Assembly (NCBI RefSeq): GCF_945897465.1
Contig: NZ_CAMDFK010000005.1
DNA from: Limnohabitans sp. Rim8
GTDB lineage: Bacteria > Pseudomonadota > Gammaproteobacteria > Burkholderiales > Burkholderiaceae_C
Direction: 5' to 3' (one strand)
Length of the DNA stretch: 64,000 bases
Numbering within the stretch: position 1 is the first letter of the stretch; every line of letters begins with the position of its first letter. The translations under genes were made by a program, and so were the position numbers. The notes beneath the pieces are model-generated. The model made no database searches, was not told the origin of the DNA, and worked only from the letters and a program-made list of their open reading frames with translations. Below, piece by piece: positions 1 through 64,000 of the stretch.

Positions 1-9
1 GCGCACGCA

Positions 10-273
10 TCAAACACCCTCGGCATCGCGCAAGCGTTCAATCAGCTCATTGCTGATGACCACGCCCCGAGAAGGCAAGGGCTGGATGCCATATTGGGCC
101 AAGCGCTCTGAAACGTGGGGCACAGTTTGGTCCGCGGGCGGCTGATAGGCCCCCACTGCAAATGCTTTGCGCGCCAAGTCGCTCATGACTTGTCCAATCG
201 ACTTTTTCTCTCTTTGTGCAATCTCTTTGGCTGCAAAAAGCACATCGTCCGCAATGTCGAGGGTGGTTCGCAT
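10..273 (-). CDS. type II toxin-antitoxin antitoxin, VapB/Rv0623-like (87 aa)
   Basis: The N-terminus MRTTLDIADDVLFAAKEIA matches the MRTTLDIDD..L signature of this antitoxin family. GGGAG Shine-Dalgarno sits 5 nt upstream of the ATG at 273, so the ORF-track start at 327 is judged over-extended. The stop TGA overlaps an ATG (ATGA, + strand tcat at 8-12) that opens the presumed toxin gene, which runs off the left edge. Confidence 0.7.
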   Translation of the reverse strand: MRTTLDIADDVLFAAKEIAQREKKSIGQVMSDLARKAFAVGAYQPPADQTVPHVSERLAQYGIQPLPSRGVVISNELIERLRDAEGV

Positions 274-289
274 CTCATCTCCCGATAGT

Positions 290-321
290 TTGATGTTTGA
301 TGCTATCACATCAAACACCAA
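290..321 (-). promoter_or_regulatory. 13-bp imperfect inverted repeat immediately upstream of the antitoxin start (candidate autoregulatory operator)
   Basis: The + strand reads TTGATGTTTGATG-ctatca-CATCAAACACCAA, with 1 mismatch in 13. It lies 17-48 nt upstream of the ATG at 273, where TA operators normally sit. Confidence 0.45.
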
Positions 322-391
322 TATCACCTGATCCCTGGAGACGGGCCACCAGCGGAGCCAATGCTGCGCGTTCAGTGGTCGTTTTTTAAAT

Positions 392-431
392 TACTCAATT
401 GATTGAGTAATTTTGCTCAATGCATTGAGTA
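392..431. repeat. two adjacent near-identical palindromic sites (TACTCAAT-TG-ATTGAGTA and TGCTCAAT-GC-ATTGAGTA)
   Basis: Read directly. Site 1 (392-409) has perfect 8-bp arms. Site 2 (414-431) contains the perfect 14-bp palindrome CTCAATGCATTGAG. Their centres are 22 bp apart, in an AT-rich gap. Confidence 0.6.
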
Positions 432-595
432 AATCAACGTGGATGCTTTTTAAACACTGGGCCACAGCGATATGAATCAGAAAATAGAATTCATTTATGC
501 GATAAACTACCCCTAATCAAATCACACAGGTTTGGCGGCATCAATTGCGTTAGGCGGCCCAAAGCCAACAGCCCAACACCTGCATCAGCAACTGA

Positions 596-1021
596 TTGCT
601 TGGCGTACCAATCACTAAAGGTGACAACTTGAATCAAGTCGCAAAGTCCACTCTCGCATTCATGCTTTTCAGTACCGCGGTGCACGCACAAACTGCAGGT
701 ACCGCATCTGGCCAGTGGACCGGGACAACGAAGTCACCGAGCACAGGCAACGAACTCCAGATTCAAGTGAAGATCTCAGATGTGGGCGGAACGTGGCGGT
801 ACATCACCCCTGTCTCTGCACGCAAAGCTGGTCCGTGTCTTGGCCGTGAGTTCCCTCTCTCGGTCAAGACACTGTCGAACTCAAAAATGATCATCAGCGT
901 AGACGGCCCCAGCGTGATGACTGGCTGCCCTTCCTTCACCCTCGCTCTCGAACGCACAGACGAACAGACGCTCACGGGCTCCTTCGGAGATGGAAGGCCA
1001 GCAGTCCTCAAGAAGCAGTAA
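596..1021 (+). CDS. hypothetical secreted protein
   Basis: The ORF lies in visibly lower-G+C DNA and has a signal-peptide-like segment STLAFMLFSTAVHA|QTAG. The start is uncertain: TTG at 596, TTG at 629 or ATG at 662. I recognise no family. Confidence 0.35.
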   Translation: MLGVPITKGDNLNQVAKSTLAFMLFSTAVHAQTAGTASGQWTGTTKSPSTGNELQIQVKISDVGGTWRYITPVSARKAGPCLGREFPLSVKTLSNSKMIISVDGPSVMTGCPSFTLALERTDEQTLTGSFGDGRPAVLKKQ

Positions 1022-1051
1022 ATTTGTCATTGCGATGGTTTTGAGAGCCAA

Positions 1052-2011
1052 TTAACACCGCAACCCATTCACCAGCACCCCCGCCACCTCCACCCGCATC
1101 GCCCAAACGCACCCCGCACCCGGGTACTTTGCCAGTTCTTGCGAGCTACGGCCGTGGCGAGCGGTGGTGACAAACAAGGTTTTCAAATCCGGTCCGCCAA
1201 AACAGGGCATGGTGGGGCACAGCGCCGGGGTGGGCACTTCGGCCAGCACTTCACCTTGTGGCGACAGGCGCAGCAGTCGCCCACCTTCATACTGAGCAGA
1301 CCAGTAGCAGCCCTCAGAATCCACGGCCGCGCCGTCGGGCCTGCCGCCGTAAGGCGCATCGCTGCCCCAAGCCCAGCCTGCGGGTTTGGGCGCAGATTGG
1401 TAAAAAACGCGGGCGTTGGTAAGTTGCCCGCTGGCGGCATCAAAGTCAAAAGCACGCACCTGGTGCGCGGCCGTGTCGGACCAATACGCGGTGCGACCGT
1501 CGGGTGACCAGGTCAGTCCATTGGCGGTGACCACACCGTCCTGATCGCCGCCCAGCATGGCCTGCAGGCCTTGCCCGTCCAGCATGTAAAGCACGCCCAA
1601 CTTTCGGTCTTTGGGCTCGTACAGGCTGCCGGCCCAAAAGCGGCCTTGGGCATCACACTTGCCATCGTTGAAGCGTTGCGTGCCCGTGTCATACGGCGCT
1701 GCCGCCAGCCGCTGCAGGGGGCCGCCCCATTCGCGTGCCTGATAAATCCCATCGCGCAGGGCCATGACCAGGCCGCCACCTTGCACGGGCGCGATGCAAC
1801 CCGGCTCTTGCGTCAAAGGCCAATAGTCGACCGGCCCTTGGGCCTGAAGGCCTTGCACCGCTACACGCGCAATACGCCGACCGGGGATGTCCACCCAATA
1901 CAGGCGCTCTTCTTGCGGGTGCCAAAAAGGCGACTCACCCAAACCATCGGGCTCGGTGGTCAGGGCGGTCCACTGGGGTGTCAACAAGGCAGGTGCGTGC
2001 ATGAAATCCAT
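1052..2011 (-). CDS. SMP-30/gluconolactonase/LRE family protein
   Basis: LGESPFWHPQEERLYWVDI is typical of the family, as are repeated beta-propeller motifs such as NDGKCDAQGRFWAG and NGLTWSPDGRTAYWSDT. Confidence 0.8.
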   Translation of the reverse strand: MDFMHAPALLTPQWTALTTEPDGLGESPFWHPQEERLYWVDIPGRRIARVAVQGLQAQGPVDYWPLTQEPGCIAPVQGGGLVMALRDGIYQAREWGGPLQRLAAAPYDTGTQRFNDGKCDAQGRFWAGSLYEPKDRKLGVLYMLDGQGLQAMLGGDQDGVVTANGLTWSPDGRTAYWSDTAAHQVRAFDFDAASGQLTNARVFYQSAPKPAGWAWGSDAPYGGRPDGAAVDSEGCYWSAQYEGGRLLRLSPQGEVLAEVPTPALCPTMPCFGGPDLKTLFVTTARHGRSSQELAKYPGAGCVWAMRVEVAGVLVNGLRC

Positions 2012-2140
2012 TCTGCCCTACCTTACAGTGGCCGGGATGTTGGATCGCAATGTGCTGGCACACTCTGTTAAGGGGTCCCCGCCATGCGAGGTCGCGCGAG
2101 CCGTGGGCAAACAAATGCAAAGCGGGGGGGCGTGTGTCGG

Positions 2141-2926
2141 TCATGCGGCGCATTTTATCGGTGGGGCCGCCTGCTCATGCAAAGCAGCCAAGGCGGTCAA
2201 CACATCACCCACGGCGATGATGCAAGGGCTGCCCAAACCTTCGGCGTGTAAGGTGTCGTGCAAAGCGTCCAAGGTGGTGACGGCGTGGCGCTGGTCTGGG
2301 CGGCTGGCGTTTTGCACCACCGCCACCGGCGTGTGGGCGGGCAAGCCCTGCAACAAACTGGCCTGGATGTGGGCCGAGCGGCTCGCCCCCATGTAAATCA
2401 ACAAGGTGATGCGCTGCTGGTGGCACAGTTGCGCCACGCTAGGCCAGTCGGGGCCTTGCGCGCCGGGTTGGGCATGTCCGGTGATGAACAGCACGCCTTG
2501 GGCGTGGTCGCGGTGCGTTAAGGGCACGCCCAAACCCGTCAAAGCGGCTTGGCCCGAGGTGATGCCGTTGACCACCTCGACCTCGATGCCCGCGGCCTGC
2601 AAGTGCGCCAGCTCTTCGCCGCCGCGCCCCAAGACAAAGGGGTCGCCGCCTTTCAAGCGCACCACCCGCTCGCCTTGCCGCACGAGTTGGATCATGTGTT
2701 TTTCAATGAAGGCTTGCGGTGTGGACAGGCAGCCTCCGCGCTTGCCCACCTCGATCTGGCGGGCGCTGGCGGGGATGTGCGCCAAGATGGCCGGGGCCAC
2801 CAAATCGTCCACTAAGACCACCGTGGCGGCTTGCAAGCACTTGAGGGCTTTGAGCGTCAACAAATCGGGGTCGCCCGGCCCAGCGCCGACCAAGGCGCAG
2901 CTGCCCAGGGGGCGCACGGGCGTCAT
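2141..2926 (-). CDS. cobA: uroporphyrinogen-III C-methyltransferase (SUMT domain only, 261 aa)
   Basis: VGAGPGDPDLLTLKALKCLQAATVVLVDDLV and GKRGG..STPQ are SUMT motifs. The true ATG at 2926 overlaps the cysN stop (ATGA). The upstream 220 codons of the track ORF are an Arg/Pro-rich artefact overlapping cysN. Confidence 0.85.
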   Translation of the reverse strand: MTPVRPLGSCALVGAGPGDPDLLTLKALKCLQAATVVLVDDLVAPAILAHIPASARQIEVGKRGGCLSTPQAFIEKHMIQLVRQGERVVRLKGGDPFVLGRGGEELAHLQAAGIEVEVVNGITSGQAALTGLGVPLTHRDHAQGVLFITGHAQPGAQGPDWPSVAQLCHQQRITLLIYMGASRSAHIQASLLQGLPAHTPVAVVQNASRPDQRHAVTTLDALHDTLHAEGLGSPCIIAVGDVLTALAALHEQAAPPIKCAA

Positions 2927-4239
2927 GGCGCTTGCACCAACACGGCGCCCGAGGTGCGGTGCGTGGCGGTGTCCACCAAAATCAGGGCGCCCAAGCTGCG
3001 CGAGCGCTCGAACGGCAGCGTGAGCAGCGGCTGCTGCAAGGCCAGCGTCACGTGCCCAATGGCGTTGGCCGGCAATTCGGTGGCGTCTTCTTCGGCCAAG
3101 GTGTTCACGTTCAGGCGGTGCTCCACGCGCTGTACCTTGGCCTTGACCCAGCGGTGGCCGTGCAAAGCCCAGTACACACGACCCGCCACCAGGGGCTCGT
3201 CGTCCATCCAGGCGATGGTGGTGCTCAGCTGGCGCTGGCCTTCGGGGCTGCCGTGTTCTGCCAGCAGCCAGTCGCCACGCGAGACGTCCACCTCGCGGTC
3301 GAGCACGATGCCTGCGCTGTGACCTGCTGCCTTGCCCTGCGGCTGGCGGGTGGCCGACAGCACCTGCGAGACCACGGCGGTCTGGCCGCTGGGGAAGACC
3401 TTGATCGTTTGGCCTGGCTCGATGCTGCCTGTGGCCACACGGCCCCAGAACACGCGGCGGCCTTGGGTGGTCACGCCGGAGTCGTGGAATTTTTCGACCC
3501 ACTGCACCGGGAAGCTGAAAGGCACATCCGTCTCGGCGGGTGTCACAGGCAGGCCTTCGAGGATGCTGAGCAGGCTGGGGCCGGTGTAGCCGCACCAGTT
3601 GGTTTGGTCGTTGTTCTCTGCGGTGACCACGTTCCAGCCCTTGAGGGCAGACACGGGCACCATGGCGGTCACGGTGATGCCCGCTTCTTGGGCGAACTTG
3701 TTCAAAGCCCCCGCGATGTTTTGGTACGCCACAGTGGCATCTGCCACGGCGTCGAGCTTGTTGATGGCGAACACCACAGACGGCACGCGCAGCAAATTCA
3801 CCAGCAGCGAGTGGCGGCGGGTTTGGGGCAGCAGTTGCAGGTCGGGGTTGGCCCAGTCGAGCTTGATGGCGTCGACCAGCACCACGGCGGCGTCGGCGCT
3901 CGATGCCGCTGTGACCATGTTGCGGGTGTACTGCTCGTGGCCGGGCGCGTCACCGATGATGAACTTGCGTGCGGAGGTAGCGAAGTAGCGGTAGGCCACA
4001 TCGATGGTGATGCCTTGCTCGCGCTCGGCGCTCAAGCCGTCGGTCAGCAGGGCCAGATCGGTCTCACCCGAGCGCTGCACGCCCGCCAAGTGGTCTTGCA
4101 GCACGGCCTTGGTGTCCACCAGCAGGCGGCCAATCAGCGTGCTTTTACCGTCGTCGACCGAGCCGCAGGTGATGAATCGCAACGCGGTTTGTGTGGTGCT
4201 TTCAGATGACTTGGCAGAAAAGTGTTGGTTGTTGCTCAT
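2923..4239 (-). CDS. cysN: sulfate adenylyltransferase subunit 1 (GTPase), no APS-kinase domain
   Basis: G1 motif GSVDDGKSTLIGRLL, G3 motif DAPGHEQY and G4 motif INKLD are present. The start MSNNQHF is at 4239. At 438 aa it lacks a C-terminal CysC fusion. Confidence 0.9.
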   Translation of the reverse strand: MSNNQHFSAKSSESTTQTALRFITCGSVDDGKSTLIGRLLVDTKAVLQDHLAGVQRSGETDLALLTDGLSAEREQGITIDVAYRYFATSARKFIIGDAPGHEQYTRNMVTAASSADAAVVLVDAIKLDWANPDLQLLPQTRRHSLLVNLLRVPSVVFAINKLDAVADATVAYQNIAGALNKFAQEAGITVTAMVPVSALKGWNVVTAENNDQTNWCGYTGPSLLSILEGLPVTPAETDVPFSFPVQWVEKFHDSGVTTQGRRVFWGRVATGSIEPGQTIKVFPSGQTAVVSQVLSATRQPQGKAAGHSAGIVLDREVDVSRGDWLLAEHGSPEGQRQLSTTIAWMDDEPLVAGRVYWALHGHRWVKAKVQRVEHRLNVNTLAEEDATELPANAIGHVTLALQQPLLTLPFERSRSLGALILVDTATHRTSGAVLVQAP

Positions 4240-4255
4240 GTCTTTGGCTCCCTGA

Positions 4256-5185
4256 TCAGAAATAGCCGTCTTTTTTGCGCTTCTCCATCGAAGCCTCGGA
4301 GGTCTTGTCGTCCATGCGGGTCGCGCCGCGCTCACTCACGTCGGCGGCCAGCGTTTCGATCACGATCTGCTCGGGCGTGGCTGCAGTGCTCTCGACCGGG
4401 CAGGTGCAGGTGATGTCGCCCACGGTGCGGAAACGCACGTCACGCACCACGACCTGCTCGCCATCCTTGGGCGGTGTCAGCTCGGTCACGGGCACCAGCA
4501 GGCCCCGGCGGTCGACCACCTCGCGCTTGTGGGTGTAGTAGATCGAAGGCAGGGCGATGTTTTCGCGAGCGATGTATTGCCACACGTCCAGCTCGGTCCA
4601 GTTGCTGATCGGGAACACACGGAAGTGCTCGCCCGGCTGCAGCTTGTGGTTGAACAGCGTCCACAACTCGGGGCGCTGAGCCTTGGGTTGCCACTGGCCA
4701 AAACTGTCGCGGTGCGAAAAGATGCGTTCTTTGGCGCGGGCTTTTTCTTCGTCTCGGCGGGCGCCGCCAATCAGGGCGTCAAAGCGGAACTCTTCAATCG
4801 CTTCGAGCAGCGTGACCGACTGGTGCACATTGCGGCTTTCGCCCGGGTGGGCCAGGCGCACGGTGCCGCGCTTCATCGAGTCTTCGACGCTGCGCACGAT
4901 CAGCTCGGCACCCAATTCCTTCGCACGCGAATCGCGGAAGTCGGTCACCTCAGTGAAGTTGTGGCCGGTGTCGATCATCAGCAGCGGATAGGGGATGCGA
5001 CCCGCGCCGAAGGCTTTTTCGGCGCACTTGAGCATGACCAGCGAATCTTTGCCGCCAGAGAACAGCAGGGTGGGGCGCTCGAAGGCGGCGGCGACTTCGC
5101 GCAGGATGAAGATGGTTTCTTCTTCCAACGCGTCCAGGTGGCTGTTGCTCAGGGTGTGCAACTCGGTTTGTGTCATGGCTGTCAT
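4256..5185 (-). CDS. cysD: sulfate adenylyltransferase subunit 2
   Basis: PP-loop motif LFSGGKDSLVM. The length (309 aa) and the position directly upstream of cysN fit. The start MTAMTQTE is at 5185. Confidence 0.9.
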   Translation of the reverse strand: MTAMTQTELHTLSNSHLDALEEETIFILREVAAAFERPTLLFSGGKDSLVMLKCAEKAFGAGRIPYPLLMIDTGHNFTEVTDFRDSRAKELGAELIVRSVEDSMKRGTVRLAHPGESRNVHQSVTLLEAIEEFRFDALIGGARRDEEKARAKERIFSHRDSFGQWQPKAQRPELWTLFNHKLQPGEHFRVFPISNWTELDVWQYIARENIALPSIYYTHKREVVDRRGLLVPVTELTPPKDGEQVVVRDVRFRTVGDITCTCPVESTAATPEQIVIETLAADVSERGATRMDDKTSEASMEKRKKDGYF

Positions 5186-5334
5186 TAGGTTCTCTCGTAT
5201 CTCTATTCGGTCAAGGTGTCTGAAGTCAAGTCCTGGCACGCTTGGTGTGATGTGTGGGGCAAGGCGGGTGACGATTTGTGACGCGAAGCGGCTTATGAGA
5301 AGCCCGGCTTGCTCCACGCATCACATCCCGAAAC

Positions 5335-6105
5335 TCAAGACTTGACGTGCAAGCCACACTCCTTGGCCGCCTCGTCCTCCCACCACCAGCGCCCGGCGCG
5401 GAACTCTTCGCCCAAGCTGATGGCGCGTGTGCAGGGCGCACAGCCGATGCTCGGGAAGAACTGGTCGTGCAGCGGGTTGTAGTCCACCTGGTTGGTGGCG
5501 ATGTAGTGCCACATGTCACCCCAGGTCCATCGGGCCAAAGGGTTGAACTTGTGCAAAGACTTGGTGGCCACTTCGCTCTCGTCGATCAAGGGCACCTCGG
5601 CGCGTGCCGCAGACTGCTCTTGGCGCAGACCGGTGATCCAGCCTTTCTGGCCTTTCAAGGCGCGGGCCAGTGGTTCCATCTTGCGCACGCCGCAGCAGGC
5701 TTTGCGCAGCTCAATCGTTTTGTACATCGCGTCTTGCCCTTGCTCGCGCACGAACTGGATCACCGACTCTTGCACCGGGCGGTACACCACGATGGGTGCA
5801 CGCGAATGCGCTTGGGTGCGCTCCAGCAAGGCCAAAGTTTCGGTGTGCAATGCACCGGTTTCCAGCACAAAGACAGGGATGTCCAATTGCAAGCTGTTGA
5901 TGAGGTGGGTGATGACCACATCTTCGGCACCCAAGCTGGAGGCCTGGGTCACGGGCGCGAACTCGGCCGCCGCGCGGCGCAGCAGCGCTTGGGTCTCGGC
6001 CAGCTTGGCGGCAAAGTCGGGGCTGGCTTGGGCGTGCAGCTCGGTGGCTTTGGCCGGTGCGCTGCGCAGTGAAATGAGGGAAGAGGTCATGTCGTTAGGG
6101 GTCAT
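5335..6105 (-). CDS. cysH: adenylyl-sulfate (APS)/PAPS reductase, thioredoxin-dependent, Fe-S type
   Basis: C-terminal ECGLH motif, plus the cysteine pairs KACCG and CAPCT that are typical of 4Fe-4S APS reductases. The start is uncertain (6105, 6090 or 6147). Confidence 0.85.
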   Translation of the reverse strand: MTPNDMTSSLISLRSAPAKATELHAQASPDFAAKLAETQALLRRAAAEFAPVTQASSLGAEDVVITHLINSLQLDIPVFVLETGALHTETLALLERTQAHSRAPIVVYRPVQESVIQFVREQGQDAMYKTIELRKACCGVRKMEPLARALKGQKGWITGLRQEQSAARAEVPLIDESEVATKSLHKFNPLARWTWGDMWHYIATNQVDYNPLHDQFFPSIGCAPCTRAISLGEEFRAGRWWWEDEAAKECGLHVKS

Positions 6106-6161
6106 CGCGAGCGCAGCGTGGCGATCCAGATCTGGACGGCCGCACATGGCTCACACTGAGC

Positions 6162-6536
6162 TTAGGTCTTTGCAAAATGCGGTTGCGTCTGCACAGCCGA
6201 GCCTTGGTAGAACCCGGCGAAGCGGTCCAGTTGGCGCTGTGCGGCGCTGGCATCCACGCCGTCTTTGAGCACGGCCACGTCAAAGCCAGTGCGCTGCATC
6301 TGCACCAGTTGGTCGATCAGCACGTCGCCCGTGGCACGCAACTCGCCCGCAAAGCGCAAGCGGCGGCGCAGCAAAAAGGCTTGGCTGTAAGCACGGCCGT
6401 CGGTGAATTTGGGGAACTGCAAATCGATGCGGGTCACGCCACTCAGGTCGAGCGTGCGTGGGTCGACATCGTTGGCCAATGTGATGTGCGTTGGCGATTC
6501 AACGCTCTGGTGTTCTTGGGTGGTGATGATGTTCAT
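6162..6536 (-). CDS. DUF934 domain protein (sulfite-reductase-associated)
   Basis: The 124-aa protein contains FPKFTDGRAYSQA..LR and sits between cysI and cysH, the conserved betaproteobacterial context of DUF934. Confidence 0.8.
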   Translation of the reverse strand: MNIITTQEHQSVESPTHITLANDVDPRTLDLSGVTRIDLQFPKFTDGRAYSQAFLLRRRLRFAGELRATGDVLIDQLVQMQRTGFDVAVLKDGVDASAAQRQLDRFAGFYQGSAVQTQPHFAKT

Positions 6537-6554
6537 GGTCTTTTATCCCAGCGT

Positions 6555-8360
6555 TCAAGCCGTTGGTGCATCGGCAGTGTGGCGAGCGGCGTTGGCCGCC
6601 GCTTTGAACGGGTCATGACCCACACGGCGCAAGGTCTCGATGAAGTGTTCATCGCGGCCTTGCACGGGCTGGCGCAGGGCTTTGTAGGTGTCCAAAACCG
6701 CTTCGATCACGTCGGGAACTTCCACCGACGAGAAGGAAGGGCCCACCACTTTGCCGGGGCCTGTGGGGCCAGACAAGGCTTTGCCGTCGGAGCCCCCCAG
6801 CGTCACCTGATACCACTCTTTGCCGTCTTTGTCGACGCCCAAAATGCCGATGTGGCCCGAGTGGTGGTGGCCACAGGAGTTGATGCAGCCGCTGATGTGG
6901 AAATCGATGTGACCGAGGTCGTTGAGCTCGTCCAGGTCTTGGTAACGCTCGGTGATCGCTGCCGCCAAAGGCAGCGAGCGTGCATTGGCCAAAGCGCAGT
7001 AGTCTCCGCCCGGGCAGGCAATCATGTCGGTGAGTAAACCGATGTTGGGCTGGGCCAGGCCCAAGGCTTTGGCTTGCAGCCACAGCGCATGCAACTGGTC
7101 CAGGCGCACCCAAGGTAGCACCAGGTTTTGGCTGTGCGTGACTCGGGCTTCGCTTGCTGAGAACTGGGCCACCAGGGCGGCGGCAGCGTCCAGCTGATCG
7201 GCGGTGGCGTCGCCGGGTGCTTGGCCTGGGCGCTTGAAGGACAGCGTCACGGCACGCAAAGCGGGGTTTTGGTGCGGCTTCACGTTTTGCGCCAACCAGC
7301 GGGCAAAGGCGGGCGTTTTGGCCGCTTCGATGGCGACATCGGCTTCGGCCTGGGCGACCCATTCGGAGGTGCTTGTTGGCAGGTTCAGCGCAGGCGCAGC
7401 AAAGCAGGCGGCCACGCGCTCGAACTCGGCTTGTGGGATGGTGTGCAGGCCGCCGTCTTTGACCAGAATGTCTTGGTATTCGGCTTCAACCTCGTCAAAG
7501 TAACGCTGGCCTTCAGCTTTCACCAAAATTTTGATGCGGGCTTTGTAGGTGTTGTCGCGGCGGCCCCAGCGGTTGTAGACCCGGATCACGGCTTCTAGGT
7601 AATTCATGATCTGGTTCCAGGGCAGGAATTCGCGGATCACGGTGCCCACCGTGGGCGTGCGGCCCATGCCGCCGCCCACCAAGACCTTGAAGCCAACTTC
7701 GCCCGCCGCGTTCTTGACCATCTGCAGGCCCACGTCGTGCCAGCCGATGGCGGCGCGGTCTTCCGCTGCGCCCGTGATGGCGATCTTGAATTTGCGGGGC
7801 AAAAACGCGAACTCGGGGTGCAGCGTGCTCCACTGGCGGATCAGCTCGGCATAGGGCCGTGGATCGACCACTTCGTCCACCGCCACCCCAGCCAGCTCGT
7901 CGGTGGTGGTGTTGCGGATGCAGTTGCCGCTGGTCTGGATGCCGTGCAGGTTGACGCTGGCCAAGAGGTCCATCACATCGGCCGACAGGGACAGTGGAAT
8001 CCAGTTGAACTGCACGTTCTGGCGGGTGGTGAAGTGGCCGTAATTGGTCGTCAGTTTGGGGGCTGGGCCCGCAATTTGGTCTTGTGTGGCTTGGGCATGG
8101 GCCAGCAGGGCGGGGTCGGGTGTGTCGTAGTCGCGGGCAATTTGGGCCAGCACTTGGAGCTGAGGGGCCGAGATTTCGCCGTAAGGCACGGCCACGCGCA
8201 GCATGGGCGCGTAGCGCTGCACGTACCAGCCGTTTTGCAGGCGCAAGGGTTTGAACTCGTCGGCGCTCAATTGGCCAGCTTCAAAACGCTCCAGCTGGTC
8301 GCGGTGTTGTGCGGCGCGGGCACGCACAAATTGTTTGTCAAATTCGGTGAATTGGTACAT
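6555..8360 (-). CDS. cysI: sulfite reductase hemoprotein (nitrite/sulfite reductase family)
   Basis: Siroheme/4Fe-4S ligand motifs CPGGDYCALA and SGCINSCGHHH. Two nitrite/sulfite reductase ferredoxin-like half domains. 601 aa. Confidence 0.85.
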   Translation of the reverse strand: MYQFTEFDKQFVRARAAQHRDQLERFEAGQLSADEFKPLRLQNGWYVQRYAPMLRVAVPYGEISAPQLQVLAQIARDYDTPDPALLAHAQATQDQIAGPAPKLTTNYGHFTTRQNVQFNWIPLSLSADVMDLLASVNLHGIQTSGNCIRNTTTDELAGVAVDEVVDPRPYAELIRQWSTLHPEFAFLPRKFKIAITGAAEDRAAIGWHDVGLQMVKNAAGEVGFKVLVGGGMGRTPTVGTVIREFLPWNQIMNYLEAVIRVYNRWGRRDNTYKARIKILVKAEGQRYFDEVEAEYQDILVKDGGLHTIPQAEFERVAACFAAPALNLPTSTSEWVAQAEADVAIEAAKTPAFARWLAQNVKPHQNPALRAVTLSFKRPGQAPGDATADQLDAAAALVAQFSASEARVTHSQNLVLPWVRLDQLHALWLQAKALGLAQPNIGLLTDMIACPGGDYCALANARSLPLAAAITERYQDLDELNDLGHIDFHISGCINSCGHHHSGHIGILGVDKDGKEWYQVTLGGSDGKALSGPTGPGKVVGPSFSSVEVPDVIEAVLDTYKALRQPVQGRDEHFIETLRRVGHDPFKAAANAARHTADAPTA

Positions 8361-8372
8361 AAGGGTTTTTCT

Positions 8373-9164
8373 TCAGATCAAAACCAGTTTGGTGCCAGCC
8401 CAGGCCAGCAAGAGGGACAGGACACCGCGCACCAGGCGCTCAGGGGTGCGGTGCATCAGGCGTGCCCCAAGCCAAATGCCGGGGAGAGAGCCCGCCAGCA
8501 GTTTTGCCAGCAAAACCCAGTCCACCGAGCCCAAAGACGCGTGGCCCAGACCAGCGATCAGCGTGAGTGGCACGGCATAAGCGATGTCAGCGGCGACGAT
8601 GCGTGGCAGTGGCAACAGGGGGTAGAGCAACAGCTGGACACTCACACCGATGGCCCCTGCACCCACCGAAGTGAGGGTGACCAAGACGCCGATCAGTGCC
8701 CCAAAAAGCACGGGCAAGCTCCAATGGCGGGCTTGGGCTGCGTGGCCAAGGTCGGCTGCAGGGTGTGCGCCGGCCAGTTGCTTGCCGCGCAGTGTTTTGT
8801 AGAACATGGCCGCTGCCGTCAAAAGCAAGGCCACACCGAGGCTGTGGGTCATGACGGCTTGGACATGCGGGTTAGCGGGGCCGACCTCGTGCAAAACCGC
8901 CAAAGTCAGCAGTGCGGCCGGGATGCTGCCGGCACTGAGCCAACCCACCACGCGCCAAGGCACGATCCGCTGGCGGGCAAAACTGAGGGTGCCGCCCATT
9001 TTGGTCACGGCTGCAAACAGCAAGTCGGTGCCCACAGCCAAGTAGGGCTTGAATCCAAAGAAAAAGATCAGGATGGGCGTCATCAAGGAGCCGCCACCGA
9101 CCCCCGTTAGTCCCACGACAACGCCTACAAAAAAACCTGCAAAGACATAAGCCACATCCACCAT
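8373..9164 (-). CDS. sulfite exporter TauE/SafE family membrane protein
   Basis: Multi-pass hydrophobic protein of 263 aa with the duplicated GVGGG..L.P motif (LTGVGGGSLMTPIL and TSVGAGAIGV). It is the first gene of the cys operon. Confidence 0.8.
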   Translation of the reverse strand: MVDVAYVFAGFFVGVVVGLTGVGGGSLMTPILIFFFGFKPYLAVGTDLLFAAVTKMGGTLSFARQRIVPWRVVGWLSAGSIPAALLTLAVLHEVGPANPHVQAVMTHSLGVALLLTAAAMFYKTLRGKQLAGAHPAADLGHAAQARHWSLPVLFGALIGVLVTLTSVGAGAIGVSVQLLLYPLLPLPRIVAADIAYAVPLTLIAGLGHASLGSVDWVLLAKLLAGSLPGIWLGARLMHRTPERLVRGVLSLLLAWAGTKLVLI

Positions 9165-9390
9165 GGCGGCGACTGTAATGGAGCCTTATGCCAAAACCAA
9201 CGATTTTTTAGTTTTGTATATATTTTTTTAATTTATAAGGACTGGACAGCATGTAGTAACTGAGTCGGTAGTGCCAGAGCCCCCTGAACTTGATGTGTTA
9301 GTCTACAAGAGCGCCCCAAACTATCAACATCACCGCTCGAAGGACCTGTGCTGGAACGTACCTCGATCAAACCCGCAGACAAGTCCAACC

Positions 9391-9428
9391 CAAAGAAACA
9401 GCCCGCAGTGCCGAAGCGCCGCGGGCTG
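9391..9428 (-). terminator. candidate intrinsic terminator downstream of amtB
   Basis: The minus strand reads CAGCCCGC-(14 nt loop)-GCGGGCTG followed by TTTCTTTG. It lies 54 nt after the amtB stop. The loop is rather large. Confidence 0.4.
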
Positions 9429-9481
9429 GTGAGGGGGTGGCATTCGCCACCGCTTGCAATGAAATTTGCAGAGTCCGGCTT

Positions 9482-10897
9482 TTAGCCGTGGTAGGCCGAC
9501 TCGCCGTGTGAAGAGATGTCCAGACCTTCGCGCTCTTCTTCTTCCGTGACACGCAGACCGACCAACATGTCAACGATCTTGAAAGCCACGTAAGCAACAA
9601 TCGCAGACCAAACCATGGTGATGACCACGCCCTCGGCCTGGACAAACAACTGGCTGGCAATCGAGTAATCGCCGCCCTTGATGCCACCCAAGGAAGCAGC
9701 CGAGAACACGCCGGTCAGCAAGGCTCCCACGATACCGCCCACACCGTGCACACCAAACACGTCCAGCGAATCGTCTGCGCCCAGCATCTTCTTCAGACCC
9801 GTCACGCCCCACAGGCACAAGAAGCCGGAGACGAGGCCAATGACGATGGCACCCATGACACCCACCGTACCGCAAGCGGGGGTGATGGCCACCAAGCCAG
9901 CCACGGCACCCGAAGCTGCCCCCAGCATGGAGGCTTTGCCTTTGGTCAAGGTTTCGCCGACAGACCAGGCCAGCACCGCAGCCGCAGTGGCCATCAAGGT
10001 GTTGATGAAGGCCAGAGTGGTGCCGCCGTTGGCTTCCAGGTTGGAGCCTGCGTTGAAACCGAACCAACCCACCCACAGCAAAGATGCACCGACCATGGTC
10101 AAAGTCAAGCTGTGCGGGGCCATCGATTCACGGCCGTAGCCCAAACGCTTGCCAATCACATAAGCACCCACCAAGCCAGCCATGGCCGCGTTGATGTGCA
10201 CCACCGTGCCGCCAGCGAAGTCCAAAGCACCCTTGTCGAACAGGTAACCACCGGCACCCCAAACCATGTGTGCGATGGGCAGGTAGCTGAAAGTGAACCA
10301 GATGGTGCAGAACAACAGCACGGCCGCGAACTTGATGCGCTCAGCAAAAGAGCCAACAATCAGAGCGCAGGTGATGCCCGCAAAGGTGCACTGGAAAGCG
10401 ATGAAAATGAACTCGGGAATCATCACACCAGGTGTGAAGGTCGCAGCCAATGAGTCGGGTGTCACGCCTTTGAGGAACAACTTGTCAAAGTTGCCGTAAA
10501 TCAGGCCCTCGCCGCCAAACGCCAAGCTGTAGCCATAAACGGCCCACAACACCGAGATCAGCGAAAACACCACCATGACCTGCATCAGCACCGACAGCAT
10601 GTTCTTGCTGCGGACCAAGCCGCCGTAGAACAGCGCCAGGCCAGGGATGACCATCATGATGACCAACACGGTGGAGATCATCATCCAGGTGACATCGCCC
10701 TTGTCGACGGTTTCCTTGACAGCCGCTGGAGCCGCCTCGGCTGCTGGCGCTGCAGCCGCTGGTGTGGCGTCGGCTGCAGGAGCAGGCGCCGTGACAGCGG
10801 CAGGGGTATCGGTGGCAGCTGGGGTCTGGGGCAGCGCCAGCGTGCCCGAAGCCAACAAACTCAGGCCCAAGGCCAGTGAGACAAACAGTTTTTTCAT
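9482..10897 (-). CDS. amtB: ammonium transporter
   Basis: Typical Amt motifs FAFGG, DFAGGTVVHINAG-like and GVHGVGGIVGALLTG. The start MKKLFVSLALGL (signal peptide) is at 10897, followed by an Ala/Pro/Thr-rich linker. Confidence 0.9.
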   Translation of the reverse strand: MKKLFVSLALGLSLLASGTLALPQTPAATDTPAAVTAPAPAADATPAAAAPAAEAAPAAVKETVDKGDVTWMMISTVLVIMMVIPGLALFYGGLVRSKNMLSVLMQVMVVFSLISVLWAVYGYSLAFGGEGLIYGNFDKLFLKGVTPDSLAATFTPGVMIPEFIFIAFQCTFAGITCALIVGSFAERIKFAAVLLFCTIWFTFSYLPIAHMVWGAGGYLFDKGALDFAGGTVVHINAAMAGLVGAYVIGKRLGYGRESMAPHSLTLTMVGASLLWVGWFGFNAGSNLEANGGTTLAFINTLMATAAAVLAWSVGETLTKGKASMLGAASGAVAGLVAITPACGTVGVMGAIVIGLVSGFLCLWGVTGLKKMLGADDSLDVFGVHGVGGIVGALLTGVFSAASLGGIKGGDYSIASQLFVQAEGVVITMVWSAIVAYVAFKIVDMLVGLRVTEEEEREGLDISSHGESAYHG

Positions 10898-10919
10898 TTT
10901 TGACTCTCTTTCTGATCCA

Positions 10920-11285
<366 letters not shown>

Positions 11286-11395
11286 TTAAATCACATGGCC
11301 TTGGACAACGACAGCACCATGCGGTTGTCATTGGAAAATGTGTAGGCCGCCTTTTTGGTTGCGCCCACAAAAGCGCTACCCAGGTCTTAGTCACT

Positions 11396-11412
11396 AAGCA
11401 GAGACCATGCCA
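11396..11412 (-). promoter_or_regulatory. candidate sigma-54 (-24/-12) promoter of glnK-amtB
   Basis: The minus strand reads TGGCATGGTCTCTGCTT, which fits TGGCAY-N5-YTGCW. It lies about 140 nt upstream of the glnK ATG. Confidence 0.5.
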
Positions 11413-11537
11413 AGCCATGGCTGAGGACTGAAATCAGAGCGTTAATGGGCCGCTTGCACTCTGAAGCCGAACCCATGCAATTGCAAACCAACGGGCACAG
11501 GGCCCGCTTTGGGCTTGGTTGTTCGGTGCGCTCAAAA

Positions 11538-11554
11538 CGCACCAAGTCGGTGCA
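11538..11554. promoter_or_regulatory. candidate NtrC enhancer site
   Basis: CGCACCAAGTCGGTGCA compares well with the NtrC consensus TGCACC-N5-GGTGCA. It lies about 135 bp upstream of the sigma-54 element. The overlapping palindrome GGTGCG-N7-CGCACC is at 11525-11543. Confidence 0.45.
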
Positions 11555-11716
11555 ACTTGACGATATTGGGCTCAGTTTGGTGCGCCAACCCATCAGGTCG
11601 GGCTTGGCCGTATGGACATTCACCTTCGCGGTGCACGCAGGTCCTTGGCGGCAGTTGCCCACAAAACCATAGCCCTCCTCTACACTGATGCCCATAAAAA
11701 TGAGGGAGGACGAGAC

Positions 11717-13249
11717 ATGGCCCTGGCCACCATTCACAGCCGCGCCCTGGTGGGCCTGGTCGCACCGGCCGTCATGGTCGAGGTGCATCTGGCCAACGGC
11801 CTGCCCAGCTTCACGCTGGTGGGGCTGGCCGATGTCGAGGTCAAGGAAGCCCGAGAAAGGGTGCGCTCGGCCCTGCAAAACAGCGGGCTGGACTTCCCGC
11901 ACAACCAGCGCATCACCGTGAACTTAGCGCCCGCCGATTTGCCCAAGGATTCCGGACGCCTCGACTTGCCGATTGCGCTGGGCATCCTGGCTGCCAGCGG
12001 CCAGATCGATGCCAGCAAACTGGCGGGCTATGAATTTGCAGGGGAGTTGTCGCTGTCGGGCGAATTGCGACCAGTGCGCGGCGCCTTGGCCATGAGCCTG
12101 GTGCTGCGACAGCAACGTGTGCGCACCCGGCTGGTGCTGCCACCGGGCAGCGCCGAAGAAGCGGCTTTGGTGCCCGATGCCGAAGTCTTCCGCGCCCAGC
12201 ACCTGCTGGATGTGGTGCAACAGTTTTTGCCGCCCTCCAGCGAATCAACACCCGAGCCCACAGAAGGCTGGACCCGCATGGCCGCCACCACGCCCAGCGC
12301 ACCACCGCGCTACGCGGATCTGGCCGACGTGAAAGGCCAAGCGGGCATCAAGCGAGTGCTCGAGATTGCCGCCGCCGGGGGCCACTCCTTGCTCATGGTT
12401 GGCCCGCCCGGTTCGGGCAAGTCGATGCTGGCGCAACGTTTTGCGGGCTTGCTGCCGCCCATGTCGATTGAGGACGCGCTGGAATCAGCGGCCATCGCCA
12501 GCTTAGCCGGGCGCTTTGAGCTGAGCCGATGGGCACAGCGCCCCACAGGCCAGCCGCACCACTCGGCCAGTGCGGTGGCTTTGGTGGGCGGCGGCTCGCC
12601 ACCCCGGCCAGGCGAAATTTCGCTGGCGCACCATGGCGTACTCTTTCTGGATGAGCTGCCCGAGTTCCCCCGGGCCGCCTTGGAGGCGCTGCGCGAGCCG
12701 CTGGAGACGGGCAGCATCACCATCGCCCGGGCCGCACGGCGGGCCGAATTTCCGGCGCGCTTTCAGTTGATCGCGGCCATGAACCCCTGCCCCTGCGGCT
12801 ATTTGGGGAGCAGCACGCGGGCCTGCCGTTGCTCGCCCGAGCAGGTCAGCCGCTACCAAGGCAAGTTGAGTGGCCCCTTGCTCGACCGCATCGACCTGCA
12901 CATCGAAGTGCCCAGCCTGGGCGCACAAGACCTGTTGAACGCCCCACCCGGCGAAAGCACCGAAGCCATCGCCGCCCGCAGCGGGGCCGCCCGCGAACGC
13001 GCCCTGGCCCGCCAAGGTTGCGCCAACGCCGCCCTGCAAGGCCAGGCCATCGACACCCATTCACGTTTGGACGACAGCGCCACCGCTTTGCTGCAAAAAG
13101 CCGCCGCCAAACTCGGCTGGAGCGGGCGCAGTGTGCACCGCAGCCTCAAAGTCGCACGCACCATCGCCGACTTGGCGCACAGCGACACCATCGCCTCGGT
13201 GCATGTGGCCGAGGCCCTGCAGTACCGACGGGTGCTGCAGGGGCAGTGA
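11717..13249 (+). CDS. comM: YifB/ComM family Mg-chelatase-like ATPase
   Basis: The start MALATIHSRALVGL is preceded by the GAGGGAGGA RBS. Walker A GPPGSGKSMLA and Walker B VLFLDELPEF are present, as is the C-terminal RS..KVARTIADL. Confidence 0.9.
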   Translation: MALATIHSRALVGLVAPAVMVEVHLANGLPSFTLVGLADVEVKEARERVRSALQNSGLDFPHNQRITVNLAPADLPKDSGRLDLPIALGILAASGQIDASKLAGYEFAGELSLSGELRPVRGALAMSLVLRQQRVRTRLVLPPGSAEEAALVPDAEVFRAQHLLDVVQQFLPPSSESTPEPTEGWTRMAATTPSAPPRYADLADVKGQAGIKRVLEIAAAGGHSLLMVGPPGSGKSMLAQRFAGLLPPMSIEDALESAAIASLAGRFELSRWAQRPTGQPHHSASAVALVGGGSPPRPGEISLAHHGVLFLDELPEFPRAALEALREPLETGSITIARAARRAEFPARFQLIAAMNPCPCGYLGSSTRACRCSPEQVSRYQGKLSGPLLDRIDLHIEVPSLGAQDLLNAPPGESTEAIAARSGAARERALARQGCANAALQGQAIDTHSRLDDSATALLQKAAAKLGWSGRSVHRSLKVARTIADLAHSDTIASVHVAEALQYRRVLQGQ

Positions 13250-13271
13250 AAGGGGCACGGATAATGCCGAC

Positions 13272-14534
13272 ATGTCCAACACCAGCACACACGCTATGAG
13301 AGCCACACAACTGGGGCCCTTCAGCGTCTGGCTTTCCCTGCCCCAGCTGATCACCTGGGGCAGCGTTTTCTACACCTTCTCTTTGCTCATGATGCCCCTG
13401 GAGGCCGAGCTGGGCATGGGTCGGGCCGAGTCTTCGCTGGCTTTCAGCCTGGCGCTGCTGGCCGAAGGGGTGATGGCTTACTGGGTGGGTCGCTGGATCG
13501 ATGCGGGACACGAGCGGCGGGTGATGACACTGGGCTCGGTGTGGGTGGGCCTGGGGCTGCTGGGGCACAGCTTTGTGACATCGGTGGCGGGCTTTTACGC
13601 CGCCTGGATCTGGCTGGGCCTGGGCATGGCGGCCACGCTCTACAACCCGGCGTTTGCCGTGGTCACACGCCGTTTTGCCCAAGACTTTCGACGCGCCATC
13701 ATCACGCTCACGTTTTTGGGTGGCTTGGCCAGCACGGTGTTCATTCCGCTGTTTGCCTGGTGGATGGACTTGTGGGGCTGGCGGCAAGCCCTGTGGGCCT
13801 TGGCTGCGCTGCAACTGCTGGTGTGTGCGCCCTTGCACGGCTGGCTGCTGCACGGGGCGCCGCGCCCAGAGGCCCGCCACACTGACCAGACACCGCCCAA
13901 GCACGGCGACCTTGCCGACACGTCGCCCCCTTCGGTGCCCGTGAATGTGCCTGTGCGCGAGCACCTGCGCCACGCGCCGTTTTGGCTGCTGGCCGTGTTC
14001 ATGGTCCTGTCCTTGTCGGTGACTTCTGCCCTGCCCGCGCACATGATCGCCTTGCTGCAGGAATCGGGGCTGTCCCCCGCTTGGGTGCTGGCTGTTCCAG
14101 CGGCCATTGGCGTGATTCAGGTGCTGGGACGGCTGGTCCTGTTCGTGTTCGAGCGCTATTGGGATGTGCACGCTGCCAACCGCTGGATTCCAACCCTGAT
14201 TCCGGCCGGGATCGTGGCCTTGCTGATGGGTGGGCTCAGCCCTGTGGCCTCGCTGCTCTTTGTGCTGCTTTACGGCTTGGGCAACGGCATGAGCACCATT
14301 GTCAAAGGCACGGCCATGGCGCAGTACGTGAGTCAAGCACACGTGGGTCAACTCAACGGCTTGCTGGGTGTCCCGATTGCGCTGGCCCGGGCAGCGGCAC
14401 CGCTCATCCTGGGTTTGCTGTGGTCGCCGCAACACGGCTACACCCTGGCGCTGTGGTGGCTGCTGGCGGCCAGTTTGCTGGGTACTGGGGCGCTGTGGGC
14501 TGCTCAGCGTTATGCCCTCAAGCTCGGGCACTGA
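13272..14534 (+). CDS. MFS transporter
   Basis: About 12 predicted hydrophobic segments in 420 aa. The start MSNTSTHAM is at 13272; the track ORF start at 13131 overlaps comM. Confidence 0.75.
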   Translation: MSNTSTHAMRATQLGPFSVWLSLPQLITWGSVFYTFSLLMMPLEAELGMGRAESSLAFSLALLAEGVMAYWVGRWIDAGHERRVMTLGSVWVGLGLLGHSFVTSVAGFYAAWIWLGLGMAATLYNPAFAVVTRRFAQDFRRAIITLTFLGGLASTVFIPLFAWWMDLWGWRQALWALAALQLLVCAPLHGWLLHGAPRPEARHTDQTPPKHGDLADTSPPSVPVNVPVREHLRHAPFWLLAVFMVLSLSVTSALPAHMIALLQESGLSPAWVLAVPAAIGVIQVLGRLVLFVFERYWDVHAANRWIPTLIPAGIVALLMGGLSPVASLLFVLLYGLGNGMSTIVKGTAMAQYVSQAHVGQLNGLLGVPIALARAAAPLILGLLWSPQHGYTLALWWLLAASLLGTGALWAAQRYALKLGH

Positions 14535-14671
14535 GCCAGGCAAACAGTCGGATTCCACGTTTCTTTATGCCCGATATGACATATACAACCAACTAAAAAA
14601 TCGTTCCCATGTCTGAAGGGCTTGGCCACAATCGCGCCATCCTCTGTTCATCACCTTCAGGAACGACCCTC

Positions 14672-15622
14672 ATGAAACACATCTCTGCCCTGGTTCTGGC
14701 CTTATCGGCCACCGCCTTCTCCGTGCCCGCTTTCGCCGCCCAGCCCTTGCTCAGCCCTGCCGAGCTGCAGGCCAAACTGTCCGACACCAACGTGCGGGTG
14801 ATCGACATCCGAGACCCCAAGTCCTATGCGGCCAACCACATCCCTGGCGCGGTGAGTGCGCCTTATGGCACCTGGCGCGGCCCGGCCAGCAACCCCGGCG
14901 AATTGCCTGCTCTGCCCAAATTGACCACCCTGGTGCAAAGCCTGGGCCTGACCCCCAGCACCCACGCGGTGATTGTGTCCAGCGGCGCAGACGCCACCGA
15001 CTTTGGGGCCTCGGCGCGCGTGTACTGGACGCTCAAGGTGCTGGGCCTCAAAGAGCTGTCGGTACTCAATGGCGGCTTGAAGGGCTGGACCACCGCCGGT
15101 TTGCCGCAAAACAACCAAGCCGTGAAAGTCGCGGCCAGCAGCTTCCAGCCGCAAATCGATCAAACTCTGGTCGCCACCAAGGAAGAGCTGGTGGCCCGCG
15201 TGAAAGCCGGTGACGCCGCCTTGATCGATGCAAGACCTGCCGACTTCTTCAAGGGCGACACCCGCCATGTGGCCGCGAGCGTGCCCGGCACCTTAGAAGG
15301 GGCGGTGAACGTGGAACACAGCAAATGGTTTGCCCCCGGCAGCGCCACCTTTGTGAGCCCCGAACAGGCCCAAAAAGTGGCGGCAGCCAGCTCGATCGAC
15401 CCGGCCAAAGAGACCGTTTCCTTTTGCAACACTGGCCACTGGGCAGCAACCAACTGGTTTGCCATGTCCGAAGTGCTGGGCCAGAAAAATGTGAAGCTCT
15501 ATGCGGGCTCGATGGTGGAGTGGTCCAAAGACGCCAGCGGCCTGCCCATGGCCAACGTGCCCAGCCGCCCCAAGCAACTCTTGATTGACGCCAAACTCTG
15601 GGCAGAAAAAACCTTCAAATAA
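14672..15622 (+). CDS. periplasmic tandem-rhodanese sulfurtransferase (thiosulfate sulfurtransferase-like)
   Basis: Signal peptide MKHISALVLALSATAFSVPAFA|AQ. Two rhodanese domains. The active-site loop FCNTGHWAA is in the second domain. Confidence 0.8.
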   Translation: MKHISALVLALSATAFSVPAFAAQPLLSPAELQAKLSDTNVRVIDIRDPKSYAANHIPGAVSAPYGTWRGPASNPGELPALPKLTTLVQSLGLTPSTHAVIVSSGADATDFGASARVYWTLKVLGLKELSVLNGGLKGWTTAGLPQNNQAVKVAASSFQPQIDQTLVATKEELVARVKAGDAALIDARPADFFKGDTRHVAASVPGTLEGAVNVEHSKWFAPGSATFVSPEQAQKVAAASSIDPAKETVSFCNTGHWAATNWFAMSEVLGQKNVKLYAGSMVEWSKDASGLPMANVPSRPKQLLIDAKLWAEKTFK

Positions 15623-16705
15623 ATGCAGGTCATGAAACGCCTTCCTTTGGCGGCCTTGCTGGCCGCCTTTTTCATCTTTTTAGCCCTGTCCGTGTCCATC
15701 CGCCAAGCCGTGCTGATGCTGGTGGGCGTGGGCATGGGTGCGGCTTTGGCCGCAGCCCGCTTTGGTTTCACCACCGGCTGGCGTCAACTCATTGAGCAGC
15801 GCAACCCGCAAGGCGTGAGCGGCCAGGTGCTGCTGCTGGCCTTGGCCAGCTTGGCGGCGCTGCCGCTCTTGGGCCAGTTTCCTGAACTGCACGCCGCCCT
15901 GGGGCCACCGAGTGTGAGCTTGCTGGTGGGCGCTTTTGTGTTCGGGCTGACCATGCAGATTGCCGACGGCTGCGGCTCGGGCAGTTTGTACAAGGCGGGG
16001 CTGGGCGTGCCGCTCAACATGGGCATTTTGCCGCTGTTCGCCTTGGGCAGTTTTTTGGGTTCGGTGCACCTGGACCGCTGGTTGTCACTGGGCCAAACGG
16101 ACCCGGTCAGCTTCTCCGCCAGCCTGGGCACGGGCGGCGCTTTGGCCTTGACGCTGGCCCTGCTGGCCGCTGTGCTGGTGGCCGTGCGCCTGTGGGTGGG
16201 CGCGGGCCAAAGCTGGTTCGACAAACGCTGGGTCTGGGGCGCGGTGGCCCTCGCCGTTTTGGCCACTTTGAACTTGTTGTTGGCCGGGCAGCCTTGGGGC
16301 GTGGTCTATGGCTTTGGCCTGTGGGCCGCCAAGATCTCGGTGGCGCTGGGTGCGTTTGACCCCACGGCCAATGCCTTTTGGGGCCAGGCAGGCAACGCGC
16401 AGCGCCTGACACAAACCGTGTTGATGGACGTGACCACCATCACCAACATCGGCATTCTGGGCGGGGCGCTGTGGGTTTCGGCCAAATCCCCGGCTGGCAG
16501 CAAGCCCCTGACCACGCAGCAATGGGTGATTGGCCTGGTGGCCGGCTTCGTCATGGGCTACAGCTCGCGCCTGGCCTTTGGCTGCAACATCGGCGCCATG
16601 CTCAGCGGCATTTCCACCGGCAGCTTGCACGGTTGGCTGTGGGTGCCTTTGGCCTTTGCGGGCACCTTGATTGGCGTGCGCGTGCGCCGCCACTACCAGT
16701 TCTGA
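15623..16705 (+). CDS. YeeE/YedE family sulfur-compound (thiosulfate) transporter
   Basis: The two conserved Cys-loop motifs DGCGSGSLYKAG and AFGCNIGAMLSG are present. It is polytopic, and its ATG immediately follows the rhodanese stop. Confidence 0.8.
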   Translation: MQVMKRLPLAALLAAFFIFLALSVSIRQAVLMLVGVGMGAALAAARFGFTTGWRQLIEQRNPQGVSGQVLLLALASLAALPLLGQFPELHAALGPPSVSLLVGAFVFGLTMQIADGCGSGSLYKAGLGVPLNMGILPLFALGSFLGSVHLDRWLSLGQTDPVSFSASLGTGGALALTLALLAAVLVAVRLWVGAGQSWFDKRWVWGAVALAVLATLNLLLAGQPWGVVYGFGLWAAKISVALGAFDPTANAFWGQAGNAQRLTQTVLMDVTTITNIGILGGALWVSAKSPAGSKPLTTQQWVIGLVAGFVMGYSSRLAFGCNIGAMLSGISTGSLHGWLWVPLAFAGTLIGVRVRRHYQF

Positions 16706-16715
16706 AGGGGGCCGC

Positions 16716-16883
16716 ATGAGCAAAACACAAAAATTACAAGCGGTTTTCTGGTTGGCCCTAAGCGCTTTTTTGGCCTGGGACTTTCAAACATCCGACCCAG
16801 TGGACCTGCGCAACGAACCCCCCTTGATCGCCGCCGGCTCGGGCCTGGCGAGCAGCGGGGGGCATTGCTCGATGGCGAAGTGA
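16716..16883 (+). CDS. hypothetical small membrane protein (55 aa)
   Basis: GAAGGGGG RBS lies 4 nt before the ATG, which is 10 nt after the yeeE stop. One hydrophobic helix, AVFWLALSAFLAW. I recognise no family. Confidence 0.25.
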   Translation: MSKTQKLQAVFWLALSAFLAWDFQTSDPVDLRNEPPLIAAGSGLASSGGHCSMAK

Positions 16884-16917
16884 ATCCAATGCGCCTGAAC
16901 GCCAGCGACTCAACACC

Positions 16918-17751
16918 TCAGCGCGTCAACCAGCGACGCGCCGTAAAACTCAGCGCGTCCACACAAGCCACCATGAGCAGCATGGCCGCCAAAATGGTGG
17001 CGGTCTTGTTCATGTGGAACAGGCCCATGTGGAAGGACAGCAATTGGCCCAAGCCCCCCGCGCCCACCACGCCCAGCACCGCGGCGGCGCGGATGTTGTT
17101 TTCCCAGCGGTACAACGTGTAGCTCATGAGCTGCGGCAAGACCTGCGGCAAGGTGGCATAAAAGAACACGCGCAGCGGCCCCACACCTTGGGTCCGCAAA
17201 GCGTCGCCCGGCCCGGTGGGGATGTTCTCCATGGCCTCGGCGAACAAACGGCCCAACACGCCCGTGGTGTGCAGGGCCAAGGCCAGCGTGCCCGCCATGG
17301 GCCCCAGGCCCGCCGAAATCAAGAGCAAAGCGGCCCACACCAATTCAGGAATGGCGCGCAAGGCATTGAGCAGCCAGCGCGTGGGGCTGCGCAGCCAGGC
17401 CGGGTCTTGGGCGGACATGCGGCTGGCGGACACGGCCAACGCCAAGCCCAGCACCGCCGCGATGACAGTACCCAGCGCCGACATGGCCAGCGTCTCCCAA
17501 GCGGCCCAGGCCACCTTGTTCACAAACACAGGCGACAAATCCGGCGGGAAAAACTCGGCCACAAAGCGGCCCATGCTGCGCGCGGCGTCCATGGACGCAA
17601 AAGACACCCAGTCCAAGTCGAGCGAGACAAAACTGGCCACCACCAAGACCAGCAAAGCCAAAGTGAACCAACACGCTTTGCAGCGGGCATCAAAGATCGG
17701 CGGCGGCAATTTGTAGGGCGGGTTGGCCGCTTCACGCGAAAAAGACTTCAT
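16918..17751 (-). CDS. phnE: PhnE-family ABC transporter permease (second of two)
   Basis: PhnE-type permease motifs ALRAIPELVWAALL and GVVGAGGLGQLL. The ATG at 17751 overlaps the stop of the upstream permease (ATGA). Confidence 0.8.
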   Translation of the reverse strand: MKSFSREAANPPYKLPPPIFDARCKACWFTLALLVLVVASFVSLDLDWVSFASMDAARSMGRFVAEFFPPDLSPVFVNKVAWAAWETLAMSALGTVIAAVLGLALAVSASRMSAQDPAWLRSPTRWLLNALRAIPELVWAALLLISAGLGPMAGTLALALHTTGVLGRLFAEAMENIPTGPGDALRTQGVGPLRVFFYATLPQVLPQLMSYTLYRWENNIRAAAVLGVVGAGGLGQLLSFHMGLFHMNKTATILAAMLLMVACVDALSFTARRWLTR

Positions 17752-18608
17752 GCCAGCGCCTTTCGCAACCAAGCGCTCACCCGGTCGGCCAGCGCCACCA
17801 GCGTGATGAACACCAGCAGCATGGTGGCCACCTCGCCGCCGTTGAACATCTTCATCGAGTTGTCCAGTTGCTGGCCCAAGCCCCCCGCGCCGACAAAGCC
17901 CAGCACGACCGACGAGCGGATCGCGCATTCCCAGCGGTACACGGTGTAAGAGGCCAACTCTGCCGCGTGGCTGGGCAGCAAGGCGTACACAAAGGCTTGC
18001 AAGCGGCCGCTGCCGTTGCGCATCAGGGTTTGGGTGGCGTGGCTCTCACCACTTTCCAAAATTTCGGCGTAGACCTTGCCCAGCATGCCGCCGTAGGTCA
18101 GCGCAATGGCCAGCACGCCCGCCGTGGGTCCCAGACCCACCACGCGCACAAACACCAGCGCCCAAATCAGCTCCGGGATGCTGCGCAGCACAATCAGCGT
18201 AGCTCGCACCAGCCAGCGCAGCACCGCAGGCCAACGGTCCATGCGGCCCGACAAAGCCGACAGCGACAAGACCCGCGTGGCCATCAAGCTCAAGGGAATG
18301 GCCAGCACCAGCGCCAGCGTGACACCCGCGGTGGCCATGGCCACGGTGCGCCAGGTTTCACGCACCACCATGTCCATGAATTCGGCGCTGTAGATCAGCG
18401 GCCAAAAGGTGGACAAGAACTGCGCGGTCACTTGCCGGTTTTCAGGCTCCCACAACACCCACAAACGGAACTCGGTGGCCACACCCAATGGCCACAACAT
18501 CACCAAGGCCAAGCCCAACCAAAACACCCGCTTGAAAAAGGCCGGGTCGCGGGCCGGCGCATCCAGGCGAGGCCGGGGCGTTGGCATGTGTGAAACAGAA
18601 GCGGTCAT
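17748..18608 (-). CDS. phnE: PhnE-family ABC transporter permease (first of two)
   Basis: VLRSIPELIWALVF and GFVGAGGLGQQL are paralogous to the downstream permease. Confidence 0.8.
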   Translation of the reverse strand: MTASVSHMPTPRPRLDAPARDPAFFKRVFWLGLALVMLWPLGVATEFRLWVLWEPENRQVTAQFLSTFWPLIYSAEFMDMVVRETWRTVAMATAGVTLALVLAIPLSLMATRVLSLSALSGRMDRWPAVLRWLVRATLIVLRSIPELIWALVFVRVVGLGPTAGVLAIALTYGGMLGKVYAEILESGESHATQTLMRNGSGRLQAFVYALLPSHAAELASYTVYRWECAIRSSVVLGFVGAGGLGQQLDNSMKMFNGGEVATMLLVFITLVALADRVSAWLRKALA

Positions 18609-18636
18609 CTTGAGCGTGGCTCAGACAGCTAAAGCA

Positions 18637-19476
18637 TCAACGGCAGTGCATCACCACAGGCGCCGGCCCTACTGGCGCTGCGTCGTGCAATGCCACAGGC
18701 AACACCTCGCCACGCAACTCGTGTTCGAACTGGTCGTACAAATGCGCCAGGCGCTCAGGGCTGACCTGTTCAGAGGGCAAATCAAACACCAGCTGCCCAT
18801 CGCGCAGGCCAATGGTGCGCGGAAAGTGCGCCAGCGCCATGTCCACTTGGTGCAGCGTGGCCACGAGCGTGACCTGGCGCTCGGCGGCCAAGTTGACCAA
18901 GGCCGACATGGCCATGCGGGCCCGCATCGGGTCAAGCGCTGACAAGGGTTCGTCGATCAGCCAGAGGCTGGCCGGTGCCAGCAGGGCGCGGGCCAGGCCC
19001 ACACGTTGGCGCTCTCCGCCCGACAGGCGGTCCACTCGGTCGAACAATTTGTCGCCCAGGTCAAAGTGCACCAGCGCTTCGTAAGCGGCCGGGATGTCGG
19101 TGGGGTAGAACAGCGAGCGCAAGCTGGACCACAAACCCATGCTGGGCAAACGCCCGGCCAGCACCGAGGTCACCACACGTTGGCGCGGCGGCAGCGGCGG
19201 CACCTGCGGGGCCAGAAACAACTGCCCGCGTGTGCGGCGCAAGGCGCGTGCAGACAGTGTCCAAGGGTTCACGCCCGCCAATTGCAGCGTGCCTTGGGTG
19301 GGCGGCTGGGCACAGGCCAGTACCTGCAGCAAGGTCGTCTTGCCTGCGCCTGATGGGCCAATGATCGCTACCTGCTCGCCTGCGGTCAGGCGCAGGTTCA
19401 GCCCCCGCAAAGCTGCGGGCGCACTGGGCAAGGCTGCCGGATGCCTGGCCTCCAGGCCCAAAAGCTCGATGTTCAC
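18637..19476 (-). CDS. phnC: PhnC-family ABC transporter ATP-binding protein
   Basis: Walker A GPSGAGKTT, signature LSGGERQRV and Walker B LWLIDEPLSALD. GTG start at 19476. Confidence 0.85.
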   Translation of the reverse strand: MNIELLGLEARHPAALPSAPAALRGLNLRLTAGEQVAIIGPSGAGKTTLLQVLACAQPPTQGTLQLAGVNPWTLSARALRRTRGQLFLAPQVPPLPPRQRVVTSVLAGRLPSMGLWSSLRSLFYPTDIPAAYEALVHFDLGDKLFDRVDRLSGGERQRVGLARALLAPASLWLIDEPLSALDPMRARMAMSALVNLAAERQVTLVATLHQVDMALAHFPRTIGLRDGQLVFDLPSEQVSPERLAHLYDQFEHELRGEVLPVALHDAAPVGPAPVVMHCR

Positions 19477-19494
19477 CGCGCTGCCGCTCAGGCT

Positions 19495-20364
19495 TTAGAG
19501 CAAGCCCGCGCTGCGGGCGGCCGACTCCAGGCCCTTGTAGTTCTCGGGCGTGGTAGCGATGTAGCGGCTCGAGCGGTTGAGCTTCAAGATCTCGGCGTGC
19601 TCGGGGTTGGCGGGGTTCAGGGCCAGCAAGGCGGCTTTGATTTTTTCGCGCAAGTCGGCAGGCATGTCGGCGTGCACCGACCAGTTGTAGTTGAAGTAAG
19701 GGGGCGTGGTGTAGAACACGTTCACAGCCTGGGTGTCGACCTTGTTTTCGGCCACGAACTTTTTCCACACGGTGATGTCGAGCGCTGCGGCATCGACCTT
19801 GCCACTGACCACCGAAGCGATGGTGGCGTCGTGAGCGCCGCTGTAGGCGATGCGCTTGAAGTCTTTTTCAGGCTCGATCTTGGCTTGCAGCAAAAAGCTG
19901 CGCGGCATCAGATGGCCAGAGGTGCTGCTTTGTGAGCCAAAAGAGACTTGCTTGCCCTTCATGTCGGCCAGCGTCTTGATGCCAGAGTTGGTCTTGGCGA
20001 TGAACACCGACTGGAAACGCGTGTCTTCTTCGCGCTGGGCCAATGGCACGATCTTGCCGCCCGAGCGGATATTCGCCTGCACAAAGGTGAAGCCGCCAAA
20101 CCAGACCACATCGACCTTCTTGTTCACCAATGACTCCACAGCAGCGGGGTAATCGGTCACGGGCGTGAACAGCACTTTCATACCCAGTTGCTTTTCCAGG
20201 TAAGTGGCCAAAGGCGTGAACTTGCGCACCTGCTCGGTGGCCGCTTCCTCGGGGATGGTGGTCACGCGCAACGTGGTTTGGGCTTGGGCCGAGCTCATGG
20301 CCGACAAAGCCAGCAAACCTGCACAGACCGAGGACAAAAATTTGGAAATAAAAGCGTGATGCAT
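19495..20364 (-). CDS. PhnD-family periplasmic substrate-binding protein (subfamily annotated in databases as putative selenate/phosphonate binding)
   Basis: Signal peptide ending SSAQA|QTT. PhnD-like TLRVTTIPEE, and YPAAVESLVNKKVDVVWFGGFT. Confidence 0.85.
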   Translation of the reverse strand: MHHAFISKFLSSVCAGLLALSAMSSAQAQTTLRVTTIPEEAATEQVRKFTPLATYLEKQLGMKVLFTPVTDYPAAVESLVNKKVDVVWFGGFTFVQANIRSGGKIVPLAQREEDTRFQSVFIAKTNSGIKTLADMKGKQVSFGSQSSTSGHLMPRSFLLQAKIEPEKDFKRIAYSGAHDATIASVVSGKVDAAALDITVWKKFVAENKVDTQAVNVFYTTPPYFNYNWSVHADMPADLREKIKAALLALNPANPEHAEILKLNRSSRYIATTPENYKGLESAARSAGLL

Positions 20365-20477
20365 GGCTAACTATAAAAAACAATCAACCCTTATTACACC
20401 CTGAAATCTTTGCACCGCGCCATACAAGGGCCAAAGCTGCTCAAAGCTGCAGCCACTTTCATGACTTAATATGCCGC

Positions 20478-21446
20478 ATGACCACCCCCCAATTCATCCA
20501 GCTGTACCAGCACAACGCCGCCGCCGTGGCGCAAGAACTCTTGCAGGGCCTGAGCGCCCCGCAGGCCTTCACCTCACCCAAATACCTGTACGACGCGCTG
20601 GGCTCGCGCTTGTTCGAGGCCATCACCGAGCTGCCAGAGTACGACCTGACCCGCACCGAGGCGCAACTCATGCGCCTGCACAGTGCGGACATGGCCCAGC
20701 ACCTGCCCAAAGGTGCTTGCTGGATCGACCTGGGCGCGGGCAACTGCGAAAAAGCCGGACGGCTGCTGGGCCCCCTGCAAGCGGGGCGTTATGTGGCGGT
20801 GGACATTTCGGTGGACTTTGTGCGCGAAGCCCTGGACAGCCTGCAGCGCCAGCACCCGGACTTGCCCATGACGGGCCTGGGCACCGATTTCTCGGGGGGC
20901 CTGGATTTGCCAGACGCCTTGAAACTGGACCCGGCGCAGCCACGCGTCTTGTTTTACCCGGGCTCGAGCATCGGTAATTTCACACCCGATCAGGCGTTAG
21001 GCTTTTTGCAAAGCCTGCACCGCGCTTGTGGCACAGCCCAAGGCAGCGGCTTGCTGATCGGGGTGGATTTGGTCAAAGACGCGGCCGAACTGGAAGCGGC
21101 CTATGACGACGCCCTGGGCGTGACCGCTGCCTTTGACCTGAACCTGCTGCTGCACATCAACCGCTTGGTGGGCAGCAACTTTGTGGTGCGCGACTGGCGG
21201 CACTTGTCGCGCTTCAACGCCGAGCGCTCGCGCGTGGAAATGCACCTGCAGGCGCGCCACGCGGTGCGCGTGCAGTGGCCAGGCGGCGAGCGGCTTTTTG
21301 CCAAAGGCGAGACCATCCACACAGAAAACGCCTGTAAGTGGACGGTGCCGAACTTCGAAGCCTTGCTGCACGCAGCAGGCTTTGCCCAGACCCGCGCCTG
21401 GACCGATCCGGCCCAGCGCTTTGCGGTGTTCTGGGCCGTGGCCTGA
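20478..21446 (+). CDS. egtD: L-histidine N-alpha-methyltransferase (hercynine synthase)
   Basis: It aligns along its full length, from memory, with mycobacterial EgtD. Matching segments include PKYLYDALGSRLFEAITELPEYDLTRTEAQ, DLGAGNCEK, GSSIGNFTP, AYDDALGVTAAFDLNLL and TENACKW. Confidence 0.85.
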   Translation: MTTPQFIQLYQHNAAAVAQELLQGLSAPQAFTSPKYLYDALGSRLFEAITELPEYDLTRTEAQLMRLHSADMAQHLPKGACWIDLGAGNCEKAGRLLGPLQAGRYVAVDISVDFVREALDSLQRQHPDLPMTGLGTDFSGGLDLPDALKLDPAQPRVLFYPGSSIGNFTPDQALGFLQSLHRACGTAQGSGLLIGVDLVKDAAELEAAYDDALGVTAAFDLNLLLHINRLVGSNFVVRDWRHLSRFNAERSRVEMHLQARHAVRVQWPGGERLFAKGETIHTENACKWTVPNFEALLHAAGFAQTRAWTDPAQRFAVFWAVA

Positions 21447-21545
21447 GCTTGTCGCGCATTTGATTCGATCTCTTTAACCTCGTGTCCATAATGAATTTGG
21501 CCCAGCGCTCTTGCTGCGTGCAAATTCAATGACCTGGAGACTCGC

Positions 21546-22313
21546 ATGTTGAACGATCTGAAAGACAAAGTGGTTTTGATCACCGGCTCGAGCACCGGTA
21601 TCGGTGCTGCAGCGGCAGTGGCTTTTGGCCGACTTGGCGCACGCGTGGCCGTGCACTACAACAGCAGCCAAGGCCCGGGTGAAGAAGTGCTCAAAGCTGT
21701 CAAGGACACGGGTGCTCAGGCCGTCTTGCTGCAAGGCAACGTGCTTGAAACCGCCCAATGCCACCGCCTGGTCGAAGAAACTGTCAAGGCGTTCGGACGC
21801 ATAGACATCTTGATCAACAACGCGGGCGCTTTGGTTCAACGGGTACCCATTGAAGAGATCACCGATGAGCTGTTTGACAATGTGGTGCATCTGAACGTGC
21901 GCTCCGCCATGATGTGCACCGCCGCTGCAGTGGCCGCCATGCGTCGGCAGGGCCAAGGCGGCGTCATCATCAATGTGACCTCGGTCGCGGCCAGGCATGG
22001 GGGCGGTACAGGTGCTTCTCTGTATGCCGGCTCCAAAGGCTTTGTCTCCACCATGACCAAAGGCTTGGCCAAGGAACTTGTCAAAGACAAGATCCGGGTC
22101 AACGCGATTGCCCCCGGCGTGATCACCACCCCATTTCACGAGCGTTTTTCGACGCCCCAAATGTTGGAAGGCTTTAGGGCCACGATCCCCATGAACCGCT
22201 TGGGCACTGCCGACGAATGTGCAGGCGCATTCCTGTACCTGGCTTCTGAACAGATGTCGGGCTATGTGACCGGCCAGGTCATCGACATCAACGGTGGGCA
22301 GTACATGCCCTGA
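21546..22313 (+). CDS. SDR family oxidoreductase
   Basis: TGSSTGIG cofactor motif, NNAG, and the catalytic YAGSK (YxxxK). Confidence 0.85.
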   Translation: MLNDLKDKVVLITGSSTGIGAAAAVAFGRLGARVAVHYNSSQGPGEEVLKAVKDTGAQAVLLQGNVLETAQCHRLVEETVKAFGRIDILINNAGALVQRVPIEEITDELFDNVVHLNVRSAMMCTAAAVAAMRRQGQGGVIINVTSVAARHGGGTGASLYAGSKGFVSTMTKGLAKELVKDKIRVNAIAPGVITTPFHERFSTPQMLEGFRATIPMNRLGTADECAGAFLYLASEQMSGYVTGQVIDINGGQYMP

Positions 22314-22316
22314 GTG

Positions 22317-23165
22317 TCAGTGCATGGAGGGGTAAAGCACGGTCACGCGCCACAAGGTGCGTGGCCGGGTCAGATCGATCAGGGGTGCGCTGTGCAGCAG
22401 CAAAGCGTTGTCCCAGACAATCACATCACCGTTTTCGTAGTGGTTGGTGTGGCAGTATTTTTCTTGTGTGGCATGTGCGGCCAATTCGCGCAACAGGTCC
22501 AGTGCCTCGTCATCGGGCAGGCCTTCGATGCCAAATGAACTCCCGCTGACCGCATACAAAGCCAGCTGACCTGTGAAGGGGTGTGGCTTGACCAGCGGGT
22601 GACGAACCCAGTTGACCCTTTGGGCCTGCTCGGCATTGAGCACAGACGCCACGCTTCGGGATTGTTTGTCCAGATCATCGCGGTTGCCATAGTGGTGCTT
22701 GACCACGAGGTCTTTGATTTTGGCTTTCATGCCCGAGGGTAAGTCGGCATAGGCCTTGGCTTGGTTGGCAAAGGTGGTGCCGTTGGGTGCGGGCGGAACG
22801 TCTTGCGCATGCAAGATGGTGCATCGCGCCACGTTTTCGAGATAGGAATAGTCGGTATGAAAATACGTGCCCGCATCCACCAGCCCCGTGGGCTTGCCGT
22901 GCTTGAACACGTTAGAGAGGATCAGGATGTTCGCATCCTCCGAGTGATGGAAGGTGTCAATGACATGCGGCGAAGGACGCCCCCATTGCCGGGCAAAACT
23001 CACCATTTGGAATGCCGTGAGTGACTGGTTCTTGATCACCACAAAACCGTGACGATGCAAGGCGTCGGCCAAGCCTTGGCGTTGCTCGGCATCCATGGCT
23101 TGCGACAGGTCCAGGCCCTCGATGCAGGCGCCAAGAACATCGCTCAAAGGTTTGGCCAAGAGCAT
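22317..23165 (-). CDS. TauD/TfdA family Fe(II)/2-oxoglutarate dioxygenase
   Basis: HxD iron motif in GTYFHTDYSY. The C-terminal half DVIVWDN..LLH is typical of TauD-like enzymes. Confidence 0.8.
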   Translation of the reverse strand: MLLAKPLSDVLGACIEGLDLSQAMDAEQRQGLADALHRHGFVVIKNQSLTAFQMVSFARQWGRPSPHVIDTFHHSEDANILILSNVFKHGKPTGLVDAGTYFHTDYSYLENVARCTILHAQDVPPAPNGTTFANQAKAYADLPSGMKAKIKDLVVKHHYGNRDDLDKQSRSVASVLNAEQAQRVNWVRHPLVKPHPFTGQLALYAVSGSSFGIEGLPDDEALDLLRELAAHATQEKYCHTNHYENGDVIVWDNALLLHSAPLIDLTRPRTLWRVTVLYPSMH

Positions 23166-23180
23166 GGGAATTCGCTTTCC

Positions 23181-24500
23181 TCAGTTGATCATTTCAGGAG
23201 AAAAAATGCGAGGAAGAAAGAGGGCAATTTCGGGGAACACAATGACTGCAAAAAGCACCAGCAGCATGGGCACCACCATGATCATGGTGTCCTTGATCGC
23301 GAACCTCAGCGGCACCTTGGCCACCGCGCAAGAAATCATCAGGCACATGCCATAGGGCGGGGTGACCAGGCCAAAAGCCAAAGCCAGAATGCCCACAATG
23401 GCAAAGTGAACGGGGTGCATGCCCACCGATTGCGCCAAAGGTTGCAAGGTGGTGCCCACGATGATGATGGCCGGGATGGCATCCAGAAAGCAGCCCACAA
23501 TCAAGAAGGCCGCCGCGATGAACAAGCCCACACCAATCACACCCATGCCCCAGGTCTGCACATTCGACAACAAGGCCTTCGGGATTTGGTAATAAGCCAG
23601 CAACCAGCCGAACACCGAAGCGGTTCCAACACAAAACAAAGCAACCGCCGAGAGTTTTCCCGTGTCCAATACGGCGGCCATGAATTGTTTGAAGCCCATC
23701 TCGCGGTAAAAGAACAGAGACAAAACAGCTGCATACAAAACAGCCGCCGCCGCCGATTCGGTGGCTGTGAACCAACCCAGCAAAATACCGCCCACAATGA
23801 TCACAGGTGTCAACATCGCTGGGATGGCCACACCGGCTGACTTGACAATTTCAAGGATATTGGCCCGTGGATATACCGGATAGTTGCGCTTGACAGAATA
23901 AGCATGGACGGTGGCCATCTGTGCCAAGCACAACAGCACCCCCGGAACAATGCCTGCCAAATACATGGCGCCAATCGAAGTGGAAATCACCCCACCCCAA
24001 ACCACCATCAAAATGGACGGGGGGATGATCACGGCCAGGACCGACGACACAGCCGTGACAGCAATCGAAAAAGACAGGTCATAACCCTCCTTGACCTGGG
24101 CCTCAATGAACAGCTTGCCCTGCCCTGCAGCGTCGGCGCTCGCCGAACCGGAAATTCCGGCAAAAAATACCGACAACAAGACGTTGACCTGCGCCAGCCC
24201 TCCGGGAAAATGCCCGACCAAGGCTCGGGACAAACGCATCATCCTGGATGTGATGCCGCCACCATTCATCAAGTTGGCGGTCAACAAGAAAAATGGAACG
24301 GCCAGCAAAATGAAAGAGTTGTAGGTCTTGAAGGTCTCATTGAACAGGACCATCGGTGACAGCCTGGGCTCCAACAACAAAACCGGCAACGATGCCAGGC
24401 CCAGGGCAAAGGCAACCGGAACCCGTATGGCCAGAAGAAGGAAAAACCCCCCAAAGAGGATCAGTGCCGCCATTCCAGGCGAAAACATGACAGAGCTCAA
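23181..24500 (-). CDS. dctM: TRAP transporter large permease subunit
   Basis: 439-aa polytopic protein with DctM-type sequence throughout. It overlaps dctQ by 4 nt. Confidence 0.9.
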   Translation of the reverse strand: MSSVMFSPGMAALILFGGFFLLLAIRVPVAFALGLASLPVLLLEPRLSPMVLFNETFKTYNSFILLAVPFFLLTANLMNGGGITSRMMRLSRALVGHFPGGLAQVNVLLSVFFAGISGSASADAAGQGKLFIEAQVKEGYDLSFSIAVTAVSSVLAVIIPPSILMVVWGGVISTSIGAMYLAGIVPGVLLCLAQMATVHAYSVKRNYPVYPRANILEIVKSAGVAIPAMLTPVIIVGGILLGWFTATESAAAAVLYAAVLSLFFYREMGFKQFMAAVLDTGKLSAVALFCVGTASVFGWLLAYYQIPKALLSNVQTWGMGVIGVGLFIAAAFLIVGCFLDAIPAIIIVGTTLQPLAQSVGMHPVHFAIVGILALAFGLVTPPYGMCLMISCAVAKVPLRFAIKDTMIMVVPMLLVLFAVIVFPEIALFLPRIFSPEMIN

Positions 24501-24994
24501 ACCGCTGACTCCTGATTCATACTTTCATGATGGGCCGACGGGCTGAACATTTGGTTGAGCAAGAAAACCATCCAAAGAAAGCCCGAAATAGGCCAAGCGA
24601 TGAAAATCCACCACATGGGCATGTCAGCCAGCTCTGAGGTCTGGTTCCACCCAAACTGGGTGAATTCGATGCCCCAGTAAAAAATCACAGCCGAAAAAAT
24701 CAACATGAAAACTTGGCAGATGAACAACAGGCGTTTGTTGGTCTTGGCCGACAGTTGGGGCAGGAAATCGACGTCAAAATGCATTTTTTCACGCACGCCC
24801 AAGGTGGCACCCAACATGATGAGCCAGATGAAGAAAAAGCGACTCATTTCTTCAGTCCACATGTAGCGTGGAATGAAGTCGGTGTACCTGGAAAAAATCT
24901 GCAAACTCACAGGTACAAGCAAGAGCAAAACCGTGAAGATCAGAAGAAAAGACAGCAAAGCATCGATCAGGAACAACAACTTTTTCATGAGCAA
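24497..24994 (-). CDS. dctQ: TRAP transporter small permease subunit
   Basis: 165 aa with 4 hydrophobic helices. Positioned between dctP and dctM. Confidence 0.85.
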   Translation of the reverse strand: MLMKKLLFLIDALLSFLLIFTVLLLLVPVSLQIFSRYTDFIPRYMWTEEMSRFFFIWLIMLGATLGVREKMHFDVDFLPQLSAKTNKRLLFICQVFMLIFSAVIFYWGIEFTQFGWNQTSELADMPMWWIFIAWPISGFLWMVFLLNQMFSPSAHHESMNQESAV

Positions 24995-25049
24995 CTTTAG
25001 GGGTGAGCATGCAGGGCGATGGCCTTTCGGCCACCGCCCGATCGGCCAA

Positions 25050-26039
25050 TCACTTCAGTGCATTGATCTTGGCGTAGATCGCATCCGCACCCACCTCTTT
25101 GGCATATGCGGCCATGACGGGGTCCACCAGTTTTTGCATTTCGGCTCGCTGGGCAAAGGGCACCTGCTTGAGCTTGCCTTCTTTGGCGTATTTGTCGAGC
25201 TTGGCTTGGTCCTCCGACGACTCGATCTGACGACCAAACGCACCCGCCTCCTTGCCCGCCTTCACGATGGCTGCTTGCAAGTCAGCAGGCAGCTTCTTCA
25301 GGGTCTTGACCGAAAAGCACAAAGGGCGAATGGTGATGGCATGGCGTGTCATCAAAATGTTGGGGGCCACTTCATAAAACTTCATGGCTTCCACACCAGC
25401 GGCTTCGTTTTCGCCGGCTTGGATCACACCGTTTTGAATCGCGTTGTAAACCTCGTTGTAGGCAATGACCGTTGGGGTCATGCCCACCGCACCAAAGGTT
25501 CGGCTCCAGATGGGTGCGCCTTGCACACGCACCTTCAGGTTTTTCAGATCAGCCAAATTGCCAGCAGACTTGTTGGCAAAAATATTGCGTACACCGCCGC
25601 CGGCATAACCAATCAGTTTGACTTCGGCTTTTTGCTCTACCTCGTCTGCAATCGGCTTGAGTATGTCTTGATCCAACACCTTATTCCAGTGACTCAGATC
25701 CCGGAACAAAAAAGGTGCATCAATGAAGGGGGCTGCTTTGGAAAAGGTGGACATGTGGGCTGGCGACACAATCGCAAAGTCCACCGCTTTGCCCTGGTTC
25801 ATGTAGGCAAAGTAATCTTTTTCCAAACCCAGTTCGCTGTTTTTGTGCAAAACAAAGTTGACCGGTTTGCCATAGTATTTTTTGACGAGCTCTTCAAACT
25901 TGACCATGGTCTTGGTGAAGGCATGGTCGTCACCAAATTGTGATGCGCCATGGAGCGTGATGGCTGCCTGTTGGGCATGCGCGCTCAAAGCCATGACCGA
26001 AGAGAGGACTACGCCCAGCAAAGGTTTCAAAATTTTCAT
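25050..26039 (-). CDS. dctP: TRAP transporter substrate-binding protein
   Basis: The start MKILKPLLGVVLSSVMALSAHA|QQ is at 26039, with an AGGAGA RBS. DctP-family body. The track ORF start at 26312 is over-extended. Confidence 0.85.
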   Translation of the reverse strand: MKILKPLLGVVLSSVMALSAHAQQAAITLHGASQFGDDHAFTKTMVKFEELVKKYYGKPVNFVLHKNSELGLEKDYFAYMNQGKAVDFAIVSPAHMSTFSKAAPFIDAPFLFRDLSHWNKVLDQDILKPIADEVEQKAEVKLIGYAGGGVRNIFANKSAGNLADLKNLKVRVQGAPIWSRTFGAVGMTPTVIAYNEVYNAIQNGVIQAGENEAAGVEAMKFYEVAPNILMTRHAITIRPLCFSVKTLKKLPADLQAAIVKAGKEAGAFGRQIESSEDQAKLDKYAKEGKLKQVPFAQRAEMQKLVDPVMAAYAKEVGADAIYAKINALK

Positions 26040-26301
26040 GTTTATGTCTCCTGAATTGATCGGAACAACAACCTGCTCACATTGTTGTTTTTTTAATGTA
26101 GGCCAAAGCCCCCCCGACAGTCTTGGGGAAAACCATGAGTCACCTCCACATCTGTCTCCAACGTGTCCGCGTGCACTGGCAAGTGACTTGGCCTCAGTGA
26201 TAACTTGACCAAGAAGCCGAGCGCAAGCGAAGCCGCTCATGTCTGCGCCTTTGGGATGAACTGGACGCAGTACTTTTTCATTCATCACACGAAAGAAGTT
26301 C

Positions 26302-27198
26302 ATGAAACACATTGGTTTTATAGGTGCCTCGGGCTTGATGGGTCATGGCATCGCCAAAAATTTGCTGGCCAAAGGCTTTCAGGTGTCGTTGACCGCCCAT
26401 TCGAGACGCGAACCTCTGCAAGACCTTCTGATGCATGGCGCCAAGCTGGTGGAACGCCACGCCGACCTGTCTGTCTGTGATGCGGTCATCATTTGTGTCA
26501 CCGGCTCTCCCCAGGTCGAGGCTGCGCTCGAGGGGCCAAGCGGCCTGTTGAGTCAAGCCCGTCCGGGGCTCGTGGTGGTGGATGCGTCCACCAGCGAACC
26601 CGATTCCACCCGCCGCCTGGCAGCCCGCTGCCAAGCGGTGGGCATGACCCTGGTTGATGCCCCATTGGCACGCACGCCGGTCGAAGCCGAGGCGGGCAAG
26701 CTCAACACCATGGTGGGCGCATCGCCCGAGGTCTTCACACGCTTGGAGCCCGTACTCCAGGCATATTGCGAAAACATCTTTCATGTCGGCGAAACGGGCG
26801 CTGCACACGTCATCAAGTTGTTGAACAACTTCCTGGGTCAAGCCATCACCACGGCCGCTGCTGAAGCTTTTGCCGTCGGCGCCAAAGCCGGCATTGATGT
26901 GGCCCAATTGGTCAGGGTGGTGTCGGCCGGTGCCGTCAATTCAGGCCTGTTCCAGGCCATGGCCAAAACCTTAGAGGGCGACTACACCGGACTCAAGTTC
27001 GAGCTGAACAATGCCTCCAAAGACTTGCGCTACTACGTGCATCTGACCGAAAACGTGAAAGCACCTTCATGGGTTGGCACCAGCGTGCACCAGAGTCTGG
27101 TGACAGCCTGCGCTTTGGGTTACGGCCAGGAGATGGTGCCCTCGCTGGTCAAGGCGCAAGCACAAATCAACCAGGTCAACATCGAGCAGGGCCGCTGA
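26302..27198 (+). CDS. NAD(P)-dependent beta-hydroxyacid dehydrogenase (3-hydroxyisobutyrate dehydrogenase family)
   Basis: N-terminal IGFIGASGLMGHGIAKNL Rossmann motif and the family core DAPLARTP..A..G.L. Confidence 0.85.
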   Translation: MKHIGFIGASGLMGHGIAKNLLAKGFQVSLTAHSRREPLQDLLMHGAKLVERHADLSVCDAVIICVTGSPQVEAALEGPSGLLSQARPGLVVVDASTSEPDSTRRLAARCQAVGMTLVDAPLARTPVEAEAGKLNTMVGASPEVFTRLEPVLQAYCENIFHVGETGAAHVIKLLNNFLGQAITTAAAEAFAVGAKAGIDVAQLVRVVSAGAVNSGLFQAMAKTLEGDYTGLKFELNNASKDLRYYVHLTENVKAPSWVGTSVHQSLVTACALGYGQEMVPSLVKAQAQINQVNIEQGR

Positions 27199-28211
27199 TG
27201 GCGCCCCGCCTGGGTATGGCCCTGGTGGGCTTGGGTGCGGCCACCCCACCGCATCTGCGCAGCCTGCAAGACCTGAGCGAACGCATCGACCTGCGTTATG
27301 CGGTCACGCGCCACCCCCACCCTGATCGCATCCGTCCTTACACAGGCCCAGTTCGCTGGGTCAGTGATCTGGACGAGGCGCTGAACGACCCACAGGTCCA
27401 AGCGGTCATTGTGGCCACACCACCGTCCACCCACCTGGACATCTGTCGGCGTTGCTTCGCTACCGGTAAACATGTCTTGCTCGAAAAACCGCTGGAACTG
27501 GACCTGGAAAGGTCAAAGCAACTGGCATCTCTGGCCCGGCAAAGCGGTCGGCACTGGGGTGTGGTCATGCAGCACCGGTTTCGTGAAGCATCGCTGGTTT
27601 TGCAGGATGTGGTCGACAAAGGGCGCTTGGGTGAAATCCAGGCCGCATCGGTGCGCGTGCCATGGTGGCGATCGCAAGCCTATTACAAAGAACTGGGCAG
27701 AGGCACCTTGGCACGTGATGGTGGCGGGGTGTTACTGACCCAAGCCATCCACACCCTGAACCTGTTTCAGTCGCTGGTCGGGGTGAAGTCGGTCACGGCC
27801 TCGGTGGTGCGGCAAACCCGTTTGCACCAAATGGAAACCGAGGACCATGTCAGCGCGCTGCTGGTTTTGGGCAATGGTGCGCCCGGTGACCTCATGGCGA
27901 CGACCGCCATGTACCCCGGCTTCCCAGAAACGATTGAAATCATCGGCACACAGGGCAGCGCACGGCTGAGTGGAGCAGATCTGCAGGTGCACTTTTTGCA
28001 AGGGGATCCTTTGACCGTGCGCGGTGAAGGCGGTACAGGCAGCGGTGCCAATATGATGGATTTTTCACACGAACCCCACCGGGATTTGTTAACAGATTTC
28101 ATCGACGCAATCGTCCACCATCGCGCTCCCAGAGTCACCGTTGATGATGCGCTGACAACCCACCTGCTGATCGATGAACTGCTGCGCAAGGGACGGATGT
28201 CGACGGACTGA
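27198..28211 (+). CDS. Gfo/Idh/MocA family oxidoreductase
   Basis: MALVGLGAATPPH Rossmann start and the EKPL motif (HVLLEKPLE). The ATG shares one nt with the upstream TGA (TGATG). Confidence 0.8.
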   Translation: MAPRLGMALVGLGAATPPHLRSLQDLSERIDLRYAVTRHPHPDRIRPYTGPVRWVSDLDEALNDPQVQAVIVATPPSTHLDICRRCFATGKHVLLEKPLELDLERSKQLASLARQSGRHWGVVMQHRFREASLVLQDVVDKGRLGEIQAASVRVPWWRSQAYYKELGRGTLARDGGGVLLTQAIHTLNLFQSLVGVKSVTASVVRQTRLHQMETEDHVSALLVLGNGAPGDLMATTAMYPGFPETIEIIGTQGSARLSGADLQVHFLQGDPLTVRGEGGTGSGANMMDFSHEPHRDLLTDFIDAIVHHRAPRVTVDDALTTHLLIDELLRKGRMSTD

Positions 28212-28214
28212 ACA

Positions 28215-29498
28215 TCAAACCTTCACAGACCGGAAGCCTGCAAAAATATCGCGCCGCTCGGGCACAAAAAAATTGCGGTAACGCACATCCACCACATGGG
28301 CCGAGGTGGCAGCGCAGGCCCCGCGCAGCACACGGTGGCCATGCCACCAAGGCGCTGAATAGTCGCGGTACGGGTGCACCTCAAAGCCCGGGTAAGGTGC
28401 AAAATCACTGGCCGTCCACTCCCACACCTGACCCCACAAAAAACCTGGCTGCTGCGCGGCGCATTCCCATTCGGCTTCGGTGGGCAGACGCCGCCCTGCC
28501 CATTGGCACCAAGCCTGGGCATCGTGGGCATTCAGGTGCACCGCCGGGGCCTGCAGGTCGAGCAGCTGCCACTGGCCAAATTGCTGTGCTTGCCAAACGC
28601 CGTCAAGCCAGCGCACGTGGGGCGGCAGCGCATGGCCGGTGGCTTGCACAAAAGGCAAGTAACGCGCCCAGCTCACGGCTGCAGCATCGATCTCGAACGC
28701 ACCCAAGGCCTGCGGATGGGCCTGACGCTCGTTGTCAAAGGCAAACCCTGGCCCTGAGTAGCCCAGAGTGTTAACCTGTGCAGGAACATGGACGGACCCT
28801 GTCAGCCCCAAAGGCGCTTGTAACCCACGCGCATCACCTGATGCGGGTTCACGCCAGCACAAGGCCGGTGGCAAGGCCAGCCCCAGCGCTTGGGCCATGT
28901 AGACCGAGGCTTCGTTGTGCATGTCTTCGTGTTGCAAGACCAGTCGCCAAAAATAAATCGCCTCGTCTGAGGGCGGCCGCCCGCCTGCGTGCAGAGCCTC
29001 AAGGGCTTGTAAGTGGCCCAAGCTGCGCTGCAGCACCTGCGCCAAATAGGCCTGCGTCCCGGCCAGATCGGGCAAAGGCAAGGCCCAGCGGCTGTCATGC
29101 GCCACCTCGCTGGAGTTGTAGAGCGCATCGGCATCGGGCAGCCAAGAGTCGTCAAAAGCTTCGCCGGTGCTGGCACTGCGTGTGCCCCAATGGCGCTGCC
29201 GATTGCGCACCGTCCACCACTCCTGAAACCAGGCGATATGCCCCCATTCCCACAACGGGGGGTTCATGCCCGGCGAGGGCGGCACCGACAGATCGGGCAT
29301 GGCATTTTGCCAAGCCTGCATCAGGCCCAGCGTGCGGGCGCGGGTGCGTTGCAGGGCCTGGGCCAAAACCGCAGGGCCGGCAGTGCGCACAGCGCTGTGC
29401 ACGGGCCCCTGACAGCCCACAAAATAACGGTCAAATAAACGCCCCCCTGTTGCGCCTTGGAAAACCTGCCTTGACCCCACCGTGGTACTGCCATTCAT
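28215..29498 (-). CDS. senA: EgtB-like DinB/FGE-sulfatase-fold enzyme, selenoneine synthase-like
   Basis: The N-terminal DinB-like domain carries the three-His iron site pattern (WEWGHIAWF and LQHEDMHNE). The C-terminal FGE-sulfatase/EgtB-type domain shows GQVWEWTASDF.PYPGF and RVLRGACAATS. The start is uncertain: ATG at 29498 (MNGSTTV), with alternatives at 29513 or downstream GTGs. The senA label comes from context: selD, the glycosyltransferase and egtD. Confidence 0.7.
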   Translation of the reverse strand: MNGSTTVGSRQVFQGATGGRLFDRYFVGCQGPVHSAVRTAGPAVLAQALQRTRARTLGLMQAWQNAMPDLSVPPSPGMNPPLWEWGHIAWFQEWWTVRNRQRHWGTRSASTGEAFDDSWLPDADALYNSSEVAHDSRWALPLPDLAGTQAYLAQVLQRSLGHLQALEALHAGGRPPSDEAIYFWRLVLQHEDMHNEASVYMAQALGLALPPALCWREPASGDARGLQAPLGLTGSVHVPAQVNTLGYSGPGFAFDNERQAHPQALGAFEIDAAAVSWARYLPFVQATGHALPPHVRWLDGVWQAQQFGQWQLLDLQAPAVHLNAHDAQAWCQWAGRRLPTEAEWECAAQQPGFLWGQVWEWTASDFAPYPGFEVHPYRDYSAPWWHGHRVLRGACAATSAHVVDVRYRNFFVPERRDIFAGFRSVKV

Positions 29499-29511
29499 GT
29501 ATAAACCGCCC

Positions 29512-30486
29512 ATGCAAAAACTTCGTGTGGTGATTGTCAGCCCCGCCTTGGCTGATGCCAACAACGGCAACTGGCAAACTGCGCGACGCTGGCAACAGTT
29601 GTTGTCTGCGCATTCTGCCCGCATCGTGCGCCAGTGGCCCGACACGCAGGCAGATGATGACAACGTGATGCTGGCCCTGCACGCCCGCCGCTCGGCCGAC
29701 TCGGTGCAGGCCTGGCACGACCGGCACGGCCCGCGCGGCTTGGGCGTGGTGCTGACCGGCACCGACCTGTACCGCGACATCGCACACGACCCGCAGGCGC
29801 AGCGCTCGTTGGCTTTGGCGCACTCCTTGGTGGTCTTGCAAGGTCTGGGCGTGCAAAGTCTGCCCCCTGAGCACCAAGCCAAAGCCCGTGTGGTATTTCA
29901 GTCCACCGGCACGCGCAAGACTTTGCCCAAAACCGCACGCCATTTGCGCGTGGTGATGGTGGGCCATTTGCGCGAAGAAAAAGACCCGCTCACCCTGATG
30001 GCTGCCGCGCGACGGTTACCGCCAGACGCAGATGTGTTCATTGACCACATCGGCGCCGCACTCGACCCCGCCCTGGGCCAGGCCGCACAAGCCACCCAAG
30101 CGCAGTGTCCATATTACCGCTGGTTGGGGTCGGTGCCGCATGCGCAAACCCTGCAACGCATCCAGCGTGCGCACCTGTTGGTGCACTGCAGCCGCATGGA
30201 AGGCGGCGCCCATGTGCTGATGGAAGCGATTTGCAGCGGCACGCCGGTGCTGGCCTCGCGCATCGACGGCAATGTGGGACTGCTGGGCGAGGATTACGCG
30301 GGCTATTTTGAGCCGGGTGACGCGCAGGCCCTGGCCCATTTGTTACAAGCTTGCCGCTCACCGCAAAACGGCCCCAGCCTGATGGCACACTTGAGGGATC
30401 TGTGCGCCTTGCGTGCACCCTTGTTTGAACCTCAGGCCGAACGTGCCGCCTTGCTCCGCTGGGTGCAAGACCTCTGGACAATTTGA
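29512..30486 (+). CDS. senB: GT-B glycosyltransferase of the SelD-associated (TIGR04348-like) family, selenosugar synthase-like
   Basis: The N-terminus KLRVVIVSPALADANNGNWQTARRW is, as I recall, the hallmark of this family. The C-terminal part is a GT1-type domain (E..G.H.LMEAICSGTPVLAS). Its stop overlaps the selD-fusion ATG (TGATG). Confidence 0.7.
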   Translation: MQKLRVVIVSPALADANNGNWQTARRWQQLLSAHSARIVRQWPDTQADDDNVMLALHARRSADSVQAWHDRHGPRGLGVVLTGTDLYRDIAHDPQAQRSLALAHSLVVLQGLGVQSLPPEHQAKARVVFQSTGTRKTLPKTARHLRVVMVGHLREEKDPLTLMAAARRLPPDADVFIDHIGAALDPALGQAAQATQAQCPYYRWLGSVPHAQTLQRIQRAHLLVHCSRMEGGAHVLMEAICSGTPVLASRIDGNVGLLGEDYAGYFEPGDAQALAHLLQACRSPQNGPSLMAHLRDLCALRAPLFEPQAERAALLRWVQDLWTI

Positions 30487-32852
30487 TGAAACCATCTGCT
30501 CAACCTGTGCTGCGCGACCTGGTGCTGGTCGGAGGTGGCCACAGCCATGTGGGCGTGCTGCGCATGTTCGCCATGAAGCCCGAGCCGGGCGTGCGCATCA
30601 CACTGATCTGCACCGACATCGACACCCCCTACTCGGGCATGCTGCCCGGTTACATCGCGGGCCATTACAGCTTTGACGAGGTGCACATCGACTTGGGCCG
30701 CCTGTGCGCTTTTGTTGGTGCGCGGCTGTACCACGCTGCCGTGGTCGGCATCGACCGCCAAAATCAGAAGGTCATCTGCCAGAACCGACCGTCCGTGGCC
30801 TACGACCTGTTGTCCATCAACATCGGCTCGACACCCCAAGTGCGCCATGTCGAGGGAGCCCAATCGCTGGCTGTGCCGGTCAAGCCGATTGCACAATTCA
30901 ACCAACGCTGGTTGGCCCTGATGGACAAAGCCCGCCAGTGGCCCGTGCACCGGGGCCGCATGACGATTGCGGTGGTGGGCGCGGGCGCAGGTGGTGTAGA
31001 GCTGGTGCTGTCCATGCAATACCGCTTGCGCCACGAACTCAAGGCCTTGGGCCGCAGCCCTGAAGTCTTGAAATTCGTGTTGCTGACTTCGGGCGACACC
31101 ATTTTGCCCACCCACAACCCGGGTGTGCGAAAGCGCTTTGCCCAAGTGCTGCAAGAGCGTAACGTCGAGGTGCACACCTCGGCCGAAGTGATCCAGGTCT
31201 CGCCCGGTTGCCTGCACACGCGTGACGGGCGCACTTTCGATGCAGACGAAACCATGTGGGTGACCCAAGCCGGTGGCCCCAGTTGGCTGCAAAGCACCGG
31301 CCTGGCACTGGACAAGCAGGGCTGCATCCTGGTGCACCCGCAGCTGCAAACCCTGAACGATCCGCTGGTGTTTGCAGCGGGTGACATTGCTTCGTTTGTG
31401 GACCGCCCGCTGGAAAAAGCGGGCGTGTTTGCCGTGCGCATGGCCAAACCCTTGGCCGAGAATCTGCGCCGCAGCCTGCGCGGCCAAAGTCTGCTGGCCT
31501 ACGACCCGCAACGCCATTGGCTGGCCCTCATTTCCACGGGCAACCGATTCGCTGTGGCCTCACGCGGCTCACTGGGCTTTGACGGGGCCTGGGTCTGGCG
31601 CTGGAAGGACCGCATTGACCGGGAATTCATGCGCCGCTTCACCGAATTCCCGGCCATGCCCGGGGCAGTCAGCCCTGCCCAAACCGGGGCCCATGTGCGC
31701 GAAGCCGTCCAGGCCATGGGCCAGCTGCTCAAAGACATCCAAGCCCAAGGCAAGGGGCATACCACCCAGCTGAACCTGACTTCAGAGGAGTCGCTGCAGG
31801 CCATCTCGGCCATTGCGATGCGCTGCGGGGGCTGCGGAGCGAAAGTAGGCGCTAACATCCTGTCGCGCGCACTCGGCAGCTTGCAACCCGTCGAGCGCCC
31901 GGACGTGCTGATCGGCCTGCATTCGCCAGACGACGCGGCCGTGGTGCGTGTGCCACCAGGCATGGCCGTGGTGCAGACGGTGGATTTTTTCCGGGCCTTC
32001 ATCGACGACCCCTATGTGTTTGGCAAAGTGGCCGCCAACCACGCACTGGGCGATATCTTTGCCATGGGGGCCGAACCCCAAACCGCCACCGCCGTGGTCA
32101 CCGTGCCGCCGGGCCTAGAGAGCAAGGTGGAAGACCTGCTGACCCAAATGATGGGCGGTGCAATCGAGGTGCTGAACGCCGCAGGCTGCGCCTTGGTGGG
32201 CGGGCACACGGGCGAGGGTGCCGAGCTGGCCCTGGGATTTGCCATCAACGGGCTGATCGACGAGAAGATGGACAGCGTGATGCGCAAGGGCGGCATGCAG
32301 CCCGGTGATGTGCTGCTGCTGACCAAACCGATTGGCACCGGCACCCTGTTTGCCGCGCATGCGCGCTACGCCGCCAAGGGCCGCTGGATCGATGCAGCGC
32401 TCAAATCGATGGTGCTGTCCAACCAATCAGGCGCTGAAATTTTGCGCAATCACGGCGCCACCGCCTGCACCGACCTGACCGGCTTTGGCCTGCTGGGCCA
32501 CTTAGTGGAGATGACCCGGCCGTCCGGCGTGGACGCAGAACTGACCATGAGCACCCTGCCCCTGCTGGATGGCGCGGTGGACTGCGTGCAAGCGGGCATC
32601 GTCAGCTCTTTGCAGCCCGCCAATGTGCGCCTGCGTCGCGCCCTGCGCAACGCCGACGAGTTCGTGGGCGACTCCCGCTACCCCCTGCTGTTCGACCCGC
32701 AAACCGCAGGCGGTCTGTTGGCCAGTGTGCCGGCAGCGCAAGCGGCCGCTTGCGTGCAAGCGCTCAAGGCTGCGGGGTACCCCCACACCGCCATCATTGG
32801 CCGCATCACCGCGCAAAGCGAGGCCATCGAACCTGTGCTGCTGAAAACCTGA
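30486..32852 (+). CDS. senC: bifunctional FAD/NAD(P)H pyridine-nucleotide-disulfide oxidoreductase / selenide,water dikinase
   Basis: The N-terminal ~370 aa carry LVLVGGGHSHV and IAVVGAGAGGVE dinucleotide folds and FAAGDIA. The C-terminal ~370 aa is SelD, with RCGGCGAKVG (Cys/Lys loop), DDAAVV, VQTVDFF, HALGDIFAMGAEP and GGHTGEG. There is no in-frame TGA. Confidence 0.85.
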   Translation: MKPSAQPVLRDLVLVGGGHSHVGVLRMFAMKPEPGVRITLICTDIDTPYSGMLPGYIAGHYSFDEVHIDLGRLCAFVGARLYHAAVVGIDRQNQKVICQNRPSVAYDLLSINIGSTPQVRHVEGAQSLAVPVKPIAQFNQRWLALMDKARQWPVHRGRMTIAVVGAGAGGVELVLSMQYRLRHELKALGRSPEVLKFVLLTSGDTILPTHNPGVRKRFAQVLQERNVEVHTSAEVIQVSPGCLHTRDGRTFDADETMWVTQAGGPSWLQSTGLALDKQGCILVHPQLQTLNDPLVFAAGDIASFVDRPLEKAGVFAVRMAKPLAENLRRSLRGQSLLAYDPQRHWLALISTGNRFAVASRGSLGFDGAWVWRWKDRIDREFMRRFTEFPAMPGAVSPAQTGAHVREAVQAMGQLLKDIQAQGKGHTTQLNLTSEESLQAISAIAMRCGGCGAKVGANILSRALGSLQPVERPDVLIGLHSPDDAAVVRVPPGMAVVQTVDFFRAFIDDPYVFGKVAANHALGDIFAMGAEPQTATAVVTVPPGLESKVEDLLTQMMGGAIEVLNAAGCALVGGHTGEGAELALGFAINGLIDEKMDSVMRKGGMQPGDVLLLTKPIGTGTLFAAHARYAAKGRWIDAALKSMVLSNQSGAEILRNHGATACTDLTGFGLLGHLVEMTRPSGVDAELTMSTLPLLDGAVDCVQAGIVSSLQPANVRLRRALRNADEFVGDSRYPLLFDPQTAGGLLASVPAAQAAACVQALKAAGYPHTAIIGRITAQSEAIEPVLLKT

Positions 32853-32875
32853 ACGCCTCCGAGATCAGGAACCCT

Positions 32876-33544
32876 ATGCCTACCGAACAACTCATGCTCA
32901 ACGCTGACCTGAGCCAGCGCTGCATCATCCACAGCCCCTCGCTCGACTGGGTGGACTCACCCGCCTCGGGCGTGTCGCGCCGCATGCTCGAGCGCGACGG
33001 CGGCGAAGTGGCACGCGCCACGTCCATCGTGCGTTATGCGCCAGGCTCGGCCTTTGCCAGCCACACCCACGGCGGGGGCGAAGAAATTTTGGTGCTCGAA
33101 GGCACGCTGCACGACGAGCATGGGGTTTATGGCCCCGGCACTTACATCAAGAACCCAGTGGGCAGCTCGCACGCGCCATCCTCGCCCGATGGATGCACTT
33201 TGTTTGTGAAGCTGCGCCATTTGGACGCACGTGACGACGAACGCGTGGTCATCGACACACGTCGCAGCGAATGGCGACAAGGCATGGTCGAGGGCTTGAA
33301 GGTCTTGCCACTGAACACCTTCGAGACCCAAAACACCGCCCTGGTGCGCTGGGCACCTCAAACGTTTTTCAACCCGCACCGGCATTGGGGTGGCGAAGAA
33401 ATCTTGGTGGTCGACGGCGTGTTCTCGGACGAGCACGGTGACTACCCCGCAGGCAGCTGGCTGCGCAGCCCCCACATGAGCCAGCACCAACCGTTCAGCC
33501 GCGAAGGCTGCTTGATTCTGGTGAAAACCGGGCACTTGATTTGA
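32876..33544 (+). CDS. bicupin protein (ChrR C-terminal-like cupin family)
   Basis: Two cupin metal motifs, HTHGGGEEILVLEG and HRHWGGEEILVVDG. AGGA RBS. Lies 23 nt after the selD-fusion stop. Confidence 0.7.
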   Translation: MPTEQLMLNADLSQRCIIHSPSLDWVDSPASGVSRRMLERDGGEVARATSIVRYAPGSAFASHTHGGGEEILVLEGTLHDEHGVYGPGTYIKNPVGSSHAPSSPDGCTLFVKLRHLDARDDERVVIDTRRSEWRQGMVEGLKVLPLNTFETQNTALVRWAPQTFFNPHRHWGGEEILVVDGVFSDEHGDYPAGSWLRSPHMSQHQPFSREGCLILVKTGHLI

Positions 33545-33546
33545 AC

Positions 33547-34257
33547 ATGACATCACCCACACCCCCCATTCGCGCCGTCGTCTTTGATGCCTACGGCACG
33601 CTGTTCGATGTGTACTCCATCGGCGCTTTGGCCGAAACACTCTACCCTGGCCAGGGCGCGGCACTGTCGGTGCTGTGGCGCGACAAGCAGATCGAGTACA
33701 CACGCCTGATCTCGCTGAGTGACCCCAGCCCCCAAGGCAGTCGCCACTACCAATCGTTTTGGGACATCACGCGCGCGTCGCTGCGTTATGCGCTGGCGCG
33801 TTTGGGCTTGGTGCACAGCGTGGCCAATGAAGACGCGCTGATGGCTCAATACGCCGAGCTCACGGCCTTCCCGGAAAACCTGGGCGTGCTGCAAGCCTTG
33901 CGCCAACGCGGCGTGGCGACAGCGATTTTGTCCAACGGCAGCCCCGAGATGCTGCAGTCGGCCGTGCACAGTGCAGGCATGAGCGACTTGCTGGATGCAG
34001 TTTTGTCGGTGGACAGCGTGCGCCAGTTCAAAACCACGCCCACCAGCTACCAACTGGTACAAGACCACCTTGGCTTGGCACCCGCGGATGTGTTGTTTGT
34101 CTCGAGCAACGCCTGGGATGCGCTGGGCGCTACTTGGTTTGGCTTCACCACCCTGTGGATCAACCGCCAGGGTCAACCGCCAGAGGCCATGGGTCCGGCG
34201 CCTCACCACACGGGCCGCGACCTGAGCGAAGTGCTGAAGGTGTTGGGCCTGCACTGA
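33547..34257 (+). CDS. haloacid dehalogenase type II (HAD superfamily)
   Basis: Nucleophile motif AVVFDAYGTLFDV, then WRDKQIEYTRL, SNG and SSNAWD, all characteristic of L-2-haloacid dehalogenases. It starts 2 nt after the cupin stop. Confidence 0.8.
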   Translation: MTSPTPPIRAVVFDAYGTLFDVYSIGALAETLYPGQGAALSVLWRDKQIEYTRLISLSDPSPQGSRHYQSFWDITRASLRYALARLGLVHSVANEDALMAQYAELTAFPENLGVLQALRQRGVATAILSNGSPEMLQSAVHSAGMSDLLDAVLSVDSVRQFKTTPTSYQLVQDHLGLAPADVLFVSSNAWDALGATWFGFTTLWINRQGQPPEAMGPAPHHTGRDLSEVLKVLGLH

Positions 34258-34265
34258 ACACGCAT

Positions 34266-35750
34266 TCAGTGCCCGATGATGAGGTCCTTGCCGTCTTTGT
34301 CGTGCACCGCAAACTTGTCCACCAGCGTGGCACTGGCTTCGTTCATGCCGCGCACCTCGACCTCGGCACCTTCGCGGCGGAACTTGAAGACCACCTTGTC
34401 CAAGGCGCTCACAGCGGTGATGTCCCAGAAGTGGGCACGGCTCACGTCGATCACCACACGCGGCACGACCTCGTCAAAGTCGAACGCGTCGATGAAGCGA
34501 TCAGCACTGGCAAAAAACACCTGACCCACCACCTCGTAGGTGTGGGTGTCTGGGGTGCTGGTCGAGTGCACCAGCAAAATCCGACCGATCTTGTGGGCGA
34601 AGAAAAAGCCCGACAACAACACGCCGGTCAGCACGCCTTGCGCCAAGTCGTGGGTGAACACCGTCACCACCACCGTGGCCAGCATGACCACACTGGAGCT
34701 CTTGGGGTGTTCGCGCAGGTTCTTGAACGAGGCCCAGTTGAAGGTGCCGATCGACACCATGATCATCACCGCCACCAAAGCGGCCATGGGAATTTGGCTG
34801 ACCCACTCGCCCAAAAACACCACCAAGATCAGCAGCACCACACCGGCCACGAGCGTGGACAAACGGCCGCGCCCGCCGGATTTCACGTTGATCACCGACT
34901 GGCCAATCATGGCGCAACCGGCCATGCCGCCGATGAAGCCGGTGGCGATGTTGGCCACGCCTTGGCCCACACACTCGCGGCTCTTATCGCTTTGGGTGTC
35001 GGTCATGTCGTCGACGATGGTCGCGGTCATGAGCGACTCCAGCAAACCCACCACCATGAGGGTGGCCGAGTAGGGCAGGATGATCATGAGCGTGTCCCAG
35101 TTCAGCGGCACATCGGGCAGCAAGAACACGGGCAAGCTGCTGGGCAACTCGCCCATGTCACCGACGGTGCGGATGTCCAGACCCATCCCGATCGAGAAAG
35201 CGGTCAACACCACGATGGTCACCAGCGGCGAAGGCACGGCCTTGGTGAGGTAGGGCAGGCCGTAGATGATGGCCAATCCCACGGCGGTCATGGCGTAGAC
35301 ATGCCAAGTCACGCCCACGGTGCTGGGGTTGAGCTCGGGCAACTGCGCCATGAAAATCAAAATCGCCAGCGCATTCACAAAACCGGTGACCACCGAACGC
35401 GACACAAAGCGCATCAACTGCCCCAGGTGCAGCCAGCCTGCGATCACCTGCAACACGCCCGTGAGCACGGTGGCGGCCAAGAGGTATTGCAAGCCGTGGT
35501 CTTTGACCAGCGACGCGATCACCAGCGCCATGGCGCCCGTGGCCGCCGAGATCATGCCAGGGCGCCCGCCCGCGAACGCAATGATGGTGGCGATCGAAAA
35601 CGAGGCGTAAAGCCCCACCTTGGGGTCCACGCCCGCGATGATCGAAAACGCAATCGCCTCGGGGATGAGTGCCAGCGCGACCACCAGGCCGGCGAGGACA
35701 TCGTTGCGGGCATTAAATAGCCAAATTTGGCGAAAAGAATGGCGTGTCAT
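34266..35750 (-). CDS. SulP family inorganic anion transporter with C-terminal STAS domain
   Basis: N-terminal [25 protein letters not shown]. The polytopic core is followed by a STAS domain ([14 protein letters not shown]). Start ATG at 35750, alternative at 35786. Confidence 0.85.
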
Positions 35751-35972
35751 GCTGATCAGGCCGCTTGGCTGATCAGCCTGGGCCATGGTTCTAAATGAAA
35801 GGAGTTTGAAGAGGCAGGCCTGAGACGCTGCGCACAGTGGCCAATAAGGCGAGCAGGGGATTGCAGATCTGATGTGCTGCGCCGCGCAGCAGGTTCTATG
35901 CCGAAGAAGTGTAAGCCATGCGCAGGCTCTGCTTTTTAAAATACACGGCATCACCACGCCACACTGCTGCCC

Positions 35973-36722
35973 ATGACCACATCCTTTTCACTCGCACCCC
36001 TCATCGCGCCACACGGCCCACTGCGGGTGGCCATCAACCTGGGCAACCCGGTGCTGGCCGGACTGGATGCTGCCACGGGTGAACCCACAGGCATTTCGGC
36101 CGATCTGTCCCGCCGCTTGGCCGCGCAGCTGGGCCTGAAAATTGAATGGCGCATCTTCAAAAAGGCCGACGAATCTGTGCAATGCGTGCGCGCTGATGAG
36201 GCCGACATCGGCTTTTTTGCCATCGACCCGGTGCGCGGCGAGGGCCTGCATTTTTCACCGCCCTATGTGCAGATTGAAGGCGCCTACATGGTGCGCATCG
36301 ACTCGCCACTGCAAAGCAACCACGAGGTCGACCAAGCCAGCCACCGCGTCACGGTCGGCGCGGGCAGTGCCTACGATTTGTTCCTCACGCGCCACCTGAA
36401 ACGCGCCACCATCGTGCGAGCGCCCAGCTCGCCCGCCGTGGTCGAGGTGTTCATGGCCCAGAAGCTTGAGGTGGCCGCAGGCGTCAAGCAGCAACTGGAG
36501 GCCGATGCCCAGCGCCTGCCCGGCGTGCGTCTGCTGCCCGGCCGATTCATGGTGATCCACCAGGCCATGGGCATGCCCGCCCAGCGTGGCACCCAGGCAC
36601 GCGCGTACCTGAATGGGTTGGTGGAAGATGCCAAACAATCCGGTTGGGTAGCCCAGGCCTTTGTGCGGCACCAGATCCAGGGTGCAGCTGTGGCCCCACC
36701 CGGCTATCCCGCACAGGACTGA
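35973..36722 (+). CDS. solute-binding protein family 3 (PBP2) domain protein, no obvious signal peptide
   Basis: [17 protein letters not shown]...LA..LG and D.GFFAIDP.R fit the amino-acid-type SBP fold. Confidence 0.6.
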
Positions 36723-36779
36723 AGACCCCGAGGTCCGGTGATAAATTGGTTTTGAATTTTTCTACCCCAGAGACACACC

Positions 36780-37355
36780 ATGACCACCCCCAAAACCGAC
36801 CGCCTGCCCGAGATCCCCCGTGAACAGATGACCGACGCACAACGTGCCGCAGTGGACGAACTGGTCAGCGGGCCACGGGGCAAACTCTCGGGCCCGTTTG
36901 TGCCTTTGATGCGCAGCCCCGAGCTGATGCGCCGCTTGCAAAAAGTGGGCGAATACCTGCGCTATGACAACACCGTGGGTTTGCACAACTCGGAGTTCGC
37001 CGTGCTGGTGGTGGCACGCCACTGGTCGCAACCGGTCGAATGGCATATACACAAACCGATCGCCATGAAAGCGGGCGTGAGCGAAGAAACCTGCAATGCG
37101 ATTGCCGAAGGCCGCCGCCCGCCAAACATGACGGCGCAAGAAACCGTGGTGTACGACTTTTTGCAAGAACTGCTGCACAACCAGTCGGTGAGCGACGTGA
37201 CTTGGGCGGCTGCACAAAAGATGTTTGGCGACCAGGGCGTGATCGACATGACGGCGCACTGCGGCTACTACAGCCTGCTGGCCATGGTCATGAACACGAC
37301 GCGCCGCAGCTTGCCGGACGAAGCAGCGCCGGGCATTGCGCCCTTTCCCCAATAA
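36780..37355 (+). CDS. carboxymuconolactone decarboxylase (AhpD-like) family protein
   Basis: This 191-aa protein has the CMD-family pattern SEFAVLVVARHWSQPVEWHIHKPIA. Confidence 0.75.
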   Translation: MTTPKTDRLPEIPREQMTDAQRAAVDELVSGPRGKLSGPFVPLMRSPELMRRLQKVGEYLRYDNTVGLHNSEFAVLVVARHWSQPVEWHIHKPIAMKAGVSEETCNAIAEGRRPPNMTAQETVVYDFLQELLHNQSVSDVTWAAAQKMFGDQGVIDMTAHCGYYSLLAMVMNTTRRSLPDEAAPGIAPFPQ

Positions 37356-37364
37356 GCCTGTTGA

Positions 37365-38009
37365 TCAAGCTGCTTTAAGGGGCAATCCGATCAGCGCCGA
37401 CAACTCTGCCAGTTCCAGGCCATCGACCATGTCCATGACGACCAAACCTTGTGGCGTGCATGCCAACGTAGCCAGGTCGGTGTAGATGCGTTTGACACAG
37501 CCAATGCCGGTCAGCGGATAGCTGCAGGTCTGCACCAGTTTGCTTTGGCCTTGCTTGGTCAGCAGGTCCATCATCACCCAGGTTTTTTTGGCCCCAATGG
37601 CCAAGTCCATGGCGCCGCCCACCGCCGGAATGGCCCCGGGCTCGCCGGTGTGCCAGTTGGCCAAGTCACCCGTGGCGCTGACCTGGAAGGCCCCGAGCAC
37701 GCAAATGTCGAGGTGCCCGCCGCGCATCATGGCGAAGCTGTCGGCGTGGTGAAAAAATGCGCCGCCGGGCAGCAGGGTCACGGGTTGTTTGCCTGCATTG
37801 ATCAGGTCGTAATCCTCCAGCCCTTTGGCGGGTGCCGGGCCCATGCCCAGGATACCGTTTTCGCTGTGCAAAAGCACCTCGCGACTGGCCGGAATGTGGT
37901 TGGCCACCAAGGTGGGCTGACCGATGCCCAGATTGACAGTGGCCCCTTCGGGAATGTCTTGCGCCACGCGGGCGGCCAATTCGTCTTTGCTGCGCCTTGT
38001 GTAGCTCAT
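37365..38009 (-). CDS. scoB: 3-oxoacid CoA-transferase subunit B
   Basis: Catalytic Glu motif LHSENGILGMGP. Overlaps scoA by 4 nt. Confidence 0.9.
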   Translation of the reverse strand: MSYTRRSKDELAARVAQDIPEGATVNLGIGQPTLVANHIPASREVLLHSENGILGMGPAPAKGLEDYDLINAGKQPVTLLPGGAFFHHADSFAMMRGGHLDICVLGAFQVSATGDLANWHTGEPGAIPAVGGAMDLAIGAKKTWVMMDLLTKQGQSKLVQTCSYPLTGIGCVKRIYTDLATLACTPQGLVVMDMVDGLELAELSALIGLPLKAA

Positions 38010-38716
38010 GCCTTGATGCCTCCGGCCTGCGTGGCCACACGGTCGATCTTGACCACCGCCTGCACAAAAATACCAGGCGTCACCACCGCCTCAGGATCCA
38101 ACTCGCCCAGCGCCACTTGCTCGTGCACCGTGGCCACGGTTTTGCGCGCCGCCATGGCCATGATGGGGCCGAAGTTGCGCGCGGCCTTGCGGTAGGTCAG
38201 GTTGCCCCAGCGGTCACCCCGCTCGGCCTTGATCAAGGCCAGGTCGGCATGGATGGGTGTTTCGTACACGTACATGCGGCCATCGATCTCGCGGGTTTCT
38301 TTGGGCGTGCCATCGGCGTGTTTGGCCAACTCGGTGCCGAAGGCCGTGGGCGTGAAAAAGCCACCAATGCCCGCACCAGCGGCCCGAATGCGTTCGGCCA
38401 AATTGCCTTGGGGGACCAACTCCAGCTCGACCTGGCCCGAGCGGTAAAGGCCGTCAAACACATACGAGTCGGTCTGCCGAGGAAAACTGCAAATGATCTT
38501 GCGTACCCGACCTGCTTTGAGCAAAGCCGCCAGGCCCTGTTCAGCATTGCCCGCGTTGTTGTTGACCAGGGTCAGGTCGCGAGCACCTTGCGCCAACAGG
38601 CCCTCGATCAATTCATCGGGAATGCCTGCCGTGCCAAAGCCGCCAATCATGACGGTGGCCCCATCGGCCGTGCCCGCCAGCGCTTCGGCGACGGATGAAA
38701 CGAACTTGTTGATCAT
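38006..38716 (-). CDS. scoA: 3-oxoacid CoA-transferase subunit A
   Basis: The start MINKFVSSVAEALAG..DGATVMIGGFG..G.P is at 38716, with a GGGAG RBS. Confidence 0.9.
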   Translation of the reverse strand: MINKFVSSVAEALAGTADGATVMIGGFGTAGIPDELIEGLLAQGARDLTLVNNNAGNAEQGLAALLKAGRVRKIICSFPRQTDSYVFDGLYRSGQVELELVPQGNLAERIRAAGAGIGGFFTPTAFGTELAKHADGTPKETREIDGRMYVYETPIHADLALIKAERGDRWGNLTYRKAARNFGPIMAMAARKTVATVHEQVALGELDPEAVVTPGIFVQAVVKIDRVATQAGGIKA

Positions 38717-38847
38717 CTTGAATAGGCTCCCGATAAGCCCTTCAAGCTTAGCCTGCGAAGCCCTTGCATCCAACACCGATACGGCAGCATCCAGACACAT
38801 GGGCGACTTTGAGGGCCGTGCTCAGCCCCAAAGTCACTCAAGGTCGA

Positions 38848-39291
38848 TCAGTACTGCTTGTAAGGCAAGAACTTGCCCGACAGCACCACGTTCACGCGGT
38901 CGCCCTTGGGGTCGGGCTGGCGCACGATGTCCATGCTGAAGTCGATGGCGCTCATGATGCCGTCGCCAAACTCTTCGTGGATCAGTTCCTTGATGGTGGT
39001 GCCGTAGACGCTCACGATTTCGTACCAGCGGTAGATCAGCGGGTCGGTGGGCACTTGGCTGGGCAGCGAGCCTTTGTAGGGAACCACTTGCAGCCACTTG
39101 ATCTCTTCAGCCGTCAGGCCAAAGATCTTGCCGATGATTTTGGCTTGCTTGGCGTCAAAGGTCATTTGGCCCAGGCACCCGGCGGTGACCCATTCTTTGG
39201 ACAGGCCGACTTTCTCGGCAACGTCGCTCCACTTGATGCCTTTGGCCACTTTGGTGGAGATGATTTTTTCGGTGACTTCTAAACGGTTCAT
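38848..39291 (-). CDS. cynS: cyanate hydratase (cyanase)
   Basis: 147 aa, running from MNRLEVTEKIISTKVAKGIKWSDVAEKVG to the C-terminal catalytic domain SAIDFSMD..GDRV..LSGKFLPY. Confidence 0.92.
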   Translation of the reverse strand: MNRLEVTEKIISTKVAKGIKWSDVAEKVGLSKEWVTAGCLGQMTFDAKQAKIIGKIFGLTAEEIKWLQVVPYKGSLPSQVPTDPLIYRWYEIVSVYGTTIKELIHEEFGDGIMSAIDFSMDIVRQPDPKGDRVNVVLSGKFLPYKQY

Positions 39292-39337
39292 GAAAGACCT
39301 CTTGAGGGGAGTTGAAGATAAATCTGGAAAAAAAGAA

Positions 39338-40132
39338 TCAATGGGCTTTGGCGCGTGACACCAAAAAGTCAACGATGTGGTTGCGCATGTCGTAGTAGCC
39401 CGGCAGGTGATGCAGTTGGGCGCGTGTGCGCTCGCGCGGCAACGGGTTGACCACCACTTCGGCCAAACCACCGGGCACATAGCTGCCACCCGACTCGTTG
39501 CCGTTGCTCATGAGCAAGATGCGGTCGGACAGCAAAATCGCCTCGTCCACGTCGTGTGTGATCATGAACACCGTCTGCTGCGTCTGGCGCACGATGCCCA
39601 TCAGCTCGTCTTGGATGGTGCCGCGTGTGAGGGCATCGAGTGCGCCAAAAGGCTCGTCGAGCAAGAGCATCTTGGGCTGGATGGCAAAGGCACGGGCAAT
39701 GCCCACGCGCTGCTTCATGCCGCCCGACAGCTGGCTGGGTTTCTTGTCGATGGCGTGCAGCAAGCCGACCATGCCGACGTGCTTTTCTACATGCAGATTG
39801 ACCTGATGGGTCTTCCAATCGGGCCACTTGGACCGAACAGCAAACGCGATGTTTTGCCGCACCGTAAGCCATGGCATGAGCGCGTGGCTTTGGAACACCA
39901 CACCGCGCTCCAGGCTCGGGCCTGCGATCACTCGCCCGTCCATGAAGGCGTGGCCTTCAGTGGCCGTGTCCAGGCCCGCGAGCACGTTCAAGATGGTGGT
40001 CTTACCGCAGCCCGAGTGGCCGATGATGCAAACAAACTCGCCCTTGTCGATGGTGAAAGACACGTCCGAAAACACCGGCTTGTCGCTTTGGTAGGCCTTG
40101 CCCAGTTTTTCGATTTTGAGGAAAGCGTTCAT
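39338..40132 (-). CDS. NitT/TauT-family (nitrate/cyanate/sulfonate) ABC transporter ATP-binding protein
   Basis: Walker A GHSGCGKTT, signature LSGGMKQRV and Walker B LLLDEPFGALD. Start ATG at 40132 (MNAFLKIEKL), alternative at 40213. Confidence 0.85.
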   Translation of the reverse strand: MNAFLKIEKLGKAYQSDKPVFSDVSFTIDKGEFVCIIGHSGCGKTTILNVLAGLDTATEGHAFMDGRVIAGPSLERGVVFQSHALMPWLTVRQNIAFAVRSKWPDWKTHQVNLHVEKHVGMVGLLHAIDKKPSQLSGGMKQRVGIARAFAIQPKMLLLDEPFGALDALTRGTIQDELMGIVRQTQQTVFMITHDVDEAILLSDRILLMSNGNESGGSYVPGGLAEVVVNPLPRERTRAQLHHLPGYYDMRNHIVDFLVSRAKAH

Positions 40133-40202
40133 GGCTTGGGCCTTGGGTTGCGGGGCAAAAATTTCTGTGGGCAAAGGCGCGATCAGCTCGCGCTCGCTGG
40201 TG

Positions 40203-41069
40203 TCACTCCACATAGGTCACCGCCTTTTGCACCTGGGCAAACGCGAGGTCCAGCAACATGCCCACCACACCAATCACCAGCACTGCAAAAATCACATTCA
40301 CCAGCGACAGGTTGTTCCACTCGTTCCACACAAAGTAACCCACGCCCGTGCCGCCCACCAGCATCTCAGCGGCCACAATCACCAGCCACGCGATGCCCAT
40401 GCTGATGCGCATGCCGGTGACGATGGTGGGCGCTGCGGCGGGCAAGATGACCAAGAAGGCTTTGCGCAGCGGTTGCACTTCCAGCGTGCTGGCCACGTTG
40501 AGCCATTCGCGTTTGACTGCAGCCACACCAAAGGCGGTGTTGATGAGCATGGGCCAGACCGAGCAGATGAAGATGACAAAGATGCCACTGACCTCCGAGT
40601 CTTTGAGCGTGTAGAGCGCCAGCGGCATCCAGGCCAGTGGGCTGATGGGCTTGAGCACTTGGATGAAGGGGTCAAACGCTTTGCGCATGAGCGGTGACAT
40701 GCCAATCATGAAACCGACTGGCAGCGCCACCAACACGGCCAGGAAAAAGCCCAGCGCCACGCGCCCCAGCGAATGCCCCAGCTGGATGCCGATGCCTTTG
40801 TCGTTGGGGCCTTTGTCATAAAACGGATCGGCCAAATGCCCCAGCATGGCTTTGCCCACTTCCAAGGGCGGCGGAAAGCCTGTGGTTTTGACGGCCCCCG
40901 GGTCCTTGCCCATCATCTTCTGGTACTCGATCTCTTCGGCCGTCATGCCCGCCTTGGCCGCGCCTGCCACCGAGGGTGCGGTGGCTGAGAGCTGCCACGC
41001 TCCCAGAAAGACCAGGAACATGAGCAGCGAGACCAAGGCGGCCCGGGCATTGAGGTGCATGGTTTTCAT
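40203..41069 (-). CDS. NitT/TauT-family ABC transporter permease
   Basis: Polytopic, with the EAA-like loop and NrtB/CynB-like sequence. Confidence 0.85.
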   Translation of the reverse strand: MKTMHLNARAALVSLLMFLVFLGAWQLSATAPSVAGAAKAGMTAEEIEYQKMMGKDPGAVKTTGFPPPLEVGKAMLGHLADPFYDKGPNDKGIGIQLGHSLGRVALGFFLAVLVALPVGFMIGMSPLMRKAFDPFIQVLKPISPLAWMPLALYTLKDSEVSGIFVIFICSVWPMLINTAFGVAAVKREWLNVASTLEVQPLRKAFLVILPAAAPTIVTGMRISMGIAWLVIVAAEMLVGGTGVGYFVWNEWNNLSLVNVIFAVLVIGVVGMLLDLAFAQVQKAVTYVE

Positions 41070-41074
41070 CTGCC

Positions 41075-42481
41075 TTAGCCCATCTTGTTGATCGCAAAGC
41101 TCTTGAGGTAGGCGTCGGGCTTGGCCGGGTCAAACTCTTTGCCCATGATCTTGTACTTGGGGTAAGGCGTGGTGGCGGCAAAGTCGTGGCCGAGCTCCTT
41201 CATGTGCTTGCGGGCGTCAGTGATCAAGAACACCTTCTCTGCGATTTGTTTGTAGTTCACATCGCCCTTTACATAACCCCAGCGCTTCATTTGAGTGAGC
41301 ATCCACACCGCCATGCTTTGCCAAGGCATCGGGTCAAAGTCGGCGCGGTCGGGCACGTTTTGCACCTTGCCCAAGCCGTCAGCAAACTTGCCCGTGAGCA
41401 CTTGGGCAATCACCGCCTCGGGCTGGTTCAGGTACTGCGCTGGCGAGATGACTTTGGATATCAGCTCCCGGTTGCCGGGCTGACGAGCCATGGCCGCGGC
41501 CGTGAGCACCGCGCGGTACAACGCGGCAAATGTGTTGGGGTTCTTCTGGATGAACTCGGTGCTGGTACCAAAAGCGCAGCAAGGATGGCCATTCCACAAG
41601 TCTTTGGTCAGCACATGGATGAAGCCAACCTCGTCGTAAACCGCACGTTGGTTGAAAGGATCGGGTCCCAAGAAACCATCGATGTTGCCCGAGCGCAGGT
41701 TGGCCACCATCTCTGGTGGTGGCACCACGCGGATTTGCACATCGGTGTCGGGGTTGATGCCGTTTTCGGCCAGGTAGTAGCGCAGCAAGAAGTTGTGCAT
41801 CGAGTAATCAAAGGGCACGGCAAACTTGAAGCCCTTCCAGTTCTTCGGATCGCGGTTGTTCTTGTGCTTCATGGCCAGCGTGATGGCCTGGCCGTTGATG
41901 TTCTGGATAGTGGCCACGTTCATGGGCGTGGCGTTCGCGCCCAGACCCATGCTGATGGCCAGGGGCATGGGCGAGAGGAAGTGGGTCGCGTCGTATTCCT
42001 TGTTGATCATCTTGTCGCGGATCAAGGCCCAGCCTGCGGTCTTGGTCACTTCGACGTTCAGGCCTTGCTTTTGGTAAAAGCCCAGCGGCTCGGCCATGAT
42101 GAGCGGTGTAGCGCAGGTGATCGGGATAAAGCCGATCTTGAGGTTGGTTTTTTCCAAGGGGCCTTTGCTTTGGGCCAAGGCTTGCAAGCTGGCCACAGGC
42201 AACACACTGGCGATGGCGGCCATGGCCGTTTTCTTGCCCACCGCACGCAAGAACATGCGGCGCTCTTGGTCCTGTGGAAACAAGGCCTTGACCAAGGTGG
42301 CTTCGATGAATTCCTGGCTGTAGGCTTCAAACTCGGCGGTCTCGGAACGGGCACGCAGCTGGGCGGCGGCGGCATCGGCGGCCACCTCGGCGTGGTGGTC
42401 GGCTGGCGAATGATCACGTCCGCAGCTGCACTTGAGCATCAGGGGGCGGTCGGCGTTGTACGGGTCAAAAAATTCAGACAT
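41075..42481 (-). CDS. CmpA/NrtA-family ABC transporter substrate-binding protein (nitrate/cyanate type)
   Basis: NrtA-like body (LKIGFIPITCATPL, HPCCAF). A Tat-like RRMFLRAVG motif is preceded by an N-terminal extension of about 80 aa that contains CSCGRDHSPADHH. Start ATG at 42481. Confidence 0.85.
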   Translation of the reverse strand: MSEFFDPYNADRPLMLKCSCGRDHSPADHHAEVAADAAAAQLRARSETAEFEAYSQEFIEATLVKALFPQDQERRMFLRAVGKKTAMAAIASVLPVASLQALAQSKGPLEKTNLKIGFIPITCATPLIMAEPLGFYQKQGLNVEVTKTAGWALIRDKMINKEYDATHFLSPMPLAISMGLGANATPMNVATIQNINGQAITLAMKHKNNRDPKNWKGFKFAVPFDYSMHNFLLRYYLAENGINPDTDVQIRVVPPPEMVANLRSGNIDGFLGPDPFNQRAVYDEVGFIHVLTKDLWNGHPCCAFGTSTEFIQKNPNTFAALYRAVLTAAAMARQPGNRELISKVISPAQYLNQPEAVIAQVLTGKFADGLGKVQNVPDRADFDPMPWQSMAVWMLTQMKRWGYVKGDVNYKQIAEKVFLITDARKHMKELGHDFAATTPYPKYKIMGKEFDPAKPDAYLKSFAINKMG

Positions 42482-42596
42482 GGCAACCTCGCTTTGTTGA
42501 AGATGCGCATATCTATGCAAGCTGTGGGCCAGAAAACCTTGGTAACGGGCCATCGGGAGGGCGCATCTTCATTTCGCGAAGCACTTGTCGATGCGG

Positions 42597-42614
42597 TGTA
42601 GGGCTGGCCCTACA
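42597..42614. promoter_or_regulatory. perfect palindrome TGTAGGGC-TG-GCCCTACA in the cyn-transporter promoter region
   Basis: Read directly. It lies between the response-regulator stop (42643) and the transporter start (42481). It is a candidate site for the adjacent LuxR-type regulator, or part of a terminator. Confidence 0.3.
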
Positions 42615-42642
42615 AAATCCACGACCAAGCCCTGTCAGGGCT

Positions 42643-43311
42643 TCAGCCGAAGGTGCTGCTTTGGCCCCCGCTGAGGCTTTGCGCATACAAAGCCAGCTCC
42701 ACATCGTTCTTGGTGCCGGTCTTTTCCAAGATGCGTGCACGGTAAGTGCTCACGGTGTTGGGGGCCAGACTCAGTTGCGCACCAATTTCGCTCACGCTGT
42801 GGCCTTGGGTTAACAAAAGATAGACCTGGTGCTCGCGGTGCGAGAGCTGTTCAATCCCGCTTTTGGTGCGGCCCTGGCTCACCAAGCTGGCCAGCGCCTC
42901 TGCGGTGGTGGGCGAGACGTGCACGCCGCCCGCCGCCACACGGCGCAAGGCTGCCACCAGGGCATCGGTGTCGGTGCTTTTGTTCAGATAACCCGATGCA
43001 CCCAGCTGAATACAGCGCACCGCGTATTGTTTTTCCGGGTAGGTGCTGAGCATGAGCACCGGCAGGCCGGGCCAGTCGCGACGCAGGTTTTGCAACACGT
43101 TCAGGCCGTCCATGCCGGGCATGGCGATGTCGAGCAGCACCACATCCACGCCTTGCGGGCCCTGAAGCGACTGCACCAACTCCAGAACGCCGGGACCGCT
43201 ATCGGCCTCGGCCACCACCATCAAGCCCGGGTCGTCGGCCAGCACCATTTTCAGCCCTTCTCGCACAATCTTGTGGTCGTCGCACAGAAGCACACGCACG
43301 GCGTCCTTCAT
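42643..43311 (-). CDS. NarL/FixJ-family response regulator (REC + LuxR-type HTH)
   Basis: Start MKDAVRVLLCDDHKIVREGL, phospho-acceptor region VVLLDIAMPGMDG, and HTH LSHREHQVYLLLTQGHSVSEIGAQLSLAPNTVSTYR. The ATG overlaps the kinase stop (ATGA). Confidence 0.85.
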   Translation of the reverse strand: MKDAVRVLLCDDHKIVREGLKMVLADDPGLMVVAEADSGPGVLELVQSLQGPQGVDVVLLDIAMPGMDGLNVLQNLRRDWPGLPVLMLSTYPEKQYAVRCIQLGASGYLNKSTDTDALVAALRRVAAGGVHVSPTTAEALASLVSQGRTKSGIEQLSHREHQVYLLLTQGHSVSEIGAQLSLAPNTVSTYRARILEKTGTKNDVELALYAQSLSGGQSSTFG

Positions 43312-44582
43312 GGCGTGGCCTCCCAGTTGGGCAAGGGCATGGACAGCCGCATGCGGGTGCCCCGGCCGGGTTGGCTGTCCACGTCGATCACACCGCCAAA
43401 GTGCCGTGCCCGCTCGCGCATGCCCATGATGCCGTAGGCCTGCGCCGACTCGAAGACCTTCGCCTCGGCCCCGCAACCGTCGTCTTCCACCGACAGGTGC
43501 AACCAACCTTCGCGTTCCACGATGTCCACATCCACCGTGCGGGCGCGGGCGTGACGCCCCACATTGCTGAGCATCTCCTGAAAAATGCGGAACACCGCCA
43601 TGGCCATGGGCTCGGGCAAGACGCGTTGCACGTTCACGTCCATACACCACTTGAGCTCTTGCTCGGCCGACTGCACAAACTCCTGCGCCTGCCACGCCAG
43701 GGCGTCCCACAAGCCTTGGTGGTCCAGGATGCTGGGGCGCAGGTCGGTGATGATGCGGCCCACATTGACCACCGCGTTCTCGATCAGGCGGCTCATGTTA
43801 TGGCACTTGCCCCTCATCTTCTCGCGCATGGCTTGCGCCTCAACGGCCGCCCGCTGCTCCTGCTCGGACAAGCGCTTGTCAAGCCAGCCCACATCCATCT
43901 TGAGCGCCACCAGCAGGCTGCCCAGCTCGTCGTGCACCTCGCGGGCGATGCGGGTGCGCTCTTCTTCGCGCACCGCCTCGGACCAAGCGGCCAGCTCGCG
44001 CAGTTGCTGCAAGGCCGTTTCGAGCGCCTGGGTGCGTTCAGACACGCGCTGCTCCAGCTCGGTCTTGGCCTGGTGCAAGGCGTCCTGGGCCTGCTTGCGC
44101 TCGGTGATGTCCACAAAGGTCACCACCGCACCACGCACCTGGCCTTGGTCGAACACCGGGTAGCTGGAATACTCCACCGGGAAGCTGCTGCCGCCCGCGC
44201 GCCAGAACACCTCGCTGTCGATGCGGCAGGGCTGGCCTTGGCGAAAGGCGTTGTAGATCGGGCAGTCTTCCATCGGGTAATGCGTGCCATCCCCGTGCGA
44301 ATGGTGGGTGAGCACATGCATGTTCTGGCCCAGCACCTGCTCAGGCTCCAGGCCGATCATGCGGGCCCCGGCCGGATTGATGAAGACACACAGGCCGTCC
44401 AAGTCGACCCCAAAAACTCCTTCTCCGGTGGAGGCCAACATCAGGCCCAAGGGGTCGCGCCAGGCTTCGGCAACGCCTATGGCGCCATTGATCGCAGGTT
44501 GCAAAGGGGGGCAAGCACAGTTCATGGTCTTCACATGCAAGGCTTGTGCCATGCATTCGGACAATTCGGCTTTTTGCGCCAT
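43308..44582 (-). CDS. soluble PAS-domain sensor histidine kinase (HisKA_3/NarX-type)
   Basis: H-box IAREVHDELGSLL and ATPase motifs GIMGMRERA and DDGCG, with an N-terminal PAS region and no TM segments. First ATG at 44582; a TTG at 44630 is possible. Confidence 0.8.
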   Translation of the reverse strand: MAQKAELSECMAQALHVKTMNCACPPLQPAINGAIGVAEAWRDPLGLMLASTGEGVFGVDLDGLCVFINPAGARMIGLEPEQVLGQNMHVLTHHSHGDGTHYPMEDCPIYNAFRQGQPCRIDSEVFWRAGGSSFPVEYSSYPVFDQGQVRGAVVTFVDITERKQAQDALHQAKTELEQRVSERTQALETALQQLRELAAWSEAVREEERTRIAREVHDELGSLLVALKMDVGWLDKRLSEQEQRAAVEAQAMREKMRGKCHNMSRLIENAVVNVGRIITDLRPSILDHQGLWDALAWQAQEFVQSAEQELKWCMDVNVQRVLPEPMAMAVFRIFQEMLSNVGRHARARTVDVDIVEREGWLHLSVEDDGCGAEAKVFESAQAYGIMGMRERARHFGGVIDVDSQPGRGTRMRLSMPLPNWEATP

Positions 44583-44665
44583 GGGCTTTGTCGCCTGGGC
44601 ACCACCCCCACAGTGGGCTGAGCCTGACAATGGAGGCTCTTGAATGATGTTTGACTGCTGATTGG

Positions 44666-45415
44666 ATGGCCATGACCCCAGTACCTGCTGCGCTGCTGCA
44701 AGGCGCTTCGAACTTTCGCGATGTCGGTGGCTACCTCAACACCCAGGGCCGCCGCGTTCGGCGCGGTCAGGTGTTCCGCTCAGACCATTTGGCGGGATTG
44801 ACGGGTGAAGACATGCTGCGCTTGCAATCGCTGGGCATTGGCCACAGTCTGGACTTTCGGGGCGTGAACGAATGCGCCACAACGCCCTACGCCATCCCCG
44901 GCGTGGAGCGCGTGGCGCTCACCATCGAGCCCACCGTGATCGCCCGCATGCAGGCGCTGGTGGCGCAAGGCGTGGTGCCCACCACCGAGGAAACCGTGGA
45001 CCTGATGCGCGAAACCTACCGCGATTTTGTGAACCACAACGCGGCCACCTTCGGTCGATTTTTAAAACACCTGTTGGAAAAACCCACACCCCAAGTGTTT
45101 CACTGCACCGCAGGCAAGGACCGAACGGGTTTTGCAGCGGCGCTGCTGCTGTCGGCCCTGGAGGTGGACCGGGCGACCATCGAGCACGATTACCTGCTCA
45201 CCAACCAACTCTACAAACGCGATGTCCGGCTCGAAGGCCAGGGCCACCCGCATGTGATGCAGGTGCTGTGGCAAGTGCAGCCCGAGTTTTTGCATGCGGC
45301 GTTTGAGGCTGTCGATGCGCAGCATGGCGGCATGCGGGACTACTTGCACGGAGCCATTGGCCTGAGCACCCAAGAGTTGAGCGCATTGCAACAACTTTTT
45401 CTAGAAAAGGGCTAA
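44666..45415 (+). CDS. protein-tyrosine phosphatase family protein
   Basis: The CX5R active site HCTAGKDRTG is present. The N-terminal NFRDVGG is typical of the bacterial Tyr-phosphatase-like family. Confidence 0.8.
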   Translation: MAMTPVPAALLQGASNFRDVGGYLNTQGRRVRRGQVFRSDHLAGLTGEDMLRLQSLGIGHSLDFRGVNECATTPYAIPGVERVALTIEPTVIARMQALVAQGVVPTTEETVDLMRETYRDFVNHNAATFGRFLKHLLEKPTPQVFHCTAGKDRTGFAAALLLSALEVDRATIEHDYLLTNQLYKRDVRLEGQGHPHVMQVLWQVQPEFLHAAFEAVDAQHGGMRDYLHGAIGLSTQELSALQQLFLEKG

Positions 45416-45632
45416 GTTGACCCACCGCCAGTGCGTGGCCCTGTAAAAACGCAGCAGTCTATGGATCGCTTCGTACCTCGCGATGACTGATGTAACGTCA
45501 CTGCGAGGAGCGCAGCGACGCGGCAGGCCATAGAGGGCTCGTGCCTCTCAATGACTGGCAAGAGGGGATCAAACGCCTGGAGCCCCTGAATGACAAGTCC
45601 CAAGAATTAACTTCACACCAATCAAACCCGAT

Positions 45633-46679
45633 TCACGCAGCCTCTCTGTAAAAGAAGCCCCCATGCACGTTGCGCGGCGCCAGGGGCGCCACGGCACGGC
45701 CGATGGCACCGATGTGGTCGGGCGTGGTGCCGCAGCAGCCACCCACAATGTTGACCAGGCCTTCGGCCGCAAACTCGTGCAGCAGACGGCTGGTGACCTC
45801 GGGGGTTTCGTCAAAGCCGGTGTCGCTCATGGGGTTGGGCAGACCGGCGTTAGGGTAGCAGCTGATGAAGGTGTCGCCCGCCACTTTGTTGAGCTCCTGA
45901 ATGTAAGGGCGCATCAAGGTCGCGCCCAAGGCGCAGTTCAGGCCAATGGCCAGCGGCTGCGCGTGCCGTACACTGTGCCAGAAAGCGGTCACGGTCTGGC
46001 CGCTCAAAATCCGGCCTGAAGCGTCGGTCACGGTGCCGCTGATGATGAGGGGCAGGCGCTCGCCGCTGGCATCAAAAAATTCTTCAATGGCAAACAACGC
46101 GGCCTTGGCGTTGAGCGTGTCAAAAATCGTCTCGACCAACAGCACGTCTGAGCCGCCTTCAACCAGGGCTTCGACCTGCTCGTAATAAGCGGCACGCAGC
46201 TCTTCAAAGTTCACATTGCGGGCACCTGCGTCGTTCACGTCGGGGCTGATGCTGGCGGTTTTGGGCGTGGGGCCCAAAGCGCCCACCACAAAGCGGGGTT
46301 TGTCGGGGGTGGAGAACTTGTCACAGGCAGCTCGGGCCAATTTGGCCGATTGCAGGTTCATCTCGCGGGCCAGGTCCTGCATGTCGTAGTCGGCCTGGGC
46401 TATTGATGTCGCACCAAAGGTGTTGGTCTCGATCAGGTCGGCCCCGGCCGCCAAGTAGCCTTCATGGATGTCGCGGATCACGTCGGGTCGGGTCAGACTG
46501 AGCAATTCATTGTTGCCCTTAACGTCTTTGGGGAAGTCCTTGAACCGCTCGCCCCGGTAGTCGGCCTCGGACAATTTGAAGCGCTGGATCATGGTGCCCA
46601 TGGCCCCATCGAGGATGGCGATGCGGGTGTTCAGGATCTCGGGCAGCGCTTGGGCGCGGGTGTAAACAGGGTTCTTCAT
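45633..46679 (-). CDS. homocysteine S-methyltransferase domain protein (stand-alone N-terminal module of split methionine synthase)
   Basis: [11 protein letters not shown], then Zn ligands in LNCALG and [11 protein letters not shown]. The 348 aa correspond to the MetH Hcy-binding domain only. Confidence 0.85.
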
Positions 46680-46703
46680 GCCCCTATTGTAAAAGTGCGG
46701 GCT

Positions 46704-47423
46704 TCAGGCCTTTTGAAATCGGTCAAATCCTGCTGCCCGCAACTCGCACGCCGGGCACTGGCCACAGCCATAACCCCAGTCGGAGCGGTGGGTGCGGTCA
46801 CCCAGGTAGCAGGTGTGGGTGTGCTCGACGACCAGATCCACCAGGGCTTGACCACCGCCTTGGGGCAGAGCCTTTTGGCCCAAGTCGTAGGCCAGTTGCC
46901 AGGTCTGTGCTTTGTCGATCCACATGAGTGGCGTTTCGATCAGCAGCTTGCGGTCCATCCCCAGCGACAGGGCCACTTGCATGGCTTTCATGGTGTCGTC
47001 GCGGCAGTCGGGGTAGCCCGAGAAATCGGTCTCGCACACGCCGGTGACGATGACCTGCAAGCCCCGGCGGTAAGCCAAAGCAGCGGCCAGCGTCAGGAAC
47101 AGCAGATTGCGCCCCGGCACAAAGGTGTTGGGCAGCCCCGAGCTTTCCATCTCGATGGCGGTGTCGCGGGTCAGTGACGTTTCGCTGATCTGGCCGAGGA
47201 TGCCCGTGTCCAGCAGGTGGTCTTCGCCCATTTTGGGGGCCCATTGCGGGAACTTTGCCTTGATGGCGGCCAACACGTTCAAGCGGGCTTCCAACTCAAC
47301 TTTGTGGCGCTGGCCGTAATCAAAAGCCAGAGTTTCGACACGTTCGTAACGGCTCAAAGCATGGACCAAGCAGGTGGTGGAGTCTTGACCACCGGAAAAC
47401 AGGACGAGGGCGGAGGTGTGCAT
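46704..47423 (-). CDS. queC: 7-cyano-7-deazaguanine synthase
   Basis: PP-loop [12 protein letters not shown] and the C-terminal Zn cluster [14 protein letters not shown]. The start MHTSALVLF is at 47423. Confidence 0.9.
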
Positions 47424-47474
47424 GGGGTGGGATGGTAACGCTGTCTCTGTCGGGAGAGTTGTCTGAGTCGGGGC

Positions 47475-47558
47475 GCGTTTGGAAGGGGGCGGCGGCGGGC
47501 TCCTCATGAGGCGGGGGTACGCCAAAATCGTCGCCCGCCGCCGCCCCCTTCCAAACGC
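47475..47558. repeat. perfect 26-bp-stem hairpin with 32-nt loop (element copy 1)
   Basis: The arms GCGTTTGGAAGGGGGCGGCGGCGGGC (47475-47500) and GCCCGCCGCCGCCCCCTTCCAAACGC (47533-47558) are exact reverse complements. The loop is TCCTCATGAGGCGGGGGTACGCCAAAATCGTC. Confidence 0.95.
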
Positions 47559-47676
47559 TGGTGGTTGTCTTCAGCCTTGCTGGCGGTGAATACTTTCCTT
47601 GCAGTCGGTGACCGCTTTTCTTGAAGCCACCAAACGCTAGCCTTGAGCGTACTGGCCGCGCAGCCCATGGTCTTGC

Positions 47677-47762
47677 GTGGGTGGGTGAGGGCGGGCACAG
47701 GGTGACGATTTTGGCGTACCCCCGCCTCATGAGGAACCCTGTGCCCGCCCTCACCCACCCAC
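47677..47762. repeat. perfect 27-bp-stem hairpin with the same 32-nt loop in inverted orientation (element copy 2)
   Basis: The arms GTGGGTGGGTGAGGGCGGGCACAGGGT (47677-47703) and its exact complement (47736-47762) are unrelated in sequence to the copy 1 arms. The loop GACGATTTTGGCGTACCCCCGCCTCATGAGGA is the exact reverse complement of loop 1. Confidence 0.95.
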
Positions 47763-47855
47763 ACCACATCTGCCGAACCTCAACCACACCACAGCCGCAA
47801 AACCCAAGCCATCGATAGAGGACAATCAAGCCTTCAAAAAGCCCGTCAAACCCCA

Positions 47856-49739
47856 GTGTCCCCCCACCTCCCCATCCTGCGCGAAATATTTGGCTACGAC
47901 GCCTTTCGCGGCCCGCAGCAAGCCATCATTGACCATGTGGCGGCCGGGGGCGATGCACTGGTGCTCATGCCCACGGGCGGGGGCAAATCGCTGTGCTACC
48001 AAATCCCGGCCATTGCGCGCCAGCGTTCTGGGCACGGCATCACGGTGGTGGTCTCGCCCCTGATCGCGCTGATGCACGACCAAGTGGGTGCACTGCACGA
48101 GGCGGGGGTGAGTGCCGCCTTCCTCAACTCGACCCTCACCCCCGAAGAAGCCAGCGACGTCGAGCGGCGCTTGCTGCGCGGAGAGATCACCCTGCTGTAT
48201 GCCGCCCCCGAGCGCGTGACCAACGCGCGTTTTCTGGCGCAGATGGACTCGCTGCTTGAGCGCGGCTTGCTCAGCCTGTTTGCCATCGACGAAGCGCATT
48301 GCGTGAGTCAATGGGGCCACGACTTCCGGCCCGAATACCGGGGCCTCACGGTGCTGCACGAGCGCTACCCCAGCGTGCCGCGTGTGGCGCTCACGGCCAC
48401 GGCCGATGCGCTGACCCGCGCCGACATCGTCGAGCGGCTGCAACTGGAAGGCGCAGAGCTGTTCATCAGCAGCTTTGACCGGCCCAACATCCGTTACACC
48501 ATCGTCGAGAAAAAAGACGCCAGCACGCAGCTGCTGCGCTTCATCGAACGCGAACACCCCGAAGAAGCGGGTGTGGTCTATTGCCAGTCGCGCAAGCGGG
48601 TCGAAGAAATCGCAGCCATGCTGGTCGAGTCGGGCATCCACGCGCTGCCGTACCACGCCGGGCTGGATGCAGGCGTGCGACAGCACCACCAAAACGAGTT
48701 TCTGCGCGAAGAGGGTGTGGTGATGGTCGCCACGGTGGCCTTTGGCATGGGCATCGACAAACCCGATGTGCGTTTTGTGGCGCACCTGGACATGCCCAAA
48801 AACATCGAAGGCTATTACCAAGAGACCGGCCGCGCCGGGCGCGACGGCTTGGCGTCGGATGCGTGGATGGCCTACGGCCTGCAAGACGTGGTGAACCAGC
48901 GCCGCATGATCGACGAAAGCCCGGCTGGCGAAGAATTCAAGCAAGTCATGCGCGGCAAGCTCGACGCCCTGCTGGCCCTGGCCGAAGCCACCGACTGCCG
49001 CCGCGTGCGGCTGCTGAGTTACTTCGGCGAAAGCTACAACAGCCAAAAGGACAGCGCACAAGGCGTTTACATGCCCTTTTGTGGCAACTGCGACAACTGC
49101 TTGAACCCGCCCGAAGTGTGGGACGGCACCGATGCGGCGCGCAAGCTGCTGTCCACCGTGTACCGCACCCAGCAAAGCAGTGGGCACAGCTTTGGGGCGA
49201 GCCACACCATGGACATCGTGCGCGGCAAAAAAACCGAGAAAGTGGCGCAGCGCGGCCATGAAAGCATCAGCACCTTTGGACTGGGCGCCGAATACAGCGA
49301 ACAACAACTGCGCGCCGTGATGCGCCAGTTGATTGCGATCGGCGCTTTGCATGTGCACACAGAAGACGGTTTCAGCACCCTGCACCTGACAGAGGCCTCA
49401 CGCGCCGTGCTCAAAGGCGATGTGCCCGTGCAATTGCGCGAGAGCACCAGCCAACGCAGCGACAAAAAGAGCCGAACCCGTGGCGGCCCCGCGCCTGCTG
49501 CGGCCAACCTGGGGCAAGACGCGATGGTGCGCTTCATCAACCTCAAGGCCTGGCGCGCCGAGGTGGCCAAAGAACACAACCTGCCCGCGTATGTGATCTT
49601 CCACGACGCCACCTTGGCCGCCATTGCCGAAGCCGCGCCGCAAAGCCTGGCGCAGCTGCAAGGCATCAGCGGGCTAGGCGTCAAAAAGCTGGAAGCTTAC
49701 GGACCACAGGTGCTCCGGGTGTGCAACGGGGCGGTTTGA
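47856..49739 (+). CDS. recQ: ATP-dependent DNA helicase RecQ
   Basis: [10 protein letters not shown], Walker A PTGGGKS and the DEAH box [18 protein letters not shown] are present. So are the Zn-binding CRR..CGNCDNC and a C-terminal HRDC domain. GTG start at 47856. Confidence 0.9.
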
Positions 49740-50597
49740 TCACTTGCGCACAGCAGGCACCTCAATGGGCAAGCTCTCACCGCGCCACATCAAATACAAA
49801 GCCAGTTGCCGCATCTCCAAAGCTCCCCAAGGCGGAACTTCGGCGCGAATACCGGCATAACAACTGCGCAAGCGCCGCTCCAGCGAACCTGGTTTTTGCC
49901 ATTCCAGACGGTACAGCGGGTAACCATTGGGCTGCCCTTGACTCAGCGGGTCGGTATACAGGGGTTGTCCAAAATTTTGGTCATGGCATTGGGCGCACGA
50001 CAAATTCATTTGGCCTTGACGTTGTGAAAACAGGGTCGCCCCCGCTTGCCAGTGGCCGCGGGCCGCACCGCCAATGTCCACCCGCAAGGGCATGCCGTTG
50101 GAGGCCTGCGTCACGAGCAAACTCAAGCCGAGCAGGGCATCGGATTCGGGGGGCATGGCCGCCGCTTGTTGGTGGCGCGTGGTGCATTGGTTGATGCGGT
50201 CTTCGAGGTTGAACAGCCGCCCACTGGCGGCATCGATGGCGGGGTAACGCGTGGCGACGCCTTTCATGCTCGTGGCCACTGCGCCGTGGCAACTCACGCA
50301 CGATTTGCCGTTCGCGGCACTGGCTTGGCCCCAGGCTTGCGCCCCTTGGCTCAGCCAGAGTTGGGCGGGGTTGGCAAATTCGTCGGCTTGCAAGGCTTGC
50401 ACATCCTTGCCCGAATAATGCAGACCCGATTTGAGCTGCGACAAAGGCAAACTCCGCGCTGGTGGCGCTGCCGTTTGCGCAGCGGCGTACCCAATTCCAC
50501 CCCACAACGCGACAAGCATGAAAAAAAGCCAACACAACTGGATCATGGTGCGCACACACCAAGCTGCGGGCATCGACGCGAACGCTGTGCTGCGCAT
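49740..50597 (-). CDS. soxA: sulfur-oxidation diheme c-type cytochrome SoxA
   Basis: Two CxxCH motifs (CVSCHG, CAQCHD). Also the SoxA-specific GYPLYRLEWQ..GSLERRLRSC segment containing the heme-ligand Cys. Confidence 0.85.
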   Translation of the reverse strand: MRSTAFASMPAAWCVRTMIQLCWLFFMLVALWGGIGYAAAQTAAPPARSLPLSQLKSGLHYSGKDVQALQADEFANPAQLWLSQGAQAWGQASAANGKSCVSCHGAVATSMKGVATRYPAIDAASGRLFNLEDRINQCTTRHQQAAAMPPESDALLGLSLLVTQASNGMPLRVDIGGAARGHWQAGATLFSQRQGQMNLSCAQCHDQNFGQPLYTDPLSQGQPNGYPLYRLEWQKPGSLERRLRSCYAGIRAEVPPWGALEMRQLALYLMWRGESLPIEVPAVRK

Positions 50598-50601
50598 GTG
50601 C

Positions 50602-50937
50602 TCAGGGGATGCTCTTGGGCAAGACCGTCAATGTTTGTCGCAAGCTGCCTTTGACGCCCCGGTCATCGATCCATTCGACATGCATTTCGGCCGTTTGTTC
50701 TGCTCGCACAAAAAATTCAAACAAGGGGTTGGCTGAAATCCCCGACGAAGGCTCTGCACGGAACACCTCTTGCTGGCCCAAAGTACAGGTCAAAGATCGG
50801 ATCACGTTGCGCGGCACCAATTTGCCCAACAGGTCTTGCAAGTAACCTGTGTCCATGGGGTGTTGCACCAGCAGACGAACTTTGACCAGATCCCCCGTCA
50901 AGACGCGTTCAGGCCATTGGATGCGTGCAAATGCCAT
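50602..50937 (-). CDS. soxZ: thiosulfate-oxidation carrier complex protein SoxZ
   Basis: 111 aa with VKVRLLVQHPMDTG...ANP.F.F, characteristic of SoxZ. It starts 2 nt after the soxY stop. Confidence 0.85.
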   Translation of the reverse strand: MAFARIQWPERVLTGDLVKVRLLVQHPMDTGYLQDLLGKLVPRNVIRSLTCTLGQQEVFRAEPSSGISANPLFEFFVRAEQTAEMHVEWIDDRGVKGSLRQTLTVLPKSIP

Positions 50938-50939
50938 GA

Positions 50940-51425
50940 TCAAGATGCGTCGACGCAAGCCGACTCTGTGACGATGATTTCCATCTGGCTATATCGAAAT
51001 TCCCCATTGGACAAGCGTGCCAAAGCGACCACTTGTTGGGTGCCTGCCAAGCGAAGGCGGGTGCTGACTTCGGCGCGTCCGTTCCATGGCCCTAAACGAA
51101 AAACCGCCATTTGGGTCACCGGATTGCGCTGAGACAACAGGTACAAATGCGTCACATGGTCTTGGGGCGTCATGGGGCTTTGCACTTGCACCGTGACAGG
51201 CACCAAAGTGCCGTTGTCGGCCAGCACAGGGGCCACCCATTTGACGTCTTGCTCCAGCACACGAGCGCCCTGGGTCAGGGGCGCGATCATTTTCGCCACG
51301 CTCAACAACTGGCCCGAGGCCATCTCCTGGGCTTGGCTGGGCAACAGCCTTGCTGCGGCCCAATACAGCCCCACCCTCAGCATCTGCCGCAAGCCATCGC
51401 GACGGGTGAATGCCAACCACTTCAT
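50940..51425 (-). CDS. soxY: SoxY-like sulfur carrier protein with non-canonical C-terminus
   Basis: Tat-like TRRDGLRQM and a SoxY fold pattern (ADNGTLVPVTV, PVT.MAVF). It ends ...IIVTESACVDAS instead of the canonical ...GGCGG. Confidence 0.7.
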   Translation of the reverse strand: MKWLAFTRRDGLRQMLRVGLYWAAARLLPSQAQEMASGQLLSVAKMIAPLTQGARVLEQDVKWVAPVLADNGTLVPVTVQVQSPMTPQDHVTHLYLLSQRNPVTQMAVFRLGPWNGRAEVSTRLRLAGTQQVVALARLSNGEFRYSQMEIIVTESACVDAS

Positions 51426-51838
51426 GGGGTGGCCGAAGCGGGCATGAACAGATAGCTCAAGATATCTTCGAGCGACTGGGCCGTCAAGATGGTTTGGCCT
51501 TTGTAGGCGCTGGCCACATTGTTAAAACCCTCGGTACTGAAATAGGCTGGCATGATGGTCTGCGGATTAAAGCGTCGGGCATCTGCGATGCGCTCTCGGG
51601 CTTGGTCTTTGGTGCTGCGCTCGGGCAAACCGACCAAAGACGGGCCGAGTGCGCCACCCGCAGGCAAACCCTGCACTTGATGGCACAGCACACACCCGCT
51701 GTCTTGTCTTTGCAATAGCAAGGCCTTGCCCCGCTCTGGCGAGCCGACTTGGGGGATCTCTGGCGATTGCGCAGCGGCCCAGCCCCAGCCAGCACTGAAC
51801 ACCAAGGCCCACACCCGTGCCAAGCCCAGCACCGTCAT
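51422..51838 (-). CDS. soxX: monoheme c-type cytochrome SoxX
   Basis: GCVLCHQV heme motif, followed by GPSL.G and NPQTIMPAYF, with ILT..Q.EDILSYL. The ATG overlaps the stop of the upstream Mo-subunit gene (ATGA). Confidence 0.8.
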   Translation of the reverse strand: MTVLGLARVWALVFSAGWGWAAAQSPEIPQVGSPERGKALLLQRQDSGCVLCHQVQGLPAGGALGPSLVGLPERSTKDQARERIADARRFNPQTIMPAYFSTEGFNNVASAYKGQTILTAQSLEDILSYLFMPASATP

Positions 51839-54003
51839 GCCCGTGCCAAAGTCAAACCGTGGTTTTTGAGAGGCAAACTGCGGATGCGTTTGCCCAATGC
51901 GGCCGAAATGGCATTGGCCACTGCCGGTGCCAAAGGCGCTTGGGCCGGCTCGCCCACGCCACCCCAAAAGCCGCCAGTGGGTGCAATCACCACCTCCACT
52001 TTGGGCATCTCGTTCAAGCGCATCATCCGGTAATCGTGGAAATTCGATTGTTCCACTCGCCCGTCTTTGATGGTGTTTTCACCCCAGAAGATGGCGGTCA
52101 AGCCGTGCACCACGCTGCCTTGGAATTGGGCCACGATGTTGTCAGGGTTCACGGCATAACCGGGGTCAATGCCAATCACAATGCGGTGGATTTTGACTTC
52201 ATTTTTCACATTGATAGAGACATCGCACACGCAAGCGGTCCAGCTGCCATAACCGTCAGTGGACGCCACGCCTCTGAACACACCGGGGGCAGGTTTTTTG
52301 TCCCAACCGGCAGCTTTGGTCACGGCCAGCAAGATGGCGCGGTCGCGGTTGGCTTTTTCATTGTTGGGCAACATGGCCAGGCGGTAAGCCACCGGGTCCT
52401 GTAAGGCCGCCTGTGCCAACTCGTCAATGAAGCACTCTCGCCCGAACGGGTTTTGTGAATGCCCCACCGTGCGCCAAAAACCCACCGGCACATTGGTGTT
52501 GCGCTGGGCATAGTCCACCAAAGTATTGGGGATGTCATAGGGGTGGTCATTGAAGCTGGCCACTGCCTGACCATCAATGCCTTTGGGTAAGGGCAGCTTC
52601 AGCAAAGTAGCCAAGATGGATGGGGCGCTGACGCGAATGTGCAAGGCCTCGGGCTTTCCTGAGGCGCTCAAGCTCGCCTTGAAGCGCATCAGGCTGGCCG
52701 GACGGTACAGGCCATGTTGGATTTCCTCTTCACGCGACCACAGCATTTTGATGGGCTTGCCGGGCATGGCTTTGGCAATGGTGACGGCTTGGCGCGTGAA
52801 GTCTTGTGGGCTTTTTCTCCCCAGGCCGCCGCCCAGCTGCATCGGGTGCACTTTCACGTTGGCCTGCGGTACGCCTGCTGTCGCAGCCGCCACCGCCAAA
52901 GTAGATTCGGGGTTTTGCGTCGAGCACCAGACATCGAGTTGGTCGCCCTGAAGCCACGCCGAACACACCATGGGCTCCATGGTGGCGTGTGCCAAATAAG
53001 GCGTGAAGTACTCGGCCTCGATGACCTTGGACGCTTTGCTCAGGGCATCCGTAGTGTTACCGTCGTTGCGTGCCACTGCCAGTTCGGGCTGCTCCATACC
53101 AGCTTTGAAGTGAGCCATGATGGTCGCGCTGCTCAAGGTGCCATGCTCGCCCACATCCCAGTCCACCGCCACATCGCGCAGTGCTTCTTTGGCACGCCAC
53201 CAGTTGTCGGCCACCACGGCCACAAAGGTGCCCAGGTTCAGCACCTTCACGATGCCCCTGCGGTTTTCCACCTTGGAGGCATCCATGCTTTTGATGGTGC
53301 CGTTGAAGACCGGGCAAGCCGCAATGGCCGCGTGCAGCATGCCAGGGACTTGTGCGTCGATGCCGTACTTCACACGACCGGTCACGATGTCCGGGATGTC
53401 GACACGGGGGATGGGCTTGCCGATCAGTGTCCAGTCTTTGGGGTCTTTGAGTTTGACGTCTTTGGGCGCTTCCAATTTAGCGGCTGCGGCTGCCAGTTTT
53501 CCGTAGCTGAGCACACGCTTGGTGGGCACGTGGGTGACCTTACTCAGCGCTGCTTTGCACTCGCTGGCTGGCACGCCCCACTGCTGGGCGGCGGCGGCAA
53601 TCAGCATCTCACGCCCGGTGGCGCCGGCTTTGCGCAGGTATTCCTGCGAATTGCGAATGGTGCGACTGCCGACCGACGCCATGTCACCATAGGCGCGTTT
53701 GGTGCGAAGATTTTCATGCGCTGTGGCGTACTCGACGCGCACCTTTTTCCAATCGGCCTCCAACTCCTCGGCAATCATCATGGGTGCTGAAGTCATGCTG
53801 CCTTGGCCCATTTCAGCACGGGCGTAGCGAATGACAATGGTGTTGTTGGGCTCAATCTCGACCCAGACATTCAGCTGTGGCGTAGTGGCGGCCTGTGCCG
53901 ATTGGGGCACAAAGAACCCCACCGACAAGCCTGCTGCTGCGGTGCTGGAAATCTTCAAGAAGTGGCGGCGATCCATGCCGGAAAGCATCTCTGGGGTATT
54001 CAT
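51835..54003 (-). CDS. xanthine-dehydrogenase-family molybdopterin-binding subunit (IorB/aldehyde-oxidase-like), Tat-exported
   Basis: Tat signal [29 protein letters not shown]. The 722-aa body belongs to the aldehyde oxidase/xanthine dehydrogenase a/b-hammerhead and MoCo-binding family. The start at 54003 overlaps the small-subunit stop. Confidence 0.85.
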
Positions 54004-54458
54004 GCGCGGGTCCCTTTCTTGGCTGCTGCGTGAATGGCAGTGCGGATGCGTGCATAAGTGCCGCAACGGCAGATGTTGGTCATCGCGGCATCAATGTCTT
54101 CGTCGGTTGGCTTGGGCTTTTTCTTGAGCAGCGCCACTGCCGCAAGCATTTGGCCGCCTTGGCAATAACCGCATTGGGGCACTTGGTGGTCAATCCAAGC
54201 TTGCTGCACGGCGTGCAAACGGCCTTTGTCAGCCAAGCCTTCTATGGTGATGACTTTTTGCCCAGCGGCGCCTGATACCGGGTAAGCACAAGAGCGCACC
54301 GGATCGCCGTTCACCAAGACCGTACAAGACCCACATTGGGCAATGCCACATCCGAATTTCGGACCTTTGATGTTCAATTCATCGCGCAAGGCCCACAACA
54401 AGGGCATTTCGGGCTCCACATCCAGCGCGTGGTTTTTGCCGTTGACGTTCAGTTTCAT
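54000..54458 (-). CDS. (2Fe-2S)-binding small subunit of the molybdenum hydroxylase
   Basis: [12 protein letters not shown] and CGYCQGG cluster motifs. 152 aa. AAGGAG RBS. Confidence 0.88.
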
Positions 54459-54598
54459 GACAGCTAACTCCTTGTGGAAACCAAGAGTTAGTAATATGTC
54501 AACAAGCGCAGAAACATGCAATCGGGAAAGAACCTAAAGTGCTAACAGGCTGTGGCTTGATGTCACATGCGGGACTTGCACGTAAGCAGGGCTCGGTC

Positions 54599-55678
54599 TC
54601 ACTCGCTGAGTTGCAGTGCCCCACGCCGAATTTGGTCGCGCTCCAGGCTTTCAAACAGCGCCTTGAAGTTGCCTTCACCAAAGCCTTCGTCGGCCTTGCG
54701 CTGGATGAATTCAAAGAAGACTGGGCCCAGCAGGGTTTGGCTGAAGATTTGCAGCAGCAAACGCTTTTCGCCATTGGCGGTGGAGCCATCCATCAGGATG
54801 CCGCGCGCCTGCAGCTCGGGCACCGGCTCGCCGTGCCCCGGCAGGCGCTCTTCGAGCATCTCGTAATAAATGTTGTTGGGCGCGGTCATCAGCGGGATGC
54901 CCGCCATCTGCAGTGCGTCCACGCTTTTCAAGAGGTCATCGGTGAGCAGGGCAATGTGTTGGATGCCCTCGCCGTTGAACTGCATCAGGAACTCTTCGAT
55001 CTGGCCACCGGTCTTACCCGACTCTTCGTTGAGCGGAATGCGGATCAAACCGTCTGGGGCCATCATGGCCTGGCTGGTCAGGCCCGTGTATTCGCCCTTG
55101 ATGTCGAAGTAACGGATTTCCTGGAAGTTGAAGAGCTTCTCGTAAAAACCACTCCAATAGGCCATACGCCCTTTGTAGACGTTGTGCGTCATGTGGTCGA
55201 TGAGCTTGAGGCCGTGGCCGGGCGGGTGGCGGTCCACGCCCTCGATGAATTCGAAGTCGATGTCATAGATGCTTTTGCCGTCTTCAAAGCGGTCGATCAA
55301 ATACAAAGGCGCGCCGCCAATGCCCATGATGGCGGGCAGGCGCAACTCCATCGGGCCGGTGGGCACATCCACCGGCTGCGCCCCGAGATCCAGCGCCCGC
55401 GCATAAGCCTTGTGCGAATCCCTCACCCGGAACGCCAGCGCGCAGGCGCAAGGGCCGTGCTCGGCAGCAAAGTAACCGGCCAGGCTTTTGGGCTCGCGGT
55501 TGACGATGAAATTGATGTCGCCCTGGCGGAAGAGCACCACGTCTTTGGAGCGGTGCTTCGCCACCAAAGTGAAACCCATTTTCTCGAACAAGGGCTCCAA
55601 GGTGTTGGGCGCGGGGGAGGCGAACTCGACGAACTCGAAGCCACACAAACCCATGGGGTTGTCAAACAAATCGGCCAT
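54599..55678 (-). CDS. hppD: 4-hydroxyphenylpyruvate dioxygenase
   Basis: [14 protein letters not shown] start, IQHIAL iron-ligand region, and the C-terminal [24 protein letters not shown]-like tail (here ...[25 protein letters not shown]). Confidence 0.9.
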
Positions 55679-55902
55679 GAAATTTCCAGTGAACAGCAGG
55701 GCCGCGCTGCAGGGTGAACGCAGCCCGAATTGAAATCGGACAAACAAAAAGAGAGGGGATTTAAAGAGCCTGCGGCGGCGCGCAAGGCTTGCCCCGCGTG
55801 CTGCGCGCGAGGTGGATGCCGAAAATCAAAACCTGGATGGCCATGGGGCTAGATGGTCGTCGCCGGACCGTGAAATGTCAAGCCACGCCACCACCCGGCA
55901 TT

Positions 55903-57114
55903 TCAGGCCACAGCACGGCTGGCCCGCAAACGCTCAATGTCGAGGGGGCTCAGGCCCAAGCTGTTCAACAACGCGTCGGTGTTCTCCCCTTGTCGTGGTG
56001 GTTGATGGCGGACCCCCAAACGTTGGCCGCCCATGGTGAAGGGCAGCAGAGCGGCGGGTGCGCTTTGCCCAGCCTTGGGGCCATCGGTGAGGCGCACATC
56101 GGCCAAGCCGCCGGTGGCCTGCAGGTGCGGATCGTGAAACAGCTCTTCGGGCTTGACGATGGGTGCAAAAGGCAAACCCGCTTTTTCAAAAATGACGCTC
56201 AGTTCGGCGGCTGTAAAGGCCGCCAAACGGCGACGCAAATCGGGCATCAGCTCGGCACGCAGCGACACGCGGGCGTTGTTGTCAAAGTAGCGTGGATCGG
56301 CCTTCAAGTCGGCAAAGCCCAGTACATCGCAGAACGTGGCCCACTGCGCATCGCTCACGGCCGCCAAAAAGATTTGCTCGCCGTTTTTGACGGTGAACAC
56401 GTCGTACACCGCCCAAGCCGAGATGCGGTTGGGCATGGGCTCGGCTGCTTTGCCGGTGATGGCGTACTGCAGCATGTGCTGGCCGACCAGGAAAACGTTG
56501 TTCTCGAATAAAGCCGACTGGATTTCTTGGCCGCGCCCGGTGATGCCGCGTTGAATCAATGCACCGAGCACACCAATCGCACCAAACATGCCGCCCATAA
56601 TGTCGTTCACGCTGGTACCAGCCCGCAGCGGGTCACCTGGGCGTCCGGTCATGTAGGCCAGGCCGCCCATCATCTGCACCACTTCGTCGAGTGCAGTGCG
56701 GTGCTCGTAGGGACCGGGCAGAAAACCCTTGAGGCTGGCGTAAATCAGCTGGGGGTGCTTTACCGACAGGCTGGCGTAGTCCAGGCCGTACTTGGCCATG
56801 GTGCCGGGCTTGAAGTTCTCGGCCACCACATCGGCTGTGGCGCACAAGCGTCGCGCCACCTCAGCCCCCTCGGGGCTTTGCAGGTTGATCTGGATGCTCT
56901 TTTTGTTGCGGTTGAACATCGGGAAAAAACCTGCACCCGAGCCCAACAAATGCCGCGTGCGGTCACCCTCAATGGGTTCGACCTTGATGACCTCAGCCCC
57001 CATGTCGGCCAGCACCATGCCGCAGGTGGGGCCCATGACCATGTGGGTGAACTCGACGACGCGCAAGCCTTCGAGCGGGAGTTTTCCGGCAGGGGCGTTC
57101 ATGTGCAGACTCAA
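55903..57114 (-). CDS. CaiB/BaiF family CoA-transferase
   Basis: LEGLRVVEFTHMVMGPTCGMVLADMGAEVIKVE is the family N-terminal signature. 403 aa. Confidence 0.85.
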   Translation of the reverse strand: MSLHMNAPAGKLPLEGLRVVEFTHMVMGPTCGMVLADMGAEVIKVEPIEGDRTRHLLGSGAGFFPMFNRNKKSIQINLQSPEGAEVARRLCATADVVAENFKPGTMAKYGLDYASLSVKHPQLIYASLKGFLPGPYEHRTALDEVVQMMGGLAYMTGRPGDPLRAGTSVNDIMGGMFGAIGVLGALIQRGITGRGQEIQSALFENNVFLVGQHMLQYAITGKAAEPMPNRISAWAVYDVFTVKNGEQIFLAAVSDAQWATFCDVLGFADLKADPRYFDNNARVSLRAELMPDLRRRLAAFTAAELSVIFEKAGLPFAPIVKPEELFHDPHLQATGGLADVRLTDGPKAGQSAPAALLPFTMGGQRLGVRHQPPRQGENTDALLNSLGLSPLDIERLRASRAVA

Positions 57115-57371
57115 CGGTAAAACGCTTCGACTTTGCCTTTGAGCTTGATGAGCAACGGCTGGCCTTTGCGGTCCAGCGTTTTGCCTGCGGGCACGCGCAC
57201 CCAGCCTTCGCTGATGCAGTATTCCTCGACGTCGTTGCGGTCCTTGCCGTTGAAGCGGATGCCGATGTCGTGCTCGAACACGGCGCGCACATGGTGCGGG
57301 CTGCGGGCGTCAATCGCCAAGCGGTCGGGCAGTGCGGGGCGAGAGGATGGGTCAGTGGCAATGTCGGTCAT
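57111..57371 (-). CDS. DUF3297 family protein
   Basis: 86 aa. As I recall, LPDRLAIDARSPHH...IGIRFNGK...V.EYC.SEGW matches the DUF3297 pattern. Overlaps the CoA-transferase start by 4 nt. Confidence 0.65.
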   Translation of the reverse strand: MTDIATDPSSRPALPDRLAIDARSPHHVRAVFEHDIGIRFNGKDRNDVEEYCISEGWVRVPAGKTLDRKGQPLLIKLKGKVEAFYR

Positions 57372-57432
57372 GTCGTTGAACTTTTGAAAAGCTTCCGAAT
57401 CTATACCAAAAGCCGCTTCGACACCGATTGAA

Positions 57433-57759
57433 TTAGATTTTTTTAAGTTTTAGACTTTCAACGATGTGCTTGTATTTTCTTTCTGGCTTGACCCCAAATA
57501 AAGAAAAAAATCCTTCGCTTTTTGAGGCCTGATTTCTGGAGATCGGGTGGCCTGTTACTGCTTCAGGCAATACATCCTCCAGACGCAAACCGTGGTTTTC
57601 CAGTAAACGGTTAATTTCTGAAGAGCAACGATCTACGGCCTGCTGTCGCTCCCTGGCTCTGTGCAACTCAACTTCTACCTTTTTTGCACTTTCAATTGAC
57701 TGGTTGATTTTGATTTCAAGCTGCGCTTTTTGCTGCTCAAGTTGTTTCAGTGAAGACAT
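57433..57759 (-). CDS. hypothetical coiled-coil protein resembling the N-terminal oligomerisation half of betaproteobacterial H-NS-like proteins
   Basis: AT-rich ORF of 108 aa. MSSLKQLEQQKAQLEIKI and EINRLLENHGLRLEDV follow the H-NS-like N-terminal pattern. No TW(S/T)GRGR-type DNA-binding motif is seen in the C-terminal half. Confidence 0.5.
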   Translation of the reverse strand: MSSLKQLEQQKAQLEIKINQSIESAKKVEVELHRARERQQAVDRCSSEINRLLENHGLRLEDVLPEAVTGHPISRNQASKSEGFFSLFGVKPERKYKHIVESLKLKKI

Positions 57760-57853
57760 GGTGAGGGCTCCAAAATAGGAATGAAGTAGGCGGTTAGAAA
57801 TTTAACAGCCACCCTCGTGTCAACCCACATCAATCATCATGAAAACACACAGA

Positions 57854-57912
57854 TGCTCACATCTGATAAGCCGTTTGTTCTGTGTTGGCGACAAATGCTC
57901 ACAGTTGCTCAC
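57854..57912 (+). promoter_or_regulatory. three direct copies of TGCTCAC upstream of the 7TMR-DISM kinase operon
   Basis: The copies are at 57854-57860, 57896-57902 and 57906-57912. The last two are exactly 10 bp apart. The first is embedded in the palindrome CAGATGCTCACATCTG. Confidence 0.35.
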
Positions 57913-57990
57913 GTTTTGGTGCCACTATTTCGCTTGAATGCGCAGGCCAGCGTTTTATGGCGCATGCAGCTCCTATGATCCAAGACATCC

Positions 57991-59862
57991 ATGAAACGTT
58001 TGTGTTGTCTCCTGCTGTTGTTGTTTTTCCAACTGCACTTGTATGCAGGGCCCAATCGCTATGTCATTGAAACGGCTTATTTTCATGATGATCAACAAAA
58101 GCACACCCTCGAGAGCGCCCAAGCCCAGACATTCACACCCTATCGGGGTCAACTGCGCCTTGGATTTGTCGGAGGTGAAACCTGGATCCGGATTCGACTC
58201 CCAGCCCCCCTCAACACACCAGCAACGAACTCAGCCTCGCCCTTGGTGTTGAAGGTCGAACCCTATTCTCTGGACAGCTTGGCCTTTTTCCAACACACAG
58301 CAGGAACGTGGTCTGAGCAGTTGGGTGGCGAGTTGCAACCCCCAAAGAAAAAAGTTTGCATCGAACTGCAGCACTGTTTTGTATTCGATGCGTCCCATGC
58401 CGACAAAGACTTCGCCTATTTGAAAGTTGAAACGACGGCTGTGCGCATTATTCGCACCGATGTGGTGACTGCCGATGAGGCCCTGACGTCATCGATTTCA
58501 GCCATCAAAAGCGTCCATGCCGCGCTCAATCTTTCCATCGCCTTGCTGATTCTGTCTGTGGCGTTTTTCGTCTTTGAACGCTCACGGCTGTTGCTGGCTT
58601 TTTGCTGTTTTCAAACGGCGGTGGTACTGACCATTTGCGCATTTTCCGGCGTCTTTCCACAAGGATGGACGTTCATGACGGTGGTGCAAGCCAATACCGT
58701 GGCTGGGTTTGGTTTGGTGATGCGCATGGCGATGACGGTCCTGATGGCGTGGATCGTGGTTTCTGCTTACAAACCCAGCAGCACTTATGAAAAATGGGTT
58801 GCTGCTGTTCTTGGGGTGTGTTGCTTCAATCTTCTGCTCGTTTTTTCGGGGTTTGAAACCGAGGCTGGCCTGCTCAACTACTTCATCGGTATCGTCAGTC
58901 CCTTCATCCAAATCTGGGGGGCTCGGACCGTGCGTGAGCCCATGCCCGGACGGTGGATTTTCACGGCGGGATGGCTTTTGTATTTTCTTATCATTGTTTT
59001 CGGGTTTCCCTACAATTTGGGCCCTCAAGACTGGCGAGATCAATACAACTTTGCACAGACCAGTGGTGATCTGCGATTCAACGGAATTTTCATTGGCAGC
59101 GTTGTTTTTTGGTTGGTGACCACCGAAAAAATCAGCCGCAACAAGAAAAAATTTCTGGAACTTCAGGCTCTGAAAATTCAAGCGGCCGAGTCCAAGGTCC
59201 ACGAAGAAGGACTCAAGGAGAGACGCGACCTGATTGACATGCTGACGCATGAATTAAAAACCCCCTTGAGCACCATCAAATTCGCCTTGGCTTCGCTCAA
59301 AAGAATGGCTTGGGTACAAGGCGAATCTACAGACAGGATGCTGCACATCAATGCCTCTGTGGAGCGCATGGACGCGATGATTGAACACGTGGCGCTGTCC
59401 AACAAAATTGAGCGCACGGAAGCACGCGGTTTAGAAGAAAACGTGTCGGCACTCGAGTTGATGAATGTGGTGATGCAGGAGTACCGTGACCCGGATCGTT
59501 TTGAGCTCGATATTCAAGATGGCGTGATGTTCCGTGCTGCCCCCCACTTTCTGGCCTTGATCGTTGAAAACCTGGTGAGCAATGCCGTCAAATATGCGGC
59601 CGAGGGGAAAATCAAGATCACCATTCATGATGAAACAGAGCGCCTGACCTCTTTTCGCATCAGCAACCGTGTGGCCGCCGACCATCACCCTGATGAGTCG
59701 CGTTTGTTTGAGCGTTATTACCGCCACCCCAGTTTCCAGAACAGCCCGGGCATGGGCATTGGTCTGAGCTTGGTGCATTCAGCCGCTCAGAAAATGGGCG
59801 CTCAAGTGCGTTACCAAAAAATAGACCACGACGTGGTCTTTGAAGTGAGGTTTCCCCGTTGA
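57991..59862 (+). CDS. 7TMR-DISM family sensor histidine kinase
   Basis: Signal peptide, then a DISMED2-like extracellular domain (GGETWIRIRLP), 7 hydrophobic helices, H-box MLTHELKTPLSTI, and ATPase motifs NAVKYA and GMGIGLSLV. Confidence 0.85.
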   Translation: MKRLCCLLLLLFFQLHLYAGPNRYVIETAYFHDDQQKHTLESAQAQTFTPYRGQLRLGFVGGETWIRIRLPAPLNTPATNSASPLVLKVEPYSLDSLAFFQHTAGTWSEQLGGELQPPKKKVCIELQHCFVFDASHADKDFAYLKVETTAVRIIRTDVVTADEALTSSISAIKSVHAALNLSIALLILSVAFFVFERSRLLLAFCCFQTAVVLTICAFSGVFPQGWTFMTVVQANTVAGFGLVMRMAMTVLMAWIVVSAYKPSSTYEKWVAAVLGVCCFNLLLVFSGFETEAGLLNYFIGIVSPFIQIWGARTVREPMPGRWIFTAGWLLYFLIIVFGFPYNLGPQDWRDQYNFAQTSGDLRFNGIFIGSVVFWLVTTEKISRNKKKFLELQALKIQAAESKVHEEGLKERRDLIDMLTHELKTPLSTIKFALASLKRMAWVQGESTDRMLHINASVERMDAMIEHVALSNKIERTEARGLEENVSALELMNVVMQEYRDPDRFELDIQDGVMFRAAPHFLALIVENLVSNAVKYAAEGKIKITIHDETERLTSFRISNRVAADHHPDESRLFERYYRHPSFQNSPGMGIGLSLVHSAAQKMGAQVRYQKIDHDVVFEVRFPR

Positions 59863-60599
59863 ACACGTTGCACCGTGACACCCGAGATGCACCTTGGCCC
59901 TTGGTTCTGGCCTTGGTGGAGGATGACCGCTTGCTGCGTGAAGAAATCGAGGTGCATTTGAGGGCACATGGGTTTGATGTGCATGCGGTCAACAGCGCAG
60001 CGGGCTTGGACGATTTGAGTGCCCGCATTGCCTTCGACCTTTACCTGATCGACCTGAATCTGCCCGGTGAAAATGGCCTGAGCTTATGCCGGCGAGTGCG
60101 CGAGTCACGACCCGATGCGGGCATTGTGATCATGACCGCCAGGGTGGCTTTGAACGACAAAATTGCAGGTTACAAACAAGGCGGTGCCGATCTTTACCTG
60201 ACCAAGCCCGTCTCACCGGATGAACTGGTTTTGGTGTTGCTGAGTTTGGGACGCCGCCTGAAACAGACGCAAACTGCCCATGAGTGGTCGATGAGTTTGC
60301 GCGATCGGACTTTGCTGGGCCCGGACCAGGACCAAAAACTGCGTTTGACCAGCAAAGAAAAAGCCATTTTGCTGGCCCTCGTGCAAGCCAAAGACAACAC
60401 ACTGGAGTCTGGTGTGCTTTGCGACCTGTTTGCCGACGAGGACGCGGACGCTTTGATGAGCAAGCACGCACTGGAGGAGTTGATCGCTCGTTTGCGCAAG
60501 AAATTCAAGAGCGTCCAGGCAGATGGCGATGAGCCGGCCATCAAATCGGTGTGGGGTGTGGGTTATCAATTGTGTGTGCGGATCAAATTTGTCCATTGA
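59859..60599 (+). CDS. OmpR/PhoB-family response regulator
   Basis: REC domain (LALVEDDRLLREEI, YLIDLNLPGENG, KP) and a winged-helix C-terminus (IKSVWGVGYQL). The only in-frame start before the REC domain is the TTG at 59859, overlapping the kinase stop. Confidence 0.75.
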   Translation: MNTLHRDTRDAPWPLVLALVEDDRLLREEIEVHLRAHGFDVHAVNSAAGLDDLSARIAFDLYLIDLNLPGENGLSLCRRVRESRPDAGIVIMTARVALNDKIAGYKQGGADLYLTKPVSPDELVLVLLSLGRRLKQTQTAHEWSMSLRDRTLLGPDQDQKLRLTSKEKAILLALVQAKDNTLESGVLCDLFADEDADALMSKHALEELIARLRKKFKSVQADGDEPAIKSVWGVGYQLCVRIKFVH

Positions 60600-60707
60600 G
60601 GTGCCCGCTGCTGCACGACCCACATGGTGGCAAAATGCCCGGTCCTCAAAACCTGACCCTGGTGTCCGGCCTGTGCACCAAGGTCGCCGGCCCCTCTCGA
60701 TCCCCTC

Positions 60708-61961
60708 ATGACCTCTTCCCCCGCCGGCACGCTCGGCATCGATTTCGGCACCTCCAATTCGGCTGTGGCCTGGCTCGGCGCTCAGGGCGGCGCCCGCTTG
60801 ATCCCGCTGGAGGGCGAAGCCCTGGCCATGCCCACGGCCGTTTTCTACAACGCCGAAGACGGCAGCACCCACTTCGGGCGTGATGCCATTGGTCATTACC
60901 TGGAGGGCACCGAGGGCCGATTGATGCGCTCGCTCAAAAGCCTGCTGGGCAGCCCTCTTTTGCTGGAGACCACACAAATCGGTCACCAGCAGATCAATTT
61001 TCAGGACATCATCACCACCTTTTTGGCGACCCTGCGCGAACGTGCCACACAAAGTCTGGGCAGCGCACCACGTCGTGTGGTGATGGGACGCCCCGTGCAT
61101 TTTGTGGACGAGGACCCCGAGCGCGATGCACAAGCGCAAGCTTCTCTGCGGCGGGCCGTGGAGGCGGTGGGCTTTGAGGAGGTGTCATTTCAGCTCGAGC
61201 CCATTGCCGCCGCGCTGGACTACGAGCAGCGCCTGACCCATGAAAGCACCGTTCTGGTGGTCGACTTAGGGGGTGGCACCTCGGACTTCACTGTGGTCCG
61301 GCTGGGGCCTGAGCGCATGCGCAGATCTGACCGGAGCTCAGACATCCTGGCCACCACGGGTGTGCACATTGGCGGCACCGACTACGACCGCCAACTGAAC
61401 CTGGCGCAAGTCATGCCGCTGCTCGGTTTCAAACATCTGGGCCTCGACCAGCGCGAGGTGCCCAACCGGGTGTTTTTTGATTTGGCGACATGGCACCTGA
61501 TCCACTGGCAATACCAAGCCAAAGCCATTGCCCACGCCCAAACCCTGCGCAGCAATTACAGCGAGCCGCGCCTGCATGAACGGCTGATGCGTGTATTGCA
61601 AGAGCGCCACGGCCACCACATGGCCCACGAAGTGGAACAGGCCAAGATCCGCTGCTCAATGGGTCAATCTGAAACCAGGATCGACCTGTCGGTGATCGAG
61701 CGCGGCTTGTCAGCGCAATTGGGTGTGCGCGACATGCAAATGCATCTGCACGACTTGCTGGCCCGCACCGTGGCCTGCGCGCGTGAATGTGTGCAAAGCG
61801 CGGGGCTGAACGATGCGTCACTGGACGCGATTTACCTCACGGGCGGCTCTTCGGCCTTGAGCACCTTCCAAGCCACATTGCAGGCTGAATTCAAAGGCGT
61901 ACCGCTGGTCGAAGGCGATTTGTTTGGCGGCGTGGCGCTGGGCTTGGCCTACAGCCGCTGA
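60708..61961 (+). CDS. Hsp70-family (YegD-like) actin-fold ATPase
   Basis: LGIDFGTSNSAVA phosphate-1 motif, VVDLGGGTSDF phosphate-2 and LTGGSS adenosine motif. There is no substrate-binding domain (417 aa). Confidence 0.8.
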   Translation: MTSSPAGTLGIDFGTSNSAVAWLGAQGGARLIPLEGEALAMPTAVFYNAEDGSTHFGRDAIGHYLEGTEGRLMRSLKSLLGSPLLLETTQIGHQQINFQDIITTFLATLRERATQSLGSAPRRVVMGRPVHFVDEDPERDAQAQASLRRAVEAVGFEEVSFQLEPIAAALDYEQRLTHESTVLVVDLGGGTSDFTVVRLGPERMRRSDRSSDILATTGVHIGGTDYDRQLNLAQVMPLLGFKHLGLDQREVPNRVFFDLATWHLIHWQYQAKAIAHAQTLRSNYSEPRLHERLMRVLQERHGHHMAHEVEQAKIRCSMGQSETRIDLSVIERGLSAQLGVRDMQMHLHDLLARTVACARECVQSAGLNDASLDAIYLTGGSSALSTFQATLQAEFKGVPLVEGDLFGGVALGLAYSR

Positions 61962-61979
61962 GCAGAAAACCCCAAGAAA

Positions 61980-62534
61980 TCAGGCCCAGTCGTCGCCCAG
62001 GTCCCATAAGCCGTCACCCGCATCCGGGTCAGCGGTGGACACATTGCCTGCCGAGCCTTGGGCCACATCGGATGGCGCCACTGCTGGCCCGAACAGGCCT
62101 TGAAGGCCTTGCAGCAACAAACCACCCGCCACCACCCCCGCGCTCACACCCAGCGCGGTGCCGCTGACTTGCGCCAGCAGGCCACGCCCCCAGGGACTGG
62201 GCTGCGCCTGGGCCAAGGGGGTGGCCATCGCACCAGCACCCGCATCGGCAGGCCTATTGGACACGGCCGCTGTGGACGTTGGCTTAGACGTTAAGGATTG
62301 CAATTGAGCAGCTTGTGCATCGCACAGGTTTTGTAACTGCGCCAGTCGGTCTTGGGTGGCGTTCAAGGCCAACTGCAGGGCCATGCTGCGCTGCACCAGC
62401 CAATAAGGCGCATCAGGCTGCTGCGCCAGCGCGTCGCGGATCAAGCCCTCGGCCAGAGTGTCTTTGGGGTGGCTGCGTTGCTGGCGCAAGGCGGCCAAAA
62501 ATTGCTGGAGCTGGTCGCGTTCTTGGGCGGTCAT
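61980..62534 (-). CDS. DUF2076 domain protein
   Basis: MTAQERDQLQQFLAALRQQ start, and a Gly/Ala-rich C-terminal half ending in an acidic tail with DDW. The start is at 62534. Confidence 0.65.
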   Translation of the reverse strand: MTAQERDQLQQFLAALRQQRSHPKDTLAEGLIRDALAQQPDAPYWLVQRSMALQLALNATQDRLAQLQNLCDAQAAQLQSLTSKPTSTAAVSNRPADAGAGAMATPLAQAQPSPWGRGLLAQVSGTALGVSAGVVAGGLLLQGLQGLFGPAVAPSDVAQGSAGNVSTADPDAGDGLWDLGDDWA

Positions 62535-62746
62535 GGGCGGGTCCTTGGGCTGGGCGATGTCAAATGGCCAAGCCATTATTGGCCGTTTTGCACGGGCTGG
62601 ACACCCATAAACCCATGAATGGGCGGGTGTTTTGCACAAATTGAGCCCCTGTCGCCTGGGCAGCGCCAGCTCAAAGGTTCATAGGGTTTTCCAGCGCACA
62701 ATGGCTGTGTTGTGGCATTTTTCAGCCTTTGGACACCGGAGACCGC

Positions 62747-63943
62747 ATGAAAGAAACCCCCTATGCTTGGGTGGTGGTTTGGGCCACCTTTGCTTGCCTG
62801 GCGTTGATCTTCGGCGTGTCGTATTCGTTCGCCGCGTTTTTTGAATCGTTCGCGGCCGAGTTCTCGGCGCAGCGGGCCGATGTGTCTTGGATCTTTGGCC
62901 TGTCGGGCTTTGTTTACTTTGTGCTGGGCGCGGGCGGTGGCATGTTGGCCGACCGCTTCGGGCCCCGCATCGTGTGCTCGGCGGGCATGGGCTTGATTGC
63001 GCTGGGCCTGCTGGCCACCAGTTGGGCCACGTCCTTGCTGGCGGTGTATTTGAGCTATGGCTTGCTGGTGGGCCTGGGCATTGCCCTGGTCTACACGCCC
63101 TCGATCGCCAGCGTGCAGCCCTGGTTCACCACCCGGCGCGGCTTGGCCGGGGGCATTGCCAGCTCGGGCGTGGGCGCAGGCACTTTGCTGGTGCCGGTGT
63201 TGGTGGCGATGGCGATTGGCCCGGTGCCTTGGCGCGAGGCCATGCAGCTGCTGGCTTTGGGTGTGTTGCTGCTGGGCTTGTTGGCAGCGGGTTTGCTGCG
63301 CCGCGCCCCGTCGGCACCGGCCGCCCCCGGTGCGCCCGGTGCGGGGGGCTCGGCCGCCGGACTGACCTTGCGCGAGACCTTGCGCAGTCCCACTTTTCGC
63401 TGGCTCTACTTGGCCACCGTGCTGGCCTCGCCCGTGATGTTCATTCCTTTTGCGCATGTATCAGCCTCGGCGCGCGATCTGGGCTTGGGCGAAGCCTTTG
63501 CCGTGGGACTGGTGGGCCTGATTGGCGTGGGCAGTCTGGTCGGGCGCTTTGCCATTGGCCTGCTGGCCGACCGGCTGGGTCGGGCACAAACGCTGGTGCT
63601 GATGCAGCTGTCCATGGGCGCTTCGTATGTGCTGTGGGGCGCAGCGGGCGGGCAGGCCATGTTGGTGTTGTTTGCGCTGTGGTTTGGCCTGAGCTATGGC
63701 AGTATCGTGTCGCTCTTGCCCGCCATTTGCATGGATTATTTTGGCGGCCGCTCAGTGGCCAGCGTGGTGGGCACGCTCTACAGCGGCGCAGCCTTGGGCA
63801 ATTTGTTAGGCCCTGTGCTGGCCGGGGCGGCATTTGACTGGAGCGGGCATTATTTGGGCGTGATGGCCGTCTGCGGCGTGCTCTCGCTCACAGCCACCTG
63901 GGCCTCACGGCAAATGAAACGCAGCGGCCAAGCACGGTATTGA
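62747..63943 (+). CDS. MFS transporter (oxalate/formate antiporter-like)
   Basis: 12 hydrophobic segments. G.LADRFGPR motif after TM2. Start MKETPYAWVVV at 62747. Confidence 0.8.
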   Translation: MKETPYAWVVVWATFACLALIFGVSYSFAAFFESFAAEFSAQRADVSWIFGLSGFVYFVLGAGGGMLADRFGPRIVCSAGMGLIALGLLATSWATSLLAVYLSYGLLVGLGIALVYTPSIASVQPWFTTRRGLAGGIASSGVGAGTLLVPVLVAMAIGPVPWREAMQLLALGVLLLGLLAAGLLRRAPSAPAAPGAPGAGGSAAGLTLRETLRSPTFRWLYLATVLASPVMFIPFAHVSASARDLGLGEAFAVGLVGLIGVGSLVGRFAIGLLADRLGRAQTLVLMQLSMGASYVLWGAAGGQAMLVLFALWFGLSYGSIVSLLPAICMDYFGGRSVASVVGTLYSGAALGNLLGPVLAGAAFDWSGHYLGVMAVCGVLSLTATWASRQMKRSGQARY

Positions 63944-63964
63944 TTCTTGAGAAAGAAACACCTG

Positions 63965-64000
63965 ATGCACAACGATTTGCACGCGCTGCGGCGCATCCTC
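63965..64000 (+). CDS. 5' fragment of an ORF (MHNDLHALRRIL...), possibly a LysR-type regulator
   Basis: Only 12 codons are visible. The pattern M..DL..LR.. is common at LysR N-termini, but this is far too short to assign. Confidence 0.15.
   Translation, partial: MHNDLHALRRIL

What the first reader, a model, noticed from the sequence alone, without database searches (positions are those of the whole stretch)
20478..21446. Orphan hercynine synthase (egtD) with no egtA/B/C/E partner
The protein matches EgtD along its whole length, but no canonical ergothioneine partner gene is adjacent. The only EgtB-like enzyme in the window is the one head-to-head with the selD operon, 7 kb away. This implies the trimethyl-histidine made here is consumed by that enzyme. 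It links the two loci into one pathway that makes a hercynine-derived chalcogen compound.
Basis: partly seen in the sequence, partly recalled or inferred. Interest (0 to 1): 0.65.

Follow-up and report, generated by a model that had tools for sequence, protein, structure and literature searches.

The report
egtD of a split selenoneine cluster
This is a genuine hercynine synthase gene (egtD) that belongs to an already described selenoneine (selenium-ergothioneine) gene cluster in a freshwater Limnohabitans bacterium. It looks orphaned only because an unrelated 6.8-kb transporter and oxidoreductase cassette sits between it and its partner senA.

Summary
The ORF at 20478-21446 (+) is a full-length EgtD (TIGR03438 342.7 bits, cutoff 290.9; M. 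smegmatis EgtD 4pim E=3.6e-52). Its histidine- and SAM-binding residues are conserved. The "EgtB-like" enzyme 6.8 kb downstream is SenA (NF041186 448 bits, cutoff 420; V. paradoxus SenA 8k5i E=1.6e-108; Phe397 signature present). It lies head-to-head with senB and senC, and senC is an oxidoreductase-SelD fusion. A putative selenate ABC transporter lies divergently upstream of egtD.

In about 50 related Burkholderiales genomes the order is transporter | egtD> <senA | senB> senC>, with the egtD and senA stop codons usually 14-120 bp apart. Only a subset of Limnohabitans, including this window, carries a 7-gene cassette (SDR, TauD-like, TRAP DctPQM, two dehydrogenases) exactly between those stops. 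The TRAP-TauD core of that cassette is widespread without sen genes.

The product is selenoneine. Kayrouz et al. (2022) already reported sen clusters with co-localised egtD and a selenate transporter. No egtA/B/C/E or eanB is in the window. The rest of the genome could not be searched. Novelty and interest are low.

The parts
20478..21446 (+). egtD, L-histidine N-alpha-trimethyltransferase (hercynine synthase), 322 aa
   Evidence: TIGR03438 342.7 bits (cutoff 290.9), PF10017 319 bits. 4pim E=3.6e-52. Y39, F47, Y56, G161, N166, Y206, T213, M252 and E282 (M. smegmatis numbering) are conserved; S284 is Ala.
19495..20364 (-). Periplasmic substrate-binding protein of a putative selenate ABC transporter, divergent from egtD across a 113-bp intergenic region
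   Evidence: TIGR04553 ABC_peri_selen 355.2 bits (cutoff 250). Signal-peptide-like N-terminus. Adjacent to egtD in most related loci.
16918..19476 (-). ABC transporter ATPase (18637-19476) and two PhnE-type permeases (17748-18608, 16918-17751), in one operon with the binding protein
   Evidence: TIGR02315 PhnC-like 186 bits; TIGR01097 PhnE 262.6 and 200.1 bits. Gene starts. Synteny conserved.
21447..28214 (.). 6.77-kb inserted cassette separating egtD from senA. Genes: SDR 21546-22313(+), TauD-family dioxygenase 22317-23165(-), TRAP DctM 23181-24488(-), DctQ 24497-24988(-), DctP 25050-26039(-), HIBADH-like dehydrogenase 26302-27198(+), GFO/IDH/MocA oxidoreductase 27198-28211(+). Not part of the pathway.
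   Evidence: Families. Absent from most relatives, where the egtD and senA stops are 14-120 bp apart. The TRAP+TauD module occurs widely without sen genes. GC is 0.49-0.60 against 0.61-0.67 in the flanks. No flanking repeats.
28215..29498 (-). senA, selenoneine synthase (non-haem iron, EgtB-like), 427 aa
   Evidence: NF041186 448 bits (cutoff 420); the EgtB model scores 212, below its 360 cutoff. 8k5i/8ryz E about 1e-108. H71/H167/H171, Y363, N395 and F397 are conserved (with PMC11237966).
29512..30486 (+). senB, selenosugar synthase (Se-glycosyltransferase), 324 aa; its start codon is 13 bp from the senA start
   Evidence: TIGR04348 442.8 bits (cutoff 300). Start codon.
30486..32852 (+). senC, selenophosphate synthetase fused to an N-terminal pyridine-nucleotide-disulfide oxidoreductase domain, 788 aa
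   Evidence: TIGR03169 498.5 bits (residues 12-386) and TIGR00476 SelD 298.9 bits (residues 446-753). GGCGAK Cys/Lys loop present. Full-length orthologues in Variovorax and other loci.
14672..16705 (+). Possible accessory genes, linked by proximity only: periplasmic tandem rhodanese (14672-15622) and a YedE/YeeE-type Sulf_transp membrane protein (15623-16705)
   Evidence: PF00581 100 bits; PF04143 134.8 bits. Rhodanese is closest to RhdA 1e0c and is not EanB. Present upstream of the transporter in many but not all Limnohabitans loci.

Best explanation
The gene encodes a functional EgtD that trimethylates L-histidine with SAM to give hercynine. It is the precursor-supply gene of a self-contained selenoneine locus in a Limnohabitans (Comamonadaceae) genome.

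Proposed flow:
1. A putative selenate ABC transporter, divergent from egtD, imports selenium.
2. SenC (oxidoreductase-SelD fusion) makes selenophosphate.
3. SenB makes a selenosugar, SeGlcNAc in the characterised system.
4. SenA couples the selenosugar oxidatively to C2 of hercynine. The adduct then collapses to selenoneine.

egtD and senA are ancestrally convergent neighbours. In this lineage a 6.8-kb, 7-gene TRAP-transporter and oxidoreductase cassette of independent origin is inserted between their stop codons, which makes egtD look orphaned.

Shown here: gene identities, signature residues, conserved synteny and the insertion. Inferred from published V. paradoxus biochemistry: the reaction steps. 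Inferred only: selenate specificity of the transporter, co-regulation, and dedication of EgtD to selenoneine alone.
For: - EgtD identity: above the curated equivalog cutoff and full length. Substrate and SAM residues are invariant in 84 of 84 relatives, except position 284.
- SenA, SenB and SenC all score above their curated cutoffs. SenA has the Fe triad, Tyr363, Asn395 and Phe397, which replaces Asp416 of EgtB (PMC11237966).
- Synteny: of the 80 loci encoding the closest EgtD relatives, nearly all with enough flank show SBP(-) egtD(+) senA(-) senB(+) senC(+). senA usually starts 14-120 bp after the egtD stop, sometimes 700-1400 bp. In 13 Limnohabitans loci senA follows after the 6.77-6.87-kb cassette; a 14th (L011) carries the cassette but its contig ends before senA.
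- EgtDs outside this clade sit beside true EgtB (TIGR03440 above 540 bits).
- The cassette's TRAP+TauD core is common in metagenome contigs that have no sen genes within 10 kb.
Against: - No experiment or expression data exists for this organism.
- Ser284 of M. smegmatis EgtD is Ala here, although 46 of 84 relatives share Ala.
- The rest of the genome could not be searched, so EgtD may also, or mainly, feed an EgtB or EanB encoded elsewhere. Several other Comamonadaceae carry a true egtB on the far side of the same transporter (L048, L050, L051, L054, L072).
- Selenate specificity of the transporter is only a hypothetical-equivalog annotation.
- No shared operator motif linking the egtD and senAB promoters was found.
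Confidence: 0.85

Rival explanations
1. EgtD mainly or also supplies a sulfur pathway. An egtB (with or without egtC/E) or eanB elsewhere in the chromosome would use the hercynine for ergothioneine, and the link to sen would be shared rather than dedicated.
For: V. paradoxus makes both ergothioneine and selenoneine. Five related Comamonadaceae/Burkholderiales loci carry a true EgtB (TIGR03440 524-539 bits for the three scored, L048, L051 and L072) next to the same transporter-egtD-sen cluster, so one egtD serving two consumers occurs in this family.
Against: No EgtB, EgtC, EgtE or EanB was found in the 64-kb window, and no EgtB-like gene lies within 10 kb either side of egtD in about 40 Limnohabitans-clade loci. 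The local rhodanese is a generic tandem rhodanese lacking EanB's N-terminal domain. This rival is compatible with the main explanation rather than exclusive of it.
Confidence: 0.3
2. The 7 genes between egtD and senA are a functional part of the pathway, for example uptake or processing of a betaine or of the sugar by-product of SenA, rather than an unrelated insertion.
For: The cassette occupies exactly the same position in all 14 Limnohabitans loci that carry it and has been retained during divergence (80-95% protein identity). TauD-family enzymes include betaine hydroxylases (my knowledge), and GFO/SDR enzymes could act on sugars.
Against: It is absent from most sen clusters, including those of close relatives with 94% identical EgtD. 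The TRAP+TauD core occurs widely without sen or egtD. DctP is 341 bits to the TRAP binding protein 4nx1/4ovp, which I recall as uronate-binding, though I could not verify that. GC content differs from the flanks.
Confidence: 0.05
3. The protein is an EgtD-like methyltransferase with another substrate (Trp or Tyr betaine, EasF-like) and is unrelated to the sen genes.
For: Methyltransf_33 includes non-histidine enzymes. The EasF model gives 171.8 bits. Position 284 is Ala rather than Ser.
Against: The EgtD equivalog score is above cutoff while the EasF score is below its 205.55 cutoff. Glu282 and Met252 are invariant; by my recollection of the EgtD structural work these are the residues whose change shifts specificity toward Trp. 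Adjacency to senA is conserved in about 50 genomes.
Confidence: 0.03

Closest known systems
Variovorax paradoxus senABC plus EgtD selenoneine pathway (Kayrouz et al. 2022; bioRxiv 10.1101/2022.04.13.486033)
   Same: Same four enzymes: EgtD, SenA, SenB and SenC. SenA matches 8k5i at E=1.6e-108 with identical active-site signature. SenC has the same oxidoreductase-SelD fusion architecture as in a Variovorax MAG (L074, 68% identity over 786 aa). [quoted passage not shown]
   Different: A 6.8-kb unrelated cassette separates egtD from senA. The host is a freshwater Limnohabitans. No egtB is seen nearby. Nothing has been tested biochemically.
Mycobacterial egtABCDE ergothioneine cluster
   Same: EgtD is a full-length homologue of M. 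smegmatis EgtD (4pim, E=3.6e-52) and makes the same predicted product, hercynine. SenA is a distant EgtB homologue with a DinB_2 plus FGE-sulfatase fold.
   Different: No egtA, egtB, egtC or egtE is present in the window. The hercynine consumer has Phe in place of Asp416 and scores below the EgtB cutoff. The chalcogen donor is a selenosugar rather than gamma-Glu-Cys.
Comamonadaceae/Burkholderiales clusters with egtB-[ABC transporter]-egtD-senA-senBC (loci L048, L050, L051, L054, L072)
   Same: Same transporter, egtD, senA, senB and senC order and orientation.
   Different: Those loci carry a true EgtB (TIGR03440 524-539 bits for the three scored) beyond the transporter. In the window that position holds a YedE-like protein and a rhodanese.
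Anaerobic EanA/EanB ergothioneine pathway
   Same: An EgtD-type methyltransferase works without egtB/C/E, and a rhodanese-domain protein lies nearby.
   Different: The local rhodanese (316 aa, with a signal peptide) is closest to generic thiosulfate sulfurtransferases (1e0c, 104 bits). It matches EanB (6ktv) only at 47 bits, over the rhodanese domains, and lacks EanB's roughly 160-aa N-terminal domain.

Membership tests
EgtD (TIGR03438, L-histidine N-alpha-methyltransferase) | Full-length match above the curated equivalog cutoff | tested here: met
   342.7 bits against 290.9; residues 18-319 on profile positions 3-300 of 301. PF10017 319 bits.
EgtD (TIGR03438, L-histidine N-alpha-methyltransferase) | Histidine- and SAM-binding residues of M. 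smegmatis EgtD (Y39, F47, Y56, G86/G88, D113, D141, G161, N166, Y206, T213, M252, E282, S284; residue roles from my knowledge of the EgtD structures) | tested here: met
   All conserved except S284, which is Ala. Ala occurs in 46 of 84 sen-linked relatives and Ser in 38.
EgtD (TIGR03438, L-histidine N-alpha-methyltransferase) | Converts His plus 3 SAM to hercynine | not testable with these tools
   Requires an enzyme assay.
SenA selenoneine synthase (NF041186) | Score above the SenA cutoff and below the EgtB cutoff | tested here: met
   SenA 448 bits (cutoff 420); EgtB TIGR03440 212.3 bits (cutoff 360). True EgtBs in related loci show the reverse pattern.
SenA selenoneine synthase (NF041186) | Three-His iron triad, catalytic Tyr, hercynine-binding Asn, and Phe/Tyr replacing EgtB Asp416 | tested here: met
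   H71, H167, H171, Y363, N395 and F397 (8RYZ numbering) are all identical in the alignment. Residue list from PMC11237966.
sen gene cluster (senA-senB-senC) | Adjacent SenB (TIGR04348) and a SelD homologue next to SenA | tested here: met
   SenB 442.8 bits (cutoff 300). SenC SelD domain 298.9 bits (cutoff 125) with a Cys/Lys loop. senA and senB are head-to-head, and senB-senC overlap by 1 bp.
sen gene cluster (senA-senB-senC) | Produces selenoneine | not testable with these tools
   Needs LC-MS of cultures supplied with selenium, or in vitro reconstitution.
Canonical egtABCDE ergothioneine cluster | EgtB sulfoxide synthase, EgtC amidohydrolase, EgtE C-S lyase and EgtA adjacent to egtD | tested here: not met
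   No such family hit in any ORF scanned across the 64 kb. tblastn with a true EgtB hits only senA. The genome outside the window was not searched.
EanAB anaerobic pathway | EanB-type rhodanese with the N-terminal domain | tested here: not met
   The local rhodanese gives 47 bits to EanB 6ktv, over chain residues 162-452 only. The best hit is RhdA 1e0c at 104 bits.

The most novel reading that the evidence does not exclude
Limnohabitans, one of the most abundant and heavily grazed freshwater bacterioplankton genera, may have lost egtB altogether and kept egtD solely for selenoneine. These bacteria would then be selenoneine-only producers carrying a self-sufficient uptake-to-product island, and a plausible base-of-food-web source of selenoneine in freshwater animals. 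The island's gene junctions (egtD/senA and senA/senB) would also act as recurrent landing sites for unrelated cassettes.
Probability: 0.3. Interest if true: 0.45.

Novelty: already known. Interest (0 to 1): 0.2.

Why it matters
The finding adds no new pathway. The selenoneine route (EgtD, SenC, SenB, SenA) and the co-localisation of egtD and a selenate transporter with some sen clusters were published in 2022.

Its modest value is as annotation. It shows that an apparently orphan egtD can be assigned to selenoneine synthesis by comparative synteny even when an insertion separates it from senA. It also marks Limnohabitans, an ecologically dominant freshwater genus, as a likely selenoneine producer whose 21-kb egtD neighbourhoods carry no egtB.

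Tried and rejected
- Rfam scan of the whole window at gathering thresholds: no riboswitch or other RNA family.
- Promoter and terminator consensus scan of 19.4-30.6 kb: counts no higher than in shuffled sequence.
- Phylogenetic footprinting of the SBP-egtD intergenic region across 48 loci. It showed only short conserved blocks, ATTA(C/A)A near the SBP side and a -10-like hexamer next to the egtD ATG. No operator shared with the senA-senB region could be identified.
- Repeats flanking the cassette: only chance-level short matches. No target-site duplication, IS or tRNA was found.
- Rhodanese tested as a candidate EanB: rejected.
- Literature check of the ligand of 4nx1/4ovp: nothing in the held library, so the uronate assignment rests on my memory only.
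- Searching the rest of the genome for egtB, egtC, egtE or eanB was not possible. The single genome-contig scan went on EgtD synteny, and the other tools give no organism-resolved search.
- A large protein-database search with a true EgtB was considered and not run. Without organism labels a negative result would have been uninformative.
- Literature search for Limnohabitans together with selenoneine or ergothioneine: no paper.

Full report
OBSERVATION. Window 20478-21446 (+) is an ATG-initiated ORF of 322 aa. It scores 342.7 bits on the NCBIfam equivalog TIGR03438 (EgtD; cutoff 290.9; E=1.7e-102), covering residues 18-319 on profile positions 3-300 of 301. It scores 319 bits on Pfam PF10017. 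Its best solved relative is M. smegmatis EgtD (4pim, E=3.6e-52, residues 14-321). I aligned it with 84 relatives and numbered the residues on the M. smegmatis enzyme; residue roles come from my knowledge of the EgtD structures. Tyr39, Phe47, Tyr56, Gly86/Gly88, Asp113, Asp141, Gly161, Asn166, Tyr206, Thr213, Met252 and Glu282 are all conserved. Only Ser284 differs. It is Ala here, and Ala occurs in 46 of 84 relatives against Ser in 38.

WHAT SURROUNDS IT. I scanned essentially all ORFs with coding-like composition against NCBIfam or Pfam.
- Divergently upstream, across a 113-bp gap, lies an ABC transporter operon. Its binding protein scores 355 bits on TIGR04553, 'putative selenate ABC transporter substrate-binding protein' (cutoff 250). 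A PhnC-like ATPase and two PhnE-like permeases follow (16918-20364, minus strand).
- Beyond that are a YedE/YeeE-type Sulf_transp protein, a signal-peptide-bearing tandem rhodanese and an ArsK-like MFS transporter.
- Downstream of egtD are seven genes: an SDR, a TauD-family dioxygenase, a TRAP transporter DctMQP, a HIBADH-like dehydrogenase and a GFO/IDH/MocA oxidoreductase.
- Then come senA (28215-29498, minus strand), senB (29512-30486, plus strand) and senC (30486-32852, plus strand).

The sen genes are well supported. The senA product scores 448 bits on NF041186 SenA (cutoff 420) but only 212 bits on the EgtB model (cutoff 360). It matches V. paradoxus SenA (8k5i/8ryz) at about 1e-108. Using the residue list of the SenA structure paper (PMC11237966), the iron triad His71/His167/His171, catalytic Tyr363, Asn395 and Phe397 are all identical in the alignment. 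Phe397 is the SenA-specific replacement of EgtB Asp416. SenB scores 442.8 bits on TIGR04348 (cutoff 300). SenC is a fusion of a pyridine-nucleotide-disulfide oxidoreductase domain (TIGR03169, 498.5 bits) with SelD (TIGR00476, 298.9 bits) and has a GGCGAK Cys/Lys loop.

No ORF in the 64 kb matches EgtA, EgtB, EgtC, EgtE or EanB. A true EgtB from a related locus hits only senA. The rhodanese is a generic tandem rhodanese (1e0c, 104 bits). It is not EanB: the 6ktv match is 47 bits, covers the rhodanese domains only, and the N-terminal domain is missing.

ORGANISM AND COMPARATIVE SYNTENY. The identical EgtD occurs on metagenome-assembled contigs with the same gene order. The closest genomes are Limnohabitans spp. 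(Comamonadaceae), with EgtD up to 94-96% identical. I ran tblastn with 22 window proteins against the 80 loci that encode the nearest EgtD relatives.

The common arrangement is phnE-phnE-phnC-SBP(-) | egtD(+) senA(-) | senB(+) senC(+). senA starts 14-120 bp after the egtD stop in most Limnohabitans, Polaromonas, Hydrogenophaga, Ramlibacter, Rhodoferax and Rubrivivax loci, and 0.7-1.4 kb after it in a few (one search shows the junction sequences).

Fourteen Limnohabitans loci carry the window's 7-gene cassette immediately after egtD. In the 13 whose contigs extend far enough, senA follows 6.77-6.87 kb after the egtD stop. They are scattered over the EgtD tree. That pattern implies either spread by homologous recombination or one old insertion with repeated precise losses.

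EgtDs branching outside this clade (Janthinobacterium, Massilia, Pusillimonas, a Rubrivivax MAG) sit beside true EgtB (TIGR03440 541-560 bits). Five Comamonadaceae/Burkholderiales sen loci also carry a true egtB on the far side of the transporter. No Limnohabitans-clade locus has one within 10 kb on either side.

THE 7-KB GAP. The cassette fills exactly the space between the two convergent stop codons. It has lower GC than its flanks (0.49-0.60 against 0.61-0.67) and no flanking repeats. Its DctP scores 341 bits against TRAP binding protein 4nx1/4ovp. I recall those structures as uronate complexes, but I could not confirm this. Its TauD-like enzyme is equidistant from ScoE and TauD (about 118 bits). 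A metagenome scan seeded with the TauD-like protein found the DctPQM-TauD core on many long contigs with no egtD or sen gene within 10 kb. Only the two closest hits were sen-linked. The cassette is therefore an independent uptake and catabolic module, not part of the pathway.

MECHANISM. The most likely function follows the published V. paradoxus pathway.
1. EgtD makes hercynine.
2. SenC makes selenophosphate.
3. SenB makes a selenosugar.
4. SenA forms the C-Se bond on hercynine, yielding selenoneine.
5. The adjacent transporter probably supplies selenium.

Gene identity, signature residues and conserved linkage are shown here. The chemistry is inferred from the characterised orthologues. Transporter specificity, co-regulation and exclusivity for selenium are inference only.

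COMPARISON WITH WHAT IS KNOWN, AND NOVELTY. The locally new points are minor: the cassette insertion that hides the linkage, the apparent absence of egtB from Limnohabitans loci, and the plasticity of the cluster junctions.

LIMITS. The complete genome NZ_CP171843.1 would settle it.

VERDICT. This is an already known kind of system, and interest is low (0.2).

Noticed in passing
window 21447-28214: A 7-gene cassette (SDR, TauD-family dioxygenase, TRAP DctMQP, HIBADH-like and GFO/IDH/MocA dehydrogenases) is inserted exactly between the convergent egtD and senA stop codons. It has lower GC and no flanking repeats, and its distribution among Limnohabitans is polyphyletic. Its substrate is unknown; DctP is very close to PDB 4nx1/4ovp.
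   Followed up: partly
L013 12556-18271 (also L016, L044; a smaller gap in L019): In other Limnohabitans-clade loci a tripartite RND efflux system (AcrB-family pump, CusB/HlyD-type adaptor, outer-membrane factor) is inserted between the divergent senA and senB genes. A second junction of the cluster has therefore also taken up a cassette.
   Followed up: partly
window 20462-20480 and the equivalent position in Limnohabitans-clade loci: A -10-like hexamer (TAATAT, TAACAT or TAGCAT) lies 5-6 nt upstream of the egtD ATG in nearly all Limnohabitans-clade loci, and no Shine-Dalgarno sequence is present. This suggests a leaderless egtD mRNA.
   Followed up: partly
window 29496-29514: The senA and senB start codons are head-to-head and only 13 bp apart. 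Their promoters must therefore lie inside each other's coding sequence or overlap. Other genera have intergenic regions of about 20-160 bp here.
   Followed up: no
window 13272-16705: An ArsK-like MFS transporter, a periplasmic tandem rhodanese and a YedE/YeeE-type membrane protein lie immediately beyond the putative selenate transporter, and the same is seen in many Limnohabitans loci. They could take part in selenium or sulfur uptake or reduction, but they are linked by proximity only.
   Followed up: partly
window 32750-35957: A double Cupin_7 (ChrR-like) protein and a type II HAD hydrolase follow senC and are conserved there in Limnohabitans loci. A SulP-family anion permease follows on the opposite strand; it was detected in only one related locus (L012). 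Their roles are unknown.
   Followed up: no
L048, L050, L051, L054, L072 (about 4-8 kb upstream of egtD): Other Comamonadaceae/Burkholderiales sen clusters carry a true egtB beyond the ABC transporter (TIGR03440 524-539 bits for the three scored). They therefore have one egtD and two chalcogen-inserting enzymes in a single locus.
   Followed up: partly
L086 (Massilia MAG) 6252-12163: A selenate-type ABC transporter (SBP 61% identical to the window's) lies next to an egtD-egtB pair, with no sen genes within 10 kb. This raises doubt about whether the transporter family is specific for selenium.
   Followed up: no
L016 (CALQKH020000023.1): This contig is labelled as an Akkermansia muciniphila MAG but carries a Limnohabitans-type locus (EgtD 90% identical, same synteny). 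It is probably a mis-binned or contaminant contig.
   Followed up: no
window 2923-9164 and 49740-51425: Sulfur metabolism genes lie in the same window: cysN, cysD, cysH, a sulfite/nitrite reductase-like protein and a TauE/SafE exporter, plus SoxA- and SoxY-family genes further downstream.
   Followed up: no

Follow-up and report, generated by a model that had tools for sequence, protein, structure and literature searches.

The 64-kb stretch of DNA analyzed here (the window), from the freshwater bacterium Limnohabitans sp. Rim8, very probably carries a sen cluster for the biosynthesis of the selenium-containing antioxidant selenoneine, which is the best explanation of the locus taken as a whole. 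Its senA, senB and senC genes (Table 1) are adjacent, the divergent senA and senB lying 13 nt apart and the senB stop overlapping the senC start by 1 nt, the co-localization that marks a sen cluster. Families were assigned by the cut-offs of the curated NCBI HMMs (NCBIfam) and domains by Pfam; the HMM E-values (1e-134 for SenA, 5e-133 for SenB, 1e-149 for the N-terminal domain of SenC and 4e-89 for SelD) exclude chance matches. RefSeq holds identical proteins for Limnohabitans sp. Rim8, already labelled SenA and SenB, and these PGAP products match in length and sequence and thus share the same gene starts. The senA/senB/senC assignment made in a first-pass annotation is borne out by the curated equivalog models, all of which score above cut-off, by the published diagnostic residues, by the RefSeq names and by the identity of SenA and SenB to their crystallized Variovorax paradoxus counterparts; all sequence features described there were found where it had placed them. 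The cluster is genuine but has been catalogued before, and the finding is correct but ordinary because the layout is typical of the sen family. The pathway was published in 2022 for V. paradoxus DSM 30034 (Kayrouz & Seyedsayamdost), and 1,514 SenA sequences had been catalogued by 2024 (PMC11030361).

Table 1. Features of the sen locus and its flanks, in window coordinates
Feature	Position	Strand	Model or remark
Two PhnE-like ABC permease genes, putative selenate-type transporter	16918..18608	-	TIGR01097
ABC transporter ATPase gene (PhnC-like)	18637..19476	-	TIGR02315, 186 bits, below cut-off 266
Periplasmic binding protein gene, putative selenate ABC transporter	19495..20364	-	TIGR04553, 355.2 bits, cut-off 250
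egtD, L-histidine N-alpha-methyltransferase, predicted hercynine supplier	20478..21446	+	TIGR03438, 342.7 bits, cut-off 290.9
Inserted block of 6.8 kb, outside the pathway	21447..28214	.	Homology break
senA, predicted selenoneine synthase (non-heme iron, C-Se bond-forming), 427 aa	28215..29498	-	NF041186
Spacer between the divergent senA and senB start codons, 13 nt	29499..29511	.	
senB, predicted selenosugar synthase (Se-glycosyltransferase), 324 aa	29512..30486	+	TIGR04348
senC	30486..32852	+	788 aa; Pyr_redox_2 + AIRS + AIRS_C
senC, Ndh-like FAD/NAD(P)H oxidoreductase N-domain, aa 1-386	30486..31643	+	TIGR03169
senC, SelD C-domain, selenophosphate synthetase, aa 446-788	31821..32852	+	TIGR00476
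Cupin (ChrR-like C-terminal domain) and type II HAD hydrolase genes	32873..34257	+	Directly downstream of senC

The senA open reading frame spans 28215..29882 on the minus strand, and its product begins with MNGSTT at 29498. As first described, it is an EgtB-like enzyme with a three-His iron site and an FGE-sulfatase domain: Pfam finds DinB_2 and FGE-sulfatase, with histidines in WEWGH and LQHEDMH. The protein scores 449.6 bits with the SenA model (cut-off 420) and is 56% identical to V. paradoxus SenA (8K5I/8RYZ, E=1e-108). The metal triad H87/H190/H194 and the catalytic Y377 are present, corresponding to H71/H167/H171 and Y363 of the V. paradoxus enzyme (PMC11237966). The substrate residues N79/E84/R137/N409/R415 are conserved, as is the hercynine-type YNF motif. 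SenA enzymes are told from EgtB by the replacement of EgtB Arg87 with His and of EgtB Asp416 with Phe or Tyr (preprint 10.1101/2022.04.13.486033; PMC11237966), and both switches are found here, as His134 and Phe411. The composite active-site motif, NEH--HRHDHYYNFFR, conforms to the SenA pattern xNEH--HRHxHYYN(F/Y)(F/Y)R (PMC11030361). Rim8 SenA keeps the positions that set SenA apart from EgtB and from OvsA, and it is predicted to couple a selenosugar to hercynine, giving selenoneine.

The second-best solved relative is OvsA (E=1e-46), which also works with SenB/SenC-type partners (PMC11030361), and an OvsA-type enzyme would make ovoselenol, a 5-selenohistidine derivative, rather than selenoneine. 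Such a product is extremely improbable here: the motif ends in YYNFFR and not in the YMQAYR of OvsA (PMC11030361), the hercynine-supplying egtD is linked, no OvsM-type methyltransferase was seen among the ORFs of the window, and reports of OvsA come almost entirely from aquatic gammaproteobacteria.

The DinB plus FGE-sulfatase fold is also that of EgtB, so that the gene could encode a sulfur enzyme forming ergothioneine intermediates from cysteine or gamma-Glu-Cys, with SelD serving Sec or selenouridine systems encoded elsewhere. Some genomes with Sec machinery are reported to carry Ndh-SelD fusions as well (PMC4561486), and the search for selA, selB and selU was confined to the window. This reading is nevertheless very improbable. 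The HMM comparison proposed in the first-pass annotation gives the protein 214 bits with the EgtB model TIGR03440 (cut-off 360), which it fails while passing the SenA model, and the thiol-binding pair of EgtB is replaced as in all SenA. Furthermore, egtA, egtC, egtE and a second EgtB homologue are absent from the window, and senA directly adjoins senB-senC, a linkage kept in 52 loci. Classical consumers of selenophosphate, which had been noted as missing, are not found in the window by any of three scans: the tRNA and Rfam searches are empty, leaving no tRNA-Sec there, and the NCBIfam scan of its ~58 ORFs contains no selA, selB or selU (ybbB). The one selB candidate, which belongs to CysN (its GTPase domain, 67 bits, cut-off 242), was rejected. 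Independence from selenoproteins, as claimed for the cluster, is thus limited to this 64-kb window.

SenB is a GT-B/GT4 protein with the N-terminus MQKLRVVIVSPALADANNGNWQTARRW. It was first assigned to the SelD-associated glycosyltransferase family, an assignment upheld by 443 bits with TIGR04348 (cut-off 300), and it is 65.5% identical to V. paradoxus SenB (8JJQ/8FBX, E=1e-126). In V. paradoxus numbering, SenB is defined by Lys158, the sugar-donor triad N20/T23/E231 and the EGGAHV motif (PMC10891094); the Rim8 protein has N20, T23 and E230, the catalytic K157 and EGGAHV. The residues that crystal structures or mutant enzymes have shown to define SenA and SenB are all kept in the Rim8 proteins. 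The V. paradoxus Val157, which contacts the N-acetyl group and whose substitution lowered activity without abolishing it (PMC10891094), is replaced by Glu156, so the preferred sugar could differ in Rim8.

The functional unit extends beyond 28215-32852, as the region at 16.9-21.4 kb, with egtD and the four genes of a selenate-type ABC importer, also belongs to it. A selenate transporter lies near many sen clusters in the original description of the pathway, and in related genomes egtD, the importer and senABC form one contiguous block. The binding protein bears the same name in RefSeq (WP_295501921.1), and the ATPase gene is syntenic with the binding-protein gene in sen loci. The two permeases score 262.6 bits and, below the cut-off of 216.7, 200.1 bits with the PhnE model; their genes are kept beside those of the binding protein and the ATPase in about 35 sen loci across genera. 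The permease ORFs (16918-17928 and 17748-18608) overlap, so that the downstream gene probably starts later than listed. The egtD gene, described at first as an orphan, is instead a member of the cluster beside this transporter that has been split from senA by an insertion. It abuts senA in insert-free loci (L004, L006, L010, L015, L016) and in outgroup genera, and in the insert-free loci the egtD and senA stop codons lie 10-60 bp apart.

Homology to the insert-free Limnohabitans loci ends at 21446 and restarts at about 28217-28224. The intervening block, common only to L002, L008, L009, L012, L020, L021 and L040 (some Limnohabitans), encodes an SDR, a TauD-like dioxygenase, a TRAP DctMQP transporter, and HIBADH-like and Gfo/Idh/MocA dehydrogenases. 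Its GC content is 0.52-0.56 between 22 and 26 kb and 0.59 between 26 and 28 kb, versus 0.60-0.63 in the flanks. Since the block uncouples egtD and the importer from senABC, their co-regulation is unproven. On the other side of the cluster, the cupin and HAD genes may be co-transcribed with senC; the cupin gene follows senC in 14 Limnohabitans-type loci only, and a HAD homologue recurs in nine loci, four of them with a stand-alone senC.

Because the insertion separates egtD and the importer from senA, the locus could be a decaying or partly uncoupled remnant that mainly yields selenophosphate or selenosugar through SenB and SenC, selenoneine synthesis being lost or marginal. Unrelated cassettes have been taken up at three different junctions of the locus, and about 12 Limnohabitans-type loci keep senB and a fused senC without senA, egtD or the importer, two of them holding only 79-91-aa senA remnants. 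Retention of senB-senC in these genomes suggests that SenB and SenC may also have a role independent of selenoneine. For Rim8 itself, decay is very improbable: senA, egtD and the four transporter genes are full-length, and the catalytic residues are all intact. Purifying selection is also indicated by seven other genomes that have the insert-bearing layout with every gene intact, their proteins being 63-94% identical; strain Hippo3 is an example of this layout.

A functional selenoneine cluster also agrees with the gene order in relatives. The arrangement Se-ABC <- -> egtD <- senA -> senB -> senC is shared by Limnohabitans, Ramlibacter, Polaromonas, Variovorax and others. The divergent orientation of senA had been taken as a deviation, but it is the rule, as senA diverges from senB in 52/52 related loci that have senA, the Variovorax type (V. 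beijingensis L071) included. The 13-nt gap between them is identical in 12 Limnohabitans loci. A single sigma-70-like site that could serve senA falls within senB (29561-29533), a count no higher than in shuffled sequences.

The ATG of senC overlaps the TGA of senB (TTGATG), in agreement with the translational coupling of SelD to the glycosyltransferase that had been proposed. The N-domain of SenC scores 498.5 bits with TIGR03169 (cut-off 310) and the SelD domain 298.9 bits with TIGR00476 (cut-off 125). The SelD loop carries a CxxC motif, C447-G-G-C450 (nt 31824-31835), and its CGGCGAK aligns to GAGCGCK of E. coli SelD (3U0O), with the aligned Cys and Lys kept. This places SenC in the Ndh-SelD class, defined by an Ndh-like N-domain with CxxC in the SelD loop (PMC2398784); the architecture has been described since 2008 (PMC2398784, PMC4561486) and is named 'Nterm_to_SelD' in TIGR03169. 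The model TIGR04369 ('fusion_not_SelD') was rejected at 470 bits (cut-off 700), and SenC does pass the model of true SelD. The fusion is the commonest form of SenC in the 80 closest loci, found in 51 of 71 that could be scored. Fused SenC has the CxxC loop in 48/48 cases, and stand-alone SenC has GGGCGCKI in all 19 with a readable loop, the twentieth being a fragment. The fusion, initially regarded as unusual, is thus the majority form, although the Variovorax type has a stand-alone SenC instead.

The FAD and NAD(P)H motifs of the N-domain are intact, and among solved structures NDH-2 enzymes come closest to it (E=6e-20). An NDH-2 identity was rejected, as the C-terminus runs into a linker and SelD without a membrane anchor and GVFAVR replaces the quinone motif AQxAxQ; GV[FY]AVR is invariant at this position family-wide. 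The Ndh-like domain has no cysteine conserved across the family. Tentatively, the N-domain may be not a quinone reductase but an NAD(P)H-dependent reductase dedicated to selenium and acting with the SelD CxxC loop, a proposal we hold at less than even confidence. Selenite might, for example, form a Cys-S-Se-S-Cys adduct, the reduction of which would release selenide for capture at the SelD site.

The pathway proposed for Rim8 is transferred by orthology from biochemistry on the V. paradoxus enzymes, and enzymes of 56-66% identity serve as the basis for extrapolating the product, the sugar donor and activity. NAD(P)H, through the Ndh-like domain, would reduce oxidized selenium species or a selenium adduct on the CxxC loop, which would supply selenide at the SelD active site, and the SelD domain would convert selenide and ATP to selenophosphate. 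SenB would move the sugar of a UDP-sugar, preferably UDP-GlcNAc, onto selenophosphate and next hydrolyze the Se-P bond via Lys157 to release a 1-seleno-sugar. EgtD would trimethylate histidine to hercynine. SenA, with its three-His site and dependent on Fe(II) and O2, would join the selenosugar to C2 of hercynine; the resulting selenoxide would then eliminate the sugar to give selenoneine.

As a discovery the locus adds little, since the pathway is published and the proteins are named in RefSeq. It is a clean example of selenoneine synthesis predicted in Limnohabitans (Comamonadaceae), which some sister species have lost. The Limnohabitans loci come mostly from lake and pond metagenomes, and the cluster bears on selenium cycling and on where the selenoneine of aquatic food webs originates. 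What is of use beyond this is a testable hypothesis on the long-known Ndh-SelD fusion. If it is true, clusters with fused SenC and a selenate-type importer would by themselves carry environmental selenium oxyanion all the way to selenoneine, and the clean split between fused/CxxC and stand-alone/CGC forms would reflect two feeding routes into the pathway that differ in mechanism.

The V. paradoxus DSM 30034 cluster (8K5I, 8RYZ, 8JJQ, 8FBX) has the same three enzymes with all the defined catalytic and specificity residues. In its close proxy, V. beijingensis L071, SenB shares 96% and SenA 93% identity with the crystallized proteins. Like Rim8, the Variovorax type has senA divergent from senB, senB followed by senC, and a selenate-type ABC transporter beside senA, but its SelD is stand-alone (roughly 350 aa) with the E. 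coli-like GGGCGCKI loop and its cluster lacks egtD, whereas Rim8 has the Ndh-SelD fusion with CxxC and a linked egtD displaced by the insertion. Insert-free clusters of Limnohabitans, Ramlibacter and Polaromonas (e.g. L010 of Limnohabitans sp. 15K, L037 and L054) have the same genes, orientations and fused SenC, and Rim8 differs from them by 6.8 kb of sugar-acid or TRAP-transport genes between egtD and senA. Ndh-SelD fusions described earlier (Zhang et al. 2008; Mariotti et al. 2015) combine the same flavoprotein N-domain with a Cys-type SelD that has CxxC. They were tied to Sec and selenouridine use with their function left open (PMC2398784), and we did not find a link to the SenC of selenoneine clusters, which the Rim8 fusion represents, stated in that literature. 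The closest solved relative of the N-domain, NDH-2 of Caldalkalibacillus thermarum (4NWZ/6BDO), shares both dinucleotide-binding motifs, but its quinone-clamping Q317 and Q321 and its C-terminal membrane-anchor helices are absent from SenC, and a Glu of its NAD(P)H-binding fold is Thr/Ser there. EgtB and OvsA share the fold, the three-His iron site and the catalytic Tyr with Rim8 SenA, whose pocket follows the SenA pattern, unlike that of EgtB (R87/D416) or OvsA (M/Q/A).

A senA/senB/senC-type cluster had been proposed for this locus in the first-pass annotation, and the three open reading frames it described, senA, senB and senC, are present in the window at the start codons chosen by PGAP. 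Their products score above the curated cut-offs of the corresponding NCBIfam equivalog models, and the competing models (EgtB TIGR03440 and TIGR04369) fall below theirs. The nearest solved structures are those of Variovorax paradoxus SenA (8K5I and 8RYZ, E=1.6e-108) and SenB (8JJQ and 8FBX, E=8e-126); SenC, in its C-terminal half, comes closest to E. coli SelD (3U0O, E=1e-46).

Features of the sen locus and of other genes in the window (RefSeq entries, all of Limnohabitans sp. Rim8, match the exact sequence; bits are given with the model cut-off)
Feature	Coordinates	Strand	Length and Pfam domains	NCBIfam model	RefSeq accession	RefSeq name
Assimilatory sulfate-reduction cluster	2923-8360
Rhodanese-like sulfurtransferase	14609-15622
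YedE/FdhT-like membrane protein	15623-16705
Importer binding protein				TIGR04553 (355; cut-off 250)	WP_295501921.1	putative selenate ABC transporter substrate-binding protein
egtD	20478-21446	+		TIGR03438 (passes)	WP_295501922.1	L-histidine N(alpha)-methyltransferase
6.8-kb block	21447-28214
senA	28215-29498	-	427 aa; DinB_2 + FGE-sulfatase	NF041186 equivalog (449.6; cut-off 420)	WP_295501929.1 (Limnohabitans sp. Rim8)	selenoneine synthase SenA
senA/senB junction	29499-29511
senB	29512-30486	+	324 aa; Glycos_transf_1	TIGR04348 equivalog (443; cut-off 300)	WP_295501930.1	selenoneine biosynthesis selenosugar synthase SenB
senC	30486-32852	+	788 aa; Pyr_redox_2 + AIRS + AIRS_C	N-terminal domain: TIGR03169 "Nterm_to_SelD" (498.5; cut-off 310); SelD domain: TIGR00476 (298.9; cut-off 125)	WP_295501931.1	selenide, water dikinase SelD
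Cupin and HAD hydrolase	32873-34257
SoxA, SoxY-like and XdhA-like genes	49740-54066

Residues defined by crystallography and mutagenesis were mapped onto the window proteins. SenA retains the iron triad (H87, H190 and H194), the catalytic Y377 and the selenosugar and hercynine contacts (N79, E84, R137, N409 and R415). Both substitutions that set SenA apart from EgtB (PMC11237966; preprint 10.1101/2022.04.13.486033) are present, with His134 replacing EgtB Arg87 and Phe411 replacing EgtB Asp416; these pocket residues and a TIGR03440 score of 214 against a cut-off of 360 argue against an EgtB of ergothioneine biosynthesis. An OvsA (ovoselenol) identity was rejected on the composite motif, NEH--HRHDHYYNFFR, which fits the SenA pattern xNEH--HRHxHYYN(F/Y)(F/Y)R, whereas the OvsA motif ends in YMQAYR (PMC11030361). 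SenB conserves N20, T23, E230, the catalytic K157 and the EGGAHV motif, and the sole change among its mapped residues is Glu156 in place of Val157, where substitutions lower activity but do not abolish it (PMC10891094, also the source of the residue set). The SelD loop CGGCGAK aligns with GAGCGCK of E. coli, which preserves the Cys and Lys at the aligned positions. The "fusion_not_SelD" class (TIGR04369) does not accommodate senC, which scores 470 against a cut-off of 700 while passing the SelD model. Models above cut-off and diagnostic residues thus support the sen-pathway reading. Because the exact proteins are already named in RefSeq, the finding is correct but already catalogued: the sen cluster in the window is known, and its fused SelD is 90% identical to that of Limnohabitans sp. 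2KL-27.

For comparison, species-representative genomes were scanned with a SenB alignment, which gave at least 556 relatives; 80 loci were retrieved and mapped by tblastn. The start codons of the divergent senA and senB are just 13 nt apart, a gap identical in 12 Limnohabitans loci, and therefore the promoters and ribosome-binding regions of both genes must overlap the coding sequence of the opposite gene. No clear Shine-Dalgarno sequence was seen upstream of senB, and a promoter scan of the 13-nt junction returned one site, not above shuffled expectation. The senC ATG and the senB TGA share one base (TTGATG). Downstream, a cupin with a ChrR-like C-terminal domain begins 21 nt past senC, and its end shares 4 nt with a type II HAD hydrolase gene, a spacing that suggests co-transcription of both with senBC. 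As a conserved fourth gene 3' of senC both were rejected: the cupin is confined to Limnohabitans-type loci, and the HAD homologue occurs in just 9 loci, four of them with a stand-alone senC in other genera.

A four-gene ABC importer (a binding protein, an ATPase and two PhnE-like permeases) diverges from egtD; egtD and a selenate transporter are carried by a subset of sen clusters (Kayrouz & Seyedsayamdost 2022). Between egtD and senA lie seven unrelated genes (SDR, TauD-like, TRAP DctMQP, HIBADH-like and Gfo/Idh/MocA), with GC reduced to 0.52-0.56 across 22-26 kb. This 6.8-kb block recurs in seven Limnohabitans-type loci besides the window, and homology to loci that lack it breaks off precisely where egtD stops (21446) and is back at the senA stop (~28217). 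Cultured strains such as Limnohabitans sp. Hippo3 and 2KL-17 share the layout of the window. It is read as an insertion because outgroups do not have it. Hence egtD, which had been taken for an orphan and is contiguous with senA in insert-free loci, is a displaced member of the cluster. The insert showed no mobile-element signature: it has no gene for a transposase or integrase, and its junctions bear no obvious repeats. Other unrelated cassettes occur within the sen cluster of some Limnohabitans-type MAGs (L025, 3726-10000 and 10964-15305; L014, 3769-10000; L018, 10958-15344), namely an RND efflux pump (AcrB, CusB-like and OEP) between senA and senB and, between senB and senC, 4.4 kb that encode a radical SAM/DUF3641 protein. 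Counting the block in the window, three different junctions of the sen locus have taken insertions.

The SenC, SenB, EgtD and SenA steps have been demonstrated with enzymes of V. paradoxus (10.1101/2022.04.13.486033; PMC10891094; PMC11237966; PMC11030361), and the same steps are assigned to the window by orthology. SenC would convert selenide and ATP to selenophosphate; SenB would use a UDP-sugar to form the C-Se glycosidic bond and then cleave the Se-P bond via its conserved Lys. With hercynine made by EgtD, SenA would oxidatively couple the selenosugar to hercynine C2, and the selenoxide would lose its sugar as 2-acetamidoglucal to give selenoneine. The selenium oxyanion would probably be supplied by the putative ABC importer, for which "selenate" is a database annotation.

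As the first-pass annotation had observed, selA, selB and selU are absent from the 64-kb window, which likewise gave no tRNA or Rfam match; it is to these 64 kb that the proposed independence from selenoproteins applies. Just upstream of the importer lie genes for a rhodanese-like sulfurtransferase and a YedE/FdhT-like membrane protein, in a neighbourhood that is variable inside Limnohabitans. They were rejected as cluster members: both are below NCBIfam cut-offs, and the pair is missing beside the transporter in L006 and L010 (Limnohabitans sp. 15K) and was not seen outside the genus. An assimilatory sulfate-reduction cluster (cysN, cysD, a cysH-type APS/PAPS reductase and a NirA-like sulfite reductase), 9-14 kb from the importer, could reduce selenate non-specifically. 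Elsewhere, SoxA and SoxY-like sulfur-oxidation genes adjoin the gene for an XdhA-like large subunit of a molybdenum hydroxylase (743 aa), which reaches none of the NCBIfam cut-offs.

Several Limnohabitans genomes, including the complete DCL3, carry MFS, rhodanese and YedE-like genes directly upstream of senB and a fused senC, and lack the importer, egtD and senA (L013, L019, L024 and L027, about 8600-10000; L011, 5720-5992; L005, 9754-9981). L. planktonicus II-D5 and strain G3-2 keep just 79-91-aa N-terminal remnants of senA. The selenoneine half is deleted in these genomes, with senB-senC persisting. In 11 further loci from Curvibacter, Hylemonella, Rhodoferax, Polaromonas and other MAGs (L036, L049, L052, L053, L057, L064, L072, L074, L076, L077 and L081), egtD is co-directional with and immediately upstream of senB. 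Their selD is stand-alone after senB in seven and fused in L074; in L057, L072 and L077 it is undetected or the contig ends. A tblastn search (E<=1e-3) of ±10 kb in these 11 loci found no homologue of SenA/EgtB, and the Curvibacter delicatus locus is flanked by unrelated genes. Their senA may be encoded elsewhere in the genome; the alternative is that the C-Se bond is formed by a different enzyme.

Fusions of the Ndh-SelD type that carry a CxxC in the SelD loop have been known since 2008, when their function was called "not fully clear" and they accounted for about 40% of the Cys-type SelDs of ocean metagenomes (PMC2398784); no other SelD fusion is as common (PMC4561486). The sen loci split cleanly, with RCGGCGAKV in 48 of 48 fused SenC versus GGGCGCKI in all 19 stand-alone SenC whose loop is readable (L076 holds the twentieth stand-alone match, a 243-aa fragment). 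Searching 1.84 billion representatives with the N-domain gave 2,181 clusters at E<=1e-30, and the best 150 of these include 99 of fused size and 26 of free-standing size. The motifs GGGH[SA]H, PYSGM and GV[FY]AVR are essentially invariant across diverse representatives, and the CxxC occurs in 62 of the 64 fused ones with a locatable loop. Among the 99 fused-size relatives, 35 (within hits P0195-P0344) have no SelD Cys/Lys loop recognisable by the pattern used; they may belong to the TIGR04369 "oxidoreductase/SelD-related, not SelD" class or may simply have escaped the pattern. A redox-active Cys in the Ndh-like domain was also considered: across 40 close homologues C42 and C98 seemed to be fixed, but many of the 125 diverse representatives carry Ser/Thr and Leu/Phe in their place, and the idea was therefore dropped.

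The nearest solved relatives of the N-domain are NDH-2 enzymes (E about 6e-20), in which the motif AQxAxQ (Q317 and Q321) clamps the quinone (PMC6167311). In the window protein this position aligns with G313-V-F-A-V-R318, and the linker and SelD stand in place of the NDH-2 membrane anchor. From its sequence, we infer that the Ndh-like domain is a soluble NAD(P)H flavoprotein with an acceptor other than quinone. Most plausibly, its reducing equivalents would go to selenium bound at the CxxC loop of SelD or close to it. The role of this domain and the split between fused/CxxC and stand-alone/CGC SenC are what remains worth testing.

The contiguous order Se-ABC <- -> egtD <- senA -> senB -> senC is found in five Limnohabitans loci (L004, L006, L010, L015 and L016) and also in Ramlibacter, Polaromonas and others. 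Divergent senA had been regarded as a departure from the known cluster; however, senA is divergent and directly upstream of senB in 52 of the 80 retrieved loci and absent in 27, and a co-directional senA-senB pair was never found among them. One of the 52 is the V. beijingensis locus L071, whose SenB and SenA are 96% and 93% identical to the crystallised V. paradoxus proteins, and which has a stand-alone SelD and the ABC transporter. The size of V. paradoxus SenC itself was deduced from the proxies L071 and L063 and from residue numbering (<=316) in PMC11929427. The SelD fusion, the other proposed departure, does differ from the Variovorax-type reference, but is not unusual among sen loci, being present in 47 (plus 4 cut off by contig ends) versus 20 with a stand-alone SelD. 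The window thus has the divergent senA in common with the reference system and departs from it in the SelD fusion alone.

Follow-up and report, generated by a model that had tools for sequence, protein, structure and literature searches.

A fused flavoprotein-SelD protein as the apparent SenC of a selenoneine cluster in Limnohabitans sp. Rim8, with a candidate role in the supply of reduced selenium

Within a 64 000-nucleotide stretch of the Limnohabitans sp. Rim8 genome (contig NZ_CAMDFK010000005.1; referred to here as the window), a single gene encodes a flavoprotein that is fused to a selenide, water dikinase (SelD). The position of this gene identifies it as the putative senC of a senA/senB/senC selenoneine cluster. 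From family matches and gene order, there is very little doubt that its product is a bifunctional Ndh-SelD protein that would act as the sole SelD of the organism and feed both the SenB/SenA pathway and SelU. The part played by the flavoprotein is less certain. The best reading overall, and one that we consider fairly probable, is that it is an NAD(P)H/FAD module supplying reduced selenium at the SelD loop.

The genes of the locus that are relevant to this assignment are listed below, with positions in the window and supporting family matches.

20478..21446, + strand: egtD, hercynine synthase, the source of the SenA substrate (TIGR03438, 342.7 bits, cut-off 290.9)
28215..29402, − strand: senA, selenoneine synthase and EgtB homologue, divergent from senB (NF041186, 448 bits, cut-off 420)
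29482..30486, + strand: senB, selenosugar synthase (TIGR04348, 442.8 bits, cut-off 300)
30486..32852, + strand: the fused flavoprotein-SelD gene (senC), 788 amino acids plus stop in an uninterrupted frame, with family matches to both halves

The TGA of senB (30484-30486) and the ATG of the fused selD overlap by 1 nt, and sequence and context together place the two genes in apparent translational coupling. The start of senB is likely to be the ATG at either 29497 or 29512. The open reading frame listed for senA extends to 29882, yet its family match begins only at residue 167 of that frame, which makes a GTG around 29390-29420 the probable start. The egtD gene is found 6.8 kb upstream, on the far side of a block of TRAP-transporter and oxidoreductase genes. 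It is the combination of a SelD homologue overlapping senB (TIGR04348), with senA (NF041186) alongside, that assigns the fused gene as senC. The senA/senB context was absent from the first-pass annotation of this DNA, though it bears on function.

Within the protein, the following parts can be distinguished.

30516..31640, + strand: NDH-2-like FAD/NAD(P)H flavoprotein domain, residues 11-385 (TIGR03169, PDB matches, Foldseek)
31641..31817, + strand: interdomain linker, residues 386-444, mostly helical by prediction at lower confidence
31818..32849, + strand: SelD (selenide, water dikinase) domain, residues 445-788, comprising AIRS and AIRS_C (TIGR00476; E. coli SelD 3u0o, 3e-47)
31824..31844, + strand: glycine-rich catalytic loop of SelD, C447-G-G-C450-G-A-K453 (alignment to 3u0o)

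An initial reading of the sequence had proposed that a flavoprotein with two dinucleotide folds is joined to a complete SelD of the Cys type, and this architecture is borne out by profile matches and by Foldseek. Pfam places Pyr_redox_2 at residues 11-306 (84 bits), AIRS at 482-590 (PF00586, 74 bits), and AIRS_C at 605-778 (PF02769, 62 bits) of the 788-residue protein. The corresponding NCBIfam matches are TIGR03169 (Nterm_to_SelD; 498.5 bits over residues 11-385, cut-off 310) and TIGR00476 (selD; 298.9 bits, cut-off 125). The motifs that had been quoted are all present: GGGHSHV at 16-22, VGAGAGGVE at 164-172, FAAGDIA at 296-302, and RCGGCGAKVG at 446-455. AlphaFold2 models the entire 788-residue chain with a mean pLDDT of 94.6 and a pTM of 0.94, and this whole-chain pTM implies a fixed arrangement of the flavoprotein and SelD domains in the predicted structure. 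Over approximately residues 390-450 the pLDDT is 58-81 per 10-residue block, and helices are predicted here at 397-420 and 434-444. Homologues with 80-93% identity, from Limnohabitans or Hydrogenophaga, carry the name SelD. The combination of PF07992, PF00586, and PF02769 occurs in 120/120 close homologues among the matches listed, and, among the best 150 representatives at 50% identity, 144 are 698 amino acids long or longer.

Conserved motifs are dispersed throughout the N-terminal domain: GGGHSH (16-21), TPYSGMLPG (47-55), GAGAGG (165-170), GD (299-300), and WKDRIDREF (373-381). The motifs at 16-21 and 165-170 are of the GxGxxG type, in keeping with the two-dinucleotide-fold architecture of NDH-2, and in alignments of homologues the flavin and NAD(P)H motif positions (G16-G18, G165/G167/E172, and G299/D300) are invariant or nearly so. 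A resemblance to NDH-2, suggested in the first-pass annotation, is supported by both sequence and fold. The NDH-2 structure 4nwz is matched at 7.5e-20, compared with only 2.3e-4 for the sulfide:quinone reductase (SQR) 3hyv, and Foldseek with the first half of the protein returns NDH-2 (4nwz and 9a63_B), YjlD, and YutJ with target TM-scores of 0.87-0.90 over ~385 columns (0.87-0.89 for 4nwz and 9a63_B). The resemblance to SQR that had been suggested alongside it is not supported at the level of chemistry. SQR chemistry needs conserved redox cysteines facing the flavin, and no N-domain cysteine column is conserved across 121 fused homologues; the best is C74, which is Cys in 72/121 and Ala otherwise. 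Likewise, an alignment of 17 TIGR03169 sequences, fused and free-standing, shows no invariant N-domain Cys. As NF049943 also scores no more than 32.6 bits, where its cut-off is 525, membership of the SQR family was rejected. The earlier remark that CxxC and CxxxxC pairs are missing from the N-terminal domain is correct: none is found in residues 1-445, which removes glutathione-reductase-like or class I disulfide reductases (GR/TrxR/MerA) from consideration. Pyr_redox_dim has no match in Pfam, and the MerA and lipoamide dehydrogenase models reach ~23 bits against cut-offs above 400. Free-standing and fused TIGR03169 forms have in common an invariant signature of GGGH[SA]H, PYSGMLPG, and WKDxIDRxF, and the free-standing members end ~5-15 residues past the last of these.

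For the second half of the protein, Foldseek returns the SelD structures 2yye, 3u0o, and 2zau (target TM 0.76-0.84). In the alignment to 3u0o, C450 is paired with Cys17 of E. coli SelD and K453 with Lys20, which we take to be catalytic loop residues, with Cys or Sec three positions before the conserved Lys. At least 90% of the 121 homologues retain C450, and likewise K453. An extra cysteine, C447, forms the CxxC typical of fused SelDs; among the fused homologues C447 is present in 116/121 and C450 in 115/121. This motif, within RCGGCGAK, is the sole CxxC of the entire protein and had been overlooked in the first-pass annotation. The unfused, classical SenC-type SelD of one genome in our survey (G055) has GGGCGCK at the loop, and a CxxC has been reported in all fusions compared with <5% of single-domain SelDs (Zhang et al. 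2008, PMC2398784). With an N-domain that has no conserved Cys and a loop CxxC that is kept, we infer that the redox partner cysteines sit on the SelD side.

The fused gene is the single selD match over the cut-off in a genome that is 99.5% complete. SelU (tRNA 2-selenouridine synthase) is encoded elsewhere in the genome and, because there is no other SelD, the fused protein would make selenophosphate for SelU as well as for the SenB/SenA pathway. No SelA was found in the genome, no SelB match exceeded the cut-off, and there is no tRNA-Sec among its 41 tRNAs. On these grounds, we rejected a role connected with Sec here.

The wider distribution of these genes was surveyed in 301 genomes of the same order, including one that is unpublished (G023); these comprise 16 with a fused SelD, 74 with a free-standing TIGR03169, and 211 others, and the counts come from related, non-independent genomes. 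SelU is present in 16/16 of the fused-SelD genomes and SenB in 15/16, and a SelA match is absent from 8/16 in total. For the free-standing form, selD is found in 70/74 genomes compared with 144/211 of the rest, and in G055 the free-standing copy lies 1.6 kb from senC. The tie of the flavoprotein to selenium use therefore persists without the fusion. The tightest genomic partner of the TIGR03169 family in this order is, however, ArsS (TIGR04167) and not any selenium gene. ArsS is found in 69/74 of the free-standing TIGR03169 genomes and 14/16 of the fusion genomes (83/90 together), compared with 23/211 of the others, 13 of which have a near-cut-off TIGR03169-like match. Comparison of coordinates places a TIGR03169 gene no more than 10 kb from ArsS, on the same contig, in at least 28 genomes. 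Neighbours were counted at 17 loci of 20 fetched (L020, L025, and L027 were left out), and those of free-standing TIGR03169 include TIGR04283 and TIGR04282 ('arsenosugar biosynthesis glycosyltransferase') as well as ArsS. No mention of a link between TIGR03169 and ArsS was found in the papers searched.

The comparative evidence is consistent with a part for the N-domain in reductive selenium supply, and we regard this role as evenly balanced to slightly favoured. The N-domain would bind FAD and NAD(P)H like NDH-2, with no redox cysteines of its own, and would hand reducing equivalents to selenium at or beside the mobile SelD loop C447-x-x-C450. The selenium may be presented as a selenotrisulfide or selenylsulfide (from selenite or a thiol-Se adduct), or as Se(0), and HSe- or a Cys450 perselenide would be produced in situ next to the ATP site. 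Selenophosphate synthesis would thereby become NAD(P)H-driven, with selenide shielded from oxygen in an aerobic freshwater bacterium. That electrons flow specifically to the CxxC loop is a more tentative part of this proposal. Two observations bear on how far it can be taken. The SenC of V. paradoxus is active in vitro when given Na2Se and DTT (Kayrouz et al., bioRxiv 10.1101/2022.04.13.486033), and since this enzyme is unfused, the flavoprotein is not needed for SenC chemistry as such. Furthermore, with ArsS as the tightest partner of TIGR03169, the flavoprotein module may have a more general or different role. It is possible, if doubtful, that TIGR03169 is a dedicated metalloid-reductase module. 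When fused, its flavin would directly reduce selenium on the C447/C450 lid; when free-standing, it would provide reduced arsenic for arsenosugar synthesis. Selenophosphate synthesis by the cis-fused SelD would then be driven by NAD(P)H, need no added thiol, and tolerate oxygen.

The association with ArsS could also be taken to mean that the ArsS arsenosugar system is the main partner of the N-domain, which would be a flavoprotein for metalloids or electron supply in general. Its task might be the reduction of a pentavalent methylarsenical to the As(III) substrate, or the provision of electrons to the radical-SAM cluster. The fusion to SelD would in that case reflect a shared need for reducing power, or the status of ArsS as a selenoprotein in certain species, and not selenium reduction itself. 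The co-occurrence counts (with a TIGR03169-like match near the cut-off in 13 of the 23 exceptions), the proximity of the two genes in at least 28 genomes, the neighbours TIGR04283, TIGR04282, and ArsS, and the same invariant residues in free and fused forms all point in this direction. Nevertheless, the Limnohabitans genome carries the fusion and has no ArsS match, and the N-domain there must therefore serve something else. Fused forms are also the top-scoring members of TIGR03169 (at least 475 bits) and, together with the fusion-specific CxxC in SelD, this argues for SelD-directed adaptation. The arsenosugar label itself is taken from NCBIfam names only, and overall we consider this explanation unlikely.

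Folds of the NDH-2 type usually reduce quinone, and the N-domain may instead be a true type-II NADH:quinone oxidoreductase, in which case the fusion would only anchor SelD at the membrane or on the respiratory chain, or sense redox state, and no electrons would pass to selenium. The nearest solved structures are NDH-2 both by sequence (4nwz) and by fold, but their identity to the domain is only 18-24%, and no NDH-2 family model is among the NCBIfam matches of the 788-residue protein. Fused and free forms alike have a signature of their own, the free-standing members stop soon after WKDxIDRxF, and a respiratory role leaves the co-occurrence with selenium and arsenic genes unexplained; taken together, these make the proposal improbable. 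Even less probable, and already disfavoured by the cysteine data, is an SQR-like enzyme working in the oxidative direction, in which excess toxic selenide would be converted to Se(0), buffering the SelD substrate. The weak similarities to 3hyv and NF049943 are in its favour, as is the occurrence of SQR structures in the Foldseek list, one of them solved with selenide (3sz0). Against these stand the absence of a conserved N-domain Cys in the fused homologues, or of an invariant one in fused and free forms together, and the distance of the NF049943 score from its cut-off.

An NAD(P)H/FAD module supplying reduced selenium at the SelD loop is thus the reading that we prefer, and it addresses an old question, the in vivo source of reduced selenium for SelD, to which the fusion, as an experiment made by nature, hints at an answer. 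The Limnohabitans locus lends itself well to testing: no SelD other than the fused one is encoded in the genome, the fused gene is apparently wired directly into the pathway for selenoneine, a small molecule with an easy read-out, and there is no selenoprotein machinery in the genome to confuse results. If the metalloid-reductase reading is true, an in vivo selenide donor for SelD would be identified for aquatic bacteria with an aerobic lifestyle and for certain protists. The link of the free-standing homologues to ArsS clusters suggests that the activity of the module may extend to metalloids in general.

The Ndh-SelD fusion itself is already known, having been described as Ndh-SelD or NADH-SPS in 2008 and 2015 (Zhang et al. 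2008, PLoS Genet, PMC2398784; Zhang et al. 2008, BMC Genomics, PMC2432076; Mariotti et al. 2015, PMC4561486), and a role for the flavoprotein in reducing a selenium compound for use by SelD has likewise been hypothesised in print (PMC2432076). The present analysis adds the placement as senC, the sole-SelD status, the restriction of CxxC to the loop, and the occurrence of free-standing TIGR03169 in ArsS clusters. In domain order, with a COG1252/NDH-2-like flavoprotein preceding a SelD of the Cys type, and in its SelD-loop CxxC, the Limnohabitans protein is the same as those described. Its aquatic host also matches the reported enrichment in aquatic bacteria, and fusions account for ~40% of Cys-type SelDs in ocean metagenomes (PMC2398784). 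There is no structural difference from these proteins; it is in context alone, as senC, that the Limnohabitans gene differs. A role in Sec synthesis was predicted by Mariotti et al. because all of their fusion genomes had Sec machinery (PMC4561486), whereas SelA is unmatched in the Limnohabitans genome and, in total, in 8/16 of the fusion genomes of the present sample. The non-subscription literature searched yielded no biochemical study of either the fusion or TIGR03169.

Other known proteins share parts of this design. The same two-part layout is found in TIGR04369, 'oxidoreductase/SelD-related fusion protein' (fusion_not_SelD), but membership was ruled out by a score of 470.1 bits against a cut-off of 700 and by a C-terminal half that passes the true SelD model. 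NDH-2 (Caldalkalibacillus thermarum 4nwz and B. subtilis YjlD) shares the two-Rossmann FAD/NAD(P)H fold, with an rmsd of 2.2-2.6 Å, and a flavin domain without redox cysteines; the low identity, the separate conserved signature, and the fusion to SelD set the Limnohabitans protein apart. In V. paradoxus, SenC has the same overlap with senB, an adjoining divergent senA, and egtD nearby, and it is likewise a SelD homologue whose presumed product, selenophosphate, feeds SenB (10.1101/2022.04.13.486033). The terms 'oxidoreductase' and 'fused' do not occur in the text of that preprint. V. paradoxus SenC is an ordinary single-domain SelD, with mutated residues numbered up to 316 (10.1101/2022.04.13.486033), and in comparison the Limnohabitans protein adds a flavoprotein and linker of ~440 residues and a CxxC loop.

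The gene at the centre of this analysis lies next to selenium genes in the window, and its reading frame and that of a more distant gene, egtD (hercynine synthase), are as follows.

Window 30486-32852, + strand: fused flavoprotein-SelD reading frame, open for 788 codons
Window 20478-21446: egtD (TIGR03438, 342.7 bits), beyond a TRAP-transporter block

The longest version of the fused gene would start from a TTG at 30483; read from the ATG at 30486, the product has 788 aa, the same length as the closest homologues. The first-pass annotation described a flavoprotein joined to a SelD, and this is borne out by Pfam, NCBIfam and AlphaFold2/Foldseek, which are concordant; the four motifs it named are all found, at residues 16-22, 164-172, 296-302 and 446-455. 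The Pfam matches are Pyr_redox_2 (11-306), AIRS (482-590) and AIRS_C (605-778). In NCBIfam, TIGR03169 ("Nterm_to_SelD") scores 498.5 bits over residues 11-385 (cut-off 310), and the SelD equivalog TIGR00476 scores 298.9 bits over residues 445-752 (cut-off 125). Membership of TIGR04369 ("fusion_not_SelD") was rejected, since its score of 470 bits falls short of the cut-off of 700. With 121 sequences as input, AlphaFold2 gave a model with a mean pLDDT of 94.6 and a pTM of 0.94, in which pLDDT drops to 58-81 only in a linker at about residues 390-450. Foldseek pairs the first half with NDH-2 (4nwz, 5kmq and the YjlD model 9a63_B; target TM 0.87-0.90, rmsd 2.2-2.6 Å, identity 18-24%) and the second half with SelD (2yye, 3u0o and 2zau; target TM 0.76-0.84). 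No solved chain spanning both halves was present among the Foldseek matches, where the best query TM was 0.45. Homologues with 80-93% identity, from Limnohabitans and Hydrogenophaga, are named "selenide, water dikinase SelD". By sequence and context, the gene encodes a true SelD joined to a flavoprotein of NDH-2 fold in which the FAD and NAD(P)H motifs are intact.

Conservation was assessed in an alignment of the fused protein with 120 full-length fused homologues (38-54% identity), drawn from the best 150 representatives at 50% identity; the 30 left out were those beyond roughly 700-815 aa and a few others. These 121 sequences have invariant or almost invariant dinucleotide-binding glycines, GD motif and family signature (H19, H21, Y49-S50-G51, K374 and D378). 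No conserved cysteine column occurs in residues 1-445 of the same alignment, and the best candidate, C74, is Cys in 72 of 121 and Ala in 41. An earlier suggestion of likeness to NDH-2 or sulfide:quinone reductase (SQR) holds for the former only: the nearest solved proteins by sequence are NDH-2 (4nwz, 7.5e-20), and SQR is much weaker (3hyv, 2.3e-4) and the conserved cysteines are lacking. As 4nwz is by far the stronger match, the domain is NDH-2-like. SQR, glutathione-reductase or MerA chemistry was rejected for it, since the needed cysteines are absent.

The SelD half presents a different picture of its cysteines. In the alignment with E. coli SelD (3u0o, 3e-47), C450 is paired with Cys17 and K453 with Lys20, the catalytic residues; C447 lies opposite Gly14, and Ala takes the place of E. 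coli Cys19. The loop therefore reads C447-G-G-C450-G-A-K453, which upholds its description as Cys-type and contains the sole CxxC in the whole protein. Cys is found at C447 in 116 and at C450 in 115 of the 121 sequences. The sole conserved thiol pair that would be open to the flavoprotein domain is the one on the SelD loop.

The gene directly 5′ of the fused selD is senB, encoding selenosugar synthase (TIGR04348, 442.8 bits against 300), whose TGA stop (30484-30486) has one base in common with the selD ATG; by this overlap of their reading frames the two genes are translationally coupled. Divergent from senB is senA, for selenoneine synthase (NF041186, 448 bits against 420), and its translation probably begins at a GTG near 29390-29420, because the family match starts at residue 167 of the listed reading frame. 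The overlapping senB, divergent senA and egtD together identify the fused selD as senC, the SelD gene of a selenoneine cluster. On its 3′ side, at 32750-34257 (+), are a ChrR-like cupin frame, whose match is weak (62.8 bits; cut-off 124.5), and a type II HAD hydrolase (218 bits). A type II HAD is also found 3′ of senC in G055, a genome of the window's own family (L026:8550-9245), where the classical senC has the loop GGGCGCK, and sen clusters may thus share this hydrolase as a conserved accessory gene. A SulP-family permease adjoins the cluster at 34266-35957 (−) (TIGR00815, 289.5 bits, under the cut-off of 380); a putative selenate transporter is reported near many sen clusters (Kayrouz preprint, 10.1101/2022.04.13.486033). 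At 38848-42553 (−), a cynS cyanase adjoins nitrate/cyanate-type ABC transporter genes, an ordinary arrangement unconnected with the fused selD.

The genome of the window (3.02 Mb, 48 contigs, 99.5% complete) has the fused gene alone as a selD match over cut-off, and SelU, the tRNA 2-selenouridine synthase, is encoded on another contig (351 bits). Searches of this genome gave no match to SelA, nothing over cut-off for SelB and no tRNA-Sec among 41 tRNAs (ARAGORN), and it is predicted to be a genome without a selenoprotein system. With a sole selD, SelU and a sen cluster, the fused enzyme must therefore serve both selenoneine and selenouridine synthesis.

The wider distribution was tallied by script with five family models in 301 genomes of the order, including that of the window. 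TIGR03169 exceeds its cut-off in 90, in 16 as a fused form (open frame of at least 734 aa) and in 74 as a free-standing form (frame of about 350-660 aa). The remaining 211 include the unpublished G023, positive for selD, SenB and ArsS, the radical-SAM protein of arsenosugar-type clusters (TIGR04167).

Genomes positive for each family, by form of TIGR03169 (SelU and SelA: the 16 fused genomes). Because the genomes are related, the ratios describe the sample and are no statistical tests.
selD: fused 16/16; free-standing 70/74; rest 144/211
SenB: fused 15/16; free-standing 42/74; rest 53/211
ArsS: fused 14/16; free-standing 69/74; rest 23/211
SelU: fused 16/16
SelA: fused 8/16

Only one selD match is present in 14 of the 16 fused genomes, and senB adjoins the fused gene in just three of the 15 that are SenB-positive (G000, the window's own, G004 and G187). 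In these organisms the fusion thus serves as the general SelD, and a position as senC is one arrangement out of several. TIGR03169-like matches of 264-325 bits also occur in frames of 800-895 aa (G262:C208:4963-5985, G215:C80:5721-6812 and G098:C77:48951-50042); these three genomes also carry a classical SelD, and the long frames may be of the TIGR04369 type.

Free-standing TIGR03169 proteins are about 370 aa long, end just past WKDxIDRxF and have the invariant residues of the fused domain. Twenty loci (L012-L031) were fetched and two genes per side inspected in 17, of which eight have GT2/TIGR04283, DUF2064/TIGR04282 or DUF3047 among the neighbours; NCBIfam labels both TIGR04283 and TIGR04282 "arsenosugar biosynthesis glycosyltransferase". 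ArsS is repeatedly nearby (for example, L028:1287-2255 and L024:9310-10332), in arsenosugar-type clusters with TIGR04283, TIGR04282, DUF3047 and DUF547 (further loci, L014:3996-5307 and L017:7133-9220). Across the 301 genomes, ArsS is found in 83 of 90 that are TIGR03169-positive against 23 of 211 others, 13 of these 23 having a near-cut-off TIGR03169-like match, and in at least 28 genomes a comparison of coordinates finds the two on one contig, no more than 10 kb apart. G055 has a free-standing copy (318.8 bits) 1.6 kb from its classical senC. A fusion of a DedA/VTT membrane domain with a MerA/glutathione-reductase-like flavoprotein (about 715-780 aa) recurs beside the free-standing gene, and also beside the sen cluster in G055.

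DedA/VTT + MerA-like fusions
L012:1373-3664
L013:9962-12310
L014:883-3111
L018:9366-11546
L022:10278-12497
L028:2395-4542
L026:11662-13992

Flavoprotein disulfide reductases reduce thiol-Se adducts. In the fused protein, selenium at the SelD lid or close to it would receive reducing equivalents from NAD(P)H by way of the flavoprotein. In the most economical version, selenium would be bound by the fusion-specific C447/C450 pair, as a selenotrisulfide or selenylsulfide, and reduced there by the flavin, so that HSe- or a Cys-perselenide could arise beside ATP without diffusion through an oxic cytoplasm. The association of the free-standing form with ArsS suggests that the TIGR03169 module prepares reduced metalloid nucleophiles; the same association also favours a rival reading, in which the real business of the module lies elsewhere than selenium. 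Less likely readings of the NDH-2-like domain are a plain NDH-2 tether and SQR-like oxidation of selenide, the latter being opposed by the absence of the cysteines it needs.

Both the fusion and the interpretation that it makes or channels selenide are already in print: the feature is real, well annotated and known for nearly two decades, and the mechanistic idea has been published as a hypothesis (Zhang et al. 2008, PMC2432076). Zhang et al. 2008 (PMC2398784) described Ndh-SelD in mostly aquatic bacteria and some lower eukaryotes, as about 40% of Cys-type SelDs in the GOS metagenome, with an active-site CxxC in all fusions versus <5% of single-domain SelDs. No biochemical study of Ndh-SelD or TIGR03169 was found in the open-access literature searched, two reviews (PMC9312934 and PMC13188914) add nothing further on the fusion, and no mention of a link between TIGR03169 and ArsS was found in the papers searched. 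What the present analysis adds is the context, with the fused gene acting as senC and as the only SelD of a genome that lacks Sec machinery, the location of the only available redox pair on the SelD loop, and the tie between free-standing family members and ArsS clusters.

Ndh-SelD is the commonest SelD fusion, with the flavoprotein always N-terminal, and is scattered over bacteria and protists (Mariotti et al. 2015, PMC4561486). In that account all fusion genomes have Sec machinery, from which the present set departs, as SelA had no match in eight of the 16 fused genomes (G000 and 15 others, G004 ... G295). The senABC genes were defined in the Kayrouz preprint, where V. paradoxus SenC was characterized with Na2Se and DTT and in whose main text neither "oxidoreductase" nor "fused" occurs. 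Mutated residues in a SenC engineering paper (PMC11929427) are numbered up to 316 only, and that SenC is therefore single-domain. In contrast to this single-domain SelD of V. paradoxus, the senC of the window carries the flavoprotein fusion.
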